Assembly (NCBI GenBank): GCA_030601865.1
Contig: JAUWAW010000002.1
Coordinates: 7,410-71,409 of the forward strand
Length of the DNA: 64,000 bases
Direction: 5' to 3'
DNA from: Candidatus Nealsonbacteria bacterium
GTDB lineage: Bacteria > Patescibacteriota > Minisyncoccia > Minisyncoccales > JAUWAW01
Shown: positions 1 to 64,000 of the stretch, piece by piece
How the letters are laid out: the number at the start of each line of letters is the position of its first letter
Position numbering within the stretch: the stretch's first letter is position 1
Made by a program: the position numbers and the translations under genes
The notes under the pieces: generated by a model
What the model saw: only the letters and a program-made list of their open reading frames with translations
Told to the model about the DNA's origin: nothing
The model's database searches: none

Positions 1-608
1 ACAGTCGTAGTAGTTAATTCCTGAGCCTGGCTAAGACCATATTTTTGGATAGCAAAAGCTAAAATCTCTTTGGCCCTTTTTTCATATTTCTCTATGGCCT
101 GACCTTCTAACTTTCTCATCTTTTCTAAAACTTCCTGCTCGTGCTCGTTTTCTAAACTGGTCAGCAGTTCCTTTTTGGCCTCATCCCTGGACATCCGACC
201 CACCCTCTCTAAATTTTCTATTGCCTCTTGCTGTAAATCCTTTAAACGTTCTTTCACATCTCTAAGTTCATGCACTTTCTGCAAAAACTCCTGTTCCTTT
301 GTCTCTAAAACCTGAAATCTCCTATCTATGTTATTTTCTCTTTTTAAGACAAGCTGTCTGGTTTTCAAAAGTTCCTGCCTTCTTTGGTCTTCTTCTTTAT
401 CGGCTCTTTCAAGTATTTGAGAGGCCTTTCTCTTGGCTTGCTCTAAAGTTTTCTCAACCTCTTGCCTGGTCTGATCTATCTTCTTTTGGATTTTTGCCTC
501 TATAGTGCCAATTTGCCTCTTGGCAATTGATTGGCGGGCATAGTAACCCAAAGCAGAGCCGATTCCCAAAGTAACTACACCCACCCCAAGTAGAATAAAT
601 AGATTCAT
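1..608 (-). CDS. rny: Ribonuclease Y, N-terminal part (gene continues past window start)
   Basis: Missing from the ORF track because it is open at the window edge. My translation from ATG (608-606) reads MNLFILLGVGVVTLGIGSALGYYARQSIAKRQIGTIEAKIQKK...RAKEILAFAIQKYGLSQAQELTTTT. That is a TM helix, a long charged coiled coil, then KH-region onset, which is the RNase Y layout. There is no stop down to position 1. Track ORFs 299..505 and 454..657 are shadow frames. Confidence 0.75.
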   Translation of the reverse strand, partial: MNLFILLGVGVVTLGIGSALGYYARQSIAKRQIGTIEAKIQKKIDQTRQEVEKTLEQAKRKASQILERADKEEDQRRQELLKTRQLVLKRENNIDRRFQVLETKEQEFLQKVHELRDVKERLKDLQQEAIENLERVGRMSRDEAKKELLTSLENEHEQEVLEKMRKLEGQAIEKYEKRAKEILAFAIQKYGLSQAQELTTTT

Positions 609-753
609 ATTTTAAGATGAATTGGTTATTAGCAATATGCATTTTCCCAAAATTCATAATTAACTTTCTATTTCTATTTTAGCAAACAATTTTTTGTTTG
701 TCAAAAAAAATCGCGCTTGACATTAATCTTCAAAGTTCTAAAATAGAATTAGT

Positions 754-1137
754 ATGGCAGAAGAAAATATTAAAGAAATTTTAGAAAAGCACAAAGAAGA
801 AACTAAGCGGCATTTTGATGTGGTAGCTGAGGATTTGAAAGGCGAGATAAAAATTGTTGCCGAACAGGTGGTGGCTAACGCCGAAAAATTAGAAGAACAT
901 ACTCGAATACTGGCAAGTCACACCCGAATACTAGAAAACCACAGTCAAATACTGGCAAGTCACACCAGAATACTAGAAAGTCACACCCAAAGATTCAACA
1001 AAATTGATGAAACTCTTGAAACCATCAAGACGGATATTGAATTTATTAAACACGAACTCAAGCAAAAAGTTGGCCGCGACGAATTCGCTGTTTTAGAAAA
1101 ACGAGTAAGCATGCTGGAAGCAAAAGTAAGCAGATAA
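754..1137 (+). CDS. Small coiled-coil protein with five tandem 7-aa (21-nt) repeats HTRILAS/HTRILEN/HSQILAS/HTRILES/HTQRFNK
   Basis: Intact 127-aa ORF followed by a strong terminator. The heptad periodicity is visible in both DNA and protein. I recognise no family. Confidence 0.5.
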   Translation: MAEENIKEILEKHKEETKRHFDVVAEDLKGEIKIVAEQVVANAEKLEEHTRILASHTRILENHSQILASHTRILESHTQRFNKIDETLETIKTDIEFIKHELKQKVGRDEFAVLEKRVSMLEAKVSR

Positions 1138-1159
1138 AATAACCTAAAACAAAAACAAA

Positions 1160-1187
1160 CTACGAGAACCGTTCTCGTAGTTTTTTG
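1160..1187 (+). terminator. Rho-independent terminator
   Basis: CTACGAGAAC/GTTCTCGTAG stem followed by TTTTTTGTTT. A related CGAGAACNGTTCTCG palindrome recurs at 59238-59260. Confidence 0.7.
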
Positions 1188-1259
1188 TTTCTCCTGTCAA
1201 ATAAAAAAGCCCGCAACTATGTTGCCGACCATAATTGCTCTGTTATTACTGTGTTCGCA

Positions 1260-2186
1260 TCAAAAGTTAGAAATTACCTCGGGGATGCTCTCAATTAAAT
1301 CGGTGGCGGTCATGCCTTCTCCTTTTTTCTTTGAAGCCAGCTCGCCTGCTCGGCCATTGATGTAGGCCGCTCCACAAGCTGCCGTAAACGGATCTATTCC
1401 TCTGGCCAATATTGCTCCGGCAATACCAGCCAGCGAATCTCCGGTACCCCCAACAGTCATGGAGGGTACCCCCGTCTTGTTTACGGCTATTGTCTGATTA
1501 TCAGAAGCCGAGATTAAATCTGTTTTTCCTTTGAGTAAAATGGTGGTTTGTAATCTGGCGGCCTGCTCTTTAACCAAATCTATCTGTTCTTTTTCTAGCA
1601 AACCCATTACCTTTTTGCCAGTCAGAATAAAGAACTCATAGCCATGAGGTGTAACCAGAAACTTTTTGCCAGCTAATAACTTAGGATTGCCAGCTAAAGC
1701 ATGGATGCCATCAGCGTCAATGACCGCTGGTATATCAATTTGAGAAAGATATTCCAACACCACTTCCTTGGTTTCTTCTGACCTACCTATTCCTCCGCCA
1801 ATAACCACGGCTGTCTTTCCGTGAGAAACTTCTTCAGCTGCTTTGGTCATAGAAAGCAAAATGGATAAATGCTCTTTGCTAAGCCGTTCTCCATGCAGAG
1901 GATAGCTGGCCAGATCAGGAGAAAAAGAGGCAATAATGTCAGCCGCTCTTCTGGGAGCGATAATCCTGACCATGTCTACTCCGGCCCGAAAAGCCGCCAT
2001 AGCAGCAAGAGCTGGTGAGCCGCTGTAGAAATCAGACCCGCCGATGACCAACAAAAGCCCATAGTCATACTTTTTTGCCTCAGCCGGTCTTAGCTTATAA
2101 ATTTGTTTTAAGATAGTTTTAGTAACTTGTTTCATATGTCTTAGTATTATAATATCACATTTCTTTAATATATCATAATTACTCAT
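1260..2186 (-). CDS. nnrD: ADP-dependent NAD(P)H-hydrate dehydratase (YjeF C-terminal/carbohydrate kinase family)
   Basis: Family-typical motifs: LLVIGGSDFYSGSPALAAMAAFRAGVDMV and GGTGDSLAGIAGAILARG. Confidence 0.85.
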   Translation of the reverse strand: MSNYDILKKCDIIILRHMKQVTKTILKQIYKLRPAEAKKYDYGLLLVIGGSDFYSGSPALAAMAAFRAGVDMVRIIAPRRAADIIASFSPDLASYPLHGERLSKEHLSILLSMTKAAEEVSHGKTAVVIGGGIGRSEETKEVVLEYLSQIDIPAVIDADGIHALAGNPKLLAGKKFLVTPHGYEFFILTGKKVMGLLEKEQIDLVKEQAARLQTTILLKGKTDLISASDNQTIAVNKTGVPSMTVGGTGDSLAGIAGAILARGIDPFTAACGAAYINGRAGELASKKKGEGMTATDLIESIPEVISNF

Positions 2187-3489
2187 TTAGTTCGCCTAAA
2201 ACTACTTCAAGGGTTTTTTCCTCTCCTTCGCGCAGGATTTTTAAGGCGACTGTGTCTCCGGGATTGTATTTTTGGATAATTTTTGCCAAAGAATTCTCCA
2301 GGGTAATTTTCTGGCCACCAAATTCTAAAATAATATCATCTCTTTTGAGACCGACTTTCTCAGCCGGTGTCTCAGGAACCACTGCTCTCTCATACTCGCG
2401 GCAATACTTATCTCGACCAATCCAAGCTCCGTAATTTACCAAAAGATTATATTCTTTTTGATATTTTTCATTAATTACACAATAATAAACTCCTAAGTAA
2501 GGAACAACGATTTTACCAAGAGTCTTTATCTGTTCAATATCCTTCTTGGCATAATTTATGGGGATGGCAAAACCAATATTTTGGGCATTTTCTGCCTTGG
2601 CCACATTGATGCCAATGACCTCTCCCTTCAAATTCAAAAGAGGTCCTCCAGAATTACCCAGGTTAATAGCTGCATCGGTCTGGATAACATCTTCCAATGT
2701 TTCGGTCAGGCCTCCACCAGAGGCAGTAATTGTTCGCCCCAAACCAGAGATAACGCCCACGGAAACAGTATTACGGAACTCGCCCAGGGCATTGCCAATG
2801 GCAATAACTGTTTGGCCAATTTTTAACTTATCTGAATTGCCCACTCTTACCACGGGAAATGGTTTTGAGACAAGCTTACCTTGTTCATCAATAAGCTGTT
2901 CTTTTTCAATTTCAATGACAGCAAAATCTTGAAAAGGATCTTTATCCAAAACCTTGGCCGGGAATTTCTGACCCTCATTGGTCAAAACAGTATATTCTAC
3001 CTCTTCATTTAAAACAACATGCTTGTTGGTCAAAATCAGTCCATCCTCAGAAACAATAAAGCCGGTTCCTCCACCAACTTGCTTTTTCTCAACGCCTTTT
3101 TGGCGATACTGGGGAATTTTGAATCCAAATGGTTCAATATAGTATTCTTCAACAATGGGCAGGTCTTTGGTAATAATAATGCTGACCACCGCTGGAGAAA
3201 CGCCCTCTACTGCTTTAATAATGGCCTCTTCTTGGGAGGCCTGCCCCGCCGCCCCACCCAGCACTTTTGCAGAAAGTGCTGGGTGAAGGGGGGTCTGAAT
3301 TTGTTGAAGCTCCTGATTAAGCTCTAAATAAAAATAGGTGCCCGCAATCCCTCCAGCCAAAAAGCCGAAAACAGAAGAAGCAAAGAAAACCAAAACCGTA
3401 ATAATAAAAAATCGCCTCACCCCTTGCAATTTCTTCTTCGGGATTCTTATCTTCGGCAACTCAATCTTTGGTAACTCATAAAGCGACAT
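2179..3489 (-). CDS. HtrA/DegP-type trypsin-like serine protease with PDZ domain, membrane anchored
   Basis: GTGFIVSEDGLILTNKHVV (His), QDFAVIEI (Asp), GNSGGPLLN (Ser), a C-terminal PDZ-like region and an N-terminal TM helix. Confidence 0.85.
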   Translation of the reverse strand: MSLYELPKIELPKIRIPKKKLQGVRRFFIITVLVFFASSVFGFLAGGIAGTYFYLELNQELQQIQTPLHPALSAKVLGGAAGQASQEEAIIKAVEGVSPAVVSIIITKDLPIVEEYYIEPFGFKIPQYRQKGVEKKQVGGGTGFIVSEDGLILTNKHVVLNEEVEYTVLTNEGQKFPAKVLDKDPFQDFAVIEIEKEQLIDEQGKLVSKPFPVVRVGNSDKLKIGQTVIAIGNALGEFRNTVSVGVISGLGRTITASGGGLTETLEDVIQTDAAINLGNSGGPLLNLKGEVIGINVAKAENAQNIGFAIPINYAKKDIEQIKTLGKIVVPYLGVYYCVINEKYQKEYNLLVNYGAWIGRDKYCREYERAVVPETPAEKVGLKRDDIILEFGGQKITLENSLAKIIQKYNPGDTVALKILREGEEKTLEVVLGELNE

Positions 3490-3540
3490 ATTATTTAATC
3501 ATATCAAATTTTTTGGTATAATAGAAGTGATAAAAGAATT

Positions 3541-4710
3541 ATGCGCATTGGGTTTTTTACAGACACATATCTGCCGGTGATTCATGGAGTAGTGATTTCC
3601 ATAGAAAGTTTTAAAAAGGAGCTGGAGGCAGCGGGCCACCAAGTTTATATCTACGCTCCTGAAAGTCGGGGTTATAAGGATAAAAATCCCAATGTTTTTC
3701 GATTCAAATCGGTTAAAGTAATTAAAAAGCCGGAGATGCACTATGCTTTTGACTTCCTGCCAATTGGCCACAGCTTCAAAGAGGTAACACATTTTAAATT
3801 GGACATTGTTCACGCCCATACTCCTTTTGCTTTAGGTCTTCTGGCCAAATACATTTCAGAGCGGCAGTTGATTCCTTTAATCTACACTCACCATACCCAT
3901 TATCCAGAATATGCCAAGGCCTATTTGAAGGAAAAAATCTTTCTGCCTTACTTGGCCAAAATCTACAGTACCTGGTTCTCTAATGTTTCCGATGCGATTA
4001 TCGCTCCTTCTTTGAAAATAAAAAAGCTGCTTCGTAAATATGGAGTGAAAAAGAAAATTCCTATTTATATTCTGCCAACCGGCATTAATCTAAAGCTTTT
4101 TAAGAAGGCAAGGGAAAAGGCCCAAATCTTAAAAAAGAAGCTCAAAATTTCTCCTAAAACAAAAATCCTTCTTTCTGTCAGCAGAATAGGTGAAGAGAAA
4201 AACATAGAGTTCTTAATGAGAACAATGAGGGAGATTTTAAAAAAGAAAGATGATTTTTTGTTTTTACTGGTAGGGGATGGACCCTTTTTAGGAGAATTAA
4301 AGAAAATAGCAAAAGACCTAAAAATTATCAACAATATTATATTCACCGGCAGAATTCCTCATAAAGATATTCCCCTTTACTATCAAGCGGCTGATCTCTT
4401 TGTCTTTGCTTCTTTAACTGAAACTCAAGGCATTGTTATTTTGGAGGCATTGTCTTCCGGGCTACCAATAGTTGCTTTGAAAGACGATGCATTATCAGGT
4501 ATTGTTTTAGACAACAAGAATGGATTTTTAGTAGAGCGAGAATCTCCGAAATTATTTTCCCAAAAAATTATCGAACCTTTGGAAGATTCTGCGATTTATA
4601 AAAAGTTTTCTAAGGAAGCAGTAAAGACGGTTCGCCAATTTTCAGAAACAAATGTAGCAAAGAAATTAATTGAAATCTATAAAAGCCAAATAGAAAAACT
4701 CTACCAATAG
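3541..4710 (+). CDS. Glycosyltransferase family 4 (GT-B)
   Basis: MRIGFFTDTYLPVIHGV at the N-terminus; the C-terminal half carries the EX7E-like segment LTETQGIVILEALSSGLPIVA. Confidence 0.8.
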   Translation: MRIGFFTDTYLPVIHGVVISIESFKKELEAAGHQVYIYAPESRGYKDKNPNVFRFKSVKVIKKPEMHYAFDFLPIGHSFKEVTHFKLDIVHAHTPFALGLLAKYISERQLIPLIYTHHTHYPEYAKAYLKEKIFLPYLAKIYSTWFSNVSDAIIAPSLKIKKLLRKYGVKKKIPIYILPTGINLKLFKKAREKAQILKKKLKISPKTKILLSVSRIGEEKNIEFLMRTMREILKKKDDFLFLLVGDGPFLGELKKIAKDLKIINNIIFTGRIPHKDIPLYYQAADLFVFASLTETQGIVILEALSSGLPIVALKDDALSGIVLDNKNGFLVERESPKLFSQKIIEPLEDSAIYKKFSKEAVKTVRQFSETNVAKKLIEIYKSQIEKLYQ

Positions 4711-4714
4711 TTGT

Positions 4715-4745
4715 TTAAAGTGTTTAAGGTTGACGCTTAAACACT
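4715..4745. terminator. Bidirectional hairpin between convergent genes
   Basis: AAAGTGTTTAAG-gttgac-GCTTAAACACTTT followed by TTGTTTT. It overlaps the last codons of the minus-strand GH3 gene. Confidence 0.5.
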
Positions 4746-5866
4746 TTTTGTTTTAGTTCAAGGATTTTTGACACGGATTGATTAATTCTTTGTTCGGAAA
4801 TTTCTCCATCTTGTACTGCTTTTTGAAGCGCGAGTATGGCTGAAGGGACCGGACTCCGCCAGCCAGAAAAAATGAGCATATCCACTCCAGCTTTAACAGG
4901 CAGACTAACTATTTCTTTCAAAGAAAATCTATCACGCAGAGAATTCTGGGAAAGGTCATCAGACATAATTAAAATTTGCTCGCCCAATTTTTCTTGAAGG
5001 AATTGAATACCCTTTTCAGAAAAAGTAAAAGGCAGGGCTGAGTCAAGTTCTTGATAAATAACATTCGCAGTCATCACAAAAGCAGGGCTGACTCCTATGC
5101 CAAAAGGCTTGCTGGGATAATTTTTCACTGCCTCTTGAAATTGAGAAATTTCAGGCAGTTTGGGCAAAACAGCTAATTCTTCTTCAGGGTTAAAGGCAAT
5201 GCCTGTATAGCCCGGGAAATGCTTAATGGCTGTCAAAATTCCCGCTGCTTCTTGCCCTTTCATCACCAAATAGGCTAATTGGCCAATTTGCGAGGGCTCT
5301 TTGCGAAAAGCCCTTGCAAAAAGAAAATCTCCGGGCTGAGCCAAATCTAAAAGTGGGGCTAAATTAAGATTAATACCCAATTCTTTAAGTTCTCTGCCTC
5401 TTTCCAAGCCAATTTGATATGCTTGTTCAATGGTTTCAATCTCTGACTGAGGGGTTTTTTCTTGAGCAAAATCCACACGGGAAATGAGCCCGCCTTCTTG
5501 GTCAACGGCAATAAAAAGGGGCAGACCAGTGTTTTTTAAAGAAACTTCCTGAAGGCTCTCAATTAAATTTTTAAGCTGCTCTGGACTCTTAATGTTTCTT
5601 TGTAACAGGAGTACTCCTCCCGGAGAAAAAGTTTTAATTAAATTCTCAACTTCGGGTGTCAAAATCTCTCCCTCAAACCCAACAATAAACAATTGCCCAA
5701 TTTTTTGTTCCAAGGTCAGGTTATCTAAAATATTTTCTTCAATACCCTGAGAAACCCTTGCCGGCCCAAAATCAAAAAAAGGAAGAACAACCTTCTGCAA
5801 AACAAAAACCAAACCCAGAATCAAAACCAAAACAAAGAAACTTTTCTTCAAAATCCCCAAGACCAT
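4724..5866 (-). CDS. Glycoside hydrolase family 3, beta-N-acetylhexosaminidase (NagZ-like), membrane anchored
   Basis: GH3 N-domain motifs: IGQLFIVGF, FIAVDQEGG, KHFPGYTG. N-terminal TM helix. Confidence 0.8.
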   Translation of the reverse strand: MVLGILKKSFFVLVLILGLVFVLQKVVLPFFDFGPARVSQGIEENILDNLTLEQKIGQLFIVGFEGEILTPEVENLIKTFSPGGVLLLQRNIKSPEQLKNLIESLQEVSLKNTGLPLFIAVDQEGGLISRVDFAQEKTPQSEIETIEQAYQIGLERGRELKELGINLNLAPLLDLAQPGDFLFARAFRKEPSQIGQLAYLVMKGQEAAGILTAIKHFPGYTGIAFNPEEELAVLPKLPEISQFQEAVKNYPSKPFGIGVSPAFVMTANVIYQELDSALPFTFSEKGIQFLQEKLGEQILIMSDDLSQNSLRDRFSLKEIVSLPVKAGVDMLIFSGWRSPVPSAILALQKAVQDGEISEQRINQSVSKILELKQKVFKRQP

Positions 5867-5879
5867 TATTCTATTTTAC

Positions 5880-5913
5880 TACGAAATACGAATTTATACG
5901 AATAGTATGAATT
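5880..5913. repeat. Cluster of four (T)ACGAAT heptamer units (heptamer-repeat family)
   Basis: ACGAAAT ACGAATT TA TACGAAT AG TATGAATT, sitting just 5' of the GH3 gene start. It is the same heptamer found inside several CDS. Track ORF 5871..6095 is a translation artefact of this region. Confidence 0.6.
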
Positions 5914-5959
5914 TCCAGTAATGACTTCAAATTATGACGATCGTCACGATTTGAAGGAC

Positions 5960-7432
5960 TTAGTACTCCAAGAATTTCCATCTTTGGCGGCGGACGAGCC
6001 AATAAGTGAAACAGCCCAAAATTAAGTAAGAAGGTATGAGCCAGAGCCAGGAGATTTCTAAACTTACAGAAGCCCAAGGAATTTGAGAGAACCAATCAAC
6101 TATTTTGACAAGATAACTCAGCAAAAACCAAGCTGGCCAAGAAAGAACCCAGCCCAGGGTTTGCCAGAGCAGACCGCTTAAGCTAAAAACAAAGCCAGAA
6201 ACCATAACATAGGGCAAAATAGGCACAAGTAAAATATTGGTTATGGGCGCCACCAAAGAAAAATAGCCAAAGTTATAAATTAAAAGAGGAAGTGTGAAAA
6301 TTTGAGCTGCCAGAGTCATAACTAAAAGACTTTTCAATTTTCGGAGTTTAAACCTCCAAATATGGATTTTGGCTAGCCAACTTTGAAAAATGGGCATCAG
6401 GTAAATTATGCCGAGAGTAGCTAAAAAAGAAAGTTGGAAACCCACATCAGCTTTCAAAAGCAAAGGGTTTTGAACCAGCATAAAAGTGGCGGCTATGGTT
6501 ATGGCTCTTCCTCCTGTTCTCAGCCGGCCAATTTTTTGAGCCAAAAGCAAAAGCCCGCCCATAATACCGGCTCTAATAGCTGAAGCCGGCGCACCCACCA
6601 TAATAATAAAAAGAACAAGTAGAATGATGGCAAAATAAAAGGCCTGCCCTCTCCAGAGCCCAATTCTTGCACCCAGCCACATTAAAATCTGGCTGAGAAT
6701 AATAATGTGCATGCCAGAAACACAGGTAATATGCCTTACCCCAGCCACATTTAACTTATTCTTCCACTCCTCAGAAATTCTTCGCTTGTCTCCCAAAACT
6801 ATTGCTCCCAGAATTGAACTTTGAGGCGGGGATAATGAACTATAAATACTTTCTCTGAGTTTATTCTTAAAAGATAAGATTTTACTGTAAATAAAATTGC
6901 CTTGATTTTGAGCCAAAATTTCAATCTCTGGCCAATACATTAAAACGTAAATACCATCCTTGGCAAGATAATCTTTGTAGTTAAAATCTTCAAATTCTTG
7001 AGGAAGTTTTAATTTTCCAGTAATTTTTAATTTATCTCCATACTCGTATTCAGGATATTTTCCGGTGGTAACCAAGACCCTGCCCATTTCTTCAACCTTA
7101 ACGGCTAGTTTGATGCTCTTTAACCTGATGTCTGGTTCTTTTACTACCACGCCTAATAAAGTAATTTCTTTTTCTTGGTCGCTCCAGTGTCTTAACTCGC
7201 TCCTCTCAATCTTCAATTGGGCAGATTGGTGCCGCCAAATCCCAGCAACTAAGAAAATCAAACAGAACCCAATGACTGCCACTTTCTTATGCCTCCAAAA
7301 AACAGAAATAAGAAGGATGCCCAAAATTAAAACTCCCAACGTCAAACGTTGGGAGAAAAAAATTATTGAATTGAGAAAAACACCGGCGATAAAAGACAAA
7401 CAAAAATACAGAAAAATCTTAGATTTACTCAT
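5960..7432 (-). CDS. comEC: ComEC/Rec2 DNA internalisation channel (no C-terminal metallo-beta-lactamase domain)
   Basis: Polytopic membrane protein with the competence-domain motif LNVAGVRHITCVSGMHIIIL and an N-terminal OB-like segment. Confidence 0.8.
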   Translation of the reverse strand: MSKSKIFLYFCLSFIAGVFLNSIIFFSQRLTLGVLILGILLISVFWRHKKVAVIGFCLIFLVAGIWRHQSAQLKIERSELRHWSDQEKEITLLGVVVKEPDIRLKSIKLAVKVEEMGRVLVTTGKYPEYEYGDKLKITGKLKLPQEFEDFNYKDYLAKDGIYVLMYWPEIEILAQNQGNFIYSKILSFKNKLRESIYSSLSPPQSSILGAIVLGDKRRISEEWKNKLNVAGVRHITCVSGMHIIILSQILMWLGARIGLWRGQAFYFAIILLVLFIIMVGAPASAIRAGIMGGLLLLAQKIGRLRTGGRAITIAATFMLVQNPLLLKADVGFQLSFLATLGIIYLMPIFQSWLAKIHIWRFKLRKLKSLLVMTLAAQIFTLPLLIYNFGYFSLVAPITNILLVPILPYVMVSGFVFSLSGLLWQTLGWVLSWPAWFLLSYLVKIVDWFSQIPWASVSLEISWLWLIPSYLILGCFTYWLVRRQRWKFLEY

Positions 7433-7886
7433 GCAAAAACAAACCCTTCAAGCCGGTTGTTTCCTCTGTCTCTCTTCTTACTTTCAAATCGGTTTTCAAT
7501 AAAACAATCTCGCCGGTCACGCTCACCGTGCCTTTTATAAAATGCCCGCCAACAGCTCTTTTTTGTTTATTGCCTAAAACTGCGTGTAAATGAAATTCGT
7601 ATTGACCATCTTGCCCGCCCGCCTCGCTATGCGAAGCATTGCGGGCAGGTAAAGAAACATTGCCTGTTAACAATAGAAGTTCGTGGGGTTCGGTAAATTT
7701 TTCTGGCAGATAATTGCCTTTTTCTTTGAAAAAGCCCAACTCAAACTCGCCCAACTGGCCCAAGCCCGACAAAATAACAGCAGTTTCAATGTTATATTTT
7801 CGGCAAACTTTTTCCAAACTTTCAAAAATCTCCTCTCCGGGAAAAAGCCGCGCAAATATTAAATTATCCTTTTCTTTGCTTTGCAT
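7425..7886 (-). CDS. PPC (DUF296) domain DNA-binding protein
   Basis: ARLFPGEEIFESLEKVCRKYNIETAVILSGLGQL ... HLHAVLG is the PPC/DUF296 pattern. It carries an in-frame GC-rich hairpin insert (see 7611-7648). Confidence 0.7.
   Translation of the reverse strand: MQSKEKDNLIFARLFPGEEIFESLEKVCRKYNIETAVILSGLGQLGEFELGFFKEKGNYLPEKFTEPHELLLLTGNVSLPARNASHSEAGGQDGQYEFHLHAVLGNKQKRAVGGHFIKGTVSVTGEIVLLKTDLKVRRETEETTGLKGLFLHE
7611..7648. repeat. GC-rich hairpin element, copy E1, in frame in the DUF296 gene
   Basis: TGCCCGC...GCGGGCA outer stem with an ATGCGAAGCAT inner mini-hairpin. Translated as PARNASHSEAGG. Homologous to 48982-49019. Confidence 0.7.
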
Positions 7887-8388
7887 ATTTAAGTACTTCT
7901 CTTAAAATCTTTTTAAACCAATAAGCGTAGTTTTCAGGGTGTTGTTTTATGTCTTTTTTTAAATCTCGTGGGTTTATCCATTGCCAATCTTCAGCTTCCC
8001 TTTTGTTTATTTTTGGGCTGCCATCAAATTTCCCCACAAATACATGGTCAAACTCATATTCAATTAAATTGCCGAAATCTGTCCGATAAACAAAACTAAA
8101 AATTTCTTTTAGGGCGCAGTCAATGCCCATTTCTTCTTTTAATCTTCGCTTGACTTCTTGGATAAGATTTTTGTTCGGCCTTGGATGAGAACAACAAGTA
8201 TTGCTCCAAAGCCCGGCTGAATGATATTTTGTGCTGGCTCTTTTTTGAAGCAAAAGTTCTCCTTGAGAGTTAAAAATAAAAATTGAAAAAGAACGGTGAA
8301 GTTTGCCCTGTTGGTGAACTTTCATTTTCTCGCCAGTTCCAATTTTGTTATCTTCTTCATCAACAAGAATTATTTCTCTTTTGGTCAT
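7864..8388 (-). CDS. idi: Isopentenyl-diphosphate delta-isomerase type 1 (Nudix fold)
   Basis: HQQGKLHRSFSIFIFNSQGELLLQKRASTKYHSAGLWSNTCCSHPR matches the IDI-1 signature, including the catalytic Cys region. Confidence 0.8.
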   Translation of the reverse strand: MTKREIILVDEEDNKIGTGEKMKVHQQGKLHRSFSIFIFNSQGELLLQKRASTKYHSAGLWSNTCCSHPRPNKNLIQEVKRRLKEEMGIDCALKEIFSFVYRTDFGNLIEYEFDHVFVGKFDGSPKINKREAEDWQWINPRDLKKDIKQHPENYAYWFKKILREVLKYAKQRKG

Positions 8389-8897
8389 TGGAATGTTTCT
8401 ACGGTTTCAATATCTTGTTCAGTAATGATTTCACCTTCTCCAAAAACAAATCTTGCTTTCAGCTTTTCTCCGGCTAAAATTTTGGGCAGCCAGAACTTAT
8501 CATCCGGCCACATCTCTTCAAAAGGAATGTCCTCTATTTTGAACCATTTGGGCGCCATTTCCTCTGATTCTATTGGCTCTCCTTCCCAGTTCCTGGCAAG
8601 AAAAACATGCACATCCTGGTTCCAGTCCTTGTCTTGGGGTATATAAGGGAAACGGAAATTGAGAATAGCCACTTTTTCCAAATCCTTAATCCTGATGCCA
8701 ATCTCTTCTTCGGTTTCGCGAACGGCTGCCTCCACAATATTTTTGTCCCCCTTTTCAGAGTCCAGCTTGCCGCCAACCCCGTTCCACTTTCCTTTTCCAA
8801 ACCCTCTTTTTTTCATAGCCAAAAGCAGCTCTTTATCGTCTTGGCTCTCCCTAACAAATAAACAAAGCGTGGCTTGTTTCATCTTTTGTAGTTTCAT
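8385..8897 (-). CDS. Nudix hydrolase (MutT-like)
   Basis: Nudix box GKWNGVGGKLDSEKGDKNIVEAAVRETEEEIG. Confidence 0.8.
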   Translation of the reverse strand: MKLQKMKQATLCLFVRESQDDKELLLAMKKRGFGKGKWNGVGGKLDSEKGDKNIVEAAVRETEEEIGIRIKDLEKVAILNFRFPYIPQDKDWNQDVHVFLARNWEGEPIESEEMAPKWFKIEDIPFEEMWPDDKFWLPKILAGEKLKARFVFGEGEIITEQDIETVETFQ

Positions 8898-9244
8898 TTC
8901 CGGATTAAATCCTGGAGAATGTCTTCTGGGATAGGAGGTGGTTCTCGCACTGGGCTTTTGCCCGGATAACGCCAGGCAGTAATTATTTTTATTTTCTTGC
9001 CGGCTCTCTTACCCCGAGCATCGTCGAGGGGTTGATACATCAACCAAATTTCTGTGGGATGTTTCTTTGAACCGGTGGGTTGCATAACAGCAATTGTTTC
9101 TGGGGCAATTCCAGCTTCTTTACGGTCGGGCCTAAAAAGCACTCGCCTCAACCGACTCTCACTTAACATATAAAACCTCATCTTTTCTTTAACGTGTTTG
9201 GTCCAGGAAATCCTCTCGTCATCTTTTGGAGATTTGAAAAACAT
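8894..9244 (-). CDS. Hypothetical protein
   Basis: Intact 116-aa ORF with a 4-nt overlap with the downstream gene (operon-like). I recognise no motif. Confidence 0.5.
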   Translation of the reverse strand: MFFKSPKDDERISWTKHVKEKMRFYMLSESRLRRVLFRPDRKEAGIAPETIAVMQPTGSKKHPTEIWLMYQPLDDARGKRAGKKIKIITAWRYPGKSPVREPPPIPEDILQDLIRK

Positions 9245-9261
9245 CTTGTCTCTATTATTCT

Positions 9262-9292
9262 ACCAAAAATTCGCCTTTTAGGCGAATTTTTG
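9262..9292. terminator. Hairpin/terminator after the DUF6580 gene
   Basis: CCAAAAATTCGCC-ttta-GGCGAATTTTTGG. The stem sequence resembles inner hairpin 1 of the three-way-junction repeat. Confidence 0.5.
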
Positions 9293-9314
9293 GGAGTTTT
9301 TTGGGGATGGTTTT

Positions 9315-9926
9315 TTACGCATTTTTCACTACAGCTATTTGGGGAACTCTAAATTTTTTTCTCAACCATACTTCTACTATCTCATAAGCTCCGAAAAAAA
9401 CAGTTGTATAAAATAGGTTCCCAATTAAAGTATTTTTGAAAAAAGGAAGAGCCATTAAATAGCATTGCCAGAGACCAGAAAAAGTTTTGGCATACCAGGG
9501 AGTAAAAACCCAAACAGCAAAATTGGTCAGGGCAAAAAATAAAAGAGCTGCCAAAAAAGCGCTGCCACCAATAGTGTACCATTTTTTATGCTTTTTCAGC
9601 CAGAACCCCAAAACCGCGAAAAGCAAAAAACTGCCGTAGACAAAAAACATTAAACTTAATTGGTAAGAACCAATAAACATATCAGAAATTACCATAGCTG
9701 CCATTGGTAAAATCAAGGCAGTTTTTCTGGAAAGATAAACTCCGGCAAACAAAGCAATGGCGGCAATAGGAGCAAAATTCGGCGGATGAGGCAAAAGCCG
9801 CAAACTGACCCCTACGACAATAAACAGCAAAACAATAACAAACTTTACCCCGTTAAATCCGCCAAAGGCGGTGCGGCAAAGCCGCAATTTAACAGGGTTT
9901 ATGATTTTTTCTTTTTGTGAAAACAT
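9315..9926 (-). CDS. DUF6580-like polytopic membrane protein (putative vitamin/B12-related transporter component)
   Basis: LRLLPHPPNFAPIAAIALFAGVYL motif and about 6 TM helices. It lies downstream of the cobalamin riboswitch and the DUF4430 gene. The N-terminal 25 aa are encoded by a repeat copy (9848-9897). Confidence 0.6.
   Translation of the reverse strand: MFSQKEKIINPVKLRLCRTAFGGFNGVKFVIVLLFIVVGVSLRLLPHPPNFAPIAAIALFAGVYLSRKTALILPMAAMVISDMFIGSYQLSLMFFVYGSFLLFAVLGFWLKKHKKWYTIGGSAFLAALLFFALTNFAVWVFTPWYAKTFSGLWQCYLMALPFFKNTLIGNLFYTTVFFGAYEIVEVWLRKKFRVPQIAVVKNA
9848..9897. repeat. Three-way-junction repeat, copy A1 (inside a CDS)
   Basis: CCCCGTTAAAT | CCGCCaaaGGCGG | TGCGGCaaaGCCGCA | ATTTAACAGGG. 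Read through as NPVKLRLCRTAFGGFNGV. Confidence 0.7.
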
Positions 9927-9931
9927 TTTTA

Positions 9932-10035
9932 ATCACCAAGATACAAGATACAATAACCAAACAAATTTCAATAATCAATCACCAAAAGATTTGGTTATTG
10001 GTGTTTGGTTATTGTTTGTTTCTTGTTTCTTGGTT
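9932..10035. repeat. Long imperfect hairpin, copy B1
   Basis: The 5' arm ATCACCAAGATACAAGATACAATAACCAAACA... is mirrored by ...TGTTTGGTTATTGTTTGTTTCTTGTTTCTTGGT. Homologous to 63347-63471. Confidence 0.7.
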
Positions 10036-10038
10036 ACT

Positions 10039-10497
10039 TTAAAAAGCTGATTCCTCAAATCTAAATTCTACTTTGTCGCCTGCTTTCAAAAGCTGTTTAT
10101 CAGCCGCCACAGAAGGCATCTCTCCATTAATATAATATAACCAGTATTTCCCGTCCTGTCCATTTTCTTTGTCTCCAATGGCTTCAATGAACACTCCTAT
10201 ATCTTCGTATGTTTTTGTTTTCAAATCAAGCTCCAATTTTCCAGCTCCCTTTTTCAACAAGTCAAAAGCGCTTGAACCTTTTTTAATCCTAATCTCAAGG
10301 GTCTGAACATTGCCAGAGCCATTATCAATAATTAAAGAATTTTCCTGAAAAAGTTTCTCATAAAGTACCTGACCCATTGAAGCAGCGCTCAAATTCTCTA
10401 TATCTGAACGGATTCTTCCTGCAAAAACACCTACTCCAATAAGAAGGATAACTCCCATTCCTATTAAAATTTTCAAATTTTTGTCTATCATGTTCAT
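10039..10497 (-). CDS. DUF4430 domain protein (transcobalamin/intrinsic-factor-like fold), membrane anchored
   Basis: DGKYWLYYINGEMPSVAADKQLLKAGDKVEFRF is the DUF4430 C-terminal pattern. It is the first gene after a cobalamin riboswitch. Confidence 0.7.
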   Translation of the reverse strand: MNMIDKNLKILIGMGVILLIGVGVFAGRIRSDIENLSAASMGQVLYEKLFQENSLIIDNGSGNVQTLEIRIKKGSSAFDLLKKGAGKLELDLKTKTYEDIGVFIEAIGDKENGQDGKYWLYYINGEMPSVAADKQLLKAGDKVEFRFEESAF

Positions 10498-10503
10498 AAA
10501 TTG

Positions 10504-10699
10504 AAAAAATCCCGCTTCAAGCGAGATAGGATGACCCTACTCTTTACTCGAAGAGAATTAGGTTAAAATTTTTATGGCGGCATTCTGGCTTTTTACCCAG
10601 TTAAATAATTTCGCCTCTGGCGAAATTGCTGCGGAGCAGCATTTAACCGGGTGAACAGTTGCGGTACAGCTCAGGAATTACACCTGATTTCTCACCATT
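10504..10699 (-). promoter_or_regulatory. Cobalamin (B12) riboswitch with terminator expression platform
   Basis: The minus-strand RNA reads GAGAAAUCAGGUGUAAUUCCUGAGCUGUACCGCAACUGU (core GGUG..AAUUCC..GCNG..CCGCNACUGU). B12 box AAGCCAGAAUGCCGCC (plus coords 10576-10590). Terminal CUCGCUUGAAGCGGG + UUUUUU (10504-10525). Confidence 0.65.
10596..10651. repeat. Three-way-junction repeat, copy A2 (embedded in the riboswitch variable region)
   Basis: CCCAGTTAAAT | AATTTCGCCtctGGCGAAATT | GCTGCggaGCAGC | ATTTAACCGGG. Differs from copy A3 at only 3 positions. Confidence 0.75.
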
Positions 10700-10705
10700 T
10701 ATTTA

Positions 10706-10733
10706 ATTTTACATTTCAAAACTCCTTTGTCAA
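10706..10733 (-). promoter_or_regulatory. Sigma-70-type promoter of the riboswitch operon
   Basis: Minus strand TTGACA (10733-10728), 16-nt spacer, TAAAAT (10711-10706). About 7 nt upstream of the riboswitch 5' end. Confidence 0.55.
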
Positions 10734-10741
10734 TAGTAAGC

Positions 10742-11434
10742 TTATCTTACCTGACAGACATCAAAAAATGGGGCAATGGCTTTTTGGATTTCTAAAAGAT
10801 ATTTGTTGGGATAAGGTTTTTTCTTTTCAAATTTGGGGTCAATGGTTTTCTCTGGTCTAAAATTCTGTAAATAGTATTTTTGGGCTGGTCCAATCCATTG
10901 AGCGATTTTTAAAATGTCTTCTTTTTTAAGTAAAGGGTTTATGGTCGTGCGGAATTCAAAATCTATTTTTGATTCTTTTAAAATCTTGATGCTCTGCTCT
11001 ATATTCCTTAAACTTACTTTTTTGCCCGTCACTTTTTCATATTTTTCCTTGGACGCTTTAATATCTATGGCTACATAATCTATTAATTTCTTTTCAATTA
11101 AACCCTTTAGTATTTTTGGCTTAGAACCATTGGTATCAAGTTTGACTGAATATCCCAATTTTTTAATTTTCTTAACAAAACTTGGCAATTTTTTATCAAT
11201 GGTTGGCTCGCCACCGCACAAAACAATGCCCTCTAAAAGGTCTTTTCTTTCTTTTAAAAAACTGAAAAAATCTTTTTCCAAAATCCTTGGTTGCTTTTTT
11301 ATTTCAGCGGGCAAAACAAGTTCTCTTGAATAACACCAAGGACAGCGATAATTGCAACCAAGACAAAAAACCGTGCAAGCCAGCTTGCCAGGATAATCAA
11401 TAAGGGTTAATTTTTGAAGACCACCAATTTGCAT
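10742..11434 (-). CDS. nrdG: Anaerobic ribonucleoside-triphosphate reductase activating protein (radical SAM)
   Basis: CNYRCPWC cluster motif. 1-nt overlap with nrdD. Confidence 0.85.
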   Translation of the reverse strand: MQIGGLQKLTLIDYPGKLACTVFCLGCNYRCPWCYSRELVLPAEIKKQPRILEKDFFSFLKERKDLLEGIVLCGGEPTIDKKLPSFVKKIKKLGYSVKLDTNGSKPKILKGLIEKKLIDYVAIDIKASKEKYEKVTGKKVSLRNIEQSIKILKESKIDFEFRTTINPLLKKEDILKIAQWIGPAQKYYLQNFRPEKTIDPKFEKKKPYPNKYLLEIQKAIAPFFDVCQVR

Positions 11435-13545
11435 TAGAGTCTTGCGGGCACCTTAAATGTTTTCCGTTGATGAAATTCTTTCTGCTTTCCAACATTAAAC
11501 TGGGACACAGGGCGATAATACCCGACCACCCTTGAATAAACTTCGCACGGCTGTTTTATTGTACATTTTGGACACTCAAAATGTTCGCCGCTCAGATAGC
11601 CATGCGTTGGACAGATTGAAAAAGTGGGAGTCAAAGTAATATAAGGCAAGCGGAACTTCTCAAAGATTTTTTTAATTAATTTTTTCACTGTTTTAGCGTC
11701 TGAAACTCGCTCGCCCAAAAAGAGGTGTAAAACACTGCCACCTGTGTATTTACACGTAATTTCATCTTGAAGTTTTAAGGCCTCAAAAGGATCACCGGTA
11801 TAGTTGACCGGTAATTGGCTACTGTTAGTATAATATGGTACTTTCTTTGTCCCAGCCGTAATAATATCGGGATATTTTTCTTTGTCTTTCAGAGCTAAAC
11901 GATAAGCAGTACTCTCGGCCGGCGTTTGTTCTAAATTGTAGATATCGTCTGTTTCTTTTTGATACTTTACTAATTTTTTTCTCATAAAGTCCATAACTTC
12001 CAAAGTAAATTTTCTACCTCTCTTTGAACCAATGTTCTCGCCAATAAAATTTAAAAGGGCTTCATTCATACCAACCAAACCAATAGTTGAAAAGTGATTG
12101 GCATAATATTTTCCTCTCATTTTTTTTACCCCGGACAAATAAAATTTGGAATAAGGATATAAACTTTTTTCAATGAAGTTTTCTATTGTTTTTCTTTTAA
12201 TTTCTAAACTTGCCTGAGCTAAATCCATTATTTTTTCCAATCTCTCAAAAAAGTCTCTTTTGGTTTTAGACAGATAACCAATTCTGGGAAGGTTAATAGT
12301 AACTACGCCAGTACTTCCTGTAAGCGCTCCCGAACCAAACAATCCACCCCCGCCTCGGTTGTAAAGCTCCCGTAGGTCAAGACGAAGCCGGCAACACATT
12401 GAGCGCGTATCCGAAGGTTTCATTTCCGAATTAATATAATTAGCAAAATAATTTGTTCCGTATTTTGCAGAAGCTCTAAAGATTCCGTCAAAGGCCGGCT
12501 CGTCCCAGGGAAAATCTTTGGTGATATTTACAGTTGGAATGGGGAAATGGAAAGGTCTTCCGGATTTGTCGCCCTCAAGCATTGTTTCGTAAAGCGCCTT
12601 GTTAAATGTCTTCATTTCCTCTTCAAATTCCTGATAGGTTTCTTTCTGAGGTTTACCTCCAATAATTACTGGCTGTTTGGCAAAAGAAGGAGAAGGTCTA
12701 AGGTCTAAGGTGATATTGGAAAAAGGACACTGAAATCCAACCCTGGTGGGTGTGGCCATATTAAACAAAAATTCTTGAAGAGCCTGTTTGACTTGCTGAT
12801 AGGTTAGATTATCATACCGAATGAAAGGAGCTAACAGTGTATCAAAATTTGAAAAAGCAACAGCTCCTGCTACCTCGCCTTGGATTGTATACAGGAAATT
12901 AACTATCTGACCCAAAGCAACCTGGAAATGCTTAGCTGGCTTTGACTCCATCTTGCCCAAAACTCCACCAAAGCCTTTAAGTAAAAGATCGTAAAGGTCC
13001 CAGCCAGCACAATAACAACCTAAAGTATCTAAATTATGAATATGCAAATCGCCGCTCTTGACTGCCTCCCTGATTGGTTTGGGATAGATTTTGTTGAGCC
13101 AATATTTTTTAACGATATAAGAAACGCCATAATGGTTAAGGCCTTGCAAGGAAAAGGCCATGTTGGCATTTTCTTGGACTTCCCAATCCAATTTCCCTAA
13201 GTATTGGTCAACTCTATCCACTGCTTCTTCGCTTACTTTTACTGCTTCTCTTATTCTTCTTCTTTGCTCGCGGTATAAAATATAAGACCTAGCTGTTTCA
13301 ACCAGGTCTTCTAAAATGAGAACTTCTTCAACAATGTCTTGAATTTGTTCCACATTGGGAACCTCATCTTTTTTAAAACGTCGATTTAAAAACTCCACCA
13401 CTCTGTCAGAAAGTTTTTTTGCCTTTTTGCCGTCGCCCTGGCCAGCAGATGTGATGGCTTTAAAGATGGCGTCGGTAATTCTTTTCTGGTCAAAAACAAT
13501 AGTGGATCCATCCCTCTTTTGAACCTTGGCAATTTTGTTTTGCAT
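11434..13545 (-). CDS. nrdD: Anaerobic ribonucleoside-triphosphate reductase (class III) with N-terminal ATP-cone
   Basis: ATP-cone KRDGSTIVFDQKRITDAI. C-terminal Zn/glycyl-radical region CPTHGYLSGEHFECPKC...YSRVVGYYRPV. Confidence 0.9.
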   Translation of the reverse strand: MQNKIAKVQKRDGSTIVFDQKRITDAIFKAITSAGQGDGKKAKKLSDRVVEFLNRRFKKDEVPNVEQIQDIVEEVLILEDLVETARSYILYREQRRRIREAVKVSEEAVDRVDQYLGKLDWEVQENANMAFSLQGLNHYGVSYIVKKYWLNKIYPKPIREAVKSGDLHIHNLDTLGCYCAGWDLYDLLLKGFGGVLGKMESKPAKHFQVALGQIVNFLYTIQGEVAGAVAFSNFDTLLAPFIRYDNLTYQQVKQALQEFLFNMATPTRVGFQCPFSNITLDLRPSPSFAKQPVIIGGKPQKETYQEFEEEMKTFNKALYETMLEGDKSGRPFHFPIPTVNITKDFPWDEPAFDGIFRASAKYGTNYFANYINSEMKPSDTRSMCCRLRLDLRELYNRGGGGLFGSGALTGSTGVVTINLPRIGYLSKTKRDFFERLEKIMDLAQASLEIKRKTIENFIEKSLYPYSKFYLSGVKKMRGKYYANHFSTIGLVGMNEALLNFIGENIGSKRGRKFTLEVMDFMRKKLVKYQKETDDIYNLEQTPAESTAYRLALKDKEKYPDIITAGTKKVPYYTNSSQLPVNYTGDPFEALKLQDEITCKYTGGSVLHLFLGERVSDAKTVKKLIKKIFEKFRLPYITLTPTFSICPTHGYLSGEHFECPKCTIKQPCEVYSRVVGYYRPVSQFNVGKQKEFHQRKTFKVPARL

Positions 13546-13567
13546 AAATTATTTCATTGTATGCCAA

Positions 13568-13591
13568 TACAAAAAGGCCGTCAACCGGCCT
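13568..13591 (-). terminator. Terminator after ftsZ
   Basis: AGGCCGgttgaCGGCCT followed by a U-run on the minus strand. Confidence 0.6.
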
Positions 13592-13596
13592 AAATC

Positions 13597-13605
13597 TGTG
13601 GATAA
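13597..13605. promoter_or_regulatory. Perfect DnaA box upstream of nrdD
   Basis: TGTGGATAA (reverse complement of TTATCCACA), 52 nt upstream of the nrdD ATG. Confidence 0.45.
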
Positions 13606-13628
13606 GTGACAGTCAAGAAGGTCCCAAC

Positions 13629-14558
13629 TCAAAACCCCGTGGCCACCAAGGTTACTTTGATAACGCCTTTCTTTAATTTTTTGTCTTGCACTGCGCCGAA
13701 GATGACCTTAGCTTGAGGATGAAGTCTTTGGGTAATAACCTTAGTTATTTCTTCTATTTCAGACAAACTCATATCCTCTCCCCCGGAAACATTAAACAAA
13801 ACAGCTCTGCCTCCTTGGATGGAAGAATCAAGCAGGGGAGAGTTGATGGCCTGATTAGCCGCTTCCTGAGCCCTTCTTTCTCCTTTGGCCTCGCCAATGC
13901 CCAAAAGCGCTGGTCCAGAGTTTTTCATAATGGTGCGGATGTCAGCAAAATCAACATTGACAATGCCGGGCAGCACAATTAAATCAGAAATCCCTTGCAC
14001 CGCCTGCCTCAGGGTCTCGTCGCACATCCAGAAAGCAATAATGACTGAGGTGTCTCTATTAATCATTTCCAGCAACCGGTCATTGGGAATGCAAAGCAAG
14101 GTATCAACCTTCTCTTTTAGGTCGTGGATACCCTTTTCAGCTATCTTTTTTCTAAAATCTCCTTCAAAGGAAAAAGGCTTGGTGACTACGGCAATAACCA
14201 GAGCTCCCAATTTTTTGGCAATCTGCGCCACCACTGGGCCGGCTCCTGAGCCGGTTCCCCCGCCTGCGCCGTAGGTAACAAAAACTGTATCCGAGCCCTT
14301 TAAAACCTCCCGGAGCTCTTCTCTTTGTTCTTCGGCTGCCTTTCTGCCAGTTTCCGGATTCATGCCTGTGCCCAAACCTTTGGTCAGTTCTCTTCCAATT
14401 TGAACTTTTTGATGGGCTTTGGCTTTTTTAAGGTCTTGGATGTCTGTGTTGACCGCAATTAAATCCACGCCCTGGATTTTACAGGCCATCATTCGGCTGA
14501 CACCGTTACCTCCAGAGCCGCCTATGCCCACTACTTTGATTGAGGTTGTCGCTTGCAT
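13629..14558 (-). CDS. ftsZ: Cell division GTPase FtsZ (short form, no long C-terminal linker/tail)
   Basis: Tubulin signature GGGTGSGAGPVVA and N-terminal IKVVGIGGSGGNGVSRM. Confidence 0.9.
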   Translation of the reverse strand: MQATTSIKVVGIGGSGGNGVSRMMACKIQGVDLIAVNTDIQDLKKAKAHQKVQIGRELTKGLGTGMNPETGRKAAEEQREELREVLKGSDTVFVTYGAGGGTGSGAGPVVAQIAKKLGALVIAVVTKPFSFEGDFRKKIAEKGIHDLKEKVDTLLCIPNDRLLEMINRDTSVIIAFWMCDETLRQAVQGISDLIVLPGIVNVDFADIRTIMKNSGPALLGIGEAKGERRAQEAANQAINSPLLDSSIQGGRAVLFNVSGGEDMSLSEIEEITKVITQRLHPQAKVIFGAVQDKKLKKGVIKVTLVATGF

Positions 14559-14606
14559 TATAATACAGACCCTCCTTCTACATCTTACCTCTTAATTCTT
14601 ATATTT

Positions 14607-15569
14607 TCAACCCCCACCAGCGCGCTGTAAGAGGTCATTGTCTATTGATATTTTTGAGGGCAGAAAATAAGGAAAGTGAAAACCTAAGGAGTAAACAAAA
14701 GGAAGAGTCAATTTTGCTTTTAGAAATCTTGTTTTGAATAGTGCTTGGGTTTCTTGGCGATACTTTTGAAAATCAGGAAAATTCTTTAATAAAATTTCAG
14801 CCGCTGTTAATCCCCAAATTACTCCGCCCCCACTCCATGGTTTGGTTAGGCCGGCCGCGTCGCCGCAAAGAGTGATGTTTTGCTGCCTGGGCAGGTGCAG
14901 ACCTTGAGGAATGAGAGCGCTTTTTATATAAGATTTCTCAAGGGCAGCCCTTGAGAAATTCCTGCTCAAAAATTCATCAAAATCCTTTTTAATGGTCTTT
15001 AGGGGTCCGATTGCTCCGTATTCTGTCCTCTCGCCTCTGGGGATCTTCCAGAAAAAGCCAGCTTTGATAGGCCAGGTCTCCACATAATTGGAATTGTCTC
15101 TTTTATCTTGGAAAACCTGAAGGCCGAGTCGGAATAATGGTTGCCGTAAACCAAGTTGCTCTCTCACTTGTGATAAAGCTCCGTCACAGCCGATGACCCT
15201 ATCAAACCCCTGGGGTATCTTTTTAATTGTTTGTCCAAACAAAATTTCAGCGCCTGCTTTCCGAGCAAGACCAAACAAAATTTTAACCAAGTTTAGACGG
15301 TCAATGGCAAAATGTGTCGGCTTAATACTTAAAGTAATAGTTTTTCTGGGAAAATGCAGAAAGCAGGTATCAATTTTATTTTCAATTAAAGAGTCATTAA
15401 GGGGGATAAACTCTCCCAACCGTTCTGAAATCAAAGAGGAGCAGGGTTTCTGTCCTATCTCTGCGATTGTTTTTTTCTTCTCAAAAACAACCACTTTGTG
15501 ACCTGCCTGACTCAATTTCCAAGCCAGATAAAGCCCGCAGGTCCCGGCGCCGATAATAGCTATATCCAT
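14607..15569 (-). CDS. FAD-dependent oxidoreductase (geranylgeranyl-reductase-like)
   Basis: Dinucleotide-binding N-terminus MDIAIIGAGTCGLYLAWKLSQAGHKVVVFEKK and a C-terminal GDAAG motif. Confidence 0.7.
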   Translation of the reverse strand: MDIAIIGAGTCGLYLAWKLSQAGHKVVVFEKKKTIAEIGQKPCSSLISERLGEFIPLNDSLIENKIDTCFLHFPRKTITLSIKPTHFAIDRLNLVKILFGLARKAGAEILFGQTIKKIPQGFDRVIGCDGALSQVREQLGLRQPLFRLGLQVFQDKRDNSNYVETWPIKAGFFWKIPRGERTEYGAIGPLKTIKKDFDEFLSRNFSRAALEKSYIKSALIPQGLHLPRQQNITLCGDAAGLTKPWSGGGVIWGLTAAEILLKNFPDFQKYRQETQALFKTRFLKAKLTLPFVYSLGFHFPYFLPSKISIDNDLLQRAGGG

Positions 15570-15621
15570 AGAAAAACTATATCAAACATTTGCTAAAAAA
15601 GAAAGACATGCTAAAATCAGT

Positions 15622-16065
15622 TTGGCACATTGTGCGGCACATTCTCAAAAGGAGTTACAGATTATGTCTATGCTGCTCACCTCTGGTCTATCTGAAAGGA
15701 TGATTGAAGATTTAGAATCTTTCCTAGGGCAACCGGCCTTTGATGGAAATATCCAAGAAGGTGGATACTTTTTCTGGGCACCAGAAATAAATTTTGGCGC
15801 TCTGGAAAGAATCCTTGAAGCCACCCAAGAAGGCTCTGACGAAGTTCTTGAAAAAAAACTGGAACGACGTAAACAAAAAATGAAAACTCTGTCTCTCAAG
15901 CTCCAGCAGGCAAAAAAAGAACTATCTGAAATAGTTCAGCAGCTTCAGCAAAAGGAGGCAAAATATAATAGGTTACGGGAGGAAACTAACCGGCTAAAAC
16001 AGCAAAGGGCTAGAATCCTCAACAAGGCAATATCTTGCTTGCAAGAAACCGCCAAAAGGCTCTGA
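15622..16065 (+). CDS. Hypothetical protein with C-terminal coiled coil (start uncertain, possibly the ATG at 15664)
   Basis: The ORF is the only evidence. The antisense track ORF 15645..15899 was rejected. Confidence 0.4.
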   Translation: MAHCAAHSQKELQIMSMLLTSGLSERMIEDLESFLGQPAFDGNIQEGGYFFWAPEINFGALERILEATQEGSDEVLEKKLERRKQKMKTLSLKLQQAKKELSEIVQQLQQKEAKYNRLREETNRLKQQRARILNKAISCLQETAKRL

Positions 16066-16153
16066 GCAACCTACTCAGAACCAAATGTTTTTGTGTGGAA
16101 CTTATTGAATAAAGTTAGAACTTACTTTGAGCAAAATCCCGGCATTGATATTT

Positions 16154-16284
16154 AGCGGCGCTTCGCGCCGCTATCACCGCCGCCTTCGGCGGCAACACCA
16201 GGGACGTTGACGTTGACAGCGCCACGCGCCTACTGACGCCTTGACCGCGGCGTCGTTCCCAGCGGCGGCTTCGCCGCCGCTGGG
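16154..16284. repeat. Cluster of four GC-rich hairpins (REP/BIME-like array or structured RNA)
   Basis: AGCGGCGcttcgCGCCGCT (16154-72), GCCGCCttcGGCGGC (16179-93), GACGCCttgaccgcGGCGTC (16235-54), CCCAGCGGCGGCttcGCCGCCGCTGGG (16258-84). The GC-rich block stands out against AT-rich flanks. Confidence 0.55.
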
Positions 16285-16343
16285 CTGCAAAACAGGAAAA
16301 TTTTCTCTACATTTCTAAAAATTTTAGGCGGCGGGCTTTTAGT

Positions 16344-16375
16344 AAAAATAGAGCATCATTTGACGCTCTATTTTT
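16344..16375. terminator. Bidirectional terminator hairpin next to tRNA-Ala
   Basis: AAAAATAGAGC-atcatttgac-GCTCTATTTTT. Confidence 0.6.
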
Positions 16376-16380
16376 ATCTG

Positions 16381-16453
16381 TGGACCCAGAGGGATTCGAA
16401 CCCTCGACCTCGAACGTGCCACGTTCGCGCGCTACCAACTGCGCCATGGGCCC
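16381..16453 (-). tRNA. tRNA-Ala (anticodon GGC)
   Basis: Manual cloverleaf: acceptor GGGCCCA/TGGGTCC with G3:U70, D arm GCGC-AGTTGGTA-GCGC, anticodon arm CGAAC-GTGGCAC-GTTCG, T arm GAGGG-TTCGAAT-CCCTC. No encoded CCA. Confidence 0.85.
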
Positions 16454-16467
16454 CTCACCCAGAAAGC

Positions 16468-16728
16468 TTAAGCTGATGCTAAACTGTTTTTGATTCTTTT
16501 TTTCAACTGAGTATATGCCTGAGCAAATCTTTTTAGATTATCCTCTCTATATCTAGTATCAGCTTTAGCTCTGTATGCCTCGTAATAAATAAGGTCAAAA
16601 GGAGCTTTGTTTTTAGTTGACTTACTTTTTCCAGTATTATGTTCTTCAAGCCTTCTTATTAAATCATTTGTATAGCCAATATAAACACTGTTATCTCTTT
16701 TACTTCGTATCAAGTAGATATAATACAT
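16468..16728 (-). CDS. GIY-YIG nuclease domain protein (stand-alone, 86 aa)
   Basis: MYYIYLIRSKRDNSVYIGYTNDLIRRLEEHN is the GIY-YIG motif set. The ORF is exactly bracketed by inverted CCCAGAAAGCTT / AAGCTTTCTGGG. Confidence 0.8.
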   Translation of the reverse strand: MYYIYLIRSKRDNSVYIGYTNDLIRRLEEHNTGKSKSTKNKAPFDLIYYEAYRAKADTRYREDNLKRFAQAYTQLKKRIKNSLASA

Positions 16729-16760
16729 AAAGCTTTCTGGGTAAGGGGCTATGGGGCCCC

Positions 16761-17102
16761 TTACTTTTTAACAAACACTCTATACCAATCTTTGTCAGTA
16801 AAAATATCGTGGAAGATAATACCGAATATGCCGCCGATACAAAACTTGGGGAAAACATGAAGCAATCCTAATGCCCAGATTAAAATGAAAAACAAGGTTG
16901 CCATAATCCAGTGATGTAAATGGAGCTTCCGTTTTCCCAAATTCAAAAACACATATTTCATTCTGCTGTTCTCGGGAACTTTTTTGTGATAATAATGCGT
17001 TCCCAAAAATCCAGCTCCTAAACCTAAAACAAACAAAAAGGAGATGAAAGCAGAAACCAAAAGGGTTATTCCTGGTAAAATAATCTTCTTTGCTTTTGGC
17101 AT
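16761..17102 (-). CDS. Hypothetical membrane protein (3 TM)
   Basis: ORF with hydrophobic segments. No motif recognised. Confidence 0.5.
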   Translation of the reverse strand: MPKAKKIILPGITLLVSAFISFLFVLGLGAGFLGTHYYHKKVPENSRMKYVFLNLGKRKLHLHHWIMATLFFILIWALGLLHVFPKFCIGGIFGIIFHDIFTDKDWYRVFVKK

Positions 17103-17120
17103 AATTTTTAATTTTTTCTG

Positions 17121-17192
17121 TGCCCCTGATAGGAGTCGGACCTATATCTGTTCTTTAGGAGAGAACTGTTCTATCCGTTGAACTACAGGGGC
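17121..17192 (-). tRNA. tRNA-Arg (anticodon CCU), unusual T-loop
   Basis: Acceptor GCCCCTG/CAGGGGC, D arm GTTC-AACGGATA-GAAC, anticodon arm GTTCT-CTCCTAA-AGAAC, T arm ATAGG-TCCGACT-CCTAT (C at position 55). Confidence 0.75.
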
Positions 17193-17196
17193 AATG

Positions 17197-17259
17197 ATAT
17201 AAGAACCTTTCGTCGCTTCGCTCCTCAAGAACCTTGATTCGCTAAGGTATAAATATATA
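17197..17259. repeat. 60-nt repeat, copy G1 (reverse orientation), directly 5' of tRNA-Arg(CCU)
   Basis: The reverse complement reads TATATATTTATACCTTAGCGAATCAAGGTTCT-TGAGGAGCGAAGCGACGAA-AGGTTCTTATAT. It matches 31619-31676 except for the core. Confidence 0.7.
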
Positions 17260-17403
17260 GTCTTAAATTAAGATACCATATTTCTGACTTGTTGACAACA
17301 GATTCTTTTGCTATAATTACAAGCGAGGAAGAAATACAAAAATTTATTCTTGTATTTCGACCGAGCGAGTAATTATTTACTGAACAGGAACACAATAAAA
17401 CAT

Positions 17404-18429
17404 ATGTTAAACAAATCTTCAATTCCACAGGTAATTAAAAAAGTCCTGCCGGCCGTGGTCAGCATTACCATCTCAAAATATTTGACTGTTTTTGAAAGCC
17501 CTTTCGGTCCTTCTCCTTTTGGTTTTGAACAATTTTTTGCCATCCCCAGGGGCAAGAAAAAGATAAAGGTCGGTGGGGGCTCGGGCTTTATTGTTGACCC
17601 TACTGGTATCATTTTAACTAATCGCCATGTAGTAACTGACCCTCAAGCAGAATACCTTGTTGTTTTAGATAATGGGAAAAAGTATCAGGCCCAGGTTCTG
17701 GCCCGAGATCCCATCAATGACGTAGCTGTTTTAAAGATTGAAGAAAAAAATCTGCCGGTAGTGGAATTGGGAGATTCTTCACAGCTTGAACTGGGCCAAA
17801 TAGCCATTGCTATTGGCAATGCCCTGGGCATTTTTCGCAATACAGTTTCTGCGGGAGTAGTTTCTGGCCTAAGTCGAGAAATCAAAGCAGGCAGTACATT
17901 AACCGGAGAGGTTACCCGGCTTAAAGGCCTAATTCAGACCGATGCGGCCATCAATCCCGGCAACTCCGGCGGTCCATTAATTGACCAAGAAGGCAAAGCC
18001 ATTGGCATTAATGCGGCTATGGTCTTTATGGCAGAAAACATTGGTTTTGCCTTGCCCATTAATATGGCTAAAAAAGATTTAGAAGAGGTTAAAGAATACG
18101 GTAGAATCCGCCAGCCGTTTTTGGGAGTAAGATATGTACTTTTGAATAAAAAACTGCAAGAACAATATGAGCTTCCGAGCAAAGAGGGTGCTTTGGTCAT
18201 TTCTGAGTCAGTGCCTCAAGGCCAGGCCGTGGTTCCCGGCAGCCCAGCCGATAAGGCCGGGCTCAAAGAAGGCGACATTATTTTGGCTATTAACAAAGAA
18301 AAAATTTCTGTCAAAAATCCTTTAATAGACATTCTAAACAAGCTCAAGGCCGGCGATGAGATTGAACTAAAAGTCCTAAGGGTCGGTCAAGAGTCCCTCT
18401 TTAAAACAATTTTAGAAGAAAAAAAATAA
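17404..18429 (+). CDS. Second HtrA/DegP-type serine protease with PDZ domain
   Basis: GSGFIVDPTGIILTNRHVV, NDVAVLKI, GNSGGPLID, C-terminal PDZ. I prefer the ATG at 17404 (MLNKSS...) over the track start at 17350. Confidence 0.85.
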   Translation: MLNKSSIPQVIKKVLPAVVSITISKYLTVFESPFGPSPFGFEQFFAIPRGKKKIKVGGGSGFIVDPTGIILTNRHVVTDPQAEYLVVLDNGKKYQAQVLARDPINDVAVLKIEEKNLPVVELGDSSQLELGQIAIAIGNALGIFRNTVSAGVVSGLSREIKAGSTLTGEVTRLKGLIQTDAAINPGNSGGPLIDQEGKAIGINAAMVFMAENIGFALPINMAKKDLEEVKEYGRIRQPFLGVRYVLLNKKLQEQYELPSKEGALVISESVPQGQAVVPGSPADKAGLKEGDIILAINKEKISVKNPLIDILNKLKAGDEIELKVLRVGQESLFKTILEEKK

Positions 18430-18460
18430 TACCTCAAAGTTTCCCAATCTAAATAACTGG

Positions 18461-18487
18461 TCGGGCTGATAGCCCGATTACTTATTT
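18461..18487 (+). terminator. Terminator after htrA paralogue
   Basis: TCGGGCTgatAGCCCGA followed by a T-rich tract. Confidence 0.55.
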
Positions 18488-18531
18488 AATTAGACAAAAG
18501 CTGAATCATAAGATATATTAGAAATAGAAAT

Positions 18532-20841
18532 ATGGTATACAATCCTCAAAAAATTGAGCGGAAATGGCAGAGGGTTTGGGAAGAAGCCGGGATTTTTAAA
18601 ACCTCTGACAAGATTAAGGGCAAGAAGAATTTTTATCATCTGGTAATGTTTCCCTATCCTTCAGGGGATTTACACATTGGCCATTGGTATAATTTCGCTC
18701 CGGCTGATGTTTATGCCCGCTTCAAAAGAATGCAGGGTTTTAATGTAATGAGCCCGATTGGCTTTGATGCCTTTGGTTTACCTGCTGAAAACGCAGCTAT
18801 TAAACACGGTATCCATCCCAAAACCTGGACTTATAAAAATATTGAGAGGATGAGAAAACAATTAAAATCAATGGGTACGATTTATGATTGGCAAAGAGAA
18901 ATTATTACCTGTGACCCAGATTATTATAAATGGACCCAGTGGTTGTTTCTCCAATTTTACAAAGCCGGCTTGGCCTACCGCGCAAAAGTGCCAGCCAATT
19001 GGTGCCCCTCCTGTAAAACAATTTTAGCCAACGAACAAGTCATTGAGGGCAAATGTGAAAGGTGCGACTCAGATGTTTTGCAAAAAGAAATTGAACAATG
19101 GCTTTTTAAGATTACTGATTATGCTGAAAAGTTGCTCAAAGACCTGGATAAATTGGACTGGCCCGAGAGAACAAAAACGATGCAAAAGAATTGGATCGGG
19201 AAGTCCGAGGGCTATGAAATTAAATTTTCATCAATCCCTGTCTTCACTACGCGGCTTGACACCATATTTGGATGTACCTACTTGGTTTTGGCACCAGAAA
19301 ATCCAATCATTGAAAAATTAAAAAACAAAATTACCAATTACCAAGAAGTTAAAAGATACATTGAGAAGTCAAAGAAAAAAACAGAAAGAGAGCGCCTCAG
19401 CGAAGCAAAAGAGAAAACCGGGGTTGAAATCAAAGGAGTAAAAGCAATAAATCCAGCTAACGGAGAAAAGATTCCCATCTGGATGGCTGACTATGTTCTG
19501 ATAGGCTATGGCACTGGCGCTATTATGGCAGTACCTGACCGCGATGAACGCGACATGGAATTTGCCAAAAAATACAATCTGCCAATTAAAAAAACAAGGT
19601 TAGTTGATAGTAAAAAAATTGCTAAGAAAGTTAAAGGCAAAAAGATAACTAATTACAAGCTTCGCGATTGGGTAATTTCTCGCCAGAGATACTGGGGAGT
19701 GCCTATTCCAATGGTAAAATGCCAGAAATGCGGCTGGGTACCTGTTCGGGAGAAAGATTTACCAGTATTGCTGCCGACCCTAAAAGATTTCCGGCCAACT
19801 GGTAAGGGCAAATCCCCCTTGGCCAAATCAAAAAAATTCGTTCAAACAAAGTGTCCAAAATGTAAAGAATTAGCAGAAAGGGAAACCGACACTATGGATA
19901 CTTTTGTCTGCTCCTCCTGGTATTATTTAAGATACACTGACCCTAAGAATAAAAAGAAATTTGCTGACCCCAAAAAATTAAAGGCCTGGTTGCCGGTTGA
20001 TATGTATATAGGGGGCGCCGAGCATACAGTGATGCATCTTTTATACGCCCGATTTTTTACCAAGGCCTTGCAAAAACTTGGCATTTTAGATTTTTCAGAG
20101 CCGTTTTTACGGTTGCGCCACCAAGGAATTATCTTGGGTCCCGACGGTCAAAAAATGTCAAAATCCAGAGGAAATGTTATAGACCCGGATATTCAAGTTA
20201 AAAAATATGGTGCTGATGCGGTCAGAATGTATCTCTGTTTTATGGGACCCTATGACCAAGGGGGTCCTTGGCAGCCAAGAGGGATTGTGGGCATAGCAAG
20301 GTTCTTAGACAAAATTTTCAATTTTCAATTTTCAATTTTCAATGACCAAAATTCTAAACTTAAAAAGCTATTACATAGAACAATTAAGAAAGTCACGGAG
20401 GATATTGAAAACTTTCGGTTTAATACGGCGATTTCAGCTTTAATGATTTTGGTCAATGAGATGCAGAAACAAAAAGGTCTAGAACCCGAGGTTAGACCTA
20501 CATTATTAAAATTACTGGCGCCCTTTGCCCCGCACTTTGCCGAAGAACTCTGGTCCTCCTTCGCTAAAGCTTCGGAGGATAAACATTTTGATATTAAAAA
20601 TTCAGTTCACAATCAGAAATGGCCCAAGTATAATCCAAAACTAATTAAAGAAGAAATGATAACTTTGATTATCCAGGTCAATGGCAAGGTACGAGCCAAA
20701 ACAGAAACAGAAGCAGGTATTTCAAAAGAAAAAGCTAAAGAACTTGCTTTATCTTGTGAAAAAGTGCGAAAATGGACAGAGGGCAAGAAAATAAAGAAAA
20801 TAATCTTTGTGCCAGATAAATTAATCAATATTGTAATATGA
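18532..20841 (+). CDS. leuS: Leucyl-tRNA synthetase
   Basis: HIGH motif (PSGDLHIGHWYN), KMSKS (QKMSKSRGN), CP1 and Zn-finger CxxC pairs. Carries in-frame repeat inserts at 20314-20341 and about 20553-20580. Confidence 0.92.
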   Translation: MVYNPQKIERKWQRVWEEAGIFKTSDKIKGKKNFYHLVMFPYPSGDLHIGHWYNFAPADVYARFKRMQGFNVMSPIGFDAFGLPAENAAIKHGIHPKTWTYKNIERMRKQLKSMGTIYDWQREIITCDPDYYKWTQWLFLQFYKAGLAYRAKVPANWCPSCKTILANEQVIEGKCERCDSDVLQKEIEQWLFKITDYAEKLLKDLDKLDWPERTKTMQKNWIGKSEGYEIKFSSIPVFTTRLDTIFGCTYLVLAPENPIIEKLKNKITNYQEVKRYIEKSKKKTERERLSEAKEKTGVEIKGVKAINPANGEKIPIWMADYVLIGYGTGAIMAVPDRDERDMEFAKKYNLPIKKTRLVDSKKIAKKVKGKKITNYKLRDWVISRQRYWGVPIPMVKCQKCGWVPVREKDLPVLLPTLKDFRPTGKGKSPLAKSKKFVQTKCPKCKELAERETDTMDTFVCSSWYYLRYTDPKNKKKFADPKKLKAWLPVDMYIGGAEHTVMHLLYARFFTKALQKLGILDFSEPFLRLRHQGIILGPDGQKMSKSRGNVIDPDIQVKKYGADAVRMYLCFMGPYDQGGPWQPRGIVGIARFLDKIFNFQFSIFNDQNSKLKKLLHRTIKKVTEDIENFRFNTAISALMILVNEMQKQKGLEPEVRPTLLKLLAPFAPHFAEELWSSFAKASEDKHFDIKNSVHNQKWPKYNPKLIKEEMITLIIQVNGKVRAKTETEAGISKEKAKELALSCEKVRKWTEGKKIKKIIFVPDKLINIVI
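20314..20341. repeat. Tandem heptamer ATTTTCA x4, in frame in leuS
   Basis: Read as FNFQFSIFN. Same 7-nt periodicity as the ATTCGTR arrays elsewhere. Confidence 0.7.
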
Positions 20842-22526
20842 AGAAAATTCTATTAGGTAATGAGGCGATTGTCAGGGGTGCTCTGGAAGCAGGGGTCAAT
20901 TTTGTTTCTACTTATCCTGGCACACCGGCTTCAGAGATTGGCAATACTTTTTACAAAATCGCCAAAGAAGCTGGGGTTTACCCCCACACCAAACGGGGGC
21001 AAGGCGCCAAAATTGACGAAGTCAGCCCCCGTTCTGGTGTGGGGGTCTATTTTGAATTTTCAACCAATGAAAAAGTGGCTTTGGAAGCTGGGATAGGAGC
21101 CAGTTTTTCCGGTCTTAAAACCTTAGTGGCCATGAAGCATTTTGGCCTTAATGTGGCCTCTGATAGTTTAATGCCTTTTTGTTATACGGGCAGCAAGGGA
21201 CCAACTGTAATTGTCGTAGCTGATGATCCTAACTGCTGGAGTTCAGCTCAATCAGAGCAAAACTCAAGGGCTTATTCTTATTTAGCCCACATTCCTACTT
21301 TAGAACCCTCTGACCCTCAGGAGTGCAAGGATTTCATTAAATTGGCCTTTGAAATTTCTGAAAAATTTAACCTGCCTATCTTAATCAGATTAACTACCCG
21401 CGTCAGCCACCAACGCGCCCCCGTTAAACTCGGCAAACTATCGGGAAGCCATCCCGATAAAGCAAGGTTTGTCAAAGAGCCACAAAGGTTTGTCACTATG
21501 CCGCCCCGAGTTCTGGAAATGAAAAAAGAACTTTTTAAAAAAATAGAAAAAATAAAAGAATTTTCCGAAAAAACCTTTATCAATAAAATAAGTTTGTTGA
21601 CATCGGATGTCAACAAACAAAAGACCGGCATCATCACTTCAGGAGTTTCTTATTTGTATGTAATGGAGGCATTGGAAGAATTAAAAATAGATTTGCCGGT
21701 TTTGAAACTGGGATTCTTTTATCCTCTGTCAGAAAAGAAAATTAAAGATTTTATTAAAAATCTTAAAAAGGTTCTGACAGTTGAAGAATTAGAACCATAT
21801 CTTGAAAAGGAAATAACAGCTTTAGCTAAATCTGTAAATCCTGGACTACAAATCTATGGCAAAGCTCTTTTGCCTGAGGTCGGAGAGTTGAAACCTGACC
21901 ATGTAGTTGCAGCTTTAGCTACTGTGCTTAAAACTCACGATCGTAGAGTTTTAGCACAGCGGGCTGATTTGCCCAAGTTTCCAAAACGTTTGCCAAATCT
22001 ATGTCCTGGTTGCCCTTACTGGCTTGTTTTTGGTGCAGCAAAGAAAGCAGTCGATTTTAAGAAAGTAATCTTTGGCGGTGACATTGGCTGCTATATGTTA
22101 GCTGGCTTGCCACCTCACAATATCCAGGATTATCTTTCTTGCATGGGTTCTTCTATTGGTATAGCTCATGGAATCAAGAAAGCTACCGCCGGGCAACAAA
22201 AACTTATTGCTTTTATTGGCGATTCCACTTTTTTCCATGCGGGCATCCCTGCTTTAATCAACACCGTCTTTAACAAGTCAAACCCCTTAATTATTGTGAT
22301 GGATAACCAAACCATGGCTATGACCGGCCACCAACCTCACCCCGGCGCGCCAGCCAAGCCAGATGGAATAAAAATTGAGAATATTGTCAAAGCCTGCGGC
22401 GTTAAAAATCTAAAAGTGATTGACCCCATCAAACAAAAAGAATTAATAAAAACAATTAAAGAATTTTTAAACAAAAAACAGGTCTCGGTAATTATTGCCC
22501 GAAGACCCTGTATATTTGTAAAATGA
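20838..22526 (+). CDS. iorA: Indolepyruvate:ferredoxin oxidoreductase alpha subunit (TPP-binding)
   Basis: N-terminal GNEAIVRGALEAGVNFVSTYPGTPASEI; CPGCPYW; TPP motif GDSTFFHAG. 4-nt overlap with iorB. Two in-frame palindromic inserts. Confidence 0.8.
   Translation: MKKILLGNEAIVRGALEAGVNFVSTYPGTPASEIGNTFYKIAKEAGVYPHTKRGQGAKIDEVSPRSGVGVYFEFSTNEKVALEAGIGASFSGLKTLVAMKHFGLNVASDSLMPFCYTGSKGPTVIVVADDPNCWSSAQSEQNSRAYSYLAHIPTLEPSDPQECKDFIKLAFEISEKFNLPILIRLTTRVSHQRAPVKLGKLSGSHPDKARFVKEPQRFVTMPPRVLEMKKELFKKIEKIKEFSEKTFINKISLLTSDVNKQKTGIITSGVSYLYVMEALEELKIDLPVLKLGFFYPLSEKKIKDFIKNLKKVLTVEELEPYLEKEITALAKSVNPGLQIYGKALLPEVGELKPDHVVAALATVLKTHDRRVLAQRADLPKFPKRLPNLCPGCPYWLVFGAAKKAVDFKKVIFGGDIGCYMLAGLPPHNIQDYLSCMGSSIGIAHGIKKATAGQQKLIAFIGDSTFFHAGIPALINTVFNKSNPLIIVMDNQTMAMTGHQPHPGAPAKPDGIKIENIVKACGVKNLKVIDPIKQKELIKTIKEFLNKKQVSVIIARRPCIFVK
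20981..21045. repeat. CCCCCACACC stem-loop element, copy D1, in frame in iorA
   Basis: 20-bp stem CCCCCACACCAAACGGGGGC / GCCCCCGTTCTGGTGTGGGGG (one bulge) with a 24-nt loop. Translated as PHTKRGQGAKIDEVSPRSGVG. Confidence 0.8.
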
Positions 22527-23224
22527 TGAATAAAACATTCAATATGGTAATTGTGGGCACCGGGGGGCAAGGAGTGATTACGGTTTTGCGGATTTTGGCT
22601 GAAGTAGCCCTTATTGAGGGCTATGATGTCAAAACTTCAGAACTCCACGGCCTCAGCCAAAGAGGGGGCTCGGTTGAGGTTCATATTAAATTTGGCAACA
22701 AAATACACTCTCCCCTGGTAGCTCAAGGCAAAGCCGACTTAATCTTGGGCTTAGAAATGCAGGAATGCTTGAAATCTTGCTATTTTGTTCACCCCCACAC
22801 CAAACGAGAACAAGATGCCAAGGGCACCAAAATTGACAAGGTCAGTTCTCGTTATGGTGTGGGGGCAAACTCAAAAACAAGTTTTTTAATCAATGATTAT
22901 CTTATCCCCATACTTTCCTGCCCGCCAGAGCCTTCGGCTCAAGCCGATGGCAGGCGGGTTCAAAAACCCTGGCCAAAAAACAAAATTCTAAAGACCTTGA
23001 AAAATTGGACAAAAGATATTACTCTAACTCCAGCAGCAAAAATCTGTGAAAAAGAATTGGGCACAAAGGTAGTTGTTGGAGTCTATCTATTAAGCTTGGC
23101 TGCTTTCAAAAAACTGGTACCAATTAAACCTGCCTCAATTCTTAAAGCAATGAAAAAAGTCTTGCCCTCAAAATATCTTGAATTAAACAAAAAAACCTTT
23201 AATTTAGCGAGAAAAAATGATTAA
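22523..23224 (+). CDS. iorB: Indolepyruvate oxidoreductase beta subunit
   Basis: VGTGGQGVITVLRILAEVALIEGYDVKTSELHGLSQRGGSV is the IorB/gamma-domain pattern. Two in-frame repeat inserts. Confidence 0.75.
   Translation: MMNKTFNMVIVGTGGQGVITVLRILAEVALIEGYDVKTSELHGLSQRGGSVEVHIKFGNKIHSPLVAQGKADLILGLEMQECLKSCYFVHPHTKREQDAKGTKIDKVSSRYGVGANSKTSFLINDYLIPILSCPPEPSAQADGRRVQKPWPKNKILKTLKNWTKDITLTPAAKICEKELGTKVVVGVYLLSLAAFKKLVPIKPASILKAMKKVLPSKYLELNKKTFNLARKND
22792..22865. repeat. CCCCCACACC stem-loop element, copy D2, in frame in iorB
   Basis: Stem CCCCCACACCAAACGAGAAC / GTTCTCGTTATGGTGTGGGGG with a 33-nt loop. Translated as PHTKREQDAKGTKIDKVSSRYGVG. Confidence 0.8.
22917..22958. repeat. GC-rich hairpin element, copy E3, in frame in iorB
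   Basis: CCTGCCCGCC ... GGCAGGCGGG with inner GAGCCttcGGCTC. Translated as CPPEPSAQADGRRV. Confidence 0.55.
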
Positions 23225-23939
23225 AAAAGTAGTCATTGCCGCGGCTGGTCAAGGAACCCGCATGCTCCACCTGACCAAAAATAAATCCAAGCACTTGATT
23301 AATGTGCAAAAAAAACCGTTCTTGGCTTACCTTTTAGATAATCTCTTGAAGGCCGGCTACAAAGAATTAATTTTGATTGTGGGCTACAAAGAAAATTTAA
23401 TGCGTGAATTTCTTAAAAAATACCAATATAGAGCTATTGTGGTTAATCAATTTGAAATTTTAGGCGGTAAAGAAAAAGAATACGGCACTGCTTGTCCTCT
23501 GAAGTGTGTTAAAGACATTATGGACAAAGAACAGTTCTTGGCAGTTTATGGCGATAACCTCTATTCAGTGACAGACCTGCGGGCCATGAATATTGAGGAC
23601 AATTATAATTATGTGGCTGGCTTTTATCATTCTCACCCAGAAAAGTACGGCGTGTTGGTTGCCAATAACGGTTTCTTGGAGAAAACTGTAGAAAAGCCGA
23701 AAAAATATATTGGCAATTTAATCAACACTGGCTTGTACAAATTCACTCCTGAGATATTTGATGAACTTCCTAAAGTTCGGCGCTCTCCCAGAGGAGAATA
23801 TGAACTAACAGATGCCATTACGTTTCTAGCCGAAAAGAGAAAAGTCAAGGTAAAAAAAATCCAGGATTATTGGCTGGATTTTGGCAACCCAGCGGATATT
23901 ATAAAACTTTCGCGCTTTTTAACATGTCAAAGGGTTTAG
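23217..23939 (+). CDS. Sugar-1-phosphate nucleotidyltransferase
   Basis: N-terminal AAGQGTRM (GxGTR) motif with the NTP-transferase fold pattern. Adjacent to the phosphohexomutase gene. Confidence 0.75.
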   Translation: MIKKVVIAAAGQGTRMLHLTKNKSKHLINVQKKPFLAYLLDNLLKAGYKELILIVGYKENLMREFLKKYQYRAIVVNQFEILGGKEKEYGTACPLKCVKDIMDKEQFLAVYGDNLYSVTDLRAMNIEDNYNYVAGFYHSHPEKYGVLVANNGFLEKTVEKPKKYIGNLINTGLYKFTPEIFDELPKVRRSPRGEYELTDAITFLAEKRKVKVKKIQDYWLDFGNPADIIKLSRFLTCQRV

Positions 23940-25345
23940 TTGAATCTTTCTCCGGGGTGCGCGGTATCTGGGGAAAAGGGCTTAATGAAGAATTGGCCAG
24001 AAACTATGCCTGCGCTTACAGCCATCTTTTGGCTAAACAGTTGGGCAGAAAACTGCGCCTAATCATTGGCTACGACCCTCGCGCCTCAAGTAAAGAAATC
24101 GCCCAAATATTTCGGGCTGGTTTTTCTTTTAAGGCAGAAAAAATTATTGATGTAGGCATACTAGCTAAAGCAGCTGTGGAATTGGGAGTAAGAACCTATA
24201 AATTAGATGGCGGGGTTATGATAACAGCCAGTCATAGTCCCAAAGAATTCAATGGCTGGGAACTTTTAGATAAAACAGGAGCGATTATTTCTCCAAGTTT
24301 TTTAGAGAAAGTTATCCGGTTGAGAAAGAAAATTAAAGTTTCTAAACCCACCACCGCTTTTGAAACAAAAATGGTAGAGGACAAACAGCAAGACCTGAAA
24401 AACCTTTATATCAATTTTGCCAAGCAAATTATTGGCAAAAAGGGATTAGACGCAATCCAAAAAAGACACTTTAACATTGTAGTTGACCCAAATGGAGGCG
24501 CGGCCGTATCTTTAATAAAGCAATTTTGCCAAAGATTAGGAGTTAAGAGCCGTTATCTGAATATGGAACCGGGTAAATTTGCCCGAAAAATTGAGCCGGA
24601 TTTTGAGTCGCTCAATTATTTAAAAGAAATAATTAAAAAAGAAAAGGCGGATTTTGCCATCGGCTTTGACTGCGATGCTGACCGAGCAGAGATTGTTTTG
24701 AAGGATGGTTCAATGGTTAATGGACAATATATTTTAGCAATCTCGGTTGAGGAAATCTTGTCCGGCCTAAAAAACCCTCAAGGCAAAATTGTTATTACCA
24801 ATGATTGCACCTCCAACTTGGTCAGAAGGGTAGCTGAAAAATATGACGCCAAAGTAAAAGAAGTTGAAATTAGCGAGATAAATGTGGTTAATAAAATGTA
24901 TCAAGAAAATAGCCCTATTGGCGGGGAGGGTTCAGCTTCAGGGGCCATTTTTCCACCTTCCCGCTGCCGCGATGGGTTTCTAAGTTTAGCAATTATTCTG
25001 CGGTATTTAGCAAGGAAGCAAAAAACATTGGCTGAGGCGCTTGATGAATTTCCTGACTTTTACAGTTTTCGCGACAAACTTAAATGTCCTCCGGAAAAAC
25101 AAATTCAGGTTCGGCAGAGTATCAAAAACTACCTTTTAGACCACGGTTTCAAAATCCAAGAAAGAGGAGGAAAAACAGGCACGGTCAAGGCATTAATTGA
25201 CAAAGATTCTTTTATCTTCTTCCGCGCTTCCAAAACAGAACCCGGGGTCTTCCGAATTATCTCTGACGCCCCAGACAAACAAAAAGCAAAAAAACTGCTG
25301 AAACAAGGCATTGAAATCTTCAATAACCAATTATCTAATATTTAA
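23924..25345 (+). CDS. Alpha-D-phosphohexomutase (phosphoglucosamine/phosphomannomutase family)
   Basis: Active-site loop TASHSPKEFNG, metal loop FDCDADR, SFSGVRG at the N-terminus. The ATG at 23924 is preferred over the track start at 23870. Confidence 0.8.
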   Translation: MSKGLVESFSGVRGIWGKGLNEELARNYACAYSHLLAKQLGRKLRLIIGYDPRASSKEIAQIFRAGFSFKAEKIIDVGILAKAAVELGVRTYKLDGGVMITASHSPKEFNGWELLDKTGAIISPSFLEKVIRLRKKIKVSKPTTAFETKMVEDKQQDLKNLYINFAKQIIGKKGLDAIQKRHFNIVVDPNGGAAVSLIKQFCQRLGVKSRYLNMEPGKFARKIEPDFESLNYLKEIIKKEKADFAIGFDCDADRAEIVLKDGSMVNGQYILAISVEEILSGLKNPQGKIVITNDCTSNLVRRVAEKYDAKVKEVEISEINVVNKMYQENSPIGGEGSASGAIFPPSRCRDGFLSLAIILRYLARKQKTLAEALDEFPDFYSFRDKLKCPPEKQIQVRQSIKNYLLDHGFKIQERGGKTGTVKALIDKDSFIFFRASKTEPGVFRIISDAPDKQKAKKLLKQGIEIFNNQLSNI

Positions 25346-25358
25346 ATAACTCACGATC

Positions 25359-25967
25359 GTGAGCTATAACATCAATAATAATTTTGACAAAACCTTAGCA
25401 AAAGCAGTAAACGTTATTAAACAAGGTAAGGTTTTGCTTTGCCCCTCGGACACGGTTTATGGCTTGATTTGCGACGCCCACAACGAAAAAGCAGTGTGTG
25501 CTCTTTTTGAAATCAAAAAAAGGCCTTTTGAAAAAGCCATTGCTCTTTTTATCAAAGACATTAAAATGGCTAAAAAACATGCCTATATTGATAAAAAACA
25601 AGAAGCGATATTAAAGAAAGTTTGGCCCGGAAAAATAACAGTTATTCTAAAAAGACAAAAAAGTTGCCGACTTCCCAGAATTCTTTTCGCTAATACAAAA
25701 GTAATTGGCCTACGGGTGCCGAATCACAAATTTCTTAATGACTTACTTAAAAAATTAGATGCTCCTTTGGCCGAAACATCAGCTAACATCTCAGGCAAAC
25801 CCGCTTCAACAAAAATAAGAGAAGTTTTAAAGCAATTTGGAAAAGAAAAACGCCAGCCCGATTTAGTTCTGGATGCTGGCGACTTAGAACCTTCTCTTCC
25901 TTCAACCGTCATTGATTTAACCACAAAAAAGATAAAAGTTTTAAGAAAAGGTGCTATTGTTTTTTAA
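25359..25967 (+). CDS. tsaC: L-threonylcarbamoyladenylate synthase (YrdC/TsaC/Sua5 domain)
   Basis: PSDTVYGLICDA, GLRVPNH, ETSANISGKP motifs. The GTG start lies inside a CTCACGATCGTGAG palindrome. Confidence 0.8.
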   Translation: MSYNINNNFDKTLAKAVNVIKQGKVLLCPSDTVYGLICDAHNEKAVCALFEIKKRPFEKAIALFIKDIKMAKKHAYIDKKQEAILKKVWPGKITVILKRQKSCRLPRILFANTKVIGLRVPNHKFLNDLLKKLDAPLAETSANISGKPASTKIREVLKQFGKEKRQPDLVLDAGDLEPSLPSTVIDLTTKKIKVLRKGAIVF

Positions 25968-26106
25968 TAAATTTTTTGTAAAGTTCCTCAACTAATTTCT
26001 CTTGTTCCTTGATGTCCAAAACTTCCCGGCGAATCCGGGCTTTTTCTTTGCGAATAAATTTTCTCTGGCTTCTGGAAAGCCGTTTTTTCTTCAGCTGTTT
26101 GGACAT
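25954..26106 (-). CDS. Small basic protein (50 aa), not in ORF track
   Basis: My translation: MSKQLKKKRLSRSQRKFIRKEKARIRREVLDIKEQEKLVEELYKKFIKKQ. The track ORF 25988..26200 in another frame is a read-through of repeat A3 and was rejected. Confidence 0.3.
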   Translation of the reverse strand: MSKQLKKKRLSRSQRKFIRKEKARIRREVLDIKEQEKLVEELYKKFIKKQ

Positions 26107-26120
26107 AAAAAAACCAGTTT

Positions 26121-26177
26121 ACCCAGTTAAATAATTTCGCCTTTGGCGAAATTGCTGTGAAGCAGCATTTAACCGGG
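26121..26177. repeat. Three-way-junction repeat, copy A3
   Basis: ACCCAGTTAAAT | AATTTCGCCtttGGCGAAATT | GCTGTgaaGCAGC | ATTTAACCGGGT. Confidence 0.75.
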
Positions 26178-26236
26178 TTTAACCTGTTTAACATAATCAT
26201 TTTGTATTCTAAACTTATTCTACTTTTTTGTCAAAA

Positions 26237-27685
26237 TTACTCTCCTTTAATTACGGCCAAAGGCACCAGTTTTGCCACTTTTTTTGATAAACCAGCATTG
26301 TGCACCACCTCCACAACCTTGTCAACGTCTTTGTAAGCCAAAGGTGCCTCTTCGGAAATACCTCTGAAACTGCGGCATTTAATTATGATTCCTTTTTGCT
26401 TTAATTGATTTACTACCTCCTGTCCAGAAATCGTTCTGGTTGCTTGCCGCCGAGACATTGCTCTGCCCGCTCCATGTGCTGTTGAATAAAATGCCTCTTT
26501 TCCCTGCTCTGTGCCAACCATCACATAAGATGCTGTTCCCATAGTGCCGGGTAGAATCGTAGGTTGGCCGACCTCTTTATATCTTTCCGGAATCTCTAGG
26601 TGTTGGGGCGGGAAAGCCCGCGTTGCTCCTTTGCGATGCACCGCCACCTCAATTTCTTTTCCATCAATAACATACTTTTCTTTTTTGATAATGTTGTGGG
26701 CAACATCGTAAAGAGCTTTCAAAGAAGAAGCTTTTTCTCCTCCCAAAACATCTTTCCATGCCTTACGGATAAAATACGCTATCATTTGCCGATTAGCCCA
26801 AGCATAGTTAGCCGCCGCAGCCATAGCGGCAAAATATCTTTTGCCTTCTGGAGAGCTAAAAGGACAGCAAGCGAATTCTCTGTCTGGAACTTTTATTCCA
26901 TATCTTTGCATAGCAGGAATCATTGTTCTTAAATAATCAGTACAGACCTGATGACCTAAACCACGACTTCCGGTGTGAATCATAATTACAATTTGGTCTT
27001 TAAATAGCCCAAAAACTTTCGCTACTTTTTCATCAAAAATTTCTTCAGCTTTTTGGATCTCCAAGAAATGATTTCCCGAGCCGAGCGTGCCAACCTGGTC
27101 TCTCCCCCTCATTTTTGCTCGTTCAGAAACAGTAGAAACATCTGCCCAATCCAATCTTCCTCCTGCCTCGCAATTCTCAACATCTTCTAGTACACCGTAT
27201 CCCTTTTCTACCAAATGCTTTGCTCCTCCTTCTAAAATCCTGTCTATCTCCTCAATTGACAATTTTACCTTTCTACCTCTTCCCAGTCCCGAAGGCACTT
27301 CTCGTTGAATTGCAGATGCTAAATTTTCCAAATGGGGCTTAATATCCTTTTCAGAATAATCCGATTTCAACAACTTCATTCCGCAATTTATGTCAAAACC
27401 GCACGCTCCAGGCGAGATAATTCCTTCTGGAATTTTAATTGCTCCGACAAACCCAATGGGCACCGAATAACCCTCGTGACAGTCAGGCATCACAATGCCA
27501 TATTTTACTATACCAGGTAAAGTAGTCCCATTTATTAACTGATGTATTGATTCATCTCGAAAAATATTCTCTAGCATCTTCTCCGAAGCATAAATCCTCG
27601 CTGGCACGCGCATATCAGACCGAAAACTTTTGGGAATTTCCCAAAGATAATCGTTAATTTTCTTGAAATCTTTTTTGGAAAGCAT
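26237..27685 (-). CDS. rtcB: RNA-splicing ligase RtcB
   Basis: MPDCHEGYS, GFDINCG, GSGNHF, HTGSRGLGHQV, HNI... motifs of RtcB. Confidence 0.92.
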   Translation of the reverse strand: MLSKKDFKKINDYLWEIPKSFRSDMRVPARIYASEKMLENIFRDESIHQLINGTTLPGIVKYGIVMPDCHEGYSVPIGFVGAIKIPEGIISPGACGFDINCGMKLLKSDYSEKDIKPHLENLASAIQREVPSGLGRGRKVKLSIEEIDRILEGGAKHLVEKGYGVLEDVENCEAGGRLDWADVSTVSERAKMRGRDQVGTLGSGNHFLEIQKAEEIFDEKVAKVFGLFKDQIVIMIHTGSRGLGHQVCTDYLRTMIPAMQRYGIKVPDREFACCPFSSPEGKRYFAAMAAAANYAWANRQMIAYFIRKAWKDVLGGEKASSLKALYDVAHNIIKKEKYVIDGKEIEVAVHRKGATRAFPPQHLEIPERYKEVGQPTILPGTMGTASYVMVGTEQGKEAFYSTAHGAGRAMSRRQATRTISGQEVVNQLKQKGIIIKCRSFRGISEEAPLAYKDVDKVVEVVHNAGLSKKVAKLVPLAVIKGE

Positions 27686-27732
27686 AGTTTTAAAAATTTG
27701 GAGAGAGCAAATCTGGTTTGCTCTCTCCTTCT

Positions 27733-27834
27733 TTATAGAAAGTTGGCTATAACCAACCAGCTAACTCCGAGTGTCCATAGAAGCACAATAACCGCAATTA
27801 TTATAATCACTCCTAAATTATTTATCTTCTTCAC
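27733..27834 (-). CDS. Possible 33-aa single-TM peptide (not in track)
   Basis: GGGAGG Shine-Dalgarno about 10 nt upstream of GTG. Sequence VKKINNLGVIIIIAVIVLLWTLGVSWLVIANFL. Confidence 0.25.
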   Translation of the reverse strand: MKKINNLGVIIIIAVIVLLWTLGVSWLVIANFL

Positions 27835-27955
27835 TAAGATCAACCTCCCATCTAAAATGGTAAAATTCTATTTCTATTATAGCCCAGCCTTAAATATCAA
27901 ACAACACCACTGCCTGCCAAATGCCGTTCTCTTTTTCGCTATATGTTCTAAAATT

Positions 27956-29221
27956 TCAAACTTTTTCATATAGTTTTTGAAACTCCTCACGGGCGACTTG
28001 GCGGTCATCCCAGGGAATCTTTTCATTATTTGCTATACAAATCCAGGGTTCGCAGCCCTTGCCGGTAATTATAATTGTATCGCTCGGCTGAGCCATTTCC
28101 AAGGACTTTCGGATGGCTTCCCGTCTGTCTAAAATTGTTCTTGCCTTGATGCCTGCGCCGTTGGCAACTTGATTGATAATTTCCATTGGGTCTTCGTCAT
28201 ACGGGTCTTCATTGGTAATAATTATCTCTTTGCAGTATTTTGCTGCTATCTCTCCTAAAATTTTTCTTTTCCACTTGTCTCTACCCCCACCGCAAGCCCC
28301 CAGCACACAAATCAGATGTTTAACTTGCGATGTTAAACATTCGTAAACTTGTTTAAGGGCATTGGGCGTAAAAGCATAATCAACAATTACTCTGAAGGGA
28401 CTGGAAATAACTTTTTCCATTCTGCCTGGCACACCTTTTACTTTTGCCAGCGCTTGCTTACACTGCTCAAGAGAAACACCCTGCGATAAACCAATACAAA
28501 TAGCGGCTAAAGCGTTATTAATATTGAATTTGCCAAGTAAACGAATTACGAATTTAGAATTATGAATTAAGAATGAAATGCTTTTGTCTTCCACGTTTAT
28601 TTCTTTTGCTTGTACTATCTTTAAATTCGTGATTCGTGATTCGTGATTCGTGATTCCATAACCATAGATTATCTCGGCTGGGAATTGTAAAAAATAATCA
28701 GCGTTTTTGTCGTCTATGTTTATAATATGCGTTCCCTTGCATATTTTAAAAAATTTTCCTTTAGTTTCTCTGTAATTTCCAAAGCTTCCGTGACGTTCAA
28801 TATGTTCTGGAGATAAATTAGTAAAAACAGCCGCAGCAAAATCAATAAATCTGTGGCGGTGCTGTAAAATACCCTCTGAGGTTACTTCTAAAACTACGTA
28901 TTTACAGCCAGCCCGAACTGCCTGCCTCAAGAATTTTTGCAGCTGAAATCTGCCCGGCATTGTCATTTTCAATTTGTTTTCTTCTTCTCTATTGCCAATC
29001 TTGAACTTTATTGAAGAAGCCGAAGCCACTCTATACCCCGCCTCCTCTAAAATTTTTGTCGCCAAATTCACGGTGGTTGTCTTGCCATTAGTGCCGGTAA
29101 CTCCGATAACCGTTAATTTCCGCGAAGGAAATCTATAAACAATTGCGCCCAAAAAAGCCAGTAAAAAATGATACCAATTGATTAAAAAACCAGGGATAAT
29201 TTTTTTGATTATTGCTTTCAT
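27956..29221 (-). CDS. Mur ligase family protein (MurE-like UDP-MurNAc-tripeptide synthetase)
   Basis: P-loop VIGVTGTNGKTTT, central and C-terminal Mur ligase domains (DYAFTPNAL). In-frame heptamer-array hairpin at 28541-28656. Confidence 0.8.
   Translation of the reverse strand: MKAIIKKIIPGFLINWYHFLLAFLGAIVYRFPSRKLTVIGVTGTNGKTTTVNLATKILEEAGYRVASASSIKFKIGNREEENKLKMTMPGRFQLQKFLRQAVRAGCKYVVLEVTSEGILQHRHRFIDFAAAVFTNLSPEHIERHGSFGNYRETKGKFFKICKGTHIINIDDKNADYFLQFPAEIIYGYGITNHESRITNLKIVQAKEINVEDKSISFLIHNSKFVIRLLGKFNINNALAAICIGLSQGVSLEQCKQALAKVKGVPGRMEKVISSPFRVIVDYAFTPNALKQVYECLTSQVKHLICVLGACGGGRDKWKRKILGEIAAKYCKEIIITNEDPYDEDPMEIINQVANGAGIKARTILDRREAIRKSLEMAQPSDTIIITGKGCEPWICIANNEKIPWDDRQVAREEFQKLYEKV
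28541..28656. repeat. Inverted pair of heptamer arrays, in frame in the Mur ligase gene
   Basis: 5x NNGAATT (ACGAATT ACGAATT TAGAATT ATGAATT AAGAATG), a 49-nt spacer, then 4.5x ATTCGTG. Translated as GITNHESRITN...IHNSKFVIRLL. Confidence 0.75.
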
Positions 29222-29796
29222 TTGCCTAAAATTTGCAAGGCCCTTTTTATCCTTTCTTGAGGGTTTTTTATTTCTTTGGGAAGTTGAGATAAAGCTCTTT
29301 TGGCCTGGTCTTTTGAAAAGCCGAGGTTAAACAAAGCTAAGAAGGCCTCATCTTGTTCAAAAGAATCTTTTTCTTTTTTGGGCGAGGGCTCTTTCGTTTT
29401 AAGCTTGCCGGCTAATTCCAAAATAATCTTCTGGGCTTTTTTCTTGCCAATGCCGGGCACCCCTTCAAAGATTGCTTCATTGCCTTTTTCTATTTCTTTT
29501 TTGATTTTTTCCGGTGAATCAAGCGAGGAAATTTCAAGCGCTGCCTTAGGACCAACGCCGGAAACGTTCCTGACTAACTTAAAAAGTTCAAGTTCTTCAA
29601 AGCTTAAAAAGCCAAATAATTTCAAACTTCGCTCGCCCACGTCCAAATAACAAAAAACCTTGACTGCCTCATTTTCTTTTGGCAGCTTCTCCAAGGTCCG
29701 GCCTGAAACAAAAACCTCATAGCCAACTCCCGCTACTTCCAAAATAATAAACCCTTCCTTTTTCAAAATAATTTTTCCCTCAAGACATGAAATCAT
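29218..29796 (-). CDS. ruvA: Holliday junction branch migration complex subunit RuvA
   Basis: MISCLEGKI...GVGYEV OB-fold start and HhH motifs VSGVGPKAALEI / VPGIGKKKAQKI. Confidence 0.85.
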   Translation of the reverse strand: MISCLEGKIILKKEGFIILEVAGVGYEVFVSGRTLEKLPKENEAVKVFCYLDVGERSLKLFGFLSFEELELFKLVRNVSGVGPKAALEISSLDSPEKIKKEIEKGNEAIFEGVPGIGKKKAQKIILELAGKLKTKEPSPKKEKDSFEQDEAFLALFNLGFSKDQAKRALSQLPKEIKNPQERIKRALQILGK

Positions 29797-29880
29797 TAGT
29801 TTATTCTACCATTGATTTAAGAAATAAAAAATGGCCATATGTCATATTAAAACACAGGGCCTAAGCTGAATTGTGATATT

Positions 29881-30144
29881 TTATTCAGCATTTTGTGATT
29901 TGTTTTCCTTACGTCCTTTTAAGATATACCATGGAAAGCAAATCAGTATCGCCACAAGCAACCCACCGTTCTCAAAAATGGTATTCCGAACGGAAAACCA
30001 CGAAGATAGACACAAGCAAAACAGGATAGCCCAGGGGAAAATAAAACGCCTCTTCTTTGCTGATTTCCATAGGATGTCCACTGTGAAAATGATAAGGAAA
30101 ATAGAGACAAGCACTTTAAGAATCAAGTCCAATGCTAGTATCAT
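29881..30144 (-). CDS. Small membrane protein (87 aa)
   Basis: AGGAGGTGA SD 5 nt upstream of the ATG; 3 hydrophobic helices. The opposite-strand track ORF 29873..30163 was rejected. Confidence 0.5.
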   Translation of the reverse strand: MILALDLILKVLVSIFLIIFTVDILWKSAKKRRFIFPWAILFCLCLSSWFSVRNTIFENGGLLVAILICFPWYILKGRKENKSQNAE

Positions 30145-30176
30145 TATTTTTCACCTCCTGTAGAAAATTCTTGCCT

Positions 30177-30368
30177 TCAACGGAGAAGGCGACCTATCGT
30201 AAAGCCTATTCCGCCCCCGCCAACGGCTGCGAGGGTAATTATCCCCAACATTTTTATAAGAACTTCCGTGGGAGGAAGAGTAAGGGCTGGATAGATAAAA
30301 AGTTTAACTCCCCACCAACTAAGTACCCCCAGCGCTGGATTAGGTAAAACCAAAAACCTTTTCATCAT
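30177..30368 (-). CDS. Small membrane protein (63 aa)
   Basis: GAGGTGGAAG SD-like sequence upstream of ATGATG; 2 TM helices. Forms a two-gene unit with 29881..30144. Confidence 0.45.
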   Translation of the reverse strand: MMKRFLVLPNPALGVLSWWGVKLFIYPALTLPPTEVLIKMLGIITLAAVGGGGIGFTIGRLLR

Positions 30369-30468
30369 CTTCCACCTCTTCCTTATTGTATTGTTAAAAT
30401 GGAAGGACTACCTTCCACTATGTTTATTTTACCACCACAACATTAAGATGTAAATGAACACAGAACTC

Positions 30469-30507
30469 AATACGCCATAATTCTGCCATGGCTTTCTTAC
30501 GGCGTAT
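30469..30507. repeat. AATACGCC palindrome, copy C1
   Basis: AATACGCCATAATTCTGCCATGGCTTTCTTACGGCGTAT. It supplies the spurious upstream ATG (30488) of the next ORF. Confidence 0.75.
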
Positions 30508-30523
30508 ATGTTATAATGAGATA

Positions 30524-31108
30524 ATGACTAAATATAAATATTATTTTAGGAAACCGAGGTCGGAAATTGTTAAAGATGTTCTTTCGTGGTTAATGGTGGC
30601 TGGAATGATTTATATAGCTGCCGGTTCTCCGTATTTTGTTGCAAATGTTTCAAAAAGCTTTAAGAAGGCGCGAAAATATAAAAAGAAAAGGGTCTATGAT
30701 ACTTTTTATAAATTACAAAAACAAGGGTGCATTAAGATTACGAAGAAGAATAAGCAAATTTACATTAGCTTAACGGAAAAAGGTAGAAAGAAAGCGGGGT
30801 GGCTTCAGATAGATAGTTTGAAAATAAAAAGACCTAAAAAATGGGACGGCAAATGGAGAATAGTTATTTTTGACATTGCTCAACTTAAAAAAATGTATCG
30901 TGAGGCATTTCGAGGGAAATTAAAAGAGTTAGGATTTCGCCCCTTGCAAAAGAGTGTCTGGATTCATCCCTTTGACTGCCAAGATGAAATAGAACTCTTG
31001 AAAGATTTTTTCGGATTATCAGAAAAAGAAATGCGATTTATTGTTGCCCAAGACATTGGCCAAGACGATAAAATTAAAAAGAACTTTAACCTTTCACAAC
31101 CAAATTGA
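30524..31108 (+). CDS. PaaX-C-terminal-like domain protein with N-terminal TM/wHTH-like region
   Basis: KKWDGKWRIVIFDIAQLKKMYREAFRGKLKELGFRPLQKSVWIHPFDCQDEI is the W-G-W-(I/V)-FDI...GF..LQ.SVW..P pattern. The ORF is flanked by C1 and C2. Confidence 0.55.
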   Translation: MTKYKYYFRKPRSEIVKDVLSWLMVAGMIYIAAGSPYFVANVSKSFKKARKYKKKRVYDTFYKLQKQGCIKITKKNKQIYISLTEKGRKKAGWLQIDSLKIKRPKKWDGKWRIVIFDIAQLKKMYREAFRGKLKELGFRPLQKSVWIHPFDCQDEIELLKDFFGLSEKEMRFIVAQDIGQDDKIKKNFNLSQPN

Positions 31109-31127
31109 AAAGCAAACTAGGACACAC

Positions 31128-31167
31128 AATACGCCATAAGAAAGCCATGGCTTTTTTATGGCGTATT
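31128..31167. repeat. AATACGCC palindrome, copy C2 (inverted relative to C1)
   Basis: AATACGCCATAAGAAAGCCATGGCTTTTTTATGGCGTATT. Confidence 0.75.
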
Positions 31168-31176
31168 GGTAAAGCA

Positions 31177-31248
31177 ATGCAAGTTGTTCCTAACCTCGAC
31201 TTTAAACACGCGGCTGAAATCCGCGACTTGATTAAAAAATTAAAATAA
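31177..31248 (+). pseudogene. Orphan UVR-motif mini-ORF (probable 3' remnant of uvrB or another UVR-domain gene)
   Basis: MQVVPNLDFKHAAEIRDLIKKLK resembles the UvrB C-terminal NLEFEEAAQIRDQL motif. There is no upstream body; it starts right after repeat C2. Confidence 0.3.
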
Positions 31249-31265
31249 TTTAATATAAAATCACT

Positions 31266-31532
31266 ATGCCAATAACTAAGTCAGCTAAAAAAGCGTTGAG
31301 GCAGAATATAAAGAGGAGGAAGCGAAATATTCAGAGGAAAAGGAAAATAAAAGACCTTATCAAAGAGGTGAGGAATTTAGTTGCTCAAAAAAAGATTGAA
31401 CAAGCCAAAAAACTCCTGCCCAAAATTTACAAGGCCTTAGATAAAACAGCCAAAGTCGGCGTCATAAAAAAGAATACCGCCAGCCGAAAAAAATCAAGAA
31501 TAACAAAACTGACCGCGAAGCGGTCACCCTGA
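31266..31532 (+). CDS. rpsT: 30S ribosomal protein S20
   Basis: MPITKSAKKALRQNIKRRKRN... is a typical S20 basic helical protein. Confidence 0.85.
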   Translation: MPITKSAKKALRQNIKRRKRNIQRKRKIKDLIKEVRNLVAQKKIEQAKKLLPKIYKALDKTAKVGVIKKNTASRKKSRITKLTAKRSP

Positions 31533-31595
31533 GGAGGCCGAAGGCCGACGAAGGGTCTCGTGACTTAACAACGGGATTCTTCGGCTTCGCCTCAG
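31529..31595. repeat. GC-rich imperfect hairpin overlapping the rpsT stop (terminator/repeat)
   Basis: CTGAGG-AGGCCGAAGGCCGACGAAGG...CTTCGGCTTCG-CCTCAG. Shares TGAGGAG(G)CCGAAG(G)CCGACGAA(A/G)GG with the core of repeat G1. Confidence 0.55.
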
Positions 31596-31618
31596 AATGA
31601 CAGTTTCTTAATTCAAGA

Positions 31619-31676
31619 TTATATATTTATACATTAGCGAATCAAGGTTCTGCGAGCAAAGTGAGCAGGTTCTTAT
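31619..31676. repeat. 60-nt repeat, copy G2
   Basis: TATATATTTATACATTAGCGAATCAAGGTTCT-GCGAGCAAAGTGAGC-AGGTTCTTATAT. Confidence 0.7.
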
Positions 31677-32617
31677 ATTTCGGTAATCAACAAATCTAAC
31701 GCCGTTTCTGGATCTATTCTTCCTGTTTTTATATCAACATCTATTTGAAAAATCTTGTGAAAGATTTTTTTTAATTCCTCAAGGCGAAATCTCTGTGCCT
31801 GCTGAAGACACTTTTGAACTACAAAGGGGTGAAGCTTGGCTTCTTTCAAAATACTATAATAGGGTTTTTGTTTTTCCATTAAATCTTTGACTATCAATAA
31901 ATTGCGAAATTGGTAATTAATCATACTGAGAAGATATAAGGGGTTGTCCCCCTTTTCTAAATGCTTATGAAGAAGCCGAAGGGCTGTTTTTTTATCCTTT
32001 GAAGCTATAGCATCTATGGTTTTAAAAATATCTGTTTCTATCTTTGCTTTAACCAGAAGGTCAATGTCTTCTGGCTGAATTTCTTTTCTTTGTCTGTTAT
32101 GGGTGTAAGCAACTAATTTCTTAATCTCCTGACTCATTTGCCAGAGGTTATTACCCACAAAATCAACGAGTTTGTCTAAGGCCTGGGGAGTGACTGTTGT
32201 CTGCACCTTGGCGAGCTCTCTTTTGATCCAATTCTTTAATGGCGTTTTAGTCAAAGGTTTAAATTCCTGAACTTTAGCTTGAGTTTTTAAAAATTTAAAC
32301 AAAGAATCATTTTGAGAAACTGCTCCCCCTTCATAAAATAAGATAATGTCGTCTGTTTCTGTAAATCTTTTTGAAGGCTTTAAAAATCTCCCTTTAAATT
32401 CTGGATTGGTAAAGACATTGGTCAAGATGAATAATTTTTTTTCTTTAAACATTGAAGTAGTTACTACTCCATCTTTAAAGTCCTGGAAGTTATTTTCTTT
32501 CAAATCAAAATATTTTAAATTCAACCCACTCTGGTGGATTTTTTTGTAATGCACTACTATCTCTCGCAGTTTCTTTCGCGACCTATAAGTATCTGAGCCG
32601 TAGAGGAATAGAATCAT
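31673..32617 (-). CDS. holA: DNA polymerase III delta subunit
   Basis: MILFLYGSDTYRSRKKL N-terminus, with length and helical C-terminal domain typical of HolA. Family call rests on overall pattern only. Confidence 0.7.
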   Translation of the reverse strand: MILFLYGSDTYRSRKKLREIVVHYKKIHQSGLNLKYFDLKENNFQDFKDGVVTTSMFKEKKLFILTNVFTNPEFKGRFLKPSKRFTETDDIILFYEGGAVSQNDSLFKFLKTQAKVQEFKPLTKTPLKNWIKRELAKVQTTVTPQALDKLVDFVGNNLWQMSQEIKKLVAYTHNRQRKEIQPEDIDLLVKAKIETDIFKTIDAIASKDKKTALRLLHKHLEKGDNPLYLLSMINYQFRNLLIVKDLMEKQKPYYSILKEAKLHPFVVQKCLQQAQRFRLEELKKIFHKIFQIDVDIKTGRIDPETALDLLITEI

Positions 32618-33762
32618 TTTACAAAGTAGAAAATTTGGCCAATAGCTCCCAGTAAGAATATACCTATTAAAAAGTATAAGAAGATGGAAGGAATTTTCAA
32701 GCTGTATTCTGGCTGGCGATTGCCTAATTTTTTTGCTTTTTTTAACATCAATAAAATTAAACTGCCCTCAACTGCTCCAATAATCACTCCAGCTAGACCA
32801 ATAACGCCAACAAAACTTCTGATGCCAAATAGAAATAGTAAGATGGGAATGCCAAGCACCAAGACAGTGGCTATACCTTTTCTCATCTTCAGGTCATAGA
32901 TAAAGGTGTTTTTAAGATTAATGCCCCAGAGCAGGAAAGAAGTGCTAACCGCTAAAATGCCAAACAGAGCTCCTAAACCAGCTATGTTTTTGCCCAAAAC
33001 CTGGGAGAGTCCTTTGATAGCTTCCTGGGTTGTGAATCCCCCCGAAACTCCAACCACCACCAGGGCAAAAAGAAAATATAAAGCAGCCGGAATAAGTGTT
33101 CCCAAGATTATGACTTTTAAGAAACTTTTGTTGCTTCTTCTGCTAACGGGGTACAGGATTTCTTTAATCTCTGGTATAGCCCCCAGGCCAATTAAAGCAA
33201 AGAAGATGACACCATAAGGGAGAAAAATATGGGAAAGGTTTAAGTCGGCCAAATTATTCAAATTCATTTTAGGTACTCCCCAAAAAAAGATAATGGCTAT
33301 AACCATTATTAAGAAAATGGTCATTAAAAATTCCATCCAGGCAACGGTTTTGATACCTCGCCAAACCGCAAAAGATAAAATAGCCCAGAAAAAAAGTCCA
33401 GCCATAAGTTGGTTGGAAAATAAATAGGGAAAAAGAATGTTTAAAAAATGAGAGCCCACAATAATATAGGCCAGAAGAGCTGATAACAAGCCAAAACTTA
33501 CTGAAAAGAAACTAAGTCCTTTTGCCCATTTACCAAGGTATTTTGCTGCATAGCCGGGCAGACGATGTTTCTCTTGGGTCCGGCAGACAATCTCTCCATA
33601 AACTAAATGAAGAAGCAAGATGACTCCTCCAAAAAATATAAGATAGGCAGCCCCAATCCAAAATCCTGCTCGAGAAACCACATAGGGAATACCAAAAATG
33701 CCTACCCCTACTATGGCCCCAACAAGAGAGGCCAGGGCAAAGTAAAACTTTTTATTGAACAT
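32614..33762 (-). CDS. Amino acid permease (aromatic amino acid/Trp-Tyr permease-like), about 11 TM
   Basis: Polytopic protein with GVGIFGIPYVVSRAGF at the N-terminus. I prefer the ATG at 33762 (MFNKKF...) because the track start at 33822 overlaps mgtC by 71 nt. Confidence 0.65.
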   Translation of the reverse strand: MFNKKFYFALASLVGAIVGVGIFGIPYVVSRAGFWIGAAYLIFFGGVILLLHLVYGEIVCRTQEKHRLPGYAAKYLGKWAKGLSFFSVSFGLLSALLAYIIVGSHFLNILFPYLFSNQLMAGLFFWAILSFAVWRGIKTVAWMEFLMTIFLIMVIAIIFFWGVPKMNLNNLADLNLSHIFLPYGVIFFALIGLGAIPEIKEILYPVSRRSNKSFLKVIILGTLIPAALYFLFALVVVGVSGGFTTQEAIKGLSQVLGKNIAGLGALFGILAVSTSFLLWGINLKNTFIYDLKMRKGIATVLVLGIPILLFLFGIRSFVGVIGLAGVIIGAVEGSLILLMLKKAKKLGNRQPEYSLKIPSIFLYFLIGIFLLGAIGQIFYFVK

Positions 33763-34207
33763 TTTTCGGTTTCCCCTTAAAAATCTTTCTCTCCAACATT
33801 CCCAGGCCCGATAAAATAACAATGGCTAAGAGGGTAGTGAAGATAGCTAAAAAATACAATCTGGAACCGACAGCTATGCCAATGGCAGAGGCCACCCACA
33901 AAGCAGCAGCCGTGGTTAGGCCCTCAATCCTAGCCTGCCTGAAGATAATAATTCCTGCTCCAATAAAGCCAATACCTATGGCTATTGCTTGAATGACCCG
34001 AGAAGGATCAAAGCTAACACCTGGTTTGTCAGCCAGGATATTAAAAAATTCAAAAGAAATTAGAGTAAAAAGACAAGCGCCTAAAGCCACTAAACTGTAG
34101 GTTTGCAGGCCCGCTTCTTTCCTTTTATATTCTCGCTCAATACCAATCAACGCGCCCAGAACCAGAGCTAAAACCAACTGAAAAGCAATTTGCATTTGAG
34201 GTGCCAT
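33752..34207 (-). CDS. mgtC: MgtC/SapB family membrane protein
   Basis: LVLALVLGALIGIEREYKRKEAGLQTYSLVALGACLF is the MgtC signature. Confidence 0.8.
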   Translation of the reverse strand: MAPQMQIAFQLVLALVLGALIGIEREYKRKEAGLQTYSLVALGACLFTLISFEFFNILADKPGVSFDPSRVIQAIAIGIGFIGAGIIIFRQARIEGLTTAAALWVASAIGIAVGSRLYFLAIFTTLLAIVILSGLGMLERKIFKGKPKNVQ

Positions 34208-34247
34208 GTTTTTGTTTTTAAGTCTTTTGTTTTTAAGTCTTTAGACT

Positions 34248-34520
34248 TTACAATCTATACACTTTATAACCTTCTCTTACTTTCTCTTTTACTTTCAATC
34301 CCACTGAATCCCCCTTTTTGGCTTTTTCTTTCTTTTCATGCTCAATCTCTATTGATTCCACTTTTTGGGTAAAATCAGTTTCCACACCTCCGACGATACG
34401 GATAGTGTCTCCTACTTTTAGAGTTCCGGTAAGCTCAATCACTGCCACCTCAATGTTGGAAAAATAATGACTAACCTTGCCTATTAGTTTCCCCTCAGGA
34501 ACAGGTTCTTGATTGGGCAT
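34248..34520 (-). CDS. Small beta-barrel protein resembling translation-factor domain 2
   Basis: GKVSHYFSNIEVAVIELTGTLKVGDTIRIVG...GDSVGLKV pattern. Confidence 0.5.
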   Translation of the reverse strand: MPNQEPVPEGKLIGKVSHYFSNIEVAVIELTGTLKVGDTIRIVGGVETDFTQKVESIEIEHEKKEKAKKGDSVGLKVKEKVREGYKVYRL

Positions 34521-34534
34521 ATTTTTTAATTAAG

Positions 34535-35095
34535 TTATTTTTGCCGACCTTGTATTTTTTTTCGTTGGGTTAATAGTTTAACAAGGGCCTGAATAAGTTT
34601 TTTGGGTTCAGATTCAAAAATAATTTTTTCTCCTCTTCTGTGAGGTTTTCTAAGAAAGTTTTTTATAATGTCAGCCGTGCCCCCAGAGCCCTTTAATATC
34701 CCGATGGGCTTGCGGTCTTCAAAGGCAATGGTAAATTCATTTAAGGTGCCCATGCGGCCACAAATAATAACGACCGCATCAGCCGCACGCGTCATCAACA
34801 GATTTCTGCCAGAGTAATCAAAACCAGTATAGACCATAACATCAAAACAATCTAAGGGAAGCCGGTAGACCTTTCTGTGCTCTAATTCTGAAGCAGCCGG
34901 AGAAAAACCAATGCTGACACCGCCGGCCTCTTTAACAGCACGCGCTGCAAAATAAGGTGCACCGGTTGTGGCACCGGTAATTAAAACACAGTTCTGCTTG
35001 ACAATTTCTCTGCCTACCTCTCTGGCTAAATCCTTGATATTGACTGCGCAATGGTCTACTTGAGAAGCACCAGCCACAGCAATTTTATATTTCAT
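34535..35095 (-). CDS. TIGR00725/LOG-like (SLOG superfamily) Rossmann protein, paralogue 1
   Basis: ITGATTGAPYFAARAV and the GRMGTLNEF (PGGxGTxxE-like) motif. Confidence 0.7.
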   Translation of the reverse strand: MKYKIAVAGASQVDHCAVNIKDLAREVGREIVKQNCVLITGATTGAPYFAARAVKEAGGVSIGFSPAASELEHRKVYRLPLDCFDVMVYTGFDYSGRNLLMTRAADAVVIICGRMGTLNEFTIAFEDRKPIGILKGSGGTADIIKNFLRKPHRRGEKIIFESEPKKLIQALVKLLTQRKKIQGRQK

Positions 35096-35154
35096 AATTA
35101 CTGAATTTACTGAATAGGAACATTATCACATTTTAGCATCTTCTAATTTCTTTT

Positions 35155-35306
35155 TCAAACAAATAAACCCTTCGTTTTCAGAAGGATTTATTTATGAGGA
35201 GAGGAAGAATCTCAACGCTCTTGATCCCTCGAGCTAATCAGGCAATGACTAGGCAGCCGCTAAGACCTCCTTCATTAAGATTCGCTTGCCTTTACACCTC
35301 TCCTCA
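35155..35306 (-). ncRNA. Structured RNA of unknown class with its own promoter and terminator (sRNA or riboswitch-like leader)
   Basis: 10-bp closing helix UGAGGAGAGG (35306-35297) / CCUCUCCUCA (35204-35195), extended by GAAUCU/AGAUUC and enclosing about 90 nt. Immediately followed by the terminator AAAUAAAUCCUUC-ugaaaac-GAAGGGUUUAUUU + GUUUG. Confidence 0.45.
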
Positions 35307-35312
35307 ATTTTT

Positions 35313-35340
35313 ATATTAATGCTTCCAAATTGTCTGTCAA
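35313..35340 (-). promoter_or_regulatory. Sigma-70-type promoter of the structured RNA
   Basis: TTGACA (35340-35335), 16-nt spacer, TAATAT (35318-35313). The helix starts 7 nt downstream. Confidence 0.55.
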
Positions 35341-35357
35341 CCCTGGATTTTAACGGT

Positions 35358-35377
35358 TTATCCACAACTTATTCACA
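35358..35377. promoter_or_regulatory. Two tandem DnaA boxes
   Basis: TTATCCACA (35358-66), AC, TTATTCACA (35369-77). Both fit TTATNCACA and lie just upstream of the promoter. Confidence 0.45.
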
Positions 35378-35392
35378 TTTTACTTAAACTGA

Positions 35393-35464
35393 TGCCCCTA
35401 GCAGGAATCGAACCTGCACCTTGACCTCCGGAGGGTCACGTTCTATCCATTAAACTACAGGGGC
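35393..35464 (-). tRNA. tRNA-Arg (anticodon CCG)
   Basis: Acceptor GCCCCTG/TAGGGGC, D arm GTTT-AATGGATA-GAAC, anticodon arm TGACC-CTCCGGA-GGTCA, T arm GCAGG-TTCGATT-CCTGC. Confidence 0.85.
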
Positions 35465-36201
35465 TTTTCTGCTACAATATAGAAATTGGAGTTTGGGCTT
35501 TTCTCGCGGGAAACAATGATTTGGTCGCTCTTTTTTATGTTAAGCTCTACTTTCCCAATTAGTCCTTCCAGTTCTTTTTTAGTAAAACAATGAAAGTAAC
35601 ATTTGGGCAGACCTGCAAAAGGAATTATAATATCATTGGAACCACACTTCCTTTTAGGATGACTCCGCAAATTCCAAACTGTCAAAATCAACAATCCCTT
35701 GGGTCGCAGCACTCGCTTTGCTTGTCTTAGAAACTTCAACCGTAAGGCCTCTGACGGAATATGGTGCAGCACAGCAATGCTGTAAATCTTGTCAAAAAAA
35801 TTCTTGGGAAAAGGCAAATTCAAAGCGTCAGCTACCTGAAATTTTGCCTTTGGGTACTTGTTTTTAGCAATCTCAATTAATTTTTCAGAATTATCCACGC
35901 CAATATAGTCAATATCCTTGTCTTTCAAAATCTCAAAAAATCTGCCATTGCCACAGCCCAAATCCAATACTTTGTCTCCGGGGACTAAATAATCGTCAAA
36001 CAAAAACCTGAATTCGTCCCAAACTTTCTGTCTTCTGCTTGAAAATTGTTGGGCAAATTTATTATAATATTGGTAATGTTTTTTTATGTCAATTTTAGAA
36101 AAAATAATTTTAGAACTATTAAAATCTCGTGTCAAAACCCGGGCTGATTTGGATTCGTTCAAAAGAAAAGTGGCCAAAGAGTATAAAACTCCCTGCCCCA
36201 C
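35455..36201 (-). CDS. Class I SAM-dependent methyltransferase (start uncertain)
   Basis: Motif I VLDLGCGNGRF and post-I DYIGVDNS. The track start overlaps elp3 by 116 nt. A TTGACA-17-TAAAAT promoter at about 36096-36124 suggests a shorter, non-ATG-initiated product. The last 3 codons overlap the tRNA. Confidence 0.65.
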   Translation of the reverse strand: MGQGVLYSLATFLLNESKSARVLTRDFNSSKIIFSKIDIKKHYQYYNKFAQQFSSRRQKVWDEFRFLFDDYLVPGDKVLDLGCGNGRFFEILKDKDIDYIGVDNSEKLIEIAKNKYPKAKFQVADALNLPFPKNFFDKIYSIAVLHHIPSEALRLKFLRQAKRVLRPKGLLILTVWNLRSHPKRKCGSNDIIIPFAGLPKCYFHCFTKKELEGLIGKVELNIKKSDQIIVSREKSPNSNFYIVAEKPL

Positions 36202-37741
36202 TAATGTAGAATTACTTAAAACTTACCACAAATTGGTTAAAAAGAAAAGGTTGAAGAAAGACGGGGTAATAGAAAAGTTGCTTTGCACCAGGCCTATTCG
36301 TTCGCTTTCTGGCATTGTTAATGTCTCTGTTTTAACTAAGCCCTATCCCTGCCCGGGTCAATGTATTTTCTGCCCCAGCCAAAAAGGCATTCCCAAAAGT
36401 TATTTAAGGGGCGAACCTGCGGTTCAAAGGGCGATTTTAAATAAGTTTAATCCCTATTCGCAGGTCCAAACACGGCTAAAAAGTTTGCAAAAAACAGGCC
36501 ACCCAATAGACAAAATTGAATTAAGAATAATCGGTGGAACCTGGTCTTATTATCCCAAACAATATCAAACCCGGTTTGTTAAAGAATGCTTCCAAGCTTG
36601 CAACGAATTTTCTCCCCTAAAACAAATACGCCATAAGAAAGCCATGGCAGAATTACGGCGTATTAAGGAAAAGGAATTGGAAAAAGAATTGAAGAAAGAG
36701 CAAAAAGCAAACGAGAAAGCCAAGTGTCGGGTGGTTGGAATAACAATTGAAACTAGGCCAGATTATATAGATATTAAAGAAATAAAGCGGATGAGAGAAC
36801 TGGGCATAACCAGGGTGGAATTGGGGGTGCAAAGCATTTACAATGATGTTTTGAAATTAAACAAAAGGGGCCATGGCATAGAAGCGACAATTAAAGCAAC
36901 CAAACTTCTGAAAGAGTCCGGCTTTAAGGTTTCTTATCAAATGATGCCCAATTTGCCCGGCAGTACCTCCAAAAAAGACGTAAAAATGTTTGAAGAGATT
37001 TTTGAAAACCCTGATTTCCAACCCGACCTCTTGAAAATTTATCCCTTGGCCTTGCTCAAAGAAGCTCCTTTGTATAAATGGTATCAAAGAGGAAAGTTTA
37101 AACCGTATTCTGATAAAAAATTAATTAAGCTTTTAATAGAAATCAAAAAGAAAATCCCTTATTGGTGCAGAATCCAAAGGGTAATCCGGGATATTCCCTC
37201 AGCAGATATTGTTGAAGGAGGAGTTAAAATCTCAAATTTAAGAGAAGTTGTTCAAAAAGAAATGAAGAAGCAAGGATTGAAATGCAAATGCATCAGATGC
37301 CGGGAGGTGAAAAAAGATTACAACTCCCAAGAAAAATCTGTGCTTTTTCGCCAGGACTATAATGCCTCTGGCGGCAAGGAGGTATTTCTGACTTTTGAAG
37401 ATAAAAAAAGACAAAAACTCTATGCTCTGCTCCGCCTGCGCATCCCCTATCCAAAAGTGGCAAAGGACAGTCCTCTGCCAATTCTGAAGGATGCGGCGAT
37501 AATTAGGGAGGTTCATACTTATGGTCAACTCCTACCCATTCAACACAGAGATAGGACGAAAATAGGACAGTCGCCTCAACATAAGGGGTTAGGCAAAAAA
37601 CTGATTAAGCAGGGAGAAGAAATCGCCAAACAAGAGTTTGGCACAAAAAAAATAGCCGTCATCTCCGGCGTGGGAGTCAGGGCATATTACAGAAAACTCG
37701 GCTATCACCTGAAGGATACTTATATGATTAAAAAACTGTAA
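36086..37741 (+). CDS. elp3: Elp3-type radical SAM/GNAT tRNA U34 modification enzyme
   Basis: Radical-SAM cluster region PCPGQCIFCPS, VVGITIETRPD, RVELGVQS, and C-terminal GNAT QHKGLGKKLIKQGEEIA. Confidence 0.85.
   Translation: MSILEKIILELLKSRVKTRADLDSFKRKVAKEYKTPCPTNVELLKTYHKLVKKKRLKKDGVIEKLLCTRPIRSLSGIVNVSVLTKPYPCPGQCIFCPSQKGIPKSYLRGEPAVQRAILNKFNPYSQVQTRLKSLQKTGHPIDKIELRIIGGTWSYYPKQYQTRFVKECFQACNEFSPLKQIRHKKAMAELRRIKEKELEKELKKEQKANEKAKCRVVGITIETRPDYIDIKEIKRMRELGITRVELGVQSIYNDVLKLNKRGHGIEATIKATKLLKESGFKVSYQMMPNLPGSTSKKDVKMFEEIFENPDFQPDLLKIYPLALLKEAPLYKWYQRGKFKPYSDKKLIKLLIEIKKKIPYWCRIQRVIRDIPSADIVEGGVKISNLREVVQKEMKKQGLKCKCIRCREVKKDYNSQEKSVLFRQDYNASGGKEVFLTFEDKKRQKLYALLRLRIPYPKVAKDSPLPILKDAAIIREVHTYGQLLPIQHRDRTKIGQSPQHKGLGKKLIKQGEEIAKQEFGTKKIAVISGVGVRAYYRKLGYHLKDTYMIKKL
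36625..36664. repeat. AATACGCC palindrome, copy C3, in frame in elp3
   Basis: AATACGCCATAAGAAAGCCATGGCAGAATTACGGCGTATT, translated as IRHKKAMAELRRI. Confidence 0.75.
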
Positions 37742-37805
37742 AAAAAAAGAATTGCCTGCTTCATTCACAAAGCAGGCAGATTTTTGTTTGAGAATTGGGA
37801 AAGAC

Positions 37806-38540
37806 CTATAGATGTTCCTTCAGCCAAGCCAGAGAATGCTTAATCAATTCGTCCTTGGCTTGATGGCTTTCGAAATTATGCTCTGCGTCTTTGACATAAA
37901 AACTACGCTCCCAAGCACCAAGCTTTTCACATACATCTCTAACAAATTCTGATGGAACATCTTTGTCAACAGAACCATGGATAACCAAAGTAGCAGTATG
38001 CACTAAGGCAACCTTCTTCAACCAATCATAGTTTAGGGCCTCCTTAAAATACTGCCAGCCAACTCTGCCTTTTGGGGTGTCCAAATAGCCCTGTTTGCTA
38101 CACAAAGCTATTTCATCTTCGCTGTACCACTGTCTTATCAATTCTCTCTGCTGAATGGCCGGTGAAATCAAGATTAGAGGCCCTGTTTTGCGCAATCTAA
38201 GATGGAGCAAAATCGCAATTAATGCCCCAATGCTATGGCCTATTAAAACAACCTTCTCGCTACTCATTCTTTGAGATGTTATAAGGCTATCAAAGGCCTC
38301 TTCTGCGTCAGAGAGGAATTGGATAATATTCGCCTCCTGAGATGCCTTTACTGACTCACCATGACCGGTAAAATCAAACCTCAAAGTAGAGTCAACAACG
38401 CCAGCATTCATTAATGCTTTTGAGAGCTCCACTAAAGGCCTGTGCGATTTTGACTTGCCCCAGCCATGCATTATTAAGGCAGTCGATCTTCTATCCATTT
38501 TCTCCTCCTTTTTGTTTTTACTTTCTTTTGTTAAGCTCAT
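37806..38540 (-). CDS. Alpha/beta hydrolase
   Basis: Nucleophile elbow GHSIGA, with an HGW..S N-terminal oxyanion region and a C-terminal His. Confidence 0.7.
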   Translation of the reverse strand: MSLTKESKNKKEEKMDRRSTALIMHGWGKSKSHRPLVELSKALMNAGVVDSTLRFDFTGHGESVKASQEANIIQFLSDAEEAFDSLITSQRMSSEKVVLIGHSIGALIAILLHLRLRKTGPLILISPAIQQRELIRQWYSEDEIALCSKQGYLDTPKGRVGWQYFKEALNYDWLKKVALVHTATLVIHGSVDKDVPSEFVRDVCEKLGAWERSFYVKDAEHNFESHQAKDELIKHSLAWLKEHL

Positions 38541-39093
38541 TGATTACTTTTTCAACCAAAGCTTTCGGGTCAGGGTCTAAAACCAAAACAGCGCCAGTAT
38601 CTTTTTGGATGGTCTCAGCAATCCCAAGCAATTTTTCTGAAATCCCGCCCGTACCTTCCAAAATGCCGATAACCTTGCCTCTTTGATAAGCAGAAGCAAA
38701 CTCGTTCAGGGTGCCAGCAGAGCCAGCACAAAAAATTACTGCATCGCAGTTCATAATAGCAAGAACAATGCGGCCTTCCCTGCCCATTCCCGTAAAAATG
38801 AGATTAGTTCCTTCGGGAGGCAGAGGATAACTAATAGGTGGCTCTGTGTGTCCTTTCAAGTCAGAAGCAGGCGAAAATCCAAGAACTATACCTTCTTCCT
38901 CTCTGGCCCCAACAGCTGCCTCATGAGGTGTACCCATGCAAGCGCCCGTTATCAGAATACAGCCGCTCTTTGCCACTTCTCGACCAAGCTCTCTTGCTTT
39001 TTGTAAAAGAACAGGGGGCAACTCCTTGCCCCTTCCAGCGCTACCCATAAATCCAATTCTGCAATACATTTTGCTCCTCCTTCCTTTTGGCAT
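38518..39093 (-). CDS. TIGR00725/LOG-like (SLOG superfamily) Rossmann protein, paralogue 2
   Basis: ITGACMGTPHEAAVGA and GSAGTLNEF. 23-nt overlap with the hydrolase gene. Confidence 0.7.
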   Translation of the reverse strand: MPKGRRSKMYCRIGFMGSAGRGKELPPVLLQKARELGREVAKSGCILITGACMGTPHEAAVGAREEEGIVLGFSPASDLKGHTEPPISYPLPPEGTNLIFTGMGREGRIVLAIMNCDAVIFCAGSAGTLNEFASAYQRGKVIGILEGTGGISEKLLGIAETIQKDTGAVLVLDPDPKALVEKVINELNKRK

Positions 39094-39398
39094 TGCTTTG
39101 ACGAAGATACCTTACCAGAATTTTAACCTTTTGTCAAACTCTGTTTCAATCTGCTCCGATCGGAGTAATTTGAAACGCTTTACCAAAAAATAAAAATGTT
39201 TAAAACTCACGATCGTGAGTTATTTAAACAAAGAAAAATATAATAGCCGTCCCGCAAGGAACGGCGGATAAGTTCACTGAGAGAAAATGCCTCCAGTAAA
39301 ACCGATTTTCCCTCTGTTTGCTGCTTCATTACAATTGCCCCCTTTCTGTTCTATGAGGTTTCTCTTTCTTCACAAATTGGTAAAGTTCTAATCTCCTG

Positions 39399-39471
39399 CG
39401 GCCCCAATCGGATTTGAACCGGTGTTACGTGGATGAGAACCACGCGTCCTAAGCCACTAGACGATGGGGCC
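39399..39471 (-). tRNA. tRNA-Glu (anticodon CUC)
   Basis: Acceptor GGCCCCA/TGGGGCC, D arm GTCT-AGTGGCTTA-GGAC, anticodon arm CGTGG-TTCTCAT-CCACG, T arm ACCGG-TTCAAAT-CCGAT (one C-A mismatch). Confidence 0.8.
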
Positions 39472-39537
39472 ACGTCAAAGAACAGAAAACAGAAAACAGG
39501 ATAAGAATGTTCATTGTTTACTGTTCATTGTTTTACC

Positions 39538-41649
39538 CTATTCCTTGCGTAAATTCAAGGCCCAGTCAAGGATGGCCTGCTCCCAGGCCTTGTATTGAGA
39601 ATCGAGTTTAGGGTTTGAAGGTACGGGGCCTTGGGGGTCATCTTTTCTAATAAAATGTAGTATTGAATGACCCGCATATTTGCCGTTCAAAACTGGTTTA
39701 TCAGTTAAAATGGGTTCTGGTTTTTCAAAATTTTCTTTGGGATATCTCAATAAAACTTTTCTCATAAATCTGTTCCAGATGGGACCGGCTAAGAGGAAGG
39801 CGGCTTTTCCTCCCATGGGCGTGGCATCATTGTTGCCAACCCAAACCCCGGTCACAATAGAAGGACTGTAACCAATAGTCCAGGCATCCTTACAATTCTC
39901 GGGAGTACCTGTTTTTACTGCTATCTGATAACCATCAATGAAAAGAGCAGAATAATAGCCAAACATGGGGGCCCGAGCTTCGTTATCTGAGAGGAGATCA
40001 TTAATTAAACGGCAATGCTGAACATTCAAAACCCTTCTCGGGGTCTTTTTATTTTCTTCAATAATATTCCCTTGAGAATCTTCAATCTTAACAATGGCTG
40101 TGGGGGAAATTGATAATCCCTCAAAGGCAAAAACCCCATAGGCGGAAACCATATCTATTAATTTCACTGACCCTCCTCCCAAAACCAGGGAAAGCCCATA
40201 GGAAGAAGGGGCTTGCTCCAAAGTAGTAATTCCCAAAGTCCTGGCTAAATTAATTGTCTCAGCAATACCGGCTAAATAAAGAACTTTTACCGAAGGCACA
40301 TTTATGGACTGGGCTAAGGCCTGACGTATGGTTAGAGGCCCCCTAAATTTTCCGTCGTAATTTTCCGGAGTGTAAGGTTCGGCACCCTCGACACCAAAGT
40401 TAGTTTTAACGTCCCATAAGATAGTGTCTGGAGTGTAACCTTTCTGAAAAGCCCGCGTGTAGGCAAAGGGTTTGAAAGCAGAGCCGGGCTGGCGCGGCTG
40501 AAGAGCCACATTGATTTTAGGATCAAATAAACAATTCAGGCCGGGTGTGCAGCCTGAGGGCTCAGATTCTTCGCTAAACCAGTTTTTTGAACCAACCATG
40601 GCTAAAATCTCTCCTTTTTTGGGGTCAATGGCCACCAAAGCAGCATTAAAAGCATTATCGTCTTCGTTCGCTTCAGCACCTTCCCTGATCACTTCTTCGG
40701 CTAATTCCTGAAGTTCCCAATCTAAAGAGGTAAAAACCCTGAATCCTTTTTCTTTTAAGAAATCTTCCCCGTACTTGTTAATAAGGAGCCCTCTAACATA
40801 CATAACAAAATGAGGGGCTTTAATGGGTTGCAAGATTTTGGCAAATTTTAATTCTTCGGCTTTTGCCTCCTCGGCTTGTTCTTTGCTAATGTAATGCTCA
40901 CCAGCCATACGGTCTAAAACATAATCTTTTCTGGCAAAAAGTTCAGCTTGGTGCTGGCCATAAGGAGAAAGATAAGAGGGCTTTTGAATTAAAGAGGCCA
41001 AAAGGGCTGCCTCGGCTAAAGAGATATCTTGAACTGGCTTGCTGAAAAATGTCTGAGCCGCTGCCTCCGCTCCATAGGCATTGGAACCAAAGGGCACCTG
41101 ATTGAGATACCATTCCAGAATTTCCTTTTTGGAATAACGTCGGGATAATTCTAAACTTAAAATAATTTCTCGTATTTTTCTTTTAATTGTTTTTTCTCTG
41201 GTTAGAAAAGAAGACCTAATCAACTGCTGAGGAATGGTAGAGGCGCCCTGGGCCGGGCTCCATAACTTTAAATCAGCCATCAGGGCTCGAAACATTGCTC
41301 TAATATCCAAACCAAAATGGTTGTAAAAATTGGCATCTTCAACAGCGATAATCGCCTGCTTCAAACGTTCAGGTATAATTTCCAAGGGCACGACCGTCCG
41401 CTTTTCTTCCCCATACATTTCGTATAAAAGAACTTGGCCTGACCGGTCATAAATTTTAGTTGACTGGGCAAACTGTCTCTCAGCAAATTTCTCTGGCCGG
41501 GGCAGGTCCCGGGCATAATAAACAAACAAAAAGGAAACTCCGGCCAAAAGCAAAAAAACCATCAGTCCCAAAAACTTGAAAGCTGAAAAAACTTTTGTTT
41601 TTGCCTTGGGTTTTTGATATATTTTACGGTAGTATTTTCTTTGAGCCAT
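39538..41649 (-). CDS. Class A penicillin-binding protein (PBP1A-type transglycosylase/transpeptidase)
   Basis: GT51 motifs EDANFYNHFG and RKIREIILSLELSRRYSKKEILEWYLN. Transpeptidase SxxK (GSAFKPF) and KTGT. N-terminal TM helix. Confidence 0.88.
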   Translation of the reverse strand: MAQRKYYRKIYQKPKAKTKVFSAFKFLGLMVFLLLAGVSFLFVYYARDLPRPEKFAERQFAQSTKIYDRSGQVLLYEMYGEEKRTVVPLEIIPERLKQAIIAVEDANFYNHFGLDIRAMFRALMADLKLWSPAQGASTIPQQLIRSSFLTREKTIKRKIREIILSLELSRRYSKKEILEWYLNQVPFGSNAYGAEAAAQTFFSKPVQDISLAEAALLASLIQKPSYLSPYGQHQAELFARKDYVLDRMAGEHYISKEQAEEAKAEELKFAKILQPIKAPHFVMYVRGLLINKYGEDFLKEKGFRVFTSLDWELQELAEEVIREGAEANEDDNAFNAALVAIDPKKGEILAMVGSKNWFSEESEPSGCTPGLNCLFDPKINVALQPRQPGSAFKPFAYTRAFQKGYTPDTILWDVKTNFGVEGAEPYTPENYDGKFRGPLTIRQALAQSINVPSVKVLYLAGIAETINLARTLGITTLEQAPSSYGLSLVLGGGSVKLIDMVSAYGVFAFEGLSISPTAIVKIEDSQGNIIEENKKTPRRVLNVQHCRLINDLLSDNEARAPMFGYYSALFIDGYQIAVKTGTPENCKDAWTIGYSPSIVTGVWVGNNDATPMGGKAAFLLAGPIWNRFMRKVLLRYPKENFEKPEPILTDKPVLNGKYAGHSILHFIRKDDPQGPVPSNPKLDSQYKAWEQAILDWALNLRKE

Positions 41650-41707
41650 ATTTCTACCTTACAACTTTTCTTTGATTTTTTCAACAAAAAATGCTAAACT
41701 GAAAGCA

Positions 41708-42883
41708 ATGTCAACAAAGACCCCAAAAATTGAACAGGTGCTGACCAGAGGTGTGGAAAAGATTTTGCCAAGCAAAGAGGGGTTAGCCAACTTGATGAAA
41801 AAGAAGAAAATTCGTCTTTATCTGGGCATTGACCCAACCTCGCCGGAGCTCCATCTTGGTCATAGCATCCCTCTAAGAAAACTTAAGCAGTTTCAGGATT
41901 TGGGCCATGAAGTAATTCTTTTATTTGGCACCTTTACTGCCCAAATTGGCGACCCTTCTGGCAAAGATGAAACAAGAAAACCTCTTAGCTCAGCCCAAAT
42001 CAAAAAGAATATGGCTGATTACAAAAAACAGGCCGCAAAGATTCTTGATTTTTCCAAAGTAAAAATTAAACACAATGCTGACTGGCTTGCCAAATTCAGC
42101 CATAAAAAAGTTCTGGAAGTTGCCTCTCATATTACCGTCAGCCGTTTACTGGAAAGGGATATGTTCCAAAGACGGCTTAAACAAGGCAAAGAGGTCTGGC
42201 CTCATGAACTCCTATACCCCTTGATGCAGGGCTATGATTCAGTGGCAATGGATGTTGATTTAGAAGTGGGCGCCACTGACCAACTGTTTAATATGATAAT
42301 TGGCAGAAAGCTTCAGAAGATTTACAACAAAAAAGAGAAATTTGTCCTAACTACACCCATGTTGGTCGGACTTGACGGCCGAAAGATGAGCAAGACCTAT
42401 GGCAATACTGTTAATTTGACTGACCCAGCCAACGAGATGTATGGCAAGATTATGTCGCTTCGTGATGAACTAATAATGCAGTATTTTAAGTTATGTACTG
42501 ATATATCCCTGGCTAAAATCAAAAAACTGGAACACCCGCGAGACCTGAAAGCAAGACTGGCTAGCGAAATAGTTGCTATGTATCACAGCAAAACTGCTGC
42601 GGCAAAAGCAGAAAAAGAATTTAATAGAGTTTTTAAGGAGAGAAAATTACCGCAAGTCCTGCCCAAAATTTCAATCAAAAAAAAGGAGATGAATATTCTT
42701 GAATTGTTGACTAAAACCAAATTGGCCTCTTCTAAATCTGAGGCCAAGCGATTGGTTTTGCAAAAAGGGGTTAAGATTGATGGCCAGAAGCAAAAAGATT
42801 GGCAAAAAGCTGTAAAAATCAAAAAGGGTATGGTAATTCAGAAAGGAAAAAGAAAGTTTGTAAAGATTAGTTGCTCATTCTAA
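41708..42883 (+). CDS. tyrS: Tyrosyl-tRNA synthetase
   Basis: HIGH-type ELHLGHSIPL, KMSKT, C-terminal S4 domain. The ATG at 41708 is preferred. Confidence 0.9.
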   Translation: MSTKTPKIEQVLTRGVEKILPSKEGLANLMKKKKIRLYLGIDPTSPELHLGHSIPLRKLKQFQDLGHEVILLFGTFTAQIGDPSGKDETRKPLSSAQIKKNMADYKKQAAKILDFSKVKIKHNADWLAKFSHKKVLEVASHITVSRLLERDMFQRRLKQGKEVWPHELLYPLMQGYDSVAMDVDLEVGATDQLFNMIIGRKLQKIYNKKEKFVLTTPMLVGLDGRKMSKTYGNTVNLTDPANEMYGKIMSLRDELIMQYFKLCTDISLAKIKKLEHPRDLKARLASEIVAMYHSKTAAAKAEKEFNRVFKERKLPQVLPKISIKKKEMNILELLTKTKLASSKSEAKRLVLQKGVKIDGQKQKDWQKAVKIKKGMVIQKGKRKFVKISCSF

Positions 42884-42906
42884 AACCCCGGCTTCGCCGG
42901 GGTTTT
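42882..42906 (+). terminator. Rho-independent terminator of tyrS
   Basis: AAAACCCCGGCttcGCCGGGGTTTT (GCTTCGC/GCGAAGC apex). Confidence 0.75.
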
Positions 42907-42914
42907 AGGATAAA

Positions 42915-43058
42915 TTACACTTCAGATTCTCCTTCGCCTTCACCCTTTTTCTCTTCGCCTTCTCCGCCTTCGCTCTCTTCTCCTTCAGGTTTTTCTTCTT
43001 TTGCTTCTCCTTCTTCTTCTTGACAAACAAAAGGTGTTAAAACTTTTTCGTAAATCAT
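42915..43058 (-). CDS. Possible 47-aa highly acidic peptide (not in track)
   Basis: MIYEKVLTPFVCQEEEGEAKEEKPEGEESEGGEGEEKKGEGEGESEV. Low complexity with no clear SD. Confidence 0.2.
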   Translation of the reverse strand: MIYEKVLTPFVCQEEEGEAKEEKPEGEESEGGEGEEKKGEGEGESEV

Positions 43059-43146
43059 AATTATAGAGTAAAACTATTTAATTAAAAGGATCGCTTGTTC
43101 TCGACCTTTAAGTCCTAAAACTATTATAAGGACTCAAAGAAGCGTG

Positions 43147-43638
43147 TCAAGCCCTCATCTTAAGTCCACAGCAAATAGCCACCCCTAAAGCGTCAGCTGC
43201 GTCGTCTGGTTTTGGAATCTCTTCCAATTGCAAGAGCGTCTTAATCATTCTCTGTATCTGTTTTTTCTCTGCCCTTCCATAACCGGCTATGGTCATTTTA
43301 ACCTGAAGGGGAGTAAACTCATAAACCGGGAGTTTTTTCTTTGCTGCGGTTAGTAAAATCACTCCTTTGGCTTGGCTAACCGGCATGGCTGTTTTCAAGT
43401 TTTTGAAAAAATAGACATTTTCAACAGCCAAAACTTCTGGTTGATATTTCTTAATTATCTTGTTCAATTCATTATTTATTTTTTTTAGACGTTCTGGCAT
43501 TCCCCAAGAAGGATCCGTTTTAATTACTCCATAGCCTAAGCACTTTAAATTACTTTTGCTTCCCTCTTTTTTCTTTTTTACCCTTACGATTCCAAAACCA
43601 GTGCTGGCTGTTCCAGGATCAATACCTGTAATAATCAT
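43147..43638 (-). CDS. ruvC: Crossover junction endodeoxyribonuclease RuvC
   Basis: MIITGIDPGTASTGFGIV start, with catalytic D/E pattern and a C-terminal DAADALGVAI. Confidence 0.88.
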   Translation of the reverse strand: MIITGIDPGTASTGFGIVRVKKKKEGSKSNLKCLGYGVIKTDPSWGMPERLKKINNELNKIIKKYQPEVLAVENVYFFKNLKTAMPVSQAKGVILLTAAKKKLPVYEFTPLQVKMTIAGYGRAEKKQIQRMIKTLLQLEEIPKPDDAADALGVAICCGLKMRA

Positions 43639-44369
43639 ACTTTTAAATTAGAGTATATTTCCTGCACTGCTTCGTTCTCGTCCAAGGCCTCAAACAATTT
43701 CTGGGCTACCTCTTTTTCTTTTTGTCCTTTCTCAATCTCTTCTTTGGCTACCCAGTCCAAAGAAGCTGAATCAATCTTAATACCCTTTTCTTCTAAAGCC
43801 CGCTTGACGCTCTCTAAATCCTCTGGTTTTGTATAAACATCTAAAAGGTCTTGGTGCCAATAGAGGTTTTCTGCTCCTACCTCAATTGCTTTTAGTTCCA
43901 ATTCCTCTTTTTCTTTATTCGTATATTCGTAAGTATTCGTAATTCGTAGAGTTACACAACCTTTTCTTTCAAAAAGCCATTTGACCGACCCTCCACCAGC
44001 CAGTTTGCCATTATGCTGCTGCAAAACCTGCTTAATTTCAGCTAATGTCCTATTTTTGTTGTCAGTAATGCCTTCAATAATAATAGCTATATTTCCTGGC
44101 CCATAGGCCTCAAAAAGAATCTCCTCAAGCTTTGCGCCCGGCAGCTTGCCAGTTCCCCTCTGTATAGCTCTTTGGACATTGCTTTTTGGTAGATTGTACT
44201 TTTTGGCCTCTTCCAAGGCCTGTCTTAATTTCGGATTCATCTCGGGGTCGCCTCCATCCTTTGCTGCAACCGAAATCATCCGAGCCAGTTTGGAGAAAAC
44301 CTTGCCCCGTTTTTGGTCCTCCACGGTTTTACGGTGCATCACTGTCTTGAAATGACTATGGCCGCTCAT
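43635..44369 (-). CDS. yebC: YebC/PmpR family DNA-binding regulator
   Basis: MSGHSHFKTVMHRK...GGDPEMNPKLR signature. In-frame heptamer insert at 43917-43948. Confidence 0.88.
   Translation of the reverse strand: MSGHSHFKTVMHRKTVEDQKRGKVFSKLARMISVAAKDGGDPEMNPKLRQALEEAKKYNLPKSNVQRAIQRGTGKLPGAKLEEILFEAYGPGNIAIIIEGITDNKNRTLAEIKQVLQQHNGKLAGGGSVKWLFERKGCVTLRITNTYEYTNKEKEELELKAIEVGAENLYWHQDLLDVYTKPEDLESVKRALEEKGIKIDSASLDWVAKEEIEKGQKEKEVAQKLFEALDENEAVQEIYSNLKV
43917..43948. repeat. ATTCGTA heptamer cluster (4 units), in frame in yebC
   Basis: ATTCGTA T ATTCGTA AGT ATTCGTA ATTCGTA, translated as LRITNTYEYTNKE. Confidence 0.7.
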
Positions 44370-44427
44370 ACAGATTTATTCTATCTTAATTATTGATTTT
44401 ATTCAAGCAATTTGCTACACTTAAATT

Positions 44428-44955
44428 GTGCGAAGGCAAAAAAACATTATTGAAAGGATATTGGTCAATCAACGAATAAGGGCTCGCAGAGTCCGAGTTA
44501 TTGATGAGACCGGCAAACAGTTAGGGGTTATGGATTTAGTAAAGGCTCTACGGACAGCCAGAGAGCACAATTTAGACCTTATTCAGGTTACCAAAAAGGT
44601 TGAACCACCTGTCTGTAAAATCTTGAATTATGGAAAGTTTCTCTACTGGGAAAAGAAGAAAAAGAAAGCGGCTAAGGCACATCAGGTCGGTGAGATTAAG
44701 GGTATAAGATTAAGATTTAGCATTTCGCTACACGATTTAGAAATAAGGGCCCGCCAGGCAGAAAAATTTTTAAGAAAAGGAAATAAAGTAAGAGTAGAAA
44801 TGAAGTTGCGAGGACGAGAAAAAGCACTGGGGAATTTTGCCAAAGAGAAAATAAATAAATTCCTGGAGGTTTTAGAGGGCCTCATTCCTTATAAAATTGA
44901 AAGGGGACTCAGGAGACAACCAAGAGGTCTAACAATGATAATAACTAAAGAATGA
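44428..44955 (+). CDS. infC: Translation initiation factor IF-3
   Basis: INQRIRARRVRVIDETGKQLGV and C-domain IKGIRLRFSISLHDLEIR. The infC-rpmI-rplT order is conserved. The track start at 44428 is a non-ATG (GTG) codon, as is typical for infC. Confidence 0.88.
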   Translation: MRRQKNIIERILVNQRIRARRVRVIDETGKQLGVMDLVKALRTAREHNLDLIQVTKKVEPPVCKILNYGKFLYWEKKKKKAAKAHQVGEIKGIRLRFSISLHDLEIRARQAEKFLRKGNKVRVEMKLRGREKALGNFAKEKINKFLEVLEGLIPYKIERGLRRQPRGLTMIITKE

Positions 44956-44956
44956 T

Positions 44957-45142
44957 ATGAAAACTCGCAAATCAATTGTCAAACGTTTCAAAATTACCAA
45001 AACCGGCAAGGTTCTTCGTCGAGCCACTGGTCAGGACCATTATCGCGCCAAAAAATCCGGTAACAAAATAAGGGCAACTCGGAAATGGGTCCATGTTTCA
45101 AAACCCTTGGCTAAAAAGATTAAAAAACTTTTACATGGTTAG
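44957..45142 (+). CDS. rpmI: 50S ribosomal protein L35
   Basis: MKTRKSIVKRFKITKTGKVLRR pattern. Confidence 0.88.
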   Translation: MKTRKSIVKRFKITKTGKVLRRATGQDHYRAKKSGNKIRATRKWVHVSKPLAKKIKKLLHG

Positions 45143-45482
45143 AGTTAAAAGAGGTAAAATCGCGCATAAACGTCGCAAGGCGGTATTAAAACACACCAAA
45201 GGTTTCCGTTGGGGTAGAAAAAGCAAATACAAAGCAGCTAAAGAGGCGCTTTTGCATGCTTGGAAATACGCTTATCGCGACCGCAGAACCAAAAAAAGGG
45301 ACTTCCGCCGCCTTTGGCAAACCCAAATCAATGCTGCCTGCCGCCAGCATGGTTTATCTTATAGTAAATTCATCCATGGCCTCAAACAAAAAAAGATTGA
45401 GCTTGACCGAAAAATCTTAGCCCAACTTGCTCGAGAGAAACCGAAAATTTTTGCAAAAATTATAGAAACAGTAAAGAAATAA
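45135..45482 (+). CDS. rplT: 50S ribosomal protein L20
   Basis: MVRVKRGKIAHKRRKAVLKHTKGFRW. The ATG at 45135 is preferred over the track start at 45093. Confidence 0.9.
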   Translation: MVRVKRGKIAHKRRKAVLKHTKGFRWGRKSKYKAAKEALLHAWKYAYRDRRTKKRDFRRLWQTQINAACRQHGLSYSKFIHGLKQKKIELDRKILAQLAREKPKIFAKIIETVKK

Positions 45483-45492
45483 TTTTATCACA

Positions 45493-45516
45493 CTTTTCCT
45501 ACGATCGTAGAAAAAG
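45493..45516 (+). terminator. CGATCG-centred palindrome acting as rplT terminator
   Basis: CTTTTCCTACGATCGTAGAAAAAG. Confidence 0.5.
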
Positions 45517-45546
45517 TAGTATAAAATACGGGGAATTTTGCTATTT

Positions 45547-47109
45547 TTACCAATCTGTATATATTAATTTGCCTACATCCTGAAGAGGAAAATTAGGCTC
45601 TAAGCGAATTCCCAATACATCTTGGTAAACTTTTGAAATAGTATGCATCCACTCATCGGCATGATAACCAACATAAAGTAAATGGAAAGTATCAAGATTT
45701 TCCTTTGCCGCTCTGAAGTAAATATCTCTTCTTATTCCTTTCATAAACGTTTCAAATCCTTTCTTTAAATCTTTGTATTTTCGATTCCGCAAAGGAGTTA
45801 CCTCATAAGTGGGAAGGCCGTTTTTCATCAAACCGTTTTGCCAATGATAGGCCATGGGATTATTATACCACCTTGGAAAAGAGCAGTTTCCAAAGCCACT
45901 TTCCGCTACCATAATGCCGGTAAGGAATAATGGGTGGATATGATATTCTTTTGTTACTTCAACAATAAGTTCAGCTATCTGTTTCGGATTTATAATCTCT
46001 TGTTCATCAATGCGGGTCTGAAAATAGATGCAATTTGGATAATAATCAGTTATGAATTGACTTAGGCGATTGATAAATTCTTCTTTGTAAAGATCTACCT
46101 GAATAGGATTTTCATAATGTGATGTTTTATATTGGTAAAATTCGTGAGTTACCTGAGTTACCATTGAATCTCTAACTTGCCCCCGCACAGGCCTAACGCA
46201 TCGGAAACCAATGTCATAGTTGTAGTTACTTGGTGCTGTATAACTTCTTTTAGCCACTCTAAGATAAAAAGGGCTGATGCTGCCCCAGGAGCCACCGCGC
46301 AAAACTTTTGTCCGCCCGGTTTTAGGGCCCAATGGGTTGTCTGTAACATCCTTAGTATAATAGTTTGGGTCATACCAATCATTACAAAAATGCCATATAT
46401 TACCACTCATTCCATAAAGTCCATAATTATTTGGCTTCTGGTCTTTTACCTTTGCCAAGCGCCACCATTCACCTTTCATTATCCCTTTTTCATTATCAAG
46501 ATTTGCAAATGAGGGATTGAATTCATCTCCCCAAGGGAATGATTTATCCACTAGTCCCCCGCGAGCCGCGTACTCAAATTCAGCTTCGCTGGGTAATCTA
46601 TAGCCATTAGCCAAACTATCTAATTCCCATAAAGGATAACCCCAAGCATCTAATTGGTCAGTCAGTTTATAAGCTGGTGAAAGCCCTTCAACCTTACTTC
46701 TCCAATTACAATAATCGACTGCCTGATACCAATTGAGACCGGTAACGGGATGTTCTGGTTGATTGTAAGTTTCATAATCCCAGTATTTAGGCTGAAGGCC
46801 GCCGGCGTCAATGTATTTCTGGAAATCGGCATAGGTGAGAGGCGTTTCATCCATATAAAATGTTCTCACCGTTACGGTATGCACCGGAAGCTCATCAGTA
46901 AAACCATTTGCGTCGCCCATCAAAAAAGTACCACCGATTATTAAAATCATCTTCTTAATACCGTTTATAGTTTTGGGCAATTTATAATTTTCTTCTGCTT
47001 CATCTACTTCTTTCTGCTGACCCAGTTCCTCGCGCTCCGCACTAATAGCAAAATACAAAAGCCCTGCGAAAACTATAAAAAAAATGAATATTTTTAAAAA
47101 CCTGACCAT
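45547..47109 (-). CDS. Secreted/anchored FGE-sulfatase (SUMF1, C-type-lectin-fold) domain fused to a C-terminal glucosaminidase-like domain
   Basis: FGE-type motifs GGTFLMGD, YRLPSEAEFEYAARGG, RGGSWGS, GFRCVRP. The C-terminal part has IHPLFLTGIMVAESGFG, reminiscent of the ESGWG glucosaminidase/FlgJ motif. N-terminal signal anchor. Confidence 0.65.
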   Translation of the reverse strand: MVRFLKIFIFFIVFAGLLYFAISAEREELGQQKEVDEAEENYKLPKTINGIKKMILIIGGTFLMGDANGFTDELPVHTVTVRTFYMDETPLTYADFQKYIDAGGLQPKYWDYETYNQPEHPVTGLNWYQAVDYCNWRSKVEGLSPAYKLTDQLDAWGYPLWELDSLANGYRLPSEAEFEYAARGGLVDKSFPWGDEFNPSFANLDNEKGIMKGEWWRLAKVKDQKPNNYGLYGMSGNIWHFCNDWYDPNYYTKDVTDNPLGPKTGRTKVLRGGSWGSISPFYLRVAKRSYTAPSNYNYDIGFRCVRPVRGQVRDSMVTQVTHEFYQYKTSHYENPIQVDLYKEEFINRLSQFITDYYPNCIYFQTRIDEQEIINPKQIAELIVEVTKEYHIHPLFLTGIMVAESGFGNCSFPRWYNNPMAYHWQNGLMKNGLPTYEVTPLRNRKYKDLKKGFETFMKGIRRDIYFRAAKENLDTFHLLYVGYHADEWMHTISKVYQDVLGIRLEPNFPLQDVGKLIYTDW

Positions 47110-47120
47110 ATTAATTCAAA

Positions 47121-48665
47121 TTATTTTAGCGCTTCGTAAAACTTTGCCCAATCAAAATTCCAGGGGTCAGTTTTGCGGTCGGGCGCTATTTGATTGTGGC
47201 CCAAAATATAATTTATTTTATATTTTGTCTTTAAAAACTTAACTAAACTGCCAAGCGAATTATACTGCTCCTTGGTAGGAGTATCAGATTTTGAGTTAAC
47301 TAATTCAATACCAATAGAAAAATTATTGACATTGGTTCTACCGTCAGGCATTTTGCTAACACCGGCGTGATAGGCAATATCTTTATCGAGCGCCAAACGA
47401 TAAATGGTCCCATCACGCGCAATAAGATAGTGTGGTAAGACACCATAGAGTTTATATTCTTGAATAATGCCATCAATATTATAGGGATTTTCACCAAGGG
47501 CGTCGTAAGAGGAGTGAATAATGATGGTGTCAATTAAACGGGGAGACAATGGTGTATGGTGCCCCCAAGCAAGAATTCTATTGACAACATTAAGAGGGGT
47601 TTCTGAATCTTTTATTTCCAGGGTTTCGGTTGGTTTCTCTTCAGTTTTTTCTGGCTGGAAGTATTTGTTAATTTTAATATCTTGGGGGATTACTTGTTCT
47701 ATTTTGCCATTTTTGATGATTACTTTCAGTAAAATGCTTTTCAGGGTTTCTTCAGAAAAGTCCTGGTCAAAAACAAAGTCGCCCAAACTGTAGGCAATCC
47801 AGCCCTCTTTGTATTTTTCTATTTTTTGGACGACATGAGGATGGTGTCCTACTACTAAATCAGCGCCGGCCTCAATGCTGGCTTGAGCAAAAGAAATTTG
47901 AAAAGGCGTGGGTTTTAACGAATACTCCGTCCCAGCATGTAAAGAAACAACCAAAATATCTACTGCTTGCTTGAAGTTTTCAATATCTGCTTGAATGGCT
48001 TCTAAGCTCTTTTCATCAATCCAGGCAAGACCAGGACTTTCTCGCTGTGCCATCCATGTTTTTGGGCCTAAATTAGTGTAAGCCAAAAATCCAACCCTCA
48101 CGCCTTCCGTCTCTTTTATCTTTACTGAGAAGGCCTCTTCTCTGTTAAATCCAGCGCCAATATAATCTATGCCATTTCCTTTTAAAATCATCATTGTCTC
48201 TTTTAAGGCTGTGCTTTGGTAATCAAGCATGTGATTGTTGGCTAAAGACAAAATATCAAAACCAGCAAAAGTAAGTCCTTCTATGGCCTCTGGTCTGAAT
48301 CTGAAAGAACAAATACTGCCCACCTTTATACCCTTATCTGAAATTGGTCCTTCTAAATTACCGAATAAAATATCTGCTTTTTTAAGTTCTTCAGCTATTT
48401 TCAAAAAGGGAAATCTAAAATCCCCTTCCCCGTATTTTTCTATCATATATTCCACTCCTCGGTTTAACATAATATCTCCTACCAGAAAAAGGGTAATCTC
48501 TGGGGCCTCTGGAATGTCTTTGAAGGCAAACTCAAGAGAAAAATCAATAGCAGCTTGTTGGTTCTCTATTAAAAACTCTTTAGCTGGCAAAATAAAACTT
48601 AAAACAAAAAACCCCCCAGCTAAAACCAAAATGACAGTTAGAGTGGCTAATGTAAACCTTTGCAT
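47121..48665 (-). CDS. CapA/PGA-type metallophosphatase domain fused to N-acetylmuramoyl-L-alanine amidase (Amidase_2/PGRP) domain, membrane anchored
   Basis: CapA motifs FLVGDIMLNRGV, ANNHMLDY, GHHPHVVQ. Amidase_2 motifs IIIHSS, HYLIARDGTIY, AYHAG, SIGIEL, GHNQIAPDRKTDP. Confidence 0.75.
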   Translation of the reverse strand: MQRFTLATLTVILVLAGGFFVLSFILPAKEFLIENQQAAIDFSLEFAFKDIPEAPEITLFLVGDIMLNRGVEYMIEKYGEGDFRFPFLKIAEELKKADILFGNLEGPISDKGIKVGSICSFRFRPEAIEGLTFAGFDILSLANNHMLDYQSTALKETMMILKGNGIDYIGAGFNREEAFSVKIKETEGVRVGFLAYTNLGPKTWMAQRESPGLAWIDEKSLEAIQADIENFKQAVDILVVSLHAGTEYSLKPTPFQISFAQASIEAGADLVVGHHPHVVQKIEKYKEGWIAYSLGDFVFDQDFSEETLKSILLKVIIKNGKIEQVIPQDIKINKYFQPEKTEEKPTETLEIKDSETPLNVVNRILAWGHHTPLSPRLIDTIIIHSSYDALGENPYNIDGIIQEYKLYGVLPHYLIARDGTIYRLALDKDIAYHAGVSKMPDGRTNVNNFSIGIELVNSKSDTPTKEQYNSLGSLVKFLKTKYKINYILGHNQIAPDRKTDPWNFDWAKFYEALK

Positions 48666-49105
48666 AAAAATTTATTTGCTTTTTTAAGGATTTCTTTGGT
48701 GTTTTTGAAAGTTAATTGCTCTAGTGCCTGCTCATAAGCCAGCCATTTGTAACCAATATGTTCATAGGAAATTTTGACCTCTTTTGTTTTTGTTTCAGCT
48801 AGAAGATAGGTGACGATTTTAAAGATGTTTTTGTTCTCCTGTTTGTAAAAATACTTAATCCATTCTTTAAAACCCTCAATAAATTTAATATCTTCTATGC
48901 CTGTTTCTTCTTTGGCTTCCCTTAAGGCAGTTTGCTCCAAACTCTCGCCTTGCTCAATATGTCCCTTAGGAAATCCCCAATGCCCGCCCACATCGCTACG
49001 CGAAGCGTTGCGGGCGGGTCCCAACCCATAATGTAAAAGAAGGTAATGGAGCTCATTACCTTCTCTTCTAAATATAACAACGCCGGCTGATTTTTCTAAA
49101 GGCAT
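48647..49105 (-). CDS. Nudix hydrolase (Ap4A-hydrolase-like)
   Basis: WGFPKGHIEQGESLEQTALREAKEETGI Nudix box, interrupted upstream by the in-frame GC-rich hairpin E2. Confidence 0.75.
   Translation of the reverse strand: MPLEKSAGVVIFRREGNELHYLLLHYGLGPARNASRSDVGGHWGFPKGHIEQGESLEQTALREAKEETGIEDIKFIEGFKEWIKYFYKQENKNIFKIVTYLLAETKTKEVKISYEHIGYKWLAYEQALEQLTFKNTKEILKKANKFLCKGLH
48982..49019. repeat. GC-rich hairpin element, copy E2, in frame in the Nudix gene
   Basis: CCCGCCC...GGGCGGG outer stem with inner ACGCGAAGCGT. Translated as PARNASRSDVGG. Confidence 0.7.
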
Positions 49106-49107
49106 GT

Positions 49108-51666
49108 TTATTCCTCTACAACGATGTAGGGCTTGTTAGAAGAGTTTATTCCTGCTTCGTCGTACCAAATTGGTCTTTTCATGCTGTCCATTACTTCTGC
49201 TCGCCATTTTTCGTCTGTGAGGCGGTCTTTCATGGGCCAGGCAAACTCAAAATAACTAAACATTGGTCCTATGGCAATTCCTATTCTGCCCTCTTTGCTC
49301 TTGTGCGCCACCAGTAGCCAATCAACTTTGCCAGTGCCAACTTCTAAAACCTTCTTGGTGTTTGTTTCGGTATGCACATCAGCAATCATACTTGTTTTGA
49401 AGGCTTCATCCTTGCCCTCAAGTGAGGTCTCTTCTATAAGTCCCGGCTTCATCAAGGGTTTCTTCTCTTTTATGGTCAAAGCAGAAGCCAATTTCTGCAA
49501 GATATTGTTAAACTGTTCATCAATATCTTTGATGTAGTTATAGTCGTTTTCGGTTAGCGCTTCGCCTTGAAGTTCTTTTTCTGAAATCTTCTCTAAACGT
49601 GCCATCATCTCTGAACTTTGCTGCAGCGCTAAGGCAACCTCATCTGTCATCACGCCCTGTTCTTTCAGGCCTGCTTCCAGATATTCAACAGCATATTTTG
49701 CCCTGGCAAATAATTCAGGATTGGCTTCAACATAACCATAGTATTTGGCCTCTATTGGCGGCATGGCTGTTTCTTTAGCCACGGCCCAAGTATAACTCTG
49801 TTTAACATACAAAATAGTATCATGCCGCAGTTCTGCCCAACTTGATAGCCCAGTGATTAGGTCTTTTAATTTCCACAATCCGCTTCTCATCCAATTAGGC
49901 AAACCATTCGGCTTTTCTTTCAGAATTGGCTGGAGCATCCAAAGCCAGGTATTGTATAGATTTTTTGTCCATTCGGTCTCATCATATGACTTTACCAATT
50001 GTTTAAGTTCTTCCTGCTTTTTATCGCAATCGCAATAACTATTGTCATAATATTCGTCCAAAACCTGCTCTGCTTTTTTAGAGCCCAAGGTATTCATCAC
50101 GTCCAGACCAGTGGGCATAAACCGGCAGACAGAATAAAGCTTCTCTGGCTGTGTCTCGTAAAGGTTAAGCGCGACCTCGCAAACCGCATTCCAGTACTCT
50201 TCTTTACCCCACCCCCTGCCTAAACCATCTTTTTCCATATCCTGACAGGTCAAGGGCTTGCTCAGCCCCATTGCTTTCATCACTTCATTATAATAAGGCG
50301 AATCTGGATTGGGTCCAACATTCTTATAAACCAAATCGCCTAAAATTTGAGAGTCAATGGCATATCTTTGCCCTATCAGCCGCATACCCTGGGTTAAATC
50401 TTTTAGATTACCAGCCAAGTCAATTTCAAAACCGCCTAAAATCTTTGGTCCTCGCAACTTGACTATTGCCTCTCTGAATTCATCAATGTTAATATCAGCA
50501 ATGTTTTCAGCGCTAAGAGGAGTTGTTATCAACTCGTTTAAGGCCTGACTGTAATCATAAAAAGTTAAATCATCAGAGGCACCAGCAAAAAACCCAGTGA
50601 TAGAATATATCTTTTTCCACAGGTTTTCCACAGCAGCGCTTTTAACTGCTAACGTAAGTAGCAAGGCCTGTTTTGTCCAGTCATCTCCTCTGGCTTTGAA
50701 AGTAAGCCGGCCCAGCCACATCATTGCCTTAAAGTATCTTTTTAGCTCCTCAGAGCTTGTGTAGTGGCCTCTGGGCACATACTGTGAGTAATCCTCACAA
50801 TAACACTTTCTGGTGCAAACCTCTTTGTAAAACTCTAAACTGTCCCAGATTTTACCCTCATAGGGAATGTTTGCTCCTTTAACCTCCTGGCTGCATTTTT
50901 CTCCATCAGGATATTGACCACTAGTAAAAGCAAGTCCCTGGGGAAGAACTTTGTCCAAGCATTCTTCGGGGCAACCCGAGCTGAATATAGGCGATTTATA
51001 AAATCCTTTATGGTCTTCTATTCGCTGAATTTCCTGCTCCACCTCTTTTTTCACTGAAGAAGGCACTTTATAAGAGGGGTTTAACAATTTCATAGCCACT
51101 GCCAAATAAGCAATGTTTCTTTGAGCCAATTCTTTTTCAGCACCTGTTTGTTCTTCTGCCTCCTTGATTACTGCTTCTAAAAACTCTTTAAGTATTGGAG
51201 AAAGTTTTTTTATCTCTAAATTCTTCAAAATCTCATTAAATTCTATGTGGAAAAGGTGTAAAATACTGTCAGCGGTTATAAAAATAGGGATATCTTCATC
51301 GCTTAATTCGCCATAAGCATTTTCAAATCGGTCATAATCCTGACCGGCCATGATAAGAACACCATTTGTGAGTAAAATCTCTTTTTGTTCCTCTGTAAGC
51401 TGCTTACCAAATCTTTCCACAATATCTCTTTGATAATTTTCAGGCAGTTCTGACAAAGGTAAAGAATATTCAGGATTATTATAAATTGTTTCCTCAAAGG
51501 TATAAGCAGGGAAACTTGAAGCCAAAGCCAGAGGAGGAAATAAAATATCAGACAAGGGCGGTCTTTCCTCTTGAGGCCCCTTGCTCAGATAAGCTAAAAA
51601 TCCGAGTGCGCCAATAATCACCAGGATAACTAAGATAAAAATTTTAGAAAATGCTTTTTGGGGCAT
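49108..51666 (-). CDS. DUF3160-like large secreted/anchored protein
   Basis: N-terminal signal anchor. VPRGHYTSSEELKRYFKAMMWLGR matches my recollection of the DUF3160 core motif. First gene of the four-gene minus-strand unit. Confidence 0.6.
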   Translation of the reverse strand: MPQKAFSKIFILVILVIIGALGFLAYLSKGPQEERPPLSDILFPPLALASSFPAYTFEETIYNNPEYSLPLSELPENYQRDIVERFGKQLTEEQKEILLTNGVLIMAGQDYDRFENAYGELSDEDIPIFITADSILHLFHIEFNEILKNLEIKKLSPILKEFLEAVIKEAEEQTGAEKELAQRNIAYLAVAMKLLNPSYKVPSSVKKEVEQEIQRIEDHKGFYKSPIFSSGCPEECLDKVLPQGLAFTSGQYPDGEKCSQEVKGANIPYEGKIWDSLEFYKEVCTRKCYCEDYSQYVPRGHYTSSEELKRYFKAMMWLGRLTFKARGDDWTKQALLLTLAVKSAAVENLWKKIYSITGFFAGASDDLTFYDYSQALNELITTPLSAENIADINIDEFREAIVKLRGPKILGGFEIDLAGNLKDLTQGMRLIGQRYAIDSQILGDLVYKNVGPNPDSPYYNEVMKAMGLSKPLTCQDMEKDGLGRGWGKEEYWNAVCEVALNLYETQPEKLYSVCRFMPTGLDVMNTLGSKKAEQVLDEYYDNSYCDCDKKQEELKQLVKSYDETEWTKNLYNTWLWMLQPILKEKPNGLPNWMRSGLWKLKDLITGLSSWAELRHDTILYVKQSYTWAVAKETAMPPIEAKYYGYVEANPELFARAKYAVEYLEAGLKEQGVMTDEVALALQQSSEMMARLEKISEKELQGEALTENDYNYIKDIDEQFNNILQKLASALTIKEKKPLMKPGLIEETSLEGKDEAFKTSMIADVHTETNTKKVLEVGTGKVDWLLVAHKSKEGRIGIAIGPMFSYFEFAWPMKDRLTDEKWRAEVMDSMKRPIWYDEAGINSSNKPYIVVEE

Positions 51667-51693
51667 AGTTTTGTTGTTATTAATTATTAATCG

Positions 51694-51876
51694 TTATTTT
51701 TGGCTAATTCTTTCAAAGATTTTAAGGGTTGAGTGCTGTGCCGCCCATTTTTTGATGTAATTAGTGTCAACTTCAGAAATCTTTAAAATTGTTTTAACGT
51801 CTTCTAGGTGCTTTGAGGAGCTACCTTTTTTATACCACAGAACTTTAGCTAAAATCAAATCTTCAGGGCGGCTTTT
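51694..51876 (-). pseudogene. C-terminal fragment of a nucleotidyltransferase/MNT-like gene (no start codon)
   Basis: Open frame KSRPEDLILAKVLWYKKGSSSKHLEDVKTILKISEVDTNYIKKWAAQHSTLKIFERISQK, bounded upstream by TAA. The PEDLIL.KL......KHLEDV..IL pattern fits such proteins. Confidence 0.35.
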
Positions 51877-51909
51877 TTAGAATTTAACGTCATATTCTCA
51901 GGTTCATTT

Positions 51910-51945
51910 TGTGTCAAAATCCTGCGATCGCAGGATTTTGACACA
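51910..51945. repeat. Perfect 36-nt palindrome centred on GCGATCGC, copy H7
   Basis: TGTGTCAAAATCCTGCGATCGCAGGATTTTGACACA. Identical to 59186-59221, including the flanks TTT...GTTTT. Confidence 0.85.
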
Positions 51946-51960
51946 GTTTTTTATTGTTTA

Positions 51961-53685
51961 TTATTTGAGGTATTTCAATAGCTTCTCTAATGGCTGGGTA
52001 TTGATAATATCTTTCTTCTCTGCCCAGCCGCGGCGGGCTTGGGCTACACCTAAATTCATAAAACGCATCTGGTCTTTTTGGTGAGAATCGGTATTGATAA
52101 TCATTTTGACCCCTGCTTCTTTTGTCCTACGGACATTTTGGTCGCTTAAATCCAGCCTTACTGGGAAAGCATTTATTTCTAAGATGGTTTTAGTTTGTTT
52201 AGCCACCCTTAAAATCTGGTCAAAATCAATTTGATATTCATCGCGCCTCTTTAATATCCTGCCAGTCGGGTGAGCAATAATCTTGATAAAAGGGTTTTTC
52301 ATTGCCTTGATGAGCCGTTCTGTCATTTTTTGCTTGTCCATCTTAAAACTGGAATGGATGCCCGCAATAGCATAATCTAATTTTTTCAAGGCCTTGTCCT
52401 TAATATCGATTGAGCCATCCTTAAGAATATTTGTCTCTGCCCCCTGTAAAATCTTGATTCTTGATTCTTGATTCTTGATTCTTCTGTTTAATTTATCAAT
52501 CTCTTTTCTCTGCTGGCCCAGCTGGCTTTCGTTTAAGCCCCTCTCAATTCTTAAAAATTTTGTATGGGAGGAAATGCCAATATATTGATAGCCTAAGCCC
52601 ATAGCCGTCCGGGCCATTTCTAAAATAGTATTTTCTCCGGCATCCCAGTCGCAGTGGCAGTGAAGATCGCCCTTAATGTCTTTCATTTCCACTAATTTGG
52701 GCAAATTGTTTTTGAGGCAGGCCTCAATCTCTCCTTTATCCTCTCTGAGCTCTGGCGGCGGACAAACCATTTTTAGATATTTATAAATTTCTTCCTCGGT
52801 TTTGCCAGCTACCATCTTGGCGCCCCTGAATAAGCCGTACTCATTAAGCTTTAACCCTTTATCCATAGCAATTTTTCTCAAATGGATATTATGCTCTTTG
52901 GAACCGGTAAAATACTGAAGCGCTGCTCCGTAGCTCTTTTTTTGAACCACCCTTAAATCCACGTCAAACCCTTGTTCCATTCTGACTGATGATTTGGTGT
53001 TTCCTTTACCCCAAATTTTAATTACTCCAGGTAAAGAAACAAAAAAATCCATTACCTTGCCTGGATTTTTGGTGGTCACTAAAATATCAACATCACCAAT
53101 GGTCTCTTTCATGCGTCGCAAAGACCCAGCCATGCTAATCTGGTCAATCTCTTTAAGTTTTTTTAATCTTTCTAAAATTTCTTCTGTTTCAAGTAAAATT
53201 TCCGCCAAGAGAAACCTACCTTTGCTTTTTTTAAGAAAAGCAATACCTTCTAAAATATTCTTCTCTGTTGTCTCGTCAAACCCGAAAAGAGGAGCAATTT
53301 TATGGGCTTTGGCTGCTTTTTCTAAGTCCTTTAAATTCTTAATGCCCAACTTCTGATACAAAACCTTGGCTTTCTTTGGTCCCAGTCCTTCAACAGCAGT
53401 AATTTCAGCCAAGTCAATAGGGGTTTTCTTTTTTAACCTTTCATAATATTTAATTTTCCCTGTCTTTAAGTATTCCTTAATCTTTAGGGCAATATTTTCT
53501 CCTATACCCGGAAGCTCTTCCAGTGCCTTAACCCCTCCTTTTTTATAAATTTCTTCAATATCTTCTTCTAATGTTTCCAAAGTCAGGGCTGCTCTTTGAT
53601 AGGCATAGGGTTTAAAAGCCACCTCTTCCATTTCTAAATAAGCGGCTATTTCATAGAATATCTCGGCAAGTTGCTGATTTTGCAT
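51961..53685 (-). CDS. polX: Family X DNA polymerase with C-terminal PHP domain
   Basis: HhH motifs LPGIGENIALKI / VEGLGPKKAKVL; catalytic GSLRRMKETIGDVDILV; PHP HCHCDWDAG...SHT. In-frame heptamer insert. Confidence 0.88.
   Translation of the reverse strand: MQNQQLAEIFYEIAAYLEMEEVAFKPYAYQRAALTLETLEEDIEEIYKKGGVKALEELPGIGENIALKIKEYLKTGKIKYYERLKKKTPIDLAEITAVEGLGPKKAKVLYQKLGIKNLKDLEKAAKAHKIAPLFGFDETTEKNILEGIAFLKKSKGRFLLAEILLETEEILERLKKLKEIDQISMAGSLRRMKETIGDVDILVTTKNPGKVMDFFVSLPGVIKIWGKGNTKSSVRMEQGFDVDLRVVQKKSYGAALQYFTGSKEHNIHLRKIAMDKGLKLNEYGLFRGAKMVAGKTEEEIYKYLKMVCPPPELREDKGEIEACLKNNLPKLVEMKDIKGDLHCHCDWDAGENTILEMARTAMGLGYQYIGISSHTKFLRIERGLNESQLGQQRKEIDKLNRRIKNQESRIKILQGAETNILKDGSIDIKDKALKKLDYAIAGIHSSFKMDKQKMTERLIKAMKNPFIKIIAHPTGRILKRRDEYQIDFDQILRVAKQTKTILEINAFPVRLDLSDQNVRRTKEAGVKMIINTDSHQKDQMRFMNLGVAQARRGWAEKKDIINTQPLEKLLKYLK
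52451..52484. repeat. Tandem heptamer ATTCTTG (about 4.5 units), in frame in polX
   Basis: ATCTTG ATTCTTG ATTCTTG ATTCTTG ATTCTTC, translated as RRIKNQESRIKIL. Confidence 0.7.
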
Positions 53686-53687
53686 AG

Positions 53688-54332
53688 TTAATGGATGAAG
53701 GGAATTCTGAAGGAAGGAAATCGGGGAAAAAGTTTATCTTTGGGCGCGATTTCTTTGTGAATTAACAAAAGAAGGCCGGCAGCTATTATGGTAAAGCTGC
53801 CCACCAAAATAAAAATTAATTTAAATCCAAAAGCAGCTGCTAAAATCCCGCCCAGAGCTCCAGCGATTCCCGCGCCAAAACCTAAAGCAGTGCTGTCCAG
53901 GCCCCACTCAAGGGCCTCCCGGCCTTTATCAATATGGCGAGTAAAAATAGCATTCCAAGAGACAATAGCCATGGCCATACCAATAGCGTGGATAACCTGG
54001 AAACCATAAATATGCCAGGGTTGAGAAGCAAAGATAAAACCAAAAGGGGCAAGCCCGGCTAAAAAAGTTCCCGAAACCACAAACCAAAAATCATCTTTTT
54101 CTCCATGATTTTTGTCCAGATACTTGCCAATAGGGATTTGCAAAGAGGACTTAACAACCCAATAGGTTAAAGAAGCAAAGCCAGCTATCTTGACCCCTTC
54201 AGCTGGGTTGCCCACAGCAATATTCTCCAAAACAAATATGGCAAAGACCGGCCCCAGCAACCCCCAGCCGCTGTTTAAGAAAAGGTCGCTGGAGATTAAG
54301 ATTTTTACAACTTTATTAATTGATTTAGGCAT
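53688..54332 (-). CDS. Half-size (6-TM) MFS-like membrane protein
   Basis: Six hydrophobic helices and a loop motif IGKYLDKNHGEK resembling the MFS loop 2-3. May be a truncated or half transporter. Confidence 0.5.
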   Translation of the reverse strand: MPKSINKVVKILISSDLFLNSGWGLLGPVFAIFVLENIAVGNPAEGVKIAGFASLTYWVVKSSLQIPIGKYLDKNHGEKDDFWFVVSGTFLAGLAPFGFIFASQPWHIYGFQVIHAIGMAMAIVSWNAIFTRHIDKGREALEWGLDSTALGFGAGIAGALGGILAAAFGFKLIFILVGSFTIIAAGLLLLIHKEIAPKDKLFPRFPSFRIPFIH

Positions 54333-54334
54333 TT

Positions 54335-55471
54335 TTAACTGGCTTTTATGGGCATAATTATGTAAATATAACTAGGATCACCTACTGGTTTAAGGGCGGC
54401 TGGTCCCTCCTCCCCATTTAACTCAAAACTCACCTCTGGGCTTTGGATATTAATTAGACCATCTATTAAAAACCTCCAATTAAAAGATACTTCGGTCATT
54501 TTTCCTTTTGTTTTTCCCTGAACTAAAGATTGGTTTTCCCCAATTTCTGAGCTTTGACTAAAGATTTCCATCTCTTCTTGCGAAGGGTCAATTTTTACTT
54601 TAACCTCATTAATTCTTCCACTAAAAAGACTGGCTGTTTTTAAATGGTTTAAGAATTTTTCTCTAGGTAGAACAATCTGGGTTTCATATTTCTTGGGAAT
54701 AATTTCTTGATAATTCGGGTAATCCCCTTCAATTAAACGGGAAATGAGTTGTAATTGAGGTTGAGAACTCTCTTTAGTCCTAAATTCAAACATAATTTGG
54801 TTGGGGGTTAAATAAATTTTAAGTTTTCCTTTTTTTTCAGAACCAATATTAATCAACTCCTGCACTATTTTCTGGGGAAGAATTAAAGACTGCCCTTGAA
54901 AATTAGATTTTTCAGAACCCGCTTCAAGTAAAAGTGTTTTTTCTGCCAACCTAAAACTATCAGTAGAGGCAAGCTGAACTTGGTTTTTCTGGAAAGCTAA
55001 ATAAATCCCGGAAATTTCTGGCCGAGTTTGATTTAAACTTGCATACTTGTGTACCTGAGCCAATCCCTGACAGAAAGGAGCGCTATTTAATTCAAGAAAT
55101 TCTTTTTCTTCTATTTTAGGGATAATCGGAAACTCATCTGGGTTAAACCCTTTAATTTTGGTTTTAAAACTTTCACCCTTAATATGTAAAATATTATTTA
55201 TTGACTCAAAGGAAATTTTACTTTCTGGTAAAGAACCAATAAAACTCGCTAAAACCTTGGCTGGAATAACTATTTTACCCTCTTTGTCTATTTTAGCTAA
55301 GACCCAGTAGCGAATTCCTATTTCTAGATCAGTAGCAGATAAATTAAGAAAATTACCCTTGGCTGATAATAAGATATTATTAAGAATAGGCAAAGAAAGA
55401 GATTTGGAAACTACTCTTTCTGTAAACCCTAAACCTTTATTTAAATTTTCTTTTAATACTAATAATTTCAT
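54335..55471 (-). CDS. dnaN: DNA polymerase III beta sliding clamp
   Basis: MKLLVLKENLNKGL...SLPILNNILL start, three-domain length, position downstream of dnaA. Confidence 0.9.
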   Translation of the reverse strand: MKLLVLKENLNKGLGFTERVVSKSLSLPILNNILLSAKGNFLNLSATDLEIGIRYWVLAKIDKEGKIVIPAKVLASFIGSLPESKISFESINNILHIKGESFKTKIKGFNPDEFPIIPKIEEKEFLELNSAPFCQGLAQVHKYASLNQTRPEISGIYLAFQKNQVQLASTDSFRLAEKTLLLEAGSEKSNFQGQSLILPQKIVQELINIGSEKKGKLKIYLTPNQIMFEFRTKESSQPQLQLISRLIEGDYPNYQEIIPKKYETQIVLPREKFLNHLKTASLFSGRINEVKVKIDPSQEEMEIFSQSSEIGENQSLVQGKTKGKMTEVSFNWRFLIDGLINIQSPEVSFELNGEEGPAALKPVGDPSYIYIIMPIKAS

Positions 55472-55611
55472 AGTATTTATTATTGTTATTATTATTGGTG
55501 TTAATTATTAATGATTTACCTTTATTTTAAGGGGTAGGAAACAGTTAATTAGCTCTGTTAATAAATTCTGATTTTTCTTTGGATTATAAAAATATTTAAT
55601 TTATCCACAAT
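55472..55611. other. Candidate oriC segment (dnaA-dnaN intergenic, AT-rich, one perfect DnaA box)
   Basis: TTATCCACA at 55601-55609. The remainder is very AT-rich (ATTATTGTTATTATTATTGG...). The dnaA-rpmH spacer has only weak boxes. Confidence 0.4.
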
Positions 55612-56979
55612 TTATAGGGGGTCTAATGAACTATAAATCCTCTGTTTTATATAATTAATTTCTTCAACCAAACTTTCAGATTGTTTTAGTTCTTTTACTA
55701 TCTTCTCATAGGCATAGATGGCAGTAGTATGGTCTTTGCCGCCCAATCTTCTGCCAATAGAAGGATAAGAACTCTTTAAGTTTTCTCTTAATAAATACAT
55801 GGCAATTTGACGAGGCCTGACCACTTCTTTTTTTCTTGAAGAACTTAAAAGGTCGCTTTGTTTTATGTCATAAAATTCAGACACCACCTGAATCACCTTT
55901 TTATAATTTGCTACCTTAGTCGAACCGGTAATTAAATTTTTAAAAAGAGTTTGGACAATCTGAATGTCAGGGGATTGGCTGTTTAGTTTTTGATAAGCAG
56001 CCAATCTATTTAAAGCGCCTTCCAATTGCCGAATATTGTTTTGTACCACAGAAGCAATATATTCTAAGACTTTTTCTGAAAAATCTAATCTTCTCTCTTG
56101 AGTTTTTGTTTTAAGAATGGCCATCCTTGTTTCAAAATCAGGAGAGCCGATGTCAGCAATCATTCCTCCTTCGAAGCGAGATTTCAACCTTTCTTCAAGG
56201 GCCGGGATAGCTTTGGGAGGTCGATCTGAGGAAAGAGCTATTTGCTTGTTTTTTTCATAAAGGGCATTAAAGATATGGAAAAATTCTTCCTGACTTTTAT
56301 CTTTGCCAGCCAAAAACTGAACATCGTCAATAATTAAAACATCGGCTTCCCTGTATTTTATCTTAAAATCTTCAATACTATGATTTTTAATAGCGGCCAC
56401 CAAACCTGAAATAAATTTTTCAGAAGGAATATATTTTATTTTCTTTGAGGGAAAATTCTTCACTACCTCATTGCCAATAGCTTGTAAAAGATGGGTTTTG
56501 CCCAATCCAACACCCCCATAAACAAATAAGGGATTATAGACCACTCCTGGATTTTTAGAGATGGCCCAACCGGCCGCTTGAGCTAATTCATTAAAGGGTC
56601 CCACCACAAAATTCTCAAAGGTATAACGGGGATTGAGATTGGTCTCTGTGTTTATTTGGAGTTCCTGAAACTCAAGCTGGTTATTAATAGAAACGGCTGG
56701 TAAAGAAGTAGGGGCTTCTGCAATTTCAAGACTAGGTTGAGATGTTGTATATTGGATTTCTTTGATTTGGTTGTCTAAACTATGCAGGATTTTTAAAATA
56801 ATTCTATCATATTTATTTTGTAACCACTCCTGAGAGAAATGGCTGGGCACAGAAACAATCACCTTCTTTTTGTTTCTGGAAATAATGTGCGTATCCTTAA
56901 ACCAGGTAGCGAAACTAGCTCGAGAGATATTAAATTGGATTTGGGCAAGAACTGCTTCCCAAAGTTCTTTCTTGTTCAT
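55612..56979 (-). CDS. dnaA: Chromosomal replication initiator DnaA
   Basis: Walker A GGVGLGKTHLL, box VII, and the C-terminal DNA-binding IGRRLGGKDHTTAIYAYEKI. Confidence 0.95.
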   Translation of the reverse strand: MNKKELWEAVLAQIQFNISRASFATWFKDTHIISRNKKKVIVSVPSHFSQEWLQNKYDRIILKILHSLDNQIKEIQYTTSQPSLEIAEAPTSLPAVSINNQLEFQELQINTETNLNPRYTFENFVVGPFNELAQAAGWAISKNPGVVYNPLFVYGGVGLGKTHLLQAIGNEVVKNFPSKKIKYIPSEKFISGLVAAIKNHSIEDFKIKYREADVLIIDDVQFLAGKDKSQEEFFHIFNALYEKNKQIALSSDRPPKAIPALEERLKSRFEGGMIADIGSPDFETRMAILKTKTQERRLDFSEKVLEYIASVVQNNIRQLEGALNRLAAYQKLNSQSPDIQIVQTLFKNLITGSTKVANYKKVIQVVSEFYDIKQSDLLSSSRKKEVVRPRQIAMYLLRENLKSSYPSIGRRLGGKDHTTAIYAYEKIVKELKQSESLVEEINYIKQRIYSSLDPL

Positions 56980-57000
56980 AATAAGTTTATTTTATCATAT

Positions 57001-57033
57001 ATTCGTATGGCGTATTCGTAACGCTATTTACAT
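57001..57033. repeat. 33-nt conserved block upstream of dnaA (copy F6)
   Basis: ATTCGTATGGCGTATTCGTAACGCTATTTACAT. 30/33 identical to 60787-60819. Confidence 0.7.
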
Positions 57034-57137
57034 AATAACAGAAAATCAAGAATAGCCCAAATCCCTCATTTTTGTTAATAACCTGGGGACAAGATGTGGA
57101 ATTTGACTGTATTGCGATTCGGTGTTATATTTAATCT

Positions 57138-57272
57138 ATGTCCATTACTTACCAACCCAAAAGAAAAAAAAGAAAACGCACCCATGGTTTTAGAAAAAGA
57201 AGTAAAACAAAACCAGGCAGAAAGATTTTAACAAGAAGACGTGAGAAAGGCCGCCACAAGCTTACAGTTTAA
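57138..57272 (+). CDS. rpmH: 50S ribosomal protein L34 (not in ORF track, 44 aa)
   Basis: My translation: [44 protein letters not shown]. Canonical L34, upstream of rnpA. Confidence 0.92.
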
Positions 57273-57295
57273 GGTAGAAGTTTAAACATCACATT

Positions 57296-57646
57296 ATGCT
57301 GCCCAAGGAAAATAGATTAAAAAAGAAAAAAGATTTTGAAAATGTTTTTAAAAAAGGAAAAGGATTTAAAGAAAAATTTTTGTTTTTGAAGATAAGAAAA
57401 AATGAATTAAATGTTAACCGATTTGGTTTTGCGGTCAGCTTAAAAGTTTCAAAGAAAGCAGTAGTTCGTAATAAACTTAAAAGGCAACTACGAGAAATAG
57501 TAAAGGCAAAATTGCCTCAAGTAAAACCTGGAATAGATGGGATAATAGTTGTTCTTCCGGGCCTGGAAGATAAAAATTTCCAGCAAATAGAAGAAATAGC
57601 TAATAAATTGTTCAAAAAAGCAAAAATAATTAACAATACGACATAA
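57296..57646 (+). CDS. rnpA: Ribonuclease P protein component
   Basis: LPKENRLKKKKDFENVFKKGK and the RNR-like motif KKAVVRNKLKRQLRE. Confidence 0.88.
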   Translation: MLPKENRLKKKKDFENVFKKGKGFKEKFLFLKIRKNELNVNRFGFAVSLKVSKKAVVRNKLKRQLREIVKAKLPQVKPGIDGIIVVLPGLEDKNFQQIEEIANKLFKKAKIINNTT

Positions 57647-57684
57647 ACTATAATACTATATAGTATTGTAGTTTATGTGAATAA

Positions 57685-57894
57685 ATGATTAAAACAATTA
57701 TTTTAAAAAGCCTAAAATTATATCAAATTATTATTTCTCCTATTTTTGGAAAGCATTGCCGTTTTTATCCCAGTTGTTCAGAGTATTCTTACCAGGCAAT
57801 TAAGAAATACGGAGCATTAAGAGGATTTTGGAAAGGATTGAGAAGAATAAAGAGATGCCATCCTTTTAATAAGGGGGGAATAGATTTCCCTTGA
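57685..57894 (+). CDS. yidD: Membrane protein insertion efficiency factor YidD
   Basis: YQIIISPIFGKHCRFYPSCSEYSYQAIKKYG signature. Confidence 0.88.
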   Translation: MIKTIILKSLKLYQIIISPIFGKHCRFYPSCSEYSYQAIKKYGALRGFWKGLRRIKRCHPFNKGGIDFP

Positions 57895-57898
57895 GAAT

Positions 57899-58618
57899 AT
57901 GAATGTTTTCATTGCCATTTTCAATACGGTTCTTTACCAGCCATTATTTAATGTCCTGGTATTGTTCTATGAATACATTCCCGGGCATGATTTTGGAGTC
58001 GCGGTGATTGCTTTGACTTTTTTGATACGGATTCTAACCTATCCCTTGGGCATCAAAGCCATTAAATCCCAAAAAGCTATCTCTGAAATTCAGCCAAAAC
58101 TAAATGAAATTAAGGAAAAATACAAAGATGATAAAGCAGCGCAAGCTAAAGCCACCATGGAGGTTTACCAAAAAGAAAAAATCAACCCTTTTTCTGGTTG
58201 CCTGCCTTTATTGATTCAATTCCCGGTCTTGCTGGCTCTTTTTCGGGTATTTTGGAGGGGATTTTCTGCAGAACAGATGGTTTATCTTTATAGTTTTGTC
58301 CCCCATCCCGGCCAGATTGACCCTAGTTTTTTGGGCGTGATAGACCTTAGTCACCCCTTTGCTGTTTTAGCGGTTTTAGCCGGAGTTTGTCAGTTTATTC
58401 AAACAAAAGTGATGACACCTAAACAAAAGGTCCAAAAGAAAAAGGGAGGTGATTTCTCTTCTATGTTCCAAAAACAAATGCTTTATTTCTTCCCAGTTTT
58501 TACTGTTTTAATTGTCTGGCGACTTCCTTCAGCTATTGCTCTTTATTGGATAACTACTTCTTTGTTTTCCATCGGCCAGCAACTTTTGGTTCTGCGAACC
58601 AAAAGTCAAGAACCTTAG
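57899..58618 (+). CDS. yidC: Membrane protein insertase YidC (short, Gram-positive-like form)
   Basis: LTYPLGIKAIKSQKAISEIQPKLNEIKEKYKDD, INPFSGCLPLLIQFPVLLALF. Confidence 0.88.
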   Translation: MNVFIAIFNTVLYQPLFNVLVLFYEYIPGHDFGVAVIALTFLIRILTYPLGIKAIKSQKAISEIQPKLNEIKEKYKDDKAAQAKATMEVYQKEKINPFSGCLPLLIQFPVLLALFRVFWRGFSAEQMVYLYSFVPHPGQIDPSFLGVIDLSHPFAVLAVLAGVCQFIQTKVMTPKQKVQKKKGGDFSSMFQKQMLYFFPVFTVLIVWRLPSAIALYWITTSLFSIGQQLLVLRTKSQEP

Positions 58619-58645
58619 AACCTAAGAACCTAAAAATATAAAAAT

Positions 58646-59107
58646 ATGCTTAACAGAGATAGTTTAAAACAAATTAAGAAAATAGTGGAGGAGTTTTTTG
58701 ACAAGATGGACATTCCAGTGGAAATTCAGGTGTTGTCTCTAGAAGAAAAGACCCTTCCCATAAATCTGAAAGTAGAAGAACCTCGCTTTTTAATTGGAGA
58801 AAAAGGCTGCACCCTAACCGACATCCAGCGGCTTTTAGCAGTTATCTTAAAGAGAAAAATTGCCGGACCCTTTTATCTTAATCTTGATATCAATGATTAC
58901 AAAAAGAAAAAAGCCGAATATTTAAGAGAAACCGCCCGTTCAATGGCTGACGAGGTAGCTTTAACCAAAAAAGAAAGGCAGCTGCCGCCAATGTTGGCTG
59001 CGGAAAGAAGAATTATCCATTTAGAATTGGCTGACAGAGCAGATGTGGCCACCGAAAGCATGGGCCAAGACCCCATAAGAAGAGTCGTCATCCGGCCGTA
59101 TCCCTAA
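58646..59107 (+). CDS. jag: Jag/KhpB-type RNA-binding protein (KH + R3H)
   Basis: Position after yidC; the C-terminal R3H region PMLAAERRIIHLEL. Confidence 0.8.
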   Translation: MLNRDSLKQIKKIVEEFFDKMDIPVEIQVLSLEEKTLPINLKVEEPRFLIGEKGCTLTDIQRLLAVILKRKIAGPFYLNLDINDYKKKKAEYLRETARSMADEVALTKKERQLPPMLAAERRIIHLELADRADVATESMGQDPIRRVVIRPYP

Positions 59108-59143
59108 AAACCTAAAAACCTAAAAATATAAAAAACAAAACTG

Positions 59144-59170
59144 CCGAGGTCATTCCTCGGTTAGTTTTTA
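59144..59170 (+). terminator. Terminator of the rpmH-jag operon
   Basis: CCGAGGtcattCCTCGG followed by TTAGTTTTTA. Confidence 0.65.
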
Positions 59171-59185
59171 TATCTCTGTCAATTT

Positions 59186-59221
59186 TGTGTCAAAATCCTG
59201 CGATCGCAGGATTTTGACACA
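59186..59221. repeat. Perfect 36-nt palindrome centred on GCGATCGC, copy H8
   Basis: Identical to 51910-51945. Confidence 0.85.
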
Positions 59222-59237
59222 GTTTTGAAAGTAGAAA

Positions 59238-59260
59238 CCAGCGAGAACGGTTCTCGCTGG
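59238..59260. terminator. Bidirectional terminator hairpin
   Basis: CCAGCGAGAACggTTCTCGCTGG flanked by A/T runs. Confidence 0.6.
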
Positions 59261-59272
59261 TTTTAATTTTAT

Positions 59273-60784
59273 CTATGGGGTGGGCGGTGAGGCCTGACTA
59301 GCCGGGCAGGCAGTGTCTTTATCTGGTATACCACCTACACCTGTCCAGTGTGCCTCACATCCTTTGCCTTGTTCACATAAAAAAGTTTGGCGTTCGTCTA
59401 CGTCAGAACACTCAGCAGCACTAATTATCTTAAAGCTGTCCAAATCATCTTCCCAAGTTCCTTTTGCCTCACCCCATTTAGCTCCTAATTCACACTTTTC
59501 TAAATCATCGTAAAAGTTTTTAAAGCATATTTCAGCCCATTGTGTTCCAGGCCATCCTTGGGCTAATGTGCTGCATTGGGGCGTGGCATAAATTTTTATA
59601 GCGTAGCCCGAATCTATTTTTATTGAACGGATTTTATCCCAGACACGTTCATAACATTGTTCAACTACTTCCAAACCTTGGGTGCGGTCGCCGCTCCAGT
59701 CTTTATTAAAAAACAGGACGACTTTATATTCTGGCGAAGGCGCTAGATTTAATATTACTTTGGCGGGTATTACCCATTTATCTCCAGATTTCTGTCTATA
59801 TTTTTCAGGTATATAATCTTTATCAAAAGGAATTTCCCAACTTTCATCTATTGTAAATGTTCCTCCTTTCATATCTAACGTTTTTTTGCCTATTTCCTTT
59901 TCAACCCTGTGTCCCAGTATATTTACCCCCACTGTGAGCTTCATCTCTTCTTTGGCGCCTGGGTCTACTGTTATTCTAAATGGTCCTTCGTCTTTTGTGT
60001 ATACGGTGGTGAGTTGTTTAATTTCCTTTGGTCCGTAATGCCACACCCCTAAAGTAGCTTCAATAGTTGTTTTGCCTGGTATTCCTGCTATTGGTTCTAT
60101 TTTTGTTATTGTAAGCTTTATAGGAAGGTCTTCTCCAATGGCAAGATGGAAAGTTTTATCTAGGGAAACAAAGTTTCTTGAACTAAAATCCTTTGACCAT
60201 AATTCATCAACTCCTTCAATAATATAGGCCTTTTTATTGTCTGTATCAACTTTTAGTACAACCGCACGGTATAGGGTTTCGTATTTTATGCCTGTATTTA
60301 TATCCCATGCAAAAGTGGAAGGGCTGATTTCCGGCTCTATTACTCTAACGCTTATTGTTCCTACCCGGGCAAGGGGGAGTTTTGTCATTTTTTCCAAGTC
60401 AGGTTCTTTTAGGGCGACTAATTCTGGGTTAATGGTGTTGAGGATTAAGTAAGAACCGAGGAGCAGAGCCAGGCCTAAGAGCGCGGAGAAGATTTGGTTT
60501 TTGGCATCACCCATTTTGCTGGGGTCGCCCATTGAGGTTAGATAGCGAAACCCACCCACTACAATCATAATGAAAGCAGCTACTCCGGCAATGACCAGAA
60601 ATACATTAAAAAGCTCTCCAACGAGCGTTACTAAAGAGGTCTCGCCTGCTGCCATTTTCTCTCTTGTTTCTTTAAGAAACCAATCGGGATAGTCAAGCTG
60701 AAAAGCATAAACCGACGAGGACAAAAGAAGTCCGAGTAAGATAATAAAGGTTGTTTTAATTAGTTGTTTTGAGAATTGAGTCAT
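59273..60784 (-). CDS. Pilin-module fusion protein 1: signal peptide + VirB2/TrbC-like two-TM 'T4SS pilin' module + about 380-aa beta-rich ectodomain with a Cys-rich tail
   Basis: SSSVYAFQLDYPDW...LVGELFNVFLVIAGVAAFIMIVVGGFRYLTSMGDPSKMGDAKNQIFSALLGLALLLGSYLILNTINPELV. The module is about 75% identical to that of the next gene. Confidence 0.6.
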   Translation of the reverse strand: MTQFSKQLIKTTFIILLGLLLSSSVYAFQLDYPDWFLKETREKMAAGETSLVTLVGELFNVFLVIAGVAAFIMIVVGGFRYLTSMGDPSKMGDAKNQIFSALLGLALLLGSYLILNTINPELVALKEPDLEKMTKLPLARVGTISVRVIEPEISPSTFAWDINTGIKYETLYRAVVLKVDTDNKKAYIIEGVDELWSKDFSSRNFVSLDKTFHLAIGEDLPIKLTITKIEPIAGIPGKTTIEATLGVWHYGPKEIKQLTTVYTKDEGPFRITVDPGAKEEMKLTVGVNILGHRVEKEIGKKTLDMKGGTFTIDESWEIPFDKDYIPEKYRQKSGDKWVIPAKVILNLAPSPEYKVVLFFNKDWSGDRTQGLEVVEQCYERVWDKIRSIKIDSGYAIKIYATPQCSTLAQGWPGTQWAEICFKNFYDDLEKCELGAKWGEAKGTWEDDLDSFKIISAAECSDVDERQTFLCEQGKGCEAHWTGVGGIPDKDTACPASQASPPTP

Positions 60785-60786
60785 TT

Positions 60787-60819
60787 ATTCGTGTGGCGTA
60801 TTCGTAACGTTATTCACAT
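60787..60819. repeat. 33-nt conserved block abutting the start of pilin-fusion gene 1 (copy F7)
   Basis: ATTCGTGTGGCGTATTCGTAACGTTATTCACAT. Contains TTATTCACA (60810-60818), which fits the DnaA-box consensus TTATNCACA. Confidence 0.7.
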
Positions 60820-60840
60820 TGAAAATTGATTGTTCTAAAA

Positions 60841-60960
60841 GTTAACCCTGTCAAATAAAAATTCTCCGAATTTTTACGGCTCGCCCTGTTAAATAATTTG
60901 CTTTGCAAATTAAAATCGGAGATTTTATTTAACGGGGCAAGCCGTATTTGACGGGGTTAA
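60841..60960. repeat. Nested three-way-junction repeats (copy A4 inside another copy)
   Basis: Outer copy: GTTAACCCTGTCAAATA | AAAATTCtccGAATTTT | TACGGCT[..]AGCCGTA | TATTTGACGGGGTTAA. Inner copy (60883-60938): GCCCTGTTAAAT | AATTTGCtttGCAAATT | AAAATCggaGATTTT | ATTTAACGGGGC. Confidence 0.75.
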
Positions 60961-63344
60961 TCTGGGCAAGCTCCTCCTTCTACTGTTGGCCCTATTATAG
61001 GATGTACTATAATAGCAATATGGTCTTTCTCCGCCCAAGTAGTCCCGCCGCACCTGTGAATGGTATCCGTTAAGGCACTAATTTTATGTTGGTCTTTAAG
61101 CTCTACAGCATAAGAGAAAGCTACTTCTCTCCAGGGCTTAATAAGGGTACATATCTTTCCATAATGCCAGGAGCCACACTCCCGGACACACTTATCAGGG
61201 TCATTTGACTCACCGCAATTAACTTCCGGATTTTGACAGGGTGGCAATTTACATTTGTCATAGTCACACCCGTCAGTGCCTCCTCTATCTGGAAGGTTCG
61301 GGTCAGAGATTGAACTAATGGGACCAGGATTTATAGGTGCACCTTTAACTGGGTCTGTGTAAATGCACTCAATAACGTCTTTTAGAGCTTGAGTAGCATC
61401 ACTCCATTGTTTTGAAGTTTTAATAAATCCTGCGAATACCCCTGCCTTGTCGCAATCCGGAATTTTATCTGTATCGCAGACCATAGGCCAGGGAGGACCG
61501 CTTGGTTTTTCGGTACAAACCCCTTGGCAACAATAACCAATCGCGCAAGCACCGGTTAGAATAGAACAGTTATTATAAGCGCTACAAGGATTATCTTTAC
61601 AAATTCCAGTGCATGTTGTAGGCACCACTGGTCCTCCTGTTACCTCTCCACAGACAAAGAAATCAATTGGCCCACATTCTTTTATTTTTTGTATTAAATC
61701 CGGTGTTGTTGGGCAGCAGGGAAAGATATCGTAGCCGGGACAATGATCCGGGTTTCCAGTCCATAGATATCCAGTTTCTGTATTATCATATTCTAACATA
61801 GCTTGTATATCCTCGCAAAGATAAAGACCTTGGCCCGTAGAAGCTCTTTTTGTTTCATCTACTATACCGGCTAAAGTAGTATAGTGTTGTCTTAATCCGT
61901 CAGGACACAAAACATCAGAACATATTTCTTCTGGCTTTGGCCCAGCAATTTGCTTTGCCTTTTGTTTTTTCTCGGCAAAGCCATTAGGGAAAGGAGCAGA
62001 GGAATTTTCAGGTTGTTCACAGGGTGCCCCACATTCCCAGGGAGGAATTAGGCCATCGCCTTTGGTGTGGCAGCCCTGAAGATCAGGCAAGCACCAGAAC
62101 TTTGTTATTCTTTCATTTAGTTCTGCTTTAAGAGGAGGAAGAGGAGGAGAGCAAGAGCAATTGACATTTTTACATTGACAGCCATCAGCTGCTGCAGCTA
62201 ATTTATCAATGGCATCATATGCTTGTTTAAGTGGCTCTATGGGAAAGGTAATTTTTTCATATTTTGTCTCTTCTCCCTCTGCCCAGATGCAATAGAAATC
62301 ACGTCCCTCTTCGCAGTCAATTGGCCCGAGCCAATCTTGGACACTCTTGGCATATGAGCAGGGGAAAAGTATTTTTCCTTCATCAGCTATACACTCGTTT
62401 ATATCTTCTTTTGCCTGGTCTAAGGCTAATTTTAATTTATCTGCTGTTAATAAACCCTCGTTAACAACTGTTTCAACTTTGTCTATTGCTTTATTGATCC
62501 CGTTTTCTGCATTTGGTTCTGGGCAGGTTTCTTCTCCGGTATCGCAGAAAGGCGGAGTGCAGTTCCCTGGAGGGTCTGGAAAGGATCGTGATATTGGAAT
62601 TATTATTGGTTCGGTGCCTCCTGGACAACCCAGATCAGTACAAGGTTGGAAACAGTAAAGCCCTATAAATGGGAGAGTTGCCCACGGTTTACAGCAACCG
62701 TCATAAAGACATGGGCCCCATGCTGGTATATTTATTACCATCTCGCCCTCCACTGCAAATTGATATTGACAATTATGTCCTTTGCAGTATTGCCGTGCAT
62801 CGCGCTGTTTGGCGAATTTGGCAAAACTTGTCATTGTTCCTACGACATTTTTTGTTTTAAGAAATTTTATGGTGTCGTCAATTGCCTGGTCTAAATCAAT
62901 TGAGGTAATAACTTTTGGTATTGGCGGAGTAGGAGGTTCTGGCGGTTCTGGTTCTGGAGCTTTGACCACTTCTTCTATGGTTGGTTCTGTTAATTCTACT
63001 AATTCAGGACCAATGGTATTGAGAATTAAAAAAGAAGCCAGCAAAAGCACCAAGCCAATTAAAGCATTGAAGACCTGGCTTTTAGCATCACCCATTTTGC
63101 TGGGGTTGCCCATTGAGGTTAAATAACGAAATCCGCCCACGACAATCATAATGAAAGCAGCTGCTCCGGCGATGACCAGAAACATATTAAAAAGAGCGCC
63201 AACCAAATCTTTCAAAGACATATCTGTTTCAAGGGGCAACCAATCAGGATAGTCAAGTTGGAGAGCGTAGACAGAAGAAGTAAAAGAAAGCCCGAGTAGA
63301 ACGAGAAATGTTATTTGGATTGAATATCTTGAGAGATTAGACAC
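60957..63344 (-). CDS. Pilin-module fusion protein 2: signal peptide + VirB2/TrbC-like pilin module + Pro-rich linker + about 650-aa very Cys-rich ectodomain
   Basis: TSSVYALQLDYPDW...LVGALFNMFLVIAGAAAFIMIVVGGFRYLTSMGNPSKMGDAKSQVFNALIGLVLLLASFLILNTIGPELV, then PEPEPPEPPTPPIP, then dozens of Cys. I prefer the GTG at 63344 (VSNLSRYSIQITFLVLLG, parallel to MTQFSKQLIKTTFIILLG). The track TTG start at 63383 lies in repeat B2. Confidence 0.6.
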   Translation of the reverse strand: MSNLSRYSIQITFLVLLGLSFTSSVYALQLDYPDWLPLETDMSLKDLVGALFNMFLVIAGAAAFIMIVVGGFRYLTSMGNPSKMGDAKSQVFNALIGLVLLLASFLILNTIGPELVELTEPTIEEVVKAPEPEPPEPPTPPIPKVITSIDLDQAIDDTIKFLKTKNVVGTMTSFAKFAKQRDARQYCKGHNCQYQFAVEGEMVINIPAWGPCLYDGCCKPWATLPFIGLYCFQPCTDLGCPGGTEPIIIPISRSFPDPPGNCTPPFCDTGEETCPEPNAENGINKAIDKVETVVNEGLLTADKLKLALDQAKEDINECIADEGKILFPCSYAKSVQDWLGPIDCEEGRDFYCIWAEGEETKYEKITFPIEPLKQAYDAIDKLAAAADGCQCKNVNCSCSPPLPPLKAELNERITKFWCLPDLQGCHTKGDGLIPPWECGAPCEQPENSSAPFPNGFAEKKQKAKQIAGPKPEEICSDVLCPDGLRQHYTTLAGIVDETKRASTGQGLYLCEDIQAMLEYDNTETGYLWTGNPDHCPGYDIFPCCPTTPDLIQKIKECGPIDFFVCGEVTGGPVVPTTCTGICKDNPCSAYNNCSILTGACAIGYCCQGVCTEKPSGPPWPMVCDTDKIPDCDKAGVFAGFIKTSKQWSDATQALKDVIECIYTDPVKGAPINPGPISSISDPNLPDRGGTDGCDYDKCKLPPCQNPEVNCGESNDPDKCVRECGSWHYGKICTLIKPWREVAFSYAVELKDQHKISALTDTIHRCGGTTWAEKDHIAIIVHPIIGPTVEGGACPD

Positions 63345-63346
63345 AG

Positions 63347-63471
63347 AATAATCACCAAGATACAAGAAACAATAACCAAACAAATCTCAATAACCAATAA
63401 CCAAACAGTTTGGTGATTGGTTATTGAAGATTGGTTATTGTTTGTATCTTGTTTCTTGGTGATTGGTTATT
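63347..63471. repeat. Long imperfect hairpin, copy B2
   Basis: AATAATCACCAAGATACAAGAAACAATAACCAAACAAATCTCAATAACCAATAACCAAAC-ag-GTTTGGTGATTGGTTATTGAAGATTGGTTATTGTTTGTATCTTGTTTCTTGGTGATTGGTTATT. Confidence 0.75.
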
Positions 63472-63489
63472 CTTTTGCGGAGCAAAAGG

Positions 63490-64000
63490 TTATTCTCCAC
63501 GCTCGCGGAGCATCAAAAACACACTAATGGTCCAGAAAGGGATAAGGCCGATGATAAGCCCGACGACCCACATAAAAAGCCCGGTTTCGGCTAAAAAAGT
63601 TAAGCCGGCTTTGGTTAGGACCTTACGAAAGGGCTTGGCAAGTTTGGCCAGGCCTTTCTGCGCTTGCGACAGGGCTTTATCTATGGTTTTGCTGGATTTG
63701 CCTAATTTTTTAAGGTTAGCCCTTTGCTTTTCAAACTTTTTGATTAAGGCCTCTTGACGTTGCTTTTTGCTTTTGACCATTTGTCCAATGCGCCAAAACA
63801 TCCAGCCGCCAATAAAAGCAAGGACTGCGCCATCAATAGCCCAGGAAACAGCGCTAGTGATTGTCCAGATATCAAGGAGCCCCAAAAGAATGATAATAAA
63901 GTCAACCAAATCAACAAATATAGCAAAAAAGAGCATTAGTATCCAGTCAGGATCTAATGGGGAAACCATCATGGCTGGCTCGGTCTCTTCGGTTTCAGGA
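63490..64000 (-). CDS. Membrane protein with central basic coiled-coil segment (may extend beyond window end)
   Basis: Track ORF of 160 aa (4 TM + KSKKQRQEALIKKFEKQRANLKKLGK). The frame stays open from 63972 to 64000 (PETEETEPAMM...), so the true start may lie outside the window. Confidence 0.45.
   Translation of the reverse strand, partial: PETEETEPAMMVSPLDPDWILMLFFAIFVDLVDFIIILLGLLDIWTITSAVSWAIDGAVLAFIGGWMFWRIGQMVKSKKQRQEALIKKFEKQRANLKKLGKSSKTIDKALSQAQKGLAKLAKPFRKVLTKAGLTFLAETGLFMWVVGLIIGLIPFWTISVFLMLRERGE

Follow-up and report, generated by a model that had tools for sequence, protein, structure and literature searches.

Results

Organization of the locus

The window, i.e., the whole 64-kb stretch of DNA analyzed in this work, carries three copies of a 40-nt composite palindrome at 30469, 31128 and 36625, designated C1, C2 and C3. 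The first two bracket a single gene encoding a 194-aa protein, and the third lies within elp3. The features of the locus are as follows:

30469..30508, no strand: C1, upstream copy of the palindrome, AATACGCCATAA-TTCT-GCCATGGC-TTTC-TTACGGCGTATA
30509..30517, + strand: predicted extended -10 element TGtTATAAT, read from the sequence and kept in the orthologous loci L004 and L120
30524..31108, + strand: gene of the 194-aa protein, supported by PF20803, the homolog alignment and AF2/Foldseek
31128..31167, no strand: C2, downstream copy, AATACGCCATAA-GAAA-GCCATGGC-TTTT-TTATGGCGTATT
31168..31248, + strand: uvrB 3' remnant, GKAMQVVPNLDFKHAAEIRDLIKKLK followed by the stop codon, recognized by PF02151 and by homology to the UvrB C-terminus of L120
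36625..36664, no strand of its own: C3, dispersed copy, inside elp3 (36086-37741, + strand)

The palindrome is built of 11-12-nt arms, 4-nt spacers and the centre GCCATGGC, and is open in two frames per strand. A 24-nt core pattern allowing up to 3 mismatches matched only C1 (30485-30508, - strand), C2 (both strands) and C3 (36625-36648), with 0.00 matches expected from 100 shuffles, and a 12-nt arm pattern gave 9 matches in the window against 0.29 expected, 6 of the 9 being arms of C1-C3. These scans, together with a repeat search that returned C1-C3 both as a single direct family and as inverted pairs, confirm the three copies where the initial annotation had placed them. Symmetry is highest in C2, which starts 19 nt past the stop codon of the bracketed ORF. 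The mutual inversion of C1 and C2 claimed at that stage is weakly defined, as each copy is a near-palindrome whose orientation can be read only from the spacers (TTCT/TTTC in C1, GAAA/TTTT in C2 and GAAA/AGAA in C3), the two copies being 88% identical when inverted and 84% when aligned directly.

About 10 palindromes of the same build occur in the 64-kb window, 3 of them forming the C1-C3 family, and those at 51910 and 59186 are identical or nearly so, spacers included. Palindromes of the window other than C1-C3 are found between convergent genes, some with A/T tracts around the stem. Exact scans of genome contigs and metagenome contigs gave no matches to the window palindrome, the repeat survey of the window recovered no arrayed repeats, and Rfam returned no family at the gathering threshold, with miRNA/snoRNA matches at chance level (E ~0.2).

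The bracketed protein

The mechanically called ORF comprises 206 aa from an ATG at 30488, which lies inside the C1 centre. Homologs have 189-195 aa and begin with M-x-KYKYYF; therefore, the true start is the ATG at 30524, and the use of the palindromic ATG as start codon is ruled out by this comparison. Thus, the ORF first noted between the two copies is real, its length being 194 aa instead of the 195 aa originally given. At its N-terminus the protein has the conserved motif KYKYYFRKP; a hydrophobic helix, a winged helix-turn-helix (wHTH) and the Cas2-like PaaX_M domain follow, and the C-terminal tail is short, the protein ending about 12 residues past the PaaX_M match.

In Pfam, PF20803 (PaaX_M) matched residues 117-194 of the 206-aa ORF with 71.9 bits (cut-off 24; E 4.9e-20), the wHTH matches to TrmB and PadR were weak and under cut-off, and neither PF07848 (PaaX N-terminal) nor PF08223 (PaaX_C) was found at E <= 1. 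The NCBIfam models TIGR02277 (PaaX) and TIGR01573 (Cas2) scored 41.8 bits against a cut-off of 264.55 and 15.3 against 24.5, respectively; PADLOC Cas2 models reached E ~2e-4 across 35 residues only, and PADLOC and PHROGs otherwise yielded weak Cas2 or regulator matches. Structure prediction, which had been suggested as a check on the ORF, gave an AF2 model whose best Foldseek match was E. coli PaaX (8a39), Cas2 structures occupying ranks 3-28; the wHTH portion of the model is of low confidence (pLDDT ~60). The protein is a winged helix joined to a Cas2-like domain, and is neither PaaX itself nor Cas2. Of the original assignment to PaaX C-terminal/Cas2-fold proteins, the Cas2-like part stands, and the domain is the central PaaX_M instead of PaaX_C.

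The 194-aa protein has a net charge of +27, and its N-terminal hydrophobic helix is borderline (KD 1.69) and resembles a signal peptide, which leaves the topology ambiguous. A role of the palindromes as DNA-uptake sequences, with the protein as a receptor anchored in the membrane by this helix, was considered and rejected, since the promoter overlap described below and the strongly basic C-terminal side favour cytoplasmic DNA binding.

The homolog search gave 1,928 proteins of ~190 aa, with 66-81% identity for the best 120, and the homologs surveyed come almost entirely from Patescibacteria. The FDI and QxSVW motifs are invariant in the homolog alignment along with other positions, including the Asp of the Cas2 FDI motif (D117 of the 194-aa protein) and many charged residues. 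No HUH/Y1 transposase fold or motif, recombinase fold or integrase domain was detected with Pfam, NCBIfam or Foldseek, no conserved H-u-H motif is present in the alignment, and no relative of the protein was found on viral contigs. By eye, neither paa genes nor a cas1-like ORF could be recognized among the ORFs of the 64-kb window, and none of the genes called in the inspected homologous loci was a paa gene.

Conservation of the bracket and specificity of the arms

A segment shared from flank to flank with a score of at least 16 was found in 57 of 78 homologous Patescibacteria loci, compared to 4 of 400 random locus pairs, each of these loci being bracketed by its own version of the palindrome; about a quarter of the homologous loci have no clear bracket. 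A census of strong palindromes in 1.15 Mb of homologous loci placed 44 of 58 within 200 nt of a homolog, few of them being non-flanking copies. Hence the association suspected from the window holds elsewhere: the palindrome is tied to the ORF family, and the arrangement of palindrome, ORF and palindrome is a genuine unit kept across it. Upstream copies end 1-35 nt ahead of the start codon and downstream copies usually start from -12 to +30 nt relative to the stop codon, the relative orientation of the two being mixed between loci.

Several paralogs with differing arms occur per genome, as illustrated by the five DAIRUS01 loci. Predicted recognition helices of the F-x-N-L type accompany CGTA arms in 16 of 22 loci, compared to 2 of the 40 loci with helices of other types (Fisher 3e-8, a value uncorrected for phylogeny and confounded by shared ancestry), and Y-D/N-x-F-Y-K-L helices pair with ATAC[GT]C arms, suggesting that the arms track the predicted recognition helix. 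The symmetry of the palindrome also differs by part, with ~90-100% in the centre, ~87-88% in the arms, and 64-67% in the spacers of flanking copies, which decreases to 27% in intragenic copies. Mismatches in the arms show no clear G.U preference on the sense strand, and the half-sites vary independently at arm positions 8-9. The combination of symmetric centre and arms, less symmetric spacers and no clear G.U bias favours reading the palindrome as a site for a protein.

The upstream copy and the predicted promoter

The predicted extended -10 element directly adjoins the end of C1 and ends 7 nt before the ATG at 30524, and a leaderless transcript is therefore predicted. Within C1 the match to a -35 element is poor (CTGCCA), so that the promoter call in the window depends on the extended -10. 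Of 64 upstream copies in the family, 23 have a -10-like hexamer 16-18 nt from the centre of the palindrome towards the gene, compared to 3 with one on the opposite side; the commonest distance from -10 to ATG is 7-9 nt. A two-fold symmetric site overlapping the predicted core promoter of its own gene is thus present in C1 and, by its -35/-10 geometry, family-wide; the upstream copy probably provides the -35 and spacer region of a promoter for the leaderless transcript of the bracketed gene.

Dispersed and in-frame copies

As first claimed, C3 is translated inside Elp3, where it reads IRHKKAMAELRRI and occupies a hypervariable linker of the radical-SAM domain. The same codon position carries a palindrome in the Elp3 genes of five metagenome loci (L091, L092, L099, L105 and L109), whose proteins are 62-72% identical to that of the window, two of them being nearly the same sequence; therefore, the elp3 copy is not a random match. 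In-frame palindromes were found in one unknown ORF and in elp3, pth, uvrC, mnmA and a DUF72 gene; in these five genes the positions are conserved between species and the arms follow each genome's own paralog. Elp3, Pth and MnmA contain 13-residue inserts of the form IRxxxAMAxLxRI. The MnmA palindrome represents a clear net insertion, and that of the DUF72 gene replaces native residues without one. The pth palindrome is identical at 38/38 positions between genes that are 79% identical; at the Elp3 and UvrC sites the position is kept and the arms change symmetrically, those of Elp3 differing between groups with symmetry retained. Further, L097 and L107, both on one 300-kb contig, have an identical 34-nt core, spacers included, and extra copies matching the arms of the local gene are represented by C3 in the window, by L097/L107, by uvrC in L050, and in L052, L047 and L088.

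History of the locus

The UVR motif that follows C2 scores 20.6 bits with PF02151 (cut-off 21.5) and is weak by itself. Its 26 codons share the reading frame of the C2-encoded peptide, and an ORF of 33 codons is callable from the ATG at 31147; a search with this fusion peptide returned the window's own 33-aa product only. The piece is homologous to the C-terminal end, EKEMKAAAKNFDFERAAEIRDLIQKLKGKTC before the stop codon, of the UvrB fragment of L120, which matches PF12344 and PF02151, and the orphan UVR motif of the initial annotation is therefore real and corresponds to the 3' end of uvrB. In L120, the closest relative (81% identity), an intact uvrB end leads directly into the upstream palindrome. 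Gene neighbourhoods differ among the three closest orthologs, the window having ruvA/rpsT, L004 jag/yidC/rnpA/dnaA and L120 uvrB, which, along with this homology, substantiates the rearrangement proposed for the site. About 100 nt of flank beyond C1 are common to the window and L004, placing the left breakpoint away from the palindrome.

Most ortholog pairs at >=78% identity have the same neighbours on both sides, and in L005 the gene is inverted relative to its neighbours when compared with L013 and L009. The few junctions read showed no evident target-site duplication, no empty site was recovered in a limited search of relatives, and no presence/absence polymorphism was found between close relatives. 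Integron-like excision and integration, which would explain the hybrid half-sites and the in-frame uvrB remnant, was discarded, there being no recombinase and no third palindrome past the remnant.

Discussion

A proposed DNA-binding protein with cognate sites

With a probability that we place at roughly 0.55, the bracketed gene encodes a dimeric, sequence-specific DNA-binding protein with cognate sites, which represses itself through the upstream copy. A homodimer would bind one two-fold symmetric site of ~40 bp, its two winged helices reading the 11-nt outer arms; the conserved 8-bp centre would sit under the dimer axis or be shared with RNA polymerase, and the 4-nt spacers would make no contact with the protein. 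Each family gene would be flanked on either side by a version of the site specific to it. As C1 would constitute the -35/spacer region of the gene's own promoter, with transcription starting at the ATG, an occupied C1 is proposed to turn the gene off. The downstream copy, C2, would give the gene another cognate site at its 3' end, possibly forming a loop with C1 or serving as a roadblock, and further cognate sites would be dispersed through the genome, as exemplified here by C3 in elp3. Such sites could be tolerated in coding sequences because the palindrome leaves two frames open per strand and falls in variable loops.

Several lines of evidence support this model, namely the co-location of gene and sites, the paralog-specific arms and their link to the helix, the pattern of symmetry, the promoter overlap, the PaaX-like repressor fold (PF20803) with a charge of +27, the constraint on the sites (pth 38/38; Elp3/UvrC positions), and the stable chromosomal inheritance. 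Conversely, simple autoregulation requires no second site, and a full one lies tight at the 3' end of nearly every gene; the identical copies (34 nt in L097/L107; 38/38 in pth) look copied instead of independently evolved as operators; and point mutation alone would hardly account for a concerted change of the arms at every site in a genome. The model is also weakened by the quarter or so of loci with no clear bracket, by the shared ancestry that confounds the helix-arm correlation, by the low-confidence wHTH model and ambiguous topology, and by the poor -35 in C1.

Alternative explanations

The apparent copying and the switching of arms would be accounted for if the palindromes were small non-autonomous repeats that the flanked protein copies, replaces or homogenizes, as in REP/RAYT systems, with the wHTH recognizing the repeats, the Cas2-like domain acting as a nuclease, and the pair being inherited vertically over the long term. 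Dispersed and in-frame copies would then be products of the copying activity and not regulatory sites. RAYT genes are likewise bracketed by REPs and typically inherited vertically, and the several paralogs per genome with a repeat family each, the ~10 palindromes of one build in 64 kb, and the copies inside many unrelated housekeeping genes are in agreement with this scheme. So are the near-identical dispersed copies, spacers included (L097/L107, pth, and 51910/59186 in the window), the arms at orthologous host positions, whose switch to the resident family suggests replacement or conversion, and the invariant FDI Asp together with many invariant charged residues. Nevertheless, we consider it unlikely, given that neither an HUH/Y1 transposase fold or motif nor a known recombinase fold is present in the protein, that the copy number per family looks low (few non-flanking strong palindromes in 1.15 Mb), and that close relatives revealed no presence/absence polymorphism and the few junctions read no evident target duplication. 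Moreover, the spacers vary freely and the arms and centre are fixed within a genome, a pattern more in keeping with selection on contact positions than with copying, and the DUF72 palindrome substitutes native residues without net insertion. We entertain more tentatively than the cognate-site model a variant in which Patescibacteria would have a so far unnoticed class of lasting palindrome-protein pairs, each gene for a wHTH/Cas2-like protein maintaining, and possibly copying or converting, its own family of 36-44-bp composite palindromes, including the in-frame copies in essential genes, as a functional REP/RAYT analogue based on a Cas2-like protein whose palindromes would also act as rearrangement breakpoints, as at the uvrB remnant.

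The initial annotation had proposed a small cassette with terminal inverted repeats, C1-ORF-C2, inserted at this site, with C3 as a stray copy of one end. What remains of that proposal is the bracket, which is real and family-wide, and the rearrangement at this site. The tightness of the bracket around a single ORF, the different contexts of the three closest orthologs, the uvrB fragment adjoining C2 and the inverted gene of L005 are features that an inserted cassette would explain. However, mobile behaviour of the repeats is argued against by the mixed orientation of the copies, the synteny of most orthologs and the identity of the upstream repeat with the promoter region, and the flank shared with L004 past C1, the unsuccessful (limited) search for an empty site or target duplication, and the lack of any transposase or integrase domain point in the same direction. 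A recent insertion, in particular, is not supported in view of this synteny, the absence of relatives on viral contigs and the conserved position of the elp3 copy across species, so that we regard a mobile cassette as improbable.

A function of the palindromes as RNA hairpins (3' stabilizers, terminators, or mRNA sites for the Cas2-like protein) would agree with the almost perfect 19-bp hairpin of C2 RNA (-28.7 kcal/mol, z = -8.4), the better-than-shuffled folding of C3 and of the C1 minus strand, the location of downstream copies at gene 3' ends and that of other window palindromes between convergent genes, some with A/T tracts, yet it is very improbable, as the extended -10 downstream of C1 would keep C1 out of the gene's transcript, intragenic spacers are non-complementary (27% paired), sense-strand mismatches show no clear G.U preference, half-sites vary independently at arm positions 8-9, no Rfam family matched, and C2 is followed by GGTAAAGC with no T-run, a weak sub-stem of 7 bp, located on the minus strand, being all that the terminator scan detected.

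Significance

Our search of the literature retrieved no description of the wHTH-PaaX_M family, nor of palindromic elements lying in frame within genes of CPR bacteria, and the recurrence of the layout across these organisms points to an undescribed system of protein plus site. If the cognate-site model is true, a large share of the short palindromes in the reduced CPR genomes would be neither terminators nor noise, and would instead represent cognate sites of one expanded protein family. The ~70 protein/DNA specificity pairs of the survey would then offer material for studying the co-evolution of recognition, the odd 13-residue inserts of conserved enzymes (Elp3, Pth and MnmA, for example) would find an explanation, and the palindromes would be flagged as a source of assembly breaks and rearrangements in CPR genomes. 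Furthermore, if the Cas2-like domain acts on the repeats, this would constitute a second, independent link between the Cas2 fold and palindromic repeats, outside CRISPR, which would bear on the origin of CRISPR adaptation modules.

Comparison with known systems

PaaX, the phenylacetyl-CoA-responsive repressor (TIGR02277; 8a39), represses through a palindromic operator at its target promoters. It provides the best structural match and shares the order of a winged helix followed by PF20803; however, it has ~305-316 aa compared to the 194 aa of the protein described here, in which its PF07848 and PF08223 domains are unmatched, and the present family lacks nearby paa genes, is multi-copy, and has each gene bracketed by its own 40-bp site. 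Cas2 and VapD resemble the protein in the ferredoxin-like fold, with the x-x-V-x-F/Y-D-I motif of beta1 and the Q-x-S-V-W/F strand, but the Cas2 family cut-off is not reached, neither a cas1 domain nor a CRISPR array was recognized in the window, the domain here is joined to a wHTH, and the two repeats enclose a gene instead of a spacer. Among site-specific centromere or nucleoid proteins of the AspA/ParB type, too, a small wHTH protein has a palindromic site ahead of its gene and additional ones elsewhere in the chromosome; the sequence match to AspA is weak and not significant (E 0.07), and the genes studied here have no adjacent partition ATPase and many paralogs per genome.

The REP/RAYT systems (REPINs) come close in arrangement, with a vertically inherited chromosomal gene flanked on both sides by a palindromic repeat that is also dispersed, and with several pairs of gene and repeat per genome. 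In contrast to them, the protein of the present system consists of wHTH and Cas2-like domains unrelated to the HUH/Y1 (IS200/IS605-like) transposase, the copy number is apparently lower, many copies are intragenic rather than intergenic, and the repeat has no GTAG head and is a composite of arm, spacer and centre. Lastly, Rickettsia palindromic elements are also in-frame repeats in unrelated housekeeping genes, with a peptide added or replaced in tolerant loops. Those elements belong to a different phylum and measure ~100-150 nt, whereas the palindromes described here are of about 40 nt, have a cognate protein gene that they flank, and display genome-specific arms that change at conserved host positions.

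Palindrome copies and the bracketed gene

The window resembles a Patescibacteria (CPR) chromosome segment. The genes dnaA, dnaN, rnpA, yidC and jag lie at 54-59 kb, and every close relative is a metagenome-assembled Patescibacteria genome. A scan with a 24-nt core pattern (up to 3 mismatches) matched only three sites, against 0.00 expected in shuffled sequence, which confirmed the three palindrome copies located in the initial annotation: C1 and C2, which bracket one gene (hereafter the family gene, encoding the family protein), and C3, inside elp3. With a 12-nt arm pattern, 9 matches were obtained against 0.29 expected.

Palindrome copies and promoter element in the window
30469-30508, C1, palindrome copy, AATACGCCATAA-TTCT-GCCATGGC-TTTC-TTACGGCGTATA
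30509-30517, extended -10, TGtTATAAT, 5' of ATG 30524
31128-31167, C2, palindrome copy, AATACGCCATAA-GAAA-GCCATGGC-TTTT-TTATGGCGTATT
36625-36664, C3, palindrome copy, AATACGCCATAA-GAAA-GCCATGGC-AGAA-TTACGGCGTATT

Each copy is a near-palindrome in which two outer arms of 11-12 nt are separated by 4-nt spacers from a palindromic centre of 8 bp; the spacers vary, and the arms and centre are near-identical among all three. C1 and C2 had been described as inverted with respect to each other, and they do share 88% identity in that orientation, but also 84% in direct orientation, since the relative orientation of copies that are themselves palindromes is barely defined.

The mechanical ORF begins at ATG 30488, within the C1 centre; homologs have 189-195 aa and the N-terminus M-x-KYKYYF, and the true start is therefore ATG 30524, giving a protein of 194 aa. 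This protein matched PF20803, the PaaX central Cas2-like domain (E 4.9e-20), with only weak winged-helix matches N-terminal to it, and neither the N-terminal nor the C-terminal domain of PaaX was found with Pfam. In the AF2 model the Cas2-like part is confident (pLDDT 75-87) and the remainder weak; the best PDB matches were E. coli PaaX and Rv0674, followed by a series of Cas2 proteins. The Cas2-fold resemblance proposed for this ORF stands, and the PaaX domain matched is the central one, not the C-terminal one. Scores against the PaaX equivalog and Cas2 models were far under the cut-offs and, together with the domain and structure matches, indicate a protein of PaaX-like architecture that belongs to neither PaaX nor Cas2. 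It carries a net charge of +27 and a borderline hydrophobic helix C-terminal to a strongly conserved N-terminal motif.

The bracket across the family

The family protein has 1,928 detectable homologs, the best 120 of which share 66-81% identity with it. A scan with one genome per GTDB species yielded 80 loci, nearly all from Patescibacteria and often three to five paralogs from a single genome. A segment shared by the upstream and downstream flanks (score of at least 16) was found at 57 of 78 loci, compared with 4 of 400 locus pairs drawn at random, and corresponds to a 32-46-nt palindrome of the same build as C1-C3, with locus-specific arms, 4-5-nt spacers and most commonly the centre GCCATGGC (others include ACGATCGT, GCTATAGC, GCGATCGC and ACCATGGT). 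The upstream copy ends 1-35 nt 5' of the start codon, and the downstream copy usually starts between -12 and +30 nt relative to the stop codon. The fetched DNA (1.15 Mb) contained 58 strong palindromes, and 44 of these lay within 200 nt of a family gene. Arms differ among paralogs of one genome, and are the same or nearly so in orthologs at about 80% identity or more. The palindrome bracket thus characterises the family in general, not the window locus alone, and homologous ORFs are flanked likewise at most of the loci compared, with locus-specific arms.

Dispersed and in-frame copies

Among the loci fetched for comparison (L-numbers), extra copies of a locus's own palindrome were found a few kb away at L052, L047 and L088/L089, all intergenic. 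Other copies lie within genes. Elp3 has a hypervariable linker between ACNEF and NEKAKCR, which in two orthologs (72% and 65% identity) carries a palindrome at exactly the codons used in the window, with different, still mirrored arms (AATACGTGATAA-CATT-GCCATGGC-TAAA-TTAACACGTATT). A metagenome scan for one arm class (ACGYNNTAA...GCCATGGC...TTANNRCGT) returned 27 loci, of which 4 adjoin family genes and 3 more are in Elp3 at the same position; further in-frame loci fall in pth (4), uvrC (4), a DUF72 gene (2), mnmA (1) and an unknown ORF (1), and several are at gene boundaries. At the def/pcm junction of L115 (2338-2371) and L116 (923-956), the ATG of the CCATGG centre is the start of pcm (MALIDSL...), the palindrome there supplying the predicted translation start. 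Counting the window, 14 of 18 tabulated intragenic instances translate as IRxxxAMAxLxRI, and the four uvrC copies use the other open frame.

An identical 34-nt core is found beside a family gene (L097) and within a gene (L107) on one 300-kb contig, and the uvrC site of L050, orthologous in position to that of L113, shares its arms with the family gene located 8 kb off on the same contig. The Elp3 and uvrC sites therefore indicate that host-gene positions are conserved and that arms follow the resident paralog; the elp3 copy is not a stray, given the palindromes with their own mirrored arms at the same codons of other Elp3 genes. In pth, the palindrome is identical at 38 of 38 positions between genes 79% identical overall; in MnmA it is a clear extra segment, and in DUF72 it substitutes native residues with length unchanged.

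The palindrome as a putative cognate site

Arms of the palindromes vary with the helix of the winged-helix domain that is predicted to make the recognition contacts. CGTA-containing arms accompany F-x-N-L helices at 16 of 22 loci and other helices at 2 of 40 (Fisher 3e-8, a value that ignores shared ancestry of loci), and the window's type, Y-D-T-F-Y-K-L, pairs with ATAC[GT]C arms both there and at L037, L005, L017 and L028. Symmetry is about 90-100% in the centre and about 87-88% in the arms; for the spacers it drops to 64-67% where copies flank a gene and to 27% where they are intragenic. Arm mismatches show no clear preference for sense-strand G.U. Such a pattern is predicted for a duplex site of two-fold symmetry whose spacers are not contacted, and not for a selected RNA hairpin.

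The upstream copy is, as judged from sequence, the promoter region of the family gene. Its centre hexamer is TTGCCA at 19 of 64 loci, and a -10-like hexamer lies 16-18 nt downstream on the gene side at 23/64, against 3/64 on the far side and 8/52 and 5/52 for downstream copies. Between the end of the -10 and the ATG there are most often 7-9 nt, implying leaderless transcripts, and the TGtTATAAT element is kept in the window's two closest orthologs. Being within the promoter region, C1, if occupied, would block the family gene's own promoter. The best-supported mechanism, to which we assign a probability of roughly 0.55, is that the family protein acts as a dimer binding its cognate composite palindromes, and that occupation of the upstream copy would repress its own gene.

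Mobility and rearrangement at the locus

Among the 25 ortholog pairs with at least 78% identity, most retain homologous neighbours on both sides, and no relative of the family protein was found in viral contigs; the family therefore appears to be mainly a stable chromosomal resident. In one group, the family gene is inverted relative to the same neighbours (L005 versus L013 and L009/L012), consistent with recombination between the two flanking palindromes.

The window lineage is exceptional, as the context differs among its three closest orthologs. In L120 (81% identity), the 3' end of uvrB, matching PF12344 and UVR, enters the upstream palindrome and terminates at a stop codon within the left arm. 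In L004 (75% identity), homology to the window's upstream flank reaches about 100 nt past the palindrome, and jag, yidC, rnpA and dnaA lie downstream. In the window, rpsT is the downstream neighbour, and ruvA with two small ORFs lies upstream. The piece 3' of C2, 26 codons long (GKAMQVVPNLDFKHAAEIRDLIKKLK*), is homologous to the UvrB end of L120 and in frame with the C2-encoded peptide, in the AMA frame of most intragenic copies. The simplest reading would be that two palindrome copies, one of them in frame in uvrB just before the UVR motif, were the endpoints of a deletion or rearrangement. Of the small cassette initially proposed, the bracket and the rearrangement are thus real, the latter supported by the uvrB-like piece, but the repeats are probably not the terminal inverted repeats of a recent transposon-like insertion, and the remnant fits rearrangement between palindrome copies instead.

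Other palindromes and repeats in the window

About ten palindromes of the C1-C3 build, in at least five arm families, were counted in the window, and the phenomenon is therefore probably genome-wide. Identical perfect 36-nt palindromes (TGTGTCAAAATCCTGCGATCGCAGGATTTTGACACA, arm-spacer-centre build, centre GCGATCGC) lie at 51910-51945, just 3' of the polX stop codon, and at 59186-59221, between convergent jag and a 503-aa gene. They form a different family from C1-C3, with no family gene near them in the window; a cognate paralog probably exists elsewhere in the genome, and their inner part looks like a bidirectional terminator (AAAA-stem-TTTT). CGATCG-type centres occur at 45482-45527, 39138-39182, 25341-25369, 39200-39228 and 21915-21944, one after rplT and one near a tRNA; 25341-25369 and 39200-39228 are a pair with common AACTCACGATCGTGAGTT at gene junctions, and 21915-21944 is a partial copy in the por alpha-subunit gene.

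At 31530-31651, between convergent rpsT and holA, a GC-rich long hairpin (CCTGAGGAGGCCGAAGG...CTTCGGCTTCGCCTCAG) precedes a 60-nt segment with 87% complementarity to a tRNA-adjacent segment at 17228-17287; no Rfam family was matched at the gathering threshold. A 61-nt intergenic direct repeat (TTTACCCAGTTAAATAATTTCGCC..., 10592-10652 and 26118-26178, 95% identity) has two small internal hairpins and no relation to the palindrome family. Proteins that are not related to one another have short GC-rich peptide segments in common (20838-23224, 7425-7886, 48647-49105), with PHTKRGQGAKIDEVSPRSGVG and PHTKREQDAKGTKIDKVSSRYGVG in two adjacent oxidoreductase subunits and ARNASHSEAGG and ARNASRSDVGG in two further ORFs; this genome may thus have another kind of repeated insert that is kept in frame. 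Furthermore, a 237-nt region (60386-60622 and 62967-63203, 78% identity) is common to the N-terminal parts of two large proteins of 503 and 808 aa, secreted or membrane-bound, and GGTTATTG-type low-complexity repeats occupy two distant intergenic sites (9930-10035 and 63349-63454).

Comparison with known systems

No description of this palindrome-protein family or of its in-frame copies was found in the searched full-text literature. With PaaX, the family protein shares the wHTH and Cas2-like core and, presumably, binding to palindromic operators, whereas other defining PaaX features are absent. Rickettsia palindromic elements also have in-frame copies, but the palindromes described here have only a third of their length and are paired with a cognate gene. 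The main rival to self-repression by a DNA-binding dimer, which we regard as unlikely, is a REP/RAYT-like role in which the protein would maintain or propagate the palindromes: as in REP/RAYT systems, the palindrome on either side of the gene is also dispersed, a genome has several such pairs, and inheritance is vertical; however, the protein is unrelated to HUH transposases and many palindrome copies are intragenic. If the REP/RAYT-like reading were true, this would be a new class of system.

Follow-up and report, generated by a model that had tools for sequence, protein, structure and literature searches.

The minus strand of the stretch of DNA considered here, 64,000 nucleotides from a Candidatus Nealsonbacteria genome (referred to below as the window), carries what sequence comparison shows to be a highly structured small RNA gene, previously uncatalogued, of ultra-small groundwater bacteria (Parcubacteria/CPR). 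The gene is bracketed by a predicted promoter and a predicted terminator of its own, almost always sits just upstream of a LOG-type nucleotide-enzyme gene, and contains a palindrome suggesting that two copies of the RNA pair into a dimer. The same RNA occurs in about 100 loci of Patescibacteria, from which 79 distinct sequences were aligned, and it matches none of the 4227 covariance models of Rfam 15.

The element and its surroundings

A first-pass annotation, made from the sequence alone, had described a promoter, a 112-nt element closed by a 10-bp helix, a terminator, two DnaA boxes and, downstream, a LOG-like gene heading a co-directional run. This observation is confirmed, since every one of these features is present on the minus strand. 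The features of the region are as follows.

35464-35393, minus strand: tRNA-Arg(CCG) gene immediately upstream (Rfam tRNA hit at 67.5 bits, also found by ARAGORN)
35377-35369 and 35366-35358, minus strand: two tandem matches to the DnaA-box consensus, TGTGAATAA and TGTGGATAA, 11 nt apart, upstream of the -35
35340-35313, minus strand: predicted promoter of the RNA gene, with -35 TTGACA (35340-35335), a 16-nt spacer and -10 TAATAT (35318-35313), matching the consensus at 10 of 12 positions
35306-35195, minus strand: structured core of the RNA (112 nt), beginning 6 nt after the -10
35306-35297 with 35204-35195: P1, the perfect 10-bp closing helix formed by UGAGGAGAGG and CCUCUCCUCA
35291-35286 with 35245-35240: pseudoknot, AGGCAA with UUGCCU
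35283-35273 with 35217-35207: P3, 11 bp
35272-35266: purine-rich AAGGAGG
35267-35265 with 35225-35223: P3b
35260-35253, minus strand: 8-nt self-complementary segment GCGGCUGC (a change to GCGGGUGC would break the palindrome), the proposed intermolecular dimerisation duplex
35252-35247 with 35239-35234: P4
35192-35160 (approximately), minus strand: predicted intrinsic terminator, AAAUAAAUCCUUC / GAAGGGUUUAUUU followed by GUUUG, an interrupted U-run
35158-35122, minus strand: promoter-like region for the LOG gene, TTGAAA-17-TGcTAAAAT at 35158-35130, overlapping a second extended -10, TGTGATAAT, at 35130-35122
35095-34535, minus strand: SLOG cluster4 / TIGR00725-type LOG-superfamily gene (186 aa; Pfam PF18306, E = 2e-34), with its ATG at 35095
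34520-34248, minus strand: gene of a 90-aa protein resembling EF-Tu domain 2, a beta-barrel (Pfam PF03144, E = 3e-9; weak PDB matches to domain 2 of EF1A and EF-Tu), second in the operon

The co-directional run that continues from the 90-aa beta-barrel gene through MgtC, a permease and holA was confirmed by Pfam. The RNA folds better than all 200 dinucleotide shuffles (-56.2 kcal/mol, z = -3.9).

The description needs correction or addition on four points. GAAUCU/AGAUUC does not extend the closing helix, as had been proposed, but belongs to P3, which is set apart from P1 by 13 nt on the 5' side and 2 nt on the 3' side. The interior is not one hairpin but contains the pseudoknot and the palindrome. 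To these may be added the promoter-like site between the terminator and LOG and the tRNA gene immediately upstream. This copy lacks an optional hairpin, P2, found in the family.

Twelve matches to the DnaA-box consensus (TTATCCACA, or TGTGGATAA on the other strand) were found in the window, against 4.9 expected, and the pair upstream of the -35 is the only tandem pair in the window outside a long ORF. Amongst 77 homologous loci, the strict motif occurs upstream of the -35 on the sense strand in 30 and never on the antisense strand, and in most loci read by eye the proximal box ends 7-8 nt before the -35. That DnaA acts at these sites is inferred from sequence alone.

Distribution, covariation and gene linkage

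Homologues were sought in two ways. With nhmmer and two covariance models, the RNA was found in 17 of 80 LOG-anchored genome loci and in about 88 of 120 loci retrieved by a DNA pattern that made no reference to genes. The element in the window is itself a covariance-model hit at 69.9-85.5 bits (E about 1e-15 to 1e-19). No second RNA of this family was found in the window or in the gap between tRNA-Glu and the second SLOG paralogue. At gathering thresholds, Rfam recognised only tRNAs in the 64-kb window, and permissive scans placed nothing on the element at E up to 10, nor on the element in 8 homologous loci at E up to 5. There were no matches to phage, plasmid or viral contigs that would point to a mobile-element origin. 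Text searches of a paper library found no description of this RNA, and searches on CPR noncoding RNAs, TIGR00725-associated motifs and leaderless translation in Patescibacteria turned up nothing relevant.

Covariation is strong. On the 79 distinct sequences, 90.0% of cells pair, against 44-51% when partners are slid, 40 of 44 pairs show changes on both sides, and no shuffle out of 500 reaches any of the five measures. The alignments were fitted to the model, and in the metagenome set the conservation of GGACA, AUGnAGGAG and UGUCC is inflated, because the search pattern fixed those bases. However, on the 20 sequences found through the protein alone, 92% of cells pair and 36 of 44 pairs show double changes. 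The pseudoknot is kept through double changes at three different pairs: the window and homologous locus L204 have AGGCA/UGCCU, while locus L043 has GGAU/AUCC. An alternative helix, pairing the segment after P4 with the 3' strand of P3b, is only partly compatible and weaker than P3b and was left out of the model, which leaves the 15-20 nt after P4 unresolved.

All four pairs of the palindrome (75-84, 76-83, 77-82 and the adjacent 78-81) covary. A perfectly self-complementary stretch in this register, 8 nt in nearly all, is present in 69 of the 79 distinct family members, and several of the remaining 10 have 10-12-nt palindromes in a shifted register. There are more than 20 different sequences, some with G-U wobbles, which points to pairing at the level of RNA. 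The two central bases are adjacent yet complementary in 70 of 77 sequences, with four pair types. A hairpin cannot do that, so two RNA copies probably pair, although covariation cannot tell an intermolecular duplex from some other symmetric arrangement. The calculated nearest-neighbour energy of the duplex is -10.5 to -14.5 kcal/mol. Cofolding of whole molecules (RNAcofold) always favours dimers and is not informative.

The signals of a transcription unit are conserved as well. A -35 of TTGAC[AT] with a matching -10 (T[AT]N[AT][ACT]T) after 16-18 nt is found in 58 of 77 homologues, the -10 ending 2-5 nt before the start of the model. A hairpin plus U-run follows P1 within a few nt in 65 of 77 by a strict automatic test and in the other 12 by eye, with a median hairpin energy of -10.3 kcal/mol. 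The sequence is non-coding insofar as no reading frame is conserved: the frames that start at the conserved AUG (MKEVLAAA* in the window) differ in length and are broken by 1-nt indels between homologues.

The tRNA-Arg(CCG) gene lies upstream in the same orientation in 52 of 76 homologous loci. In 60 RNA loci found without reference to genes, the first downstream gene is a PF18306 SLOG in 47, a canonical PF03641 LOG paralogue in 6 and the beta-barrel gene directly in 3 (loci L085, L169 and L186), so that the last stays linked to the RNA even where LOG is missing. The whole block (radical-SAM gene, methyltransferase, tRNA-Arg, RNA, LOG, beta-barrel, MgtC, permease) is syntenic across the clade, however, and part of the linkage between RNA and LOG may therefore be inheritance rather than function.

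A stand-alone sRNA or a riboswitch

The interpretation offered by the first-pass annotation, an unknown riboswitch or stand-alone sRNA, is partly supported. The element is a self-contained unit of promoter, structure and terminator and, of the conditions named beforehand as able to overturn it, neither a lack of conservation upstream of LOG genes nor a match to a known RNA family was observed. What is not supported is the argument that a closing helix abutting a terminator shows riboswitch architecture. Of the two options, the stand-alone sRNA is the better one.

My best reading, held with moderate confidence, is that this is the gene for a new class of stand-alone, trans-acting structured sRNA in a subclade of Patescibacteria (Parcubacteria/Paceibacteria, Nealsonbacteria-like), genetically tied to the LOG / small beta-barrel operon. 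Transcription would start at a near-consensus sigma-70 promoter a few nt before P1 and stop at a strong intrinsic terminator right after it, giving a product of about 150-170 nt. The RNA folds into P1, an optional P2 hairpin, a long P3, a conserved 4x4 purine-rich internal loop (AGGA opposite AAGU-like), a short P3b and a junction carrying P4, the loop of which (UGUCC) pairs with the junction sequence GGACA to form the pseudoknot. Sequence comparison establishes the fold, the signals of the transcription unit and the gene linkage. It does not reach as far as expression in these uncultured organisms, and the promoters, the terminator and the ends of the RNA are predictions. That the 8-nt stretch next to P4 pairs between two molecules to give a symmetric homodimer, that the RNA acts in trans, most likely as a protein- or ligand-binding RNA, that its function is probably tied to the adjacent LOG-superfamily enzyme and small beta-barrel operon (and hence to nucleotide salvage or turnover), and that in many lineages its synthesis is controlled through the DnaA boxes, are all inferences.

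The main alternative, possible but less likely, is a riboswitch or other cis-acting leader, in which a ligand (a nucleobase, nucleotide, PRPP or similar) or a protein would bind the pseudoknotted aptamer and set how many polymerases pass the terminator into LOG. The RNA does lie in the same orientation 47-150 nt upstream of a LOG-superfamily gene in almost all loci, including those found without reference to genes, and stays there when the PF18306 gene is replaced by a PF03641 paralogue. Such fixed orientation and short distance are what a cis-regulator would show. The covarying, pseudoknotted fold with conserved junction and internal-loop bases resembles an aptamer, and a terminator follows P1 directly. 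Furthermore, operon-internal genes in the window lack Shine-Dalgarno sequences, so translation of LOG from a read-through transcript cannot be excluded. On the other hand, P1 and the terminator are separated by a few nt and share no nucleotides, and the terminator's 5' arm is no more complementary to the 3' half of the RNA than are shuffled arms (median z = 0.14, n = 75, only 7% below -2), so there is no antiterminator signal. Terminator sequences are unrelated between lineages, and some are REP-like repeats. An extended -10 (TGnTAnnnT) lies 4-10 nt before the LOG ATG, most often at about 6 nt, in 43 of 57 RNA-positive and 29 of 71 RNA-negative loci, and this predicted leaderless geometry occurs at other genes in the window. 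Of the related LOG loci, 64 lack the RNA, and several of these read by eye (e.g., loci L005, L011, L013-L015 and L071) keep the order tRNA-Arg, extended -10, LOG. Finally, a toxin-antitoxin-like pair (locus L171) or a NYN-like gene (locus L145) sits between the RNA and LOG, and locus L183 has an unrelated context with no LOG at all.

Two other readings are improbable. A highly divergent SRP/4.5S or 6S RNA, missed by Rfam models in CPR bacteria, is the least likely. The promoter is strong and near consensus, the gene is single-copy and next to a tRNA gene, its size is comparable, and the loop 5'-AGGA / 5'-AAGU flanking a short helix loosely recalls the SRP domain IV symmetric loop. But the permissive scans described above gave no SRP (RF00169, RF01854) or 6S match, the consensus has no GNRA-capped hairpin (about 65 nt with the palindrome and P4 occupy the place of the SRP tetraloop), and it is a branched, pseudoknotted fold without a 6S-type central bubble. 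The RNA is also absent from this locus in 64 of 81 related genome loci (17 positive, counting the window) and, where present, is almost always at this one locus. Only slightly less doubtful is an sRNA with no functional tie to LOG that would bind the anti-Shine-Dalgarno tail of 16S rRNA or titrate a CsrA-like protein. AAGGAGG is nearly invariant, although in part because of the search pattern, and is an exact Shine-Dalgarno sequence in a genome where several genes lack one, and a second GGA sits in the GGACA junction. However, another gene in the window does use a strong Shine-Dalgarno sequence, sponge RNAs carry many GGA motifs where only two conserved ones are found here, and both are engaged in structure, GGACA in the pseudoknot and the GG of AGGAGG in P3b, which covaries. 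Hammerhead or twister-like cores and a k-turn or C/D-box reading of UGAUGA...AGGA were also inspected against the consensus and rejected: G/A varies at the position corresponding to the hammerhead/C-box G, UGAUGA lies inside the covarying P3, and the 3' side of the loop has 4-5 nt rather than a GA step.

It is conceivable, though unlikely, that the RNA is a symmetric homodimeric ribonucleic cofactor or regulator of LOG-superfamily nucleotide hydrolases, and possibly of the EF-Tu-domain-2-like protein, with synthesis gated by DnaA. It would thus couple replication initiation to nucleotide salvage in genome-reduced CPR bacteria that cannot make nucleotides de novo, an RNA-protein partnership with no described precedent.

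Functional RNAs of Patescibacteria/CPR are almost unexplored, and a well-supported class with about 100 representatives, a pseudoknot and sequence-level evidence for obligate self-pairing is a compact candidate (about 130 nt) for the growing set of natural RNA homo-oligomers and an easy target for native gels and cryo-EM. Its tight linkage to LOG-family enzymes, whose role in CPR nucleotide salvage is unknown, and to DnaA boxes gives testable leads on how these minimal cells regulate nucleotide turnover. For annotation, it shows that a structure plus terminator upstream of a gene should not be filed by default as a riboswitch in genomes with leaderless genes.

Comparison with known RNAs

The raiA motif RNA (ModT) of Bacillota and Actinomycetota is likewise an orphan, highly structured, pseudoknotted noncoding RNA, single-copy, found preferentially between particular neighbour genes and judged not to be a riboswitch despite aptamer-like features (PMC10861870, PMC11706538). 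There is no sequence or model similarity between the two, the Rfam scans having given no hit. The raiA RNAs are about 200 nt, with variable orientation and distance to neighbours and usually no terminator expression platform (PMC10861870), while the RNA considered here is about 115-135 nt plus a terminator, in fixed orientation, 50-150 nt from LOG, and restricted to Patescibacteria.

Transcription-terminating riboswitches share with it a P1-closed multi-helix fold with a pseudoknot and conserved junction bases, immediately upstream of and co-oriented with one gene family and followed by a terminator hairpin. It differs in having no mutually exclusive antiterminator, in the promoter-like extended -10 between terminator and gene, in the persistence of that layout in relatives without the RNA, and in matching no known class.

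Palindromic pairing is listed as a recurrent dimer interface in natural RNAs (PMC12990946), amongst them the HYER1 group IIC intron-derived ribozyme (D3) and ARRPOF RNA (P10), in which, as proposed here, a conserved self-complementary stretch can only be satisfied between two copies. Their sequences and folds are unrelated to this RNA, they are much larger (HYER1 is 637 nt), and their dimers were seen by cryo-EM, whereas here dimerisation is inferred from covariation only. Assemblies of the phi29 prohead RNA (pRNA) are mentioned in the same review. The pRNA, at roughly 120 nt, assembles with itself through short Watson-Crick loop contacts, and the GGACA / UGUCC contact could in principle also form in trans. 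The RNA described here has no phage context and no similarity to pRNA, the interface of which is loop-loop between different loops, not a palindrome.

The element and its surroundings

The arrangement described in the first-pass annotation, a promoter followed by a 112-nt element closed by a 10-bp helix, a terminator and two upstream DnaA boxes, is indeed present. The minus strand carries, in order:

35464-35393 (-), tRNA-Arg(CCG)
35377-35369 (-), DnaA-box match TGTGAATAA
35366-35358 (-), DnaA-box match TGTGGATAA
35340-35335 (-), TTGACA (-35), then 16 nt
35318-35313 (-), TAATAT (-10), the promoter matching 10 of 12 consensus positions
35306-35195 (-), six nt later, the 112-nt element, whose ends form a perfect 10-bp helix
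about 35192-35160 (-), a hairpin with a U-rich tail
35158-35130 (-), a second promoter-like site, TTGAAA-17-TGcTAAAAT
35095 (-), the ATG of the LOG gene

The predicted fold of the 158-nt stretch has an energy of -56.2 kcal/mol, better than all 200 dinucleotide shuffles (z = -3.9). Three things were missed in the first-pass annotation: the second promoter-like site, between the terminator and the LOG ATG; the assignment of the GAAUCU/AGAUUC pairing, read there as an extension of the closing helix, to a separate 11-bp helix; and the presence of a pseudoknot and a palindrome in the interior.

The LOG-like protein (PF18306, SLOG cluster4) has its closest relatives (65-79% identity) in metagenome-assembled Patescibacteria labelled Nealsonbacteria, Paceibacterota, Tagabacteria or Parcubacteria. 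The exact protein was found only on Logan metagenome contigs. The window has 37-42% G+C.

Upstream of the element, the mechanically called 248-aa methyltransferase ORF (35455-36201, minus strand) overlaps the tRNA-Arg gene by 10 nt and also overlaps the start of the divergent ELP3-like radical-SAM/GNAT gene (36086-37741, plus strand). Public gene calls give 170 aa in L001 (L numbers refer to individual retrieved loci), so the true start is probably further downstream. The antisense strand of tRNA-Arg (35392-35464, plus strand), and the same position in L091, L157, L089 and L044, gives sub-threshold hits to the Rfam family Plastid-ycf2 (RF04354, 26-38 bits against a gathering score of 65.7). 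That model appears to be picking up reverse-complemented tRNA, and the hits are therefore an artefact.

Conservation and predicted structure

In order to assess whether the element is conserved, I fetched 80 genome loci through the LOG protein. A search with nhmmer, using the element in the window, found weak but collinear matches just upstream of LOG in 11 of them. A covariance model built from 12 sequences found the element in 17 of the 81 sources searched (the window and the 80 genome loci), always on the LOG strand. To remove the gene anchor, the metagenome collection was scanned with a DNA pattern taken from three conserved stretches of the RNA. Of the 120 loci returned, 88 matched the covariance models, at 64-133 bits (E-values, which come from a shortened calibration, are rough), and the rest are the chance matches expected for such a pattern. 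A refined model found nothing in 60 of the 64 RNA-negative LOG loci (the first model had found nothing in any of the 64), but it did find the RNA in four further contigs fetched through close LOG relatives. Absence here means absence from the roughly 5-14 kb examined per locus, not from the rest of the genome. The final alignment holds 89 sequences, 79 of them distinct. There is no match in phage or plasmid records or in viral contigs, and no Rfam family matches the RNA, in the window or in eight homologous loci.

On the 79 distinct sequences, a model of 44 pairs gives 90.0% standard pairs, against 79% after column shuffling and 44-51% when the 3' partners are slid by 1-3 columns. Changes on both sides are found in 40 pairs, and the covariation score is 0.451, against 0.07-0.12 for the slid controls. 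No shuffle out of 500 reached any measure. The alignment is fitted to the model, however, and part of the metagenome set was fetched with fixed bases, so that the conservation of GGACA, AUGnAGGAG and UGUCC in that set is partly imposed by the search pattern. I therefore repeated the count on the 20 sequences found through the protein only, which gave 92.0% paired against 42-49%, 36 of 44 pairs with double changes, and a score of 0.562 against 0.11-0.14. Related sequences share inherited changes, so these counts of cells are not counts of events.

The predicted fold consists of P1 (8-10 bp, G-rich); P2, a small hairpin that is absent in the window and in L152/L207, L204, L004 and L043; P3 (12 pairs in three runs); a 4x4 internal loop (5' AGGA, 3' AAGU-like); P3b (3 bp, with covariation such as GGC/GCC, GAU/AUC, GGU/ACC and AGU/ACU); and P4 (6 bp). 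The P4 loop, (A/U)UGUCC, pairs with the junction sequence GGACA between P2 and P3. This pseudoknot is nearly invariant, and where it does vary it changes on both sides: the window and L204 have AGGCA/UGCCU, which is two pairs changed, and L043 has GGAU/AUCC. Many G-U pairs (for example 46 U-G at columns 52-147) would be A-C mismatches on the other strand, and the reverse strand also scores near zero. The minus strand of the window is therefore the functional one. The 15-20 nt after P4 are variable and could not be resolved.

Between the A-rich junction and P4 lies an 8-nt segment that is self-complementary in 69 of the 79 distinct sequences. More than 20 different versions were counted, including GCAGCUGC, GGAUAUCC, GUAGCUAC, GGACGUCC, UGAGCUCG, GCGCGUGC and GUGUACAC. 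Several of the ten exceptions are 10-12-nt palindromes in a shifted register, for example AAAGGUACCUUU. All four pair positions covary. The innermost pair joins two adjacent nucleotides, yet it is complementary in 70 of 77 sequences, with four pair types, and adjacent bases cannot pair within a hairpin. G-U wobbles (18 at the outer pair) argue for symmetry at the level of RNA rather than DNA. The simplest reading, inferred from covariation and not observed, is an 8-bp duplex between two RNA molecules, with a calculated energy of -10.5 to -14.5 kcal/mol, which would make the RNA a symmetric homodimer. Palindromic pairing is a recognised interface in natural RNA dimers (PMC12990946).

Transcription signals and gene linkage

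Promoters and terminators were identified as consensus matches, and the unit they delimit is to that extent predicted. Every copy read has a TTGACA -35, and a -10 matching T[AT]N[AT][ACT]T follows after 16-18 nt in 58 of 77. The -10 ends 2-5 nt before the start of the model, so transcription would begin at or just before P1. A GC-rich hairpin plus U-run follows P1 by a few nt in all copies read, with a median hairpin energy of -10.3 kcal/mol. The terminator sequences are unrelated between lineages. A recurrent inverted-repeat element resembling a REP or MITE element, CCCCGTTAGAAAT...ATTTCTAACGGGG, is scattered in the intergenic DNA of many of these Patescibacteria (L028:2403-2470; also L021, L129, L047, L088, L114, L122, L202 and L016, downstream or upstream of LOG). 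In some loci it serves as the RNA's terminator hairpin (L028, L088, L203), and in others it is inserted between the terminator and LOG. In a test for an antiterminator, the 5' arm of the terminator proved no more complementary to the last 45 nt of the RNA than shuffled arms are (median z of 0.14, only 7% below -2, n = 75).

The strict DnaA-box motif TGTG[GA]A[AT]AA, which equals the general DnaA-box consensus, occurs on the sense strand upstream of the -35 in 30 of 77 loci and never on the antisense strand. It is often a tandem pair 11 nt apart, with the proximal box ending 7-8 nt before the -35. In the window the pattern is enriched (12 matches against 4.9 expected), and the pair at 35358-35377 is the only tandem pair outside a long ORF. 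A second tandem pair of DnaA-box-like motifs with the same 11-nt spacing (TGTGGAAAA, 2 nt, TGTGGAAAA; 50613-50632, minus strand) lies inside an 852-aa ORF (49108-51666) and is probably coincidental.

Right after the U-run comes an extended -10 (TGnTAnnnT), and the LOG ATG follows 4-10 nt later, most often at about 6 nt, in 43 of 57 distinct RNA-positive loci. This is the geometry of a leaderless mRNA. The window itself is an exception, its extended -10 boxes lying about 26-34 nt before the ATG. Elsewhere in the window, an extended -10 box lies 5-9 nt before an ATG that opens an ORF of 80 aa or more at 9 of 21 such sites (30509, 36071 and 41692 on the plus strand; 56997, 45870, 29811, 15584, 9694 and 3506 on the minus strand), against 21% for all ATGs, so leaderless mRNAs look common in this genome. 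The operon-internal genes (beta-barrel, MgtC, permease and holA) have no Shine-Dalgarno sequence, and the lack of one before LOG therefore says nothing about translation from a read-through transcript.

In several related species without the RNA (for example L005, L011, L013, L014, L015 and L071), the tRNA-Arg gene is followed directly by the same extended -10 and LOG. In two loci extra genes are inserted between the RNA's terminator and LOG. In L171, about 80-1000 nt downstream of the RNA (8003-8136), there is a pair of 82 aa plus 232 aa that looks like a nucleotidyltransferase-type toxin-antitoxin module, and in L145, about 280-590 nt downstream of the RNA, a 101-aa protein that looks NYN/LabA-like (both assignments made by eye alone). 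L183 has the RNA in an unrelated context.

The whole block is syntenic across the clade: ELP3-like radical-SAM gene (opposite strand), methyltransferase, tRNA-Arg(CCG), RNA, LOG, 90-aa beta-barrel, MgtC and permease. The conserved block of ELP3-like gene, methyltransferase and tRNA hints at a tRNA-modification theme next to the RNA.

Table. First gene downstream of the RNA among the 60 gene-agnostic hits with at least 500 nt of downstream sequence.
First downstream gene: number of loci
PF18306 SLOG: 47
Canonical PF03641 LOG paralogue, about 31-33% identical: 6
Beta-barrel gene directly: 3
Something else or an insertion: 4

The canonical LOG (PF03641, PGGxGTxxE motif, 233 aa) takes the place of the PF18306 SLOG after the RNA in one subclade (L161:4183-4884; also L162, L145, L168, L195 and L201), where it is still followed by the 90-aa beta-barrel gene. 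The RNA thus persists when one LOG family replaces the other, and when LOG is lost but the beta-barrel gene stays, which hints at a functional tie to this operon beyond inherited synteny but does not prove one. The nearest solved relatives of LOG are TM1055-like proteins, the Moco carrier protein and LOG enzymes, and the 90-aa protein weakly resembles domain 2 of EF1A and EF-Tu.

A second SLOG cluster4 paralogue in the window (38518-39093, minus strand; 191 aa as listed, 36% identical to the first) also lies downstream of a tRNA gene, tRNA-Glu at 39398-39471, but without the RNA. It has its own TTGACA promoter and a strong Shine-Dalgarno-like sequence (GGAAGGAGGAGC) 6 nt before an internal in-frame ATG, which may be its true start. 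A roughly 35-codon ORF and two hairpins lie in the gap (39094-39397).

Interpretation and comparison with known systems

The interpretation offered in the first-pass annotation, a possible new class of riboswitch or a stand-alone sRNA, is partly supported, the second of these being preferred here. I take the element, with moderate confidence, to be a stand-alone, constitutively terminated, trans-acting structured sRNA of a new class that self-pairs through the palindrome. The conserved purine loop and A-rich junction would be the likely binding surface for a protein or a small ligand. Comparison of sequences shows the fold, the linkage and the boundaries of the unit (the last through consensus matches), whereas dimerisation, action in trans and the identity of a partner are inferred, as are expression of the RNA and any binding of DnaA to its boxes. 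The main rival, a riboswitch or attenuator of the LOG operon, seems less likely but is kept alive by the fixed orientation and short distance and by the aptamer-like fold. A divergent housekeeping RNA such as SRP or 6S RNA, judged on the 5-14 kb available per locus, appears very unlikely, and an anti-Shine-Dalgarno or CsrA-type decoy only slightly less so.

The nearest analogue in genetic logic is the raiA motif RNA (ModT), an orphan, pseudoknotted, single-copy RNA with preferred neighbours that is judged not to be cis-regulatory (PMC10861870). In raiA, however, orientation and distance vary, and there is no sequence relationship to this RNA. The nearest analogues in quaternary logic are the palindromic dimers HYER1 and ARRPOF (PMC12990946). 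The RNA considered here is a member of none of these families.
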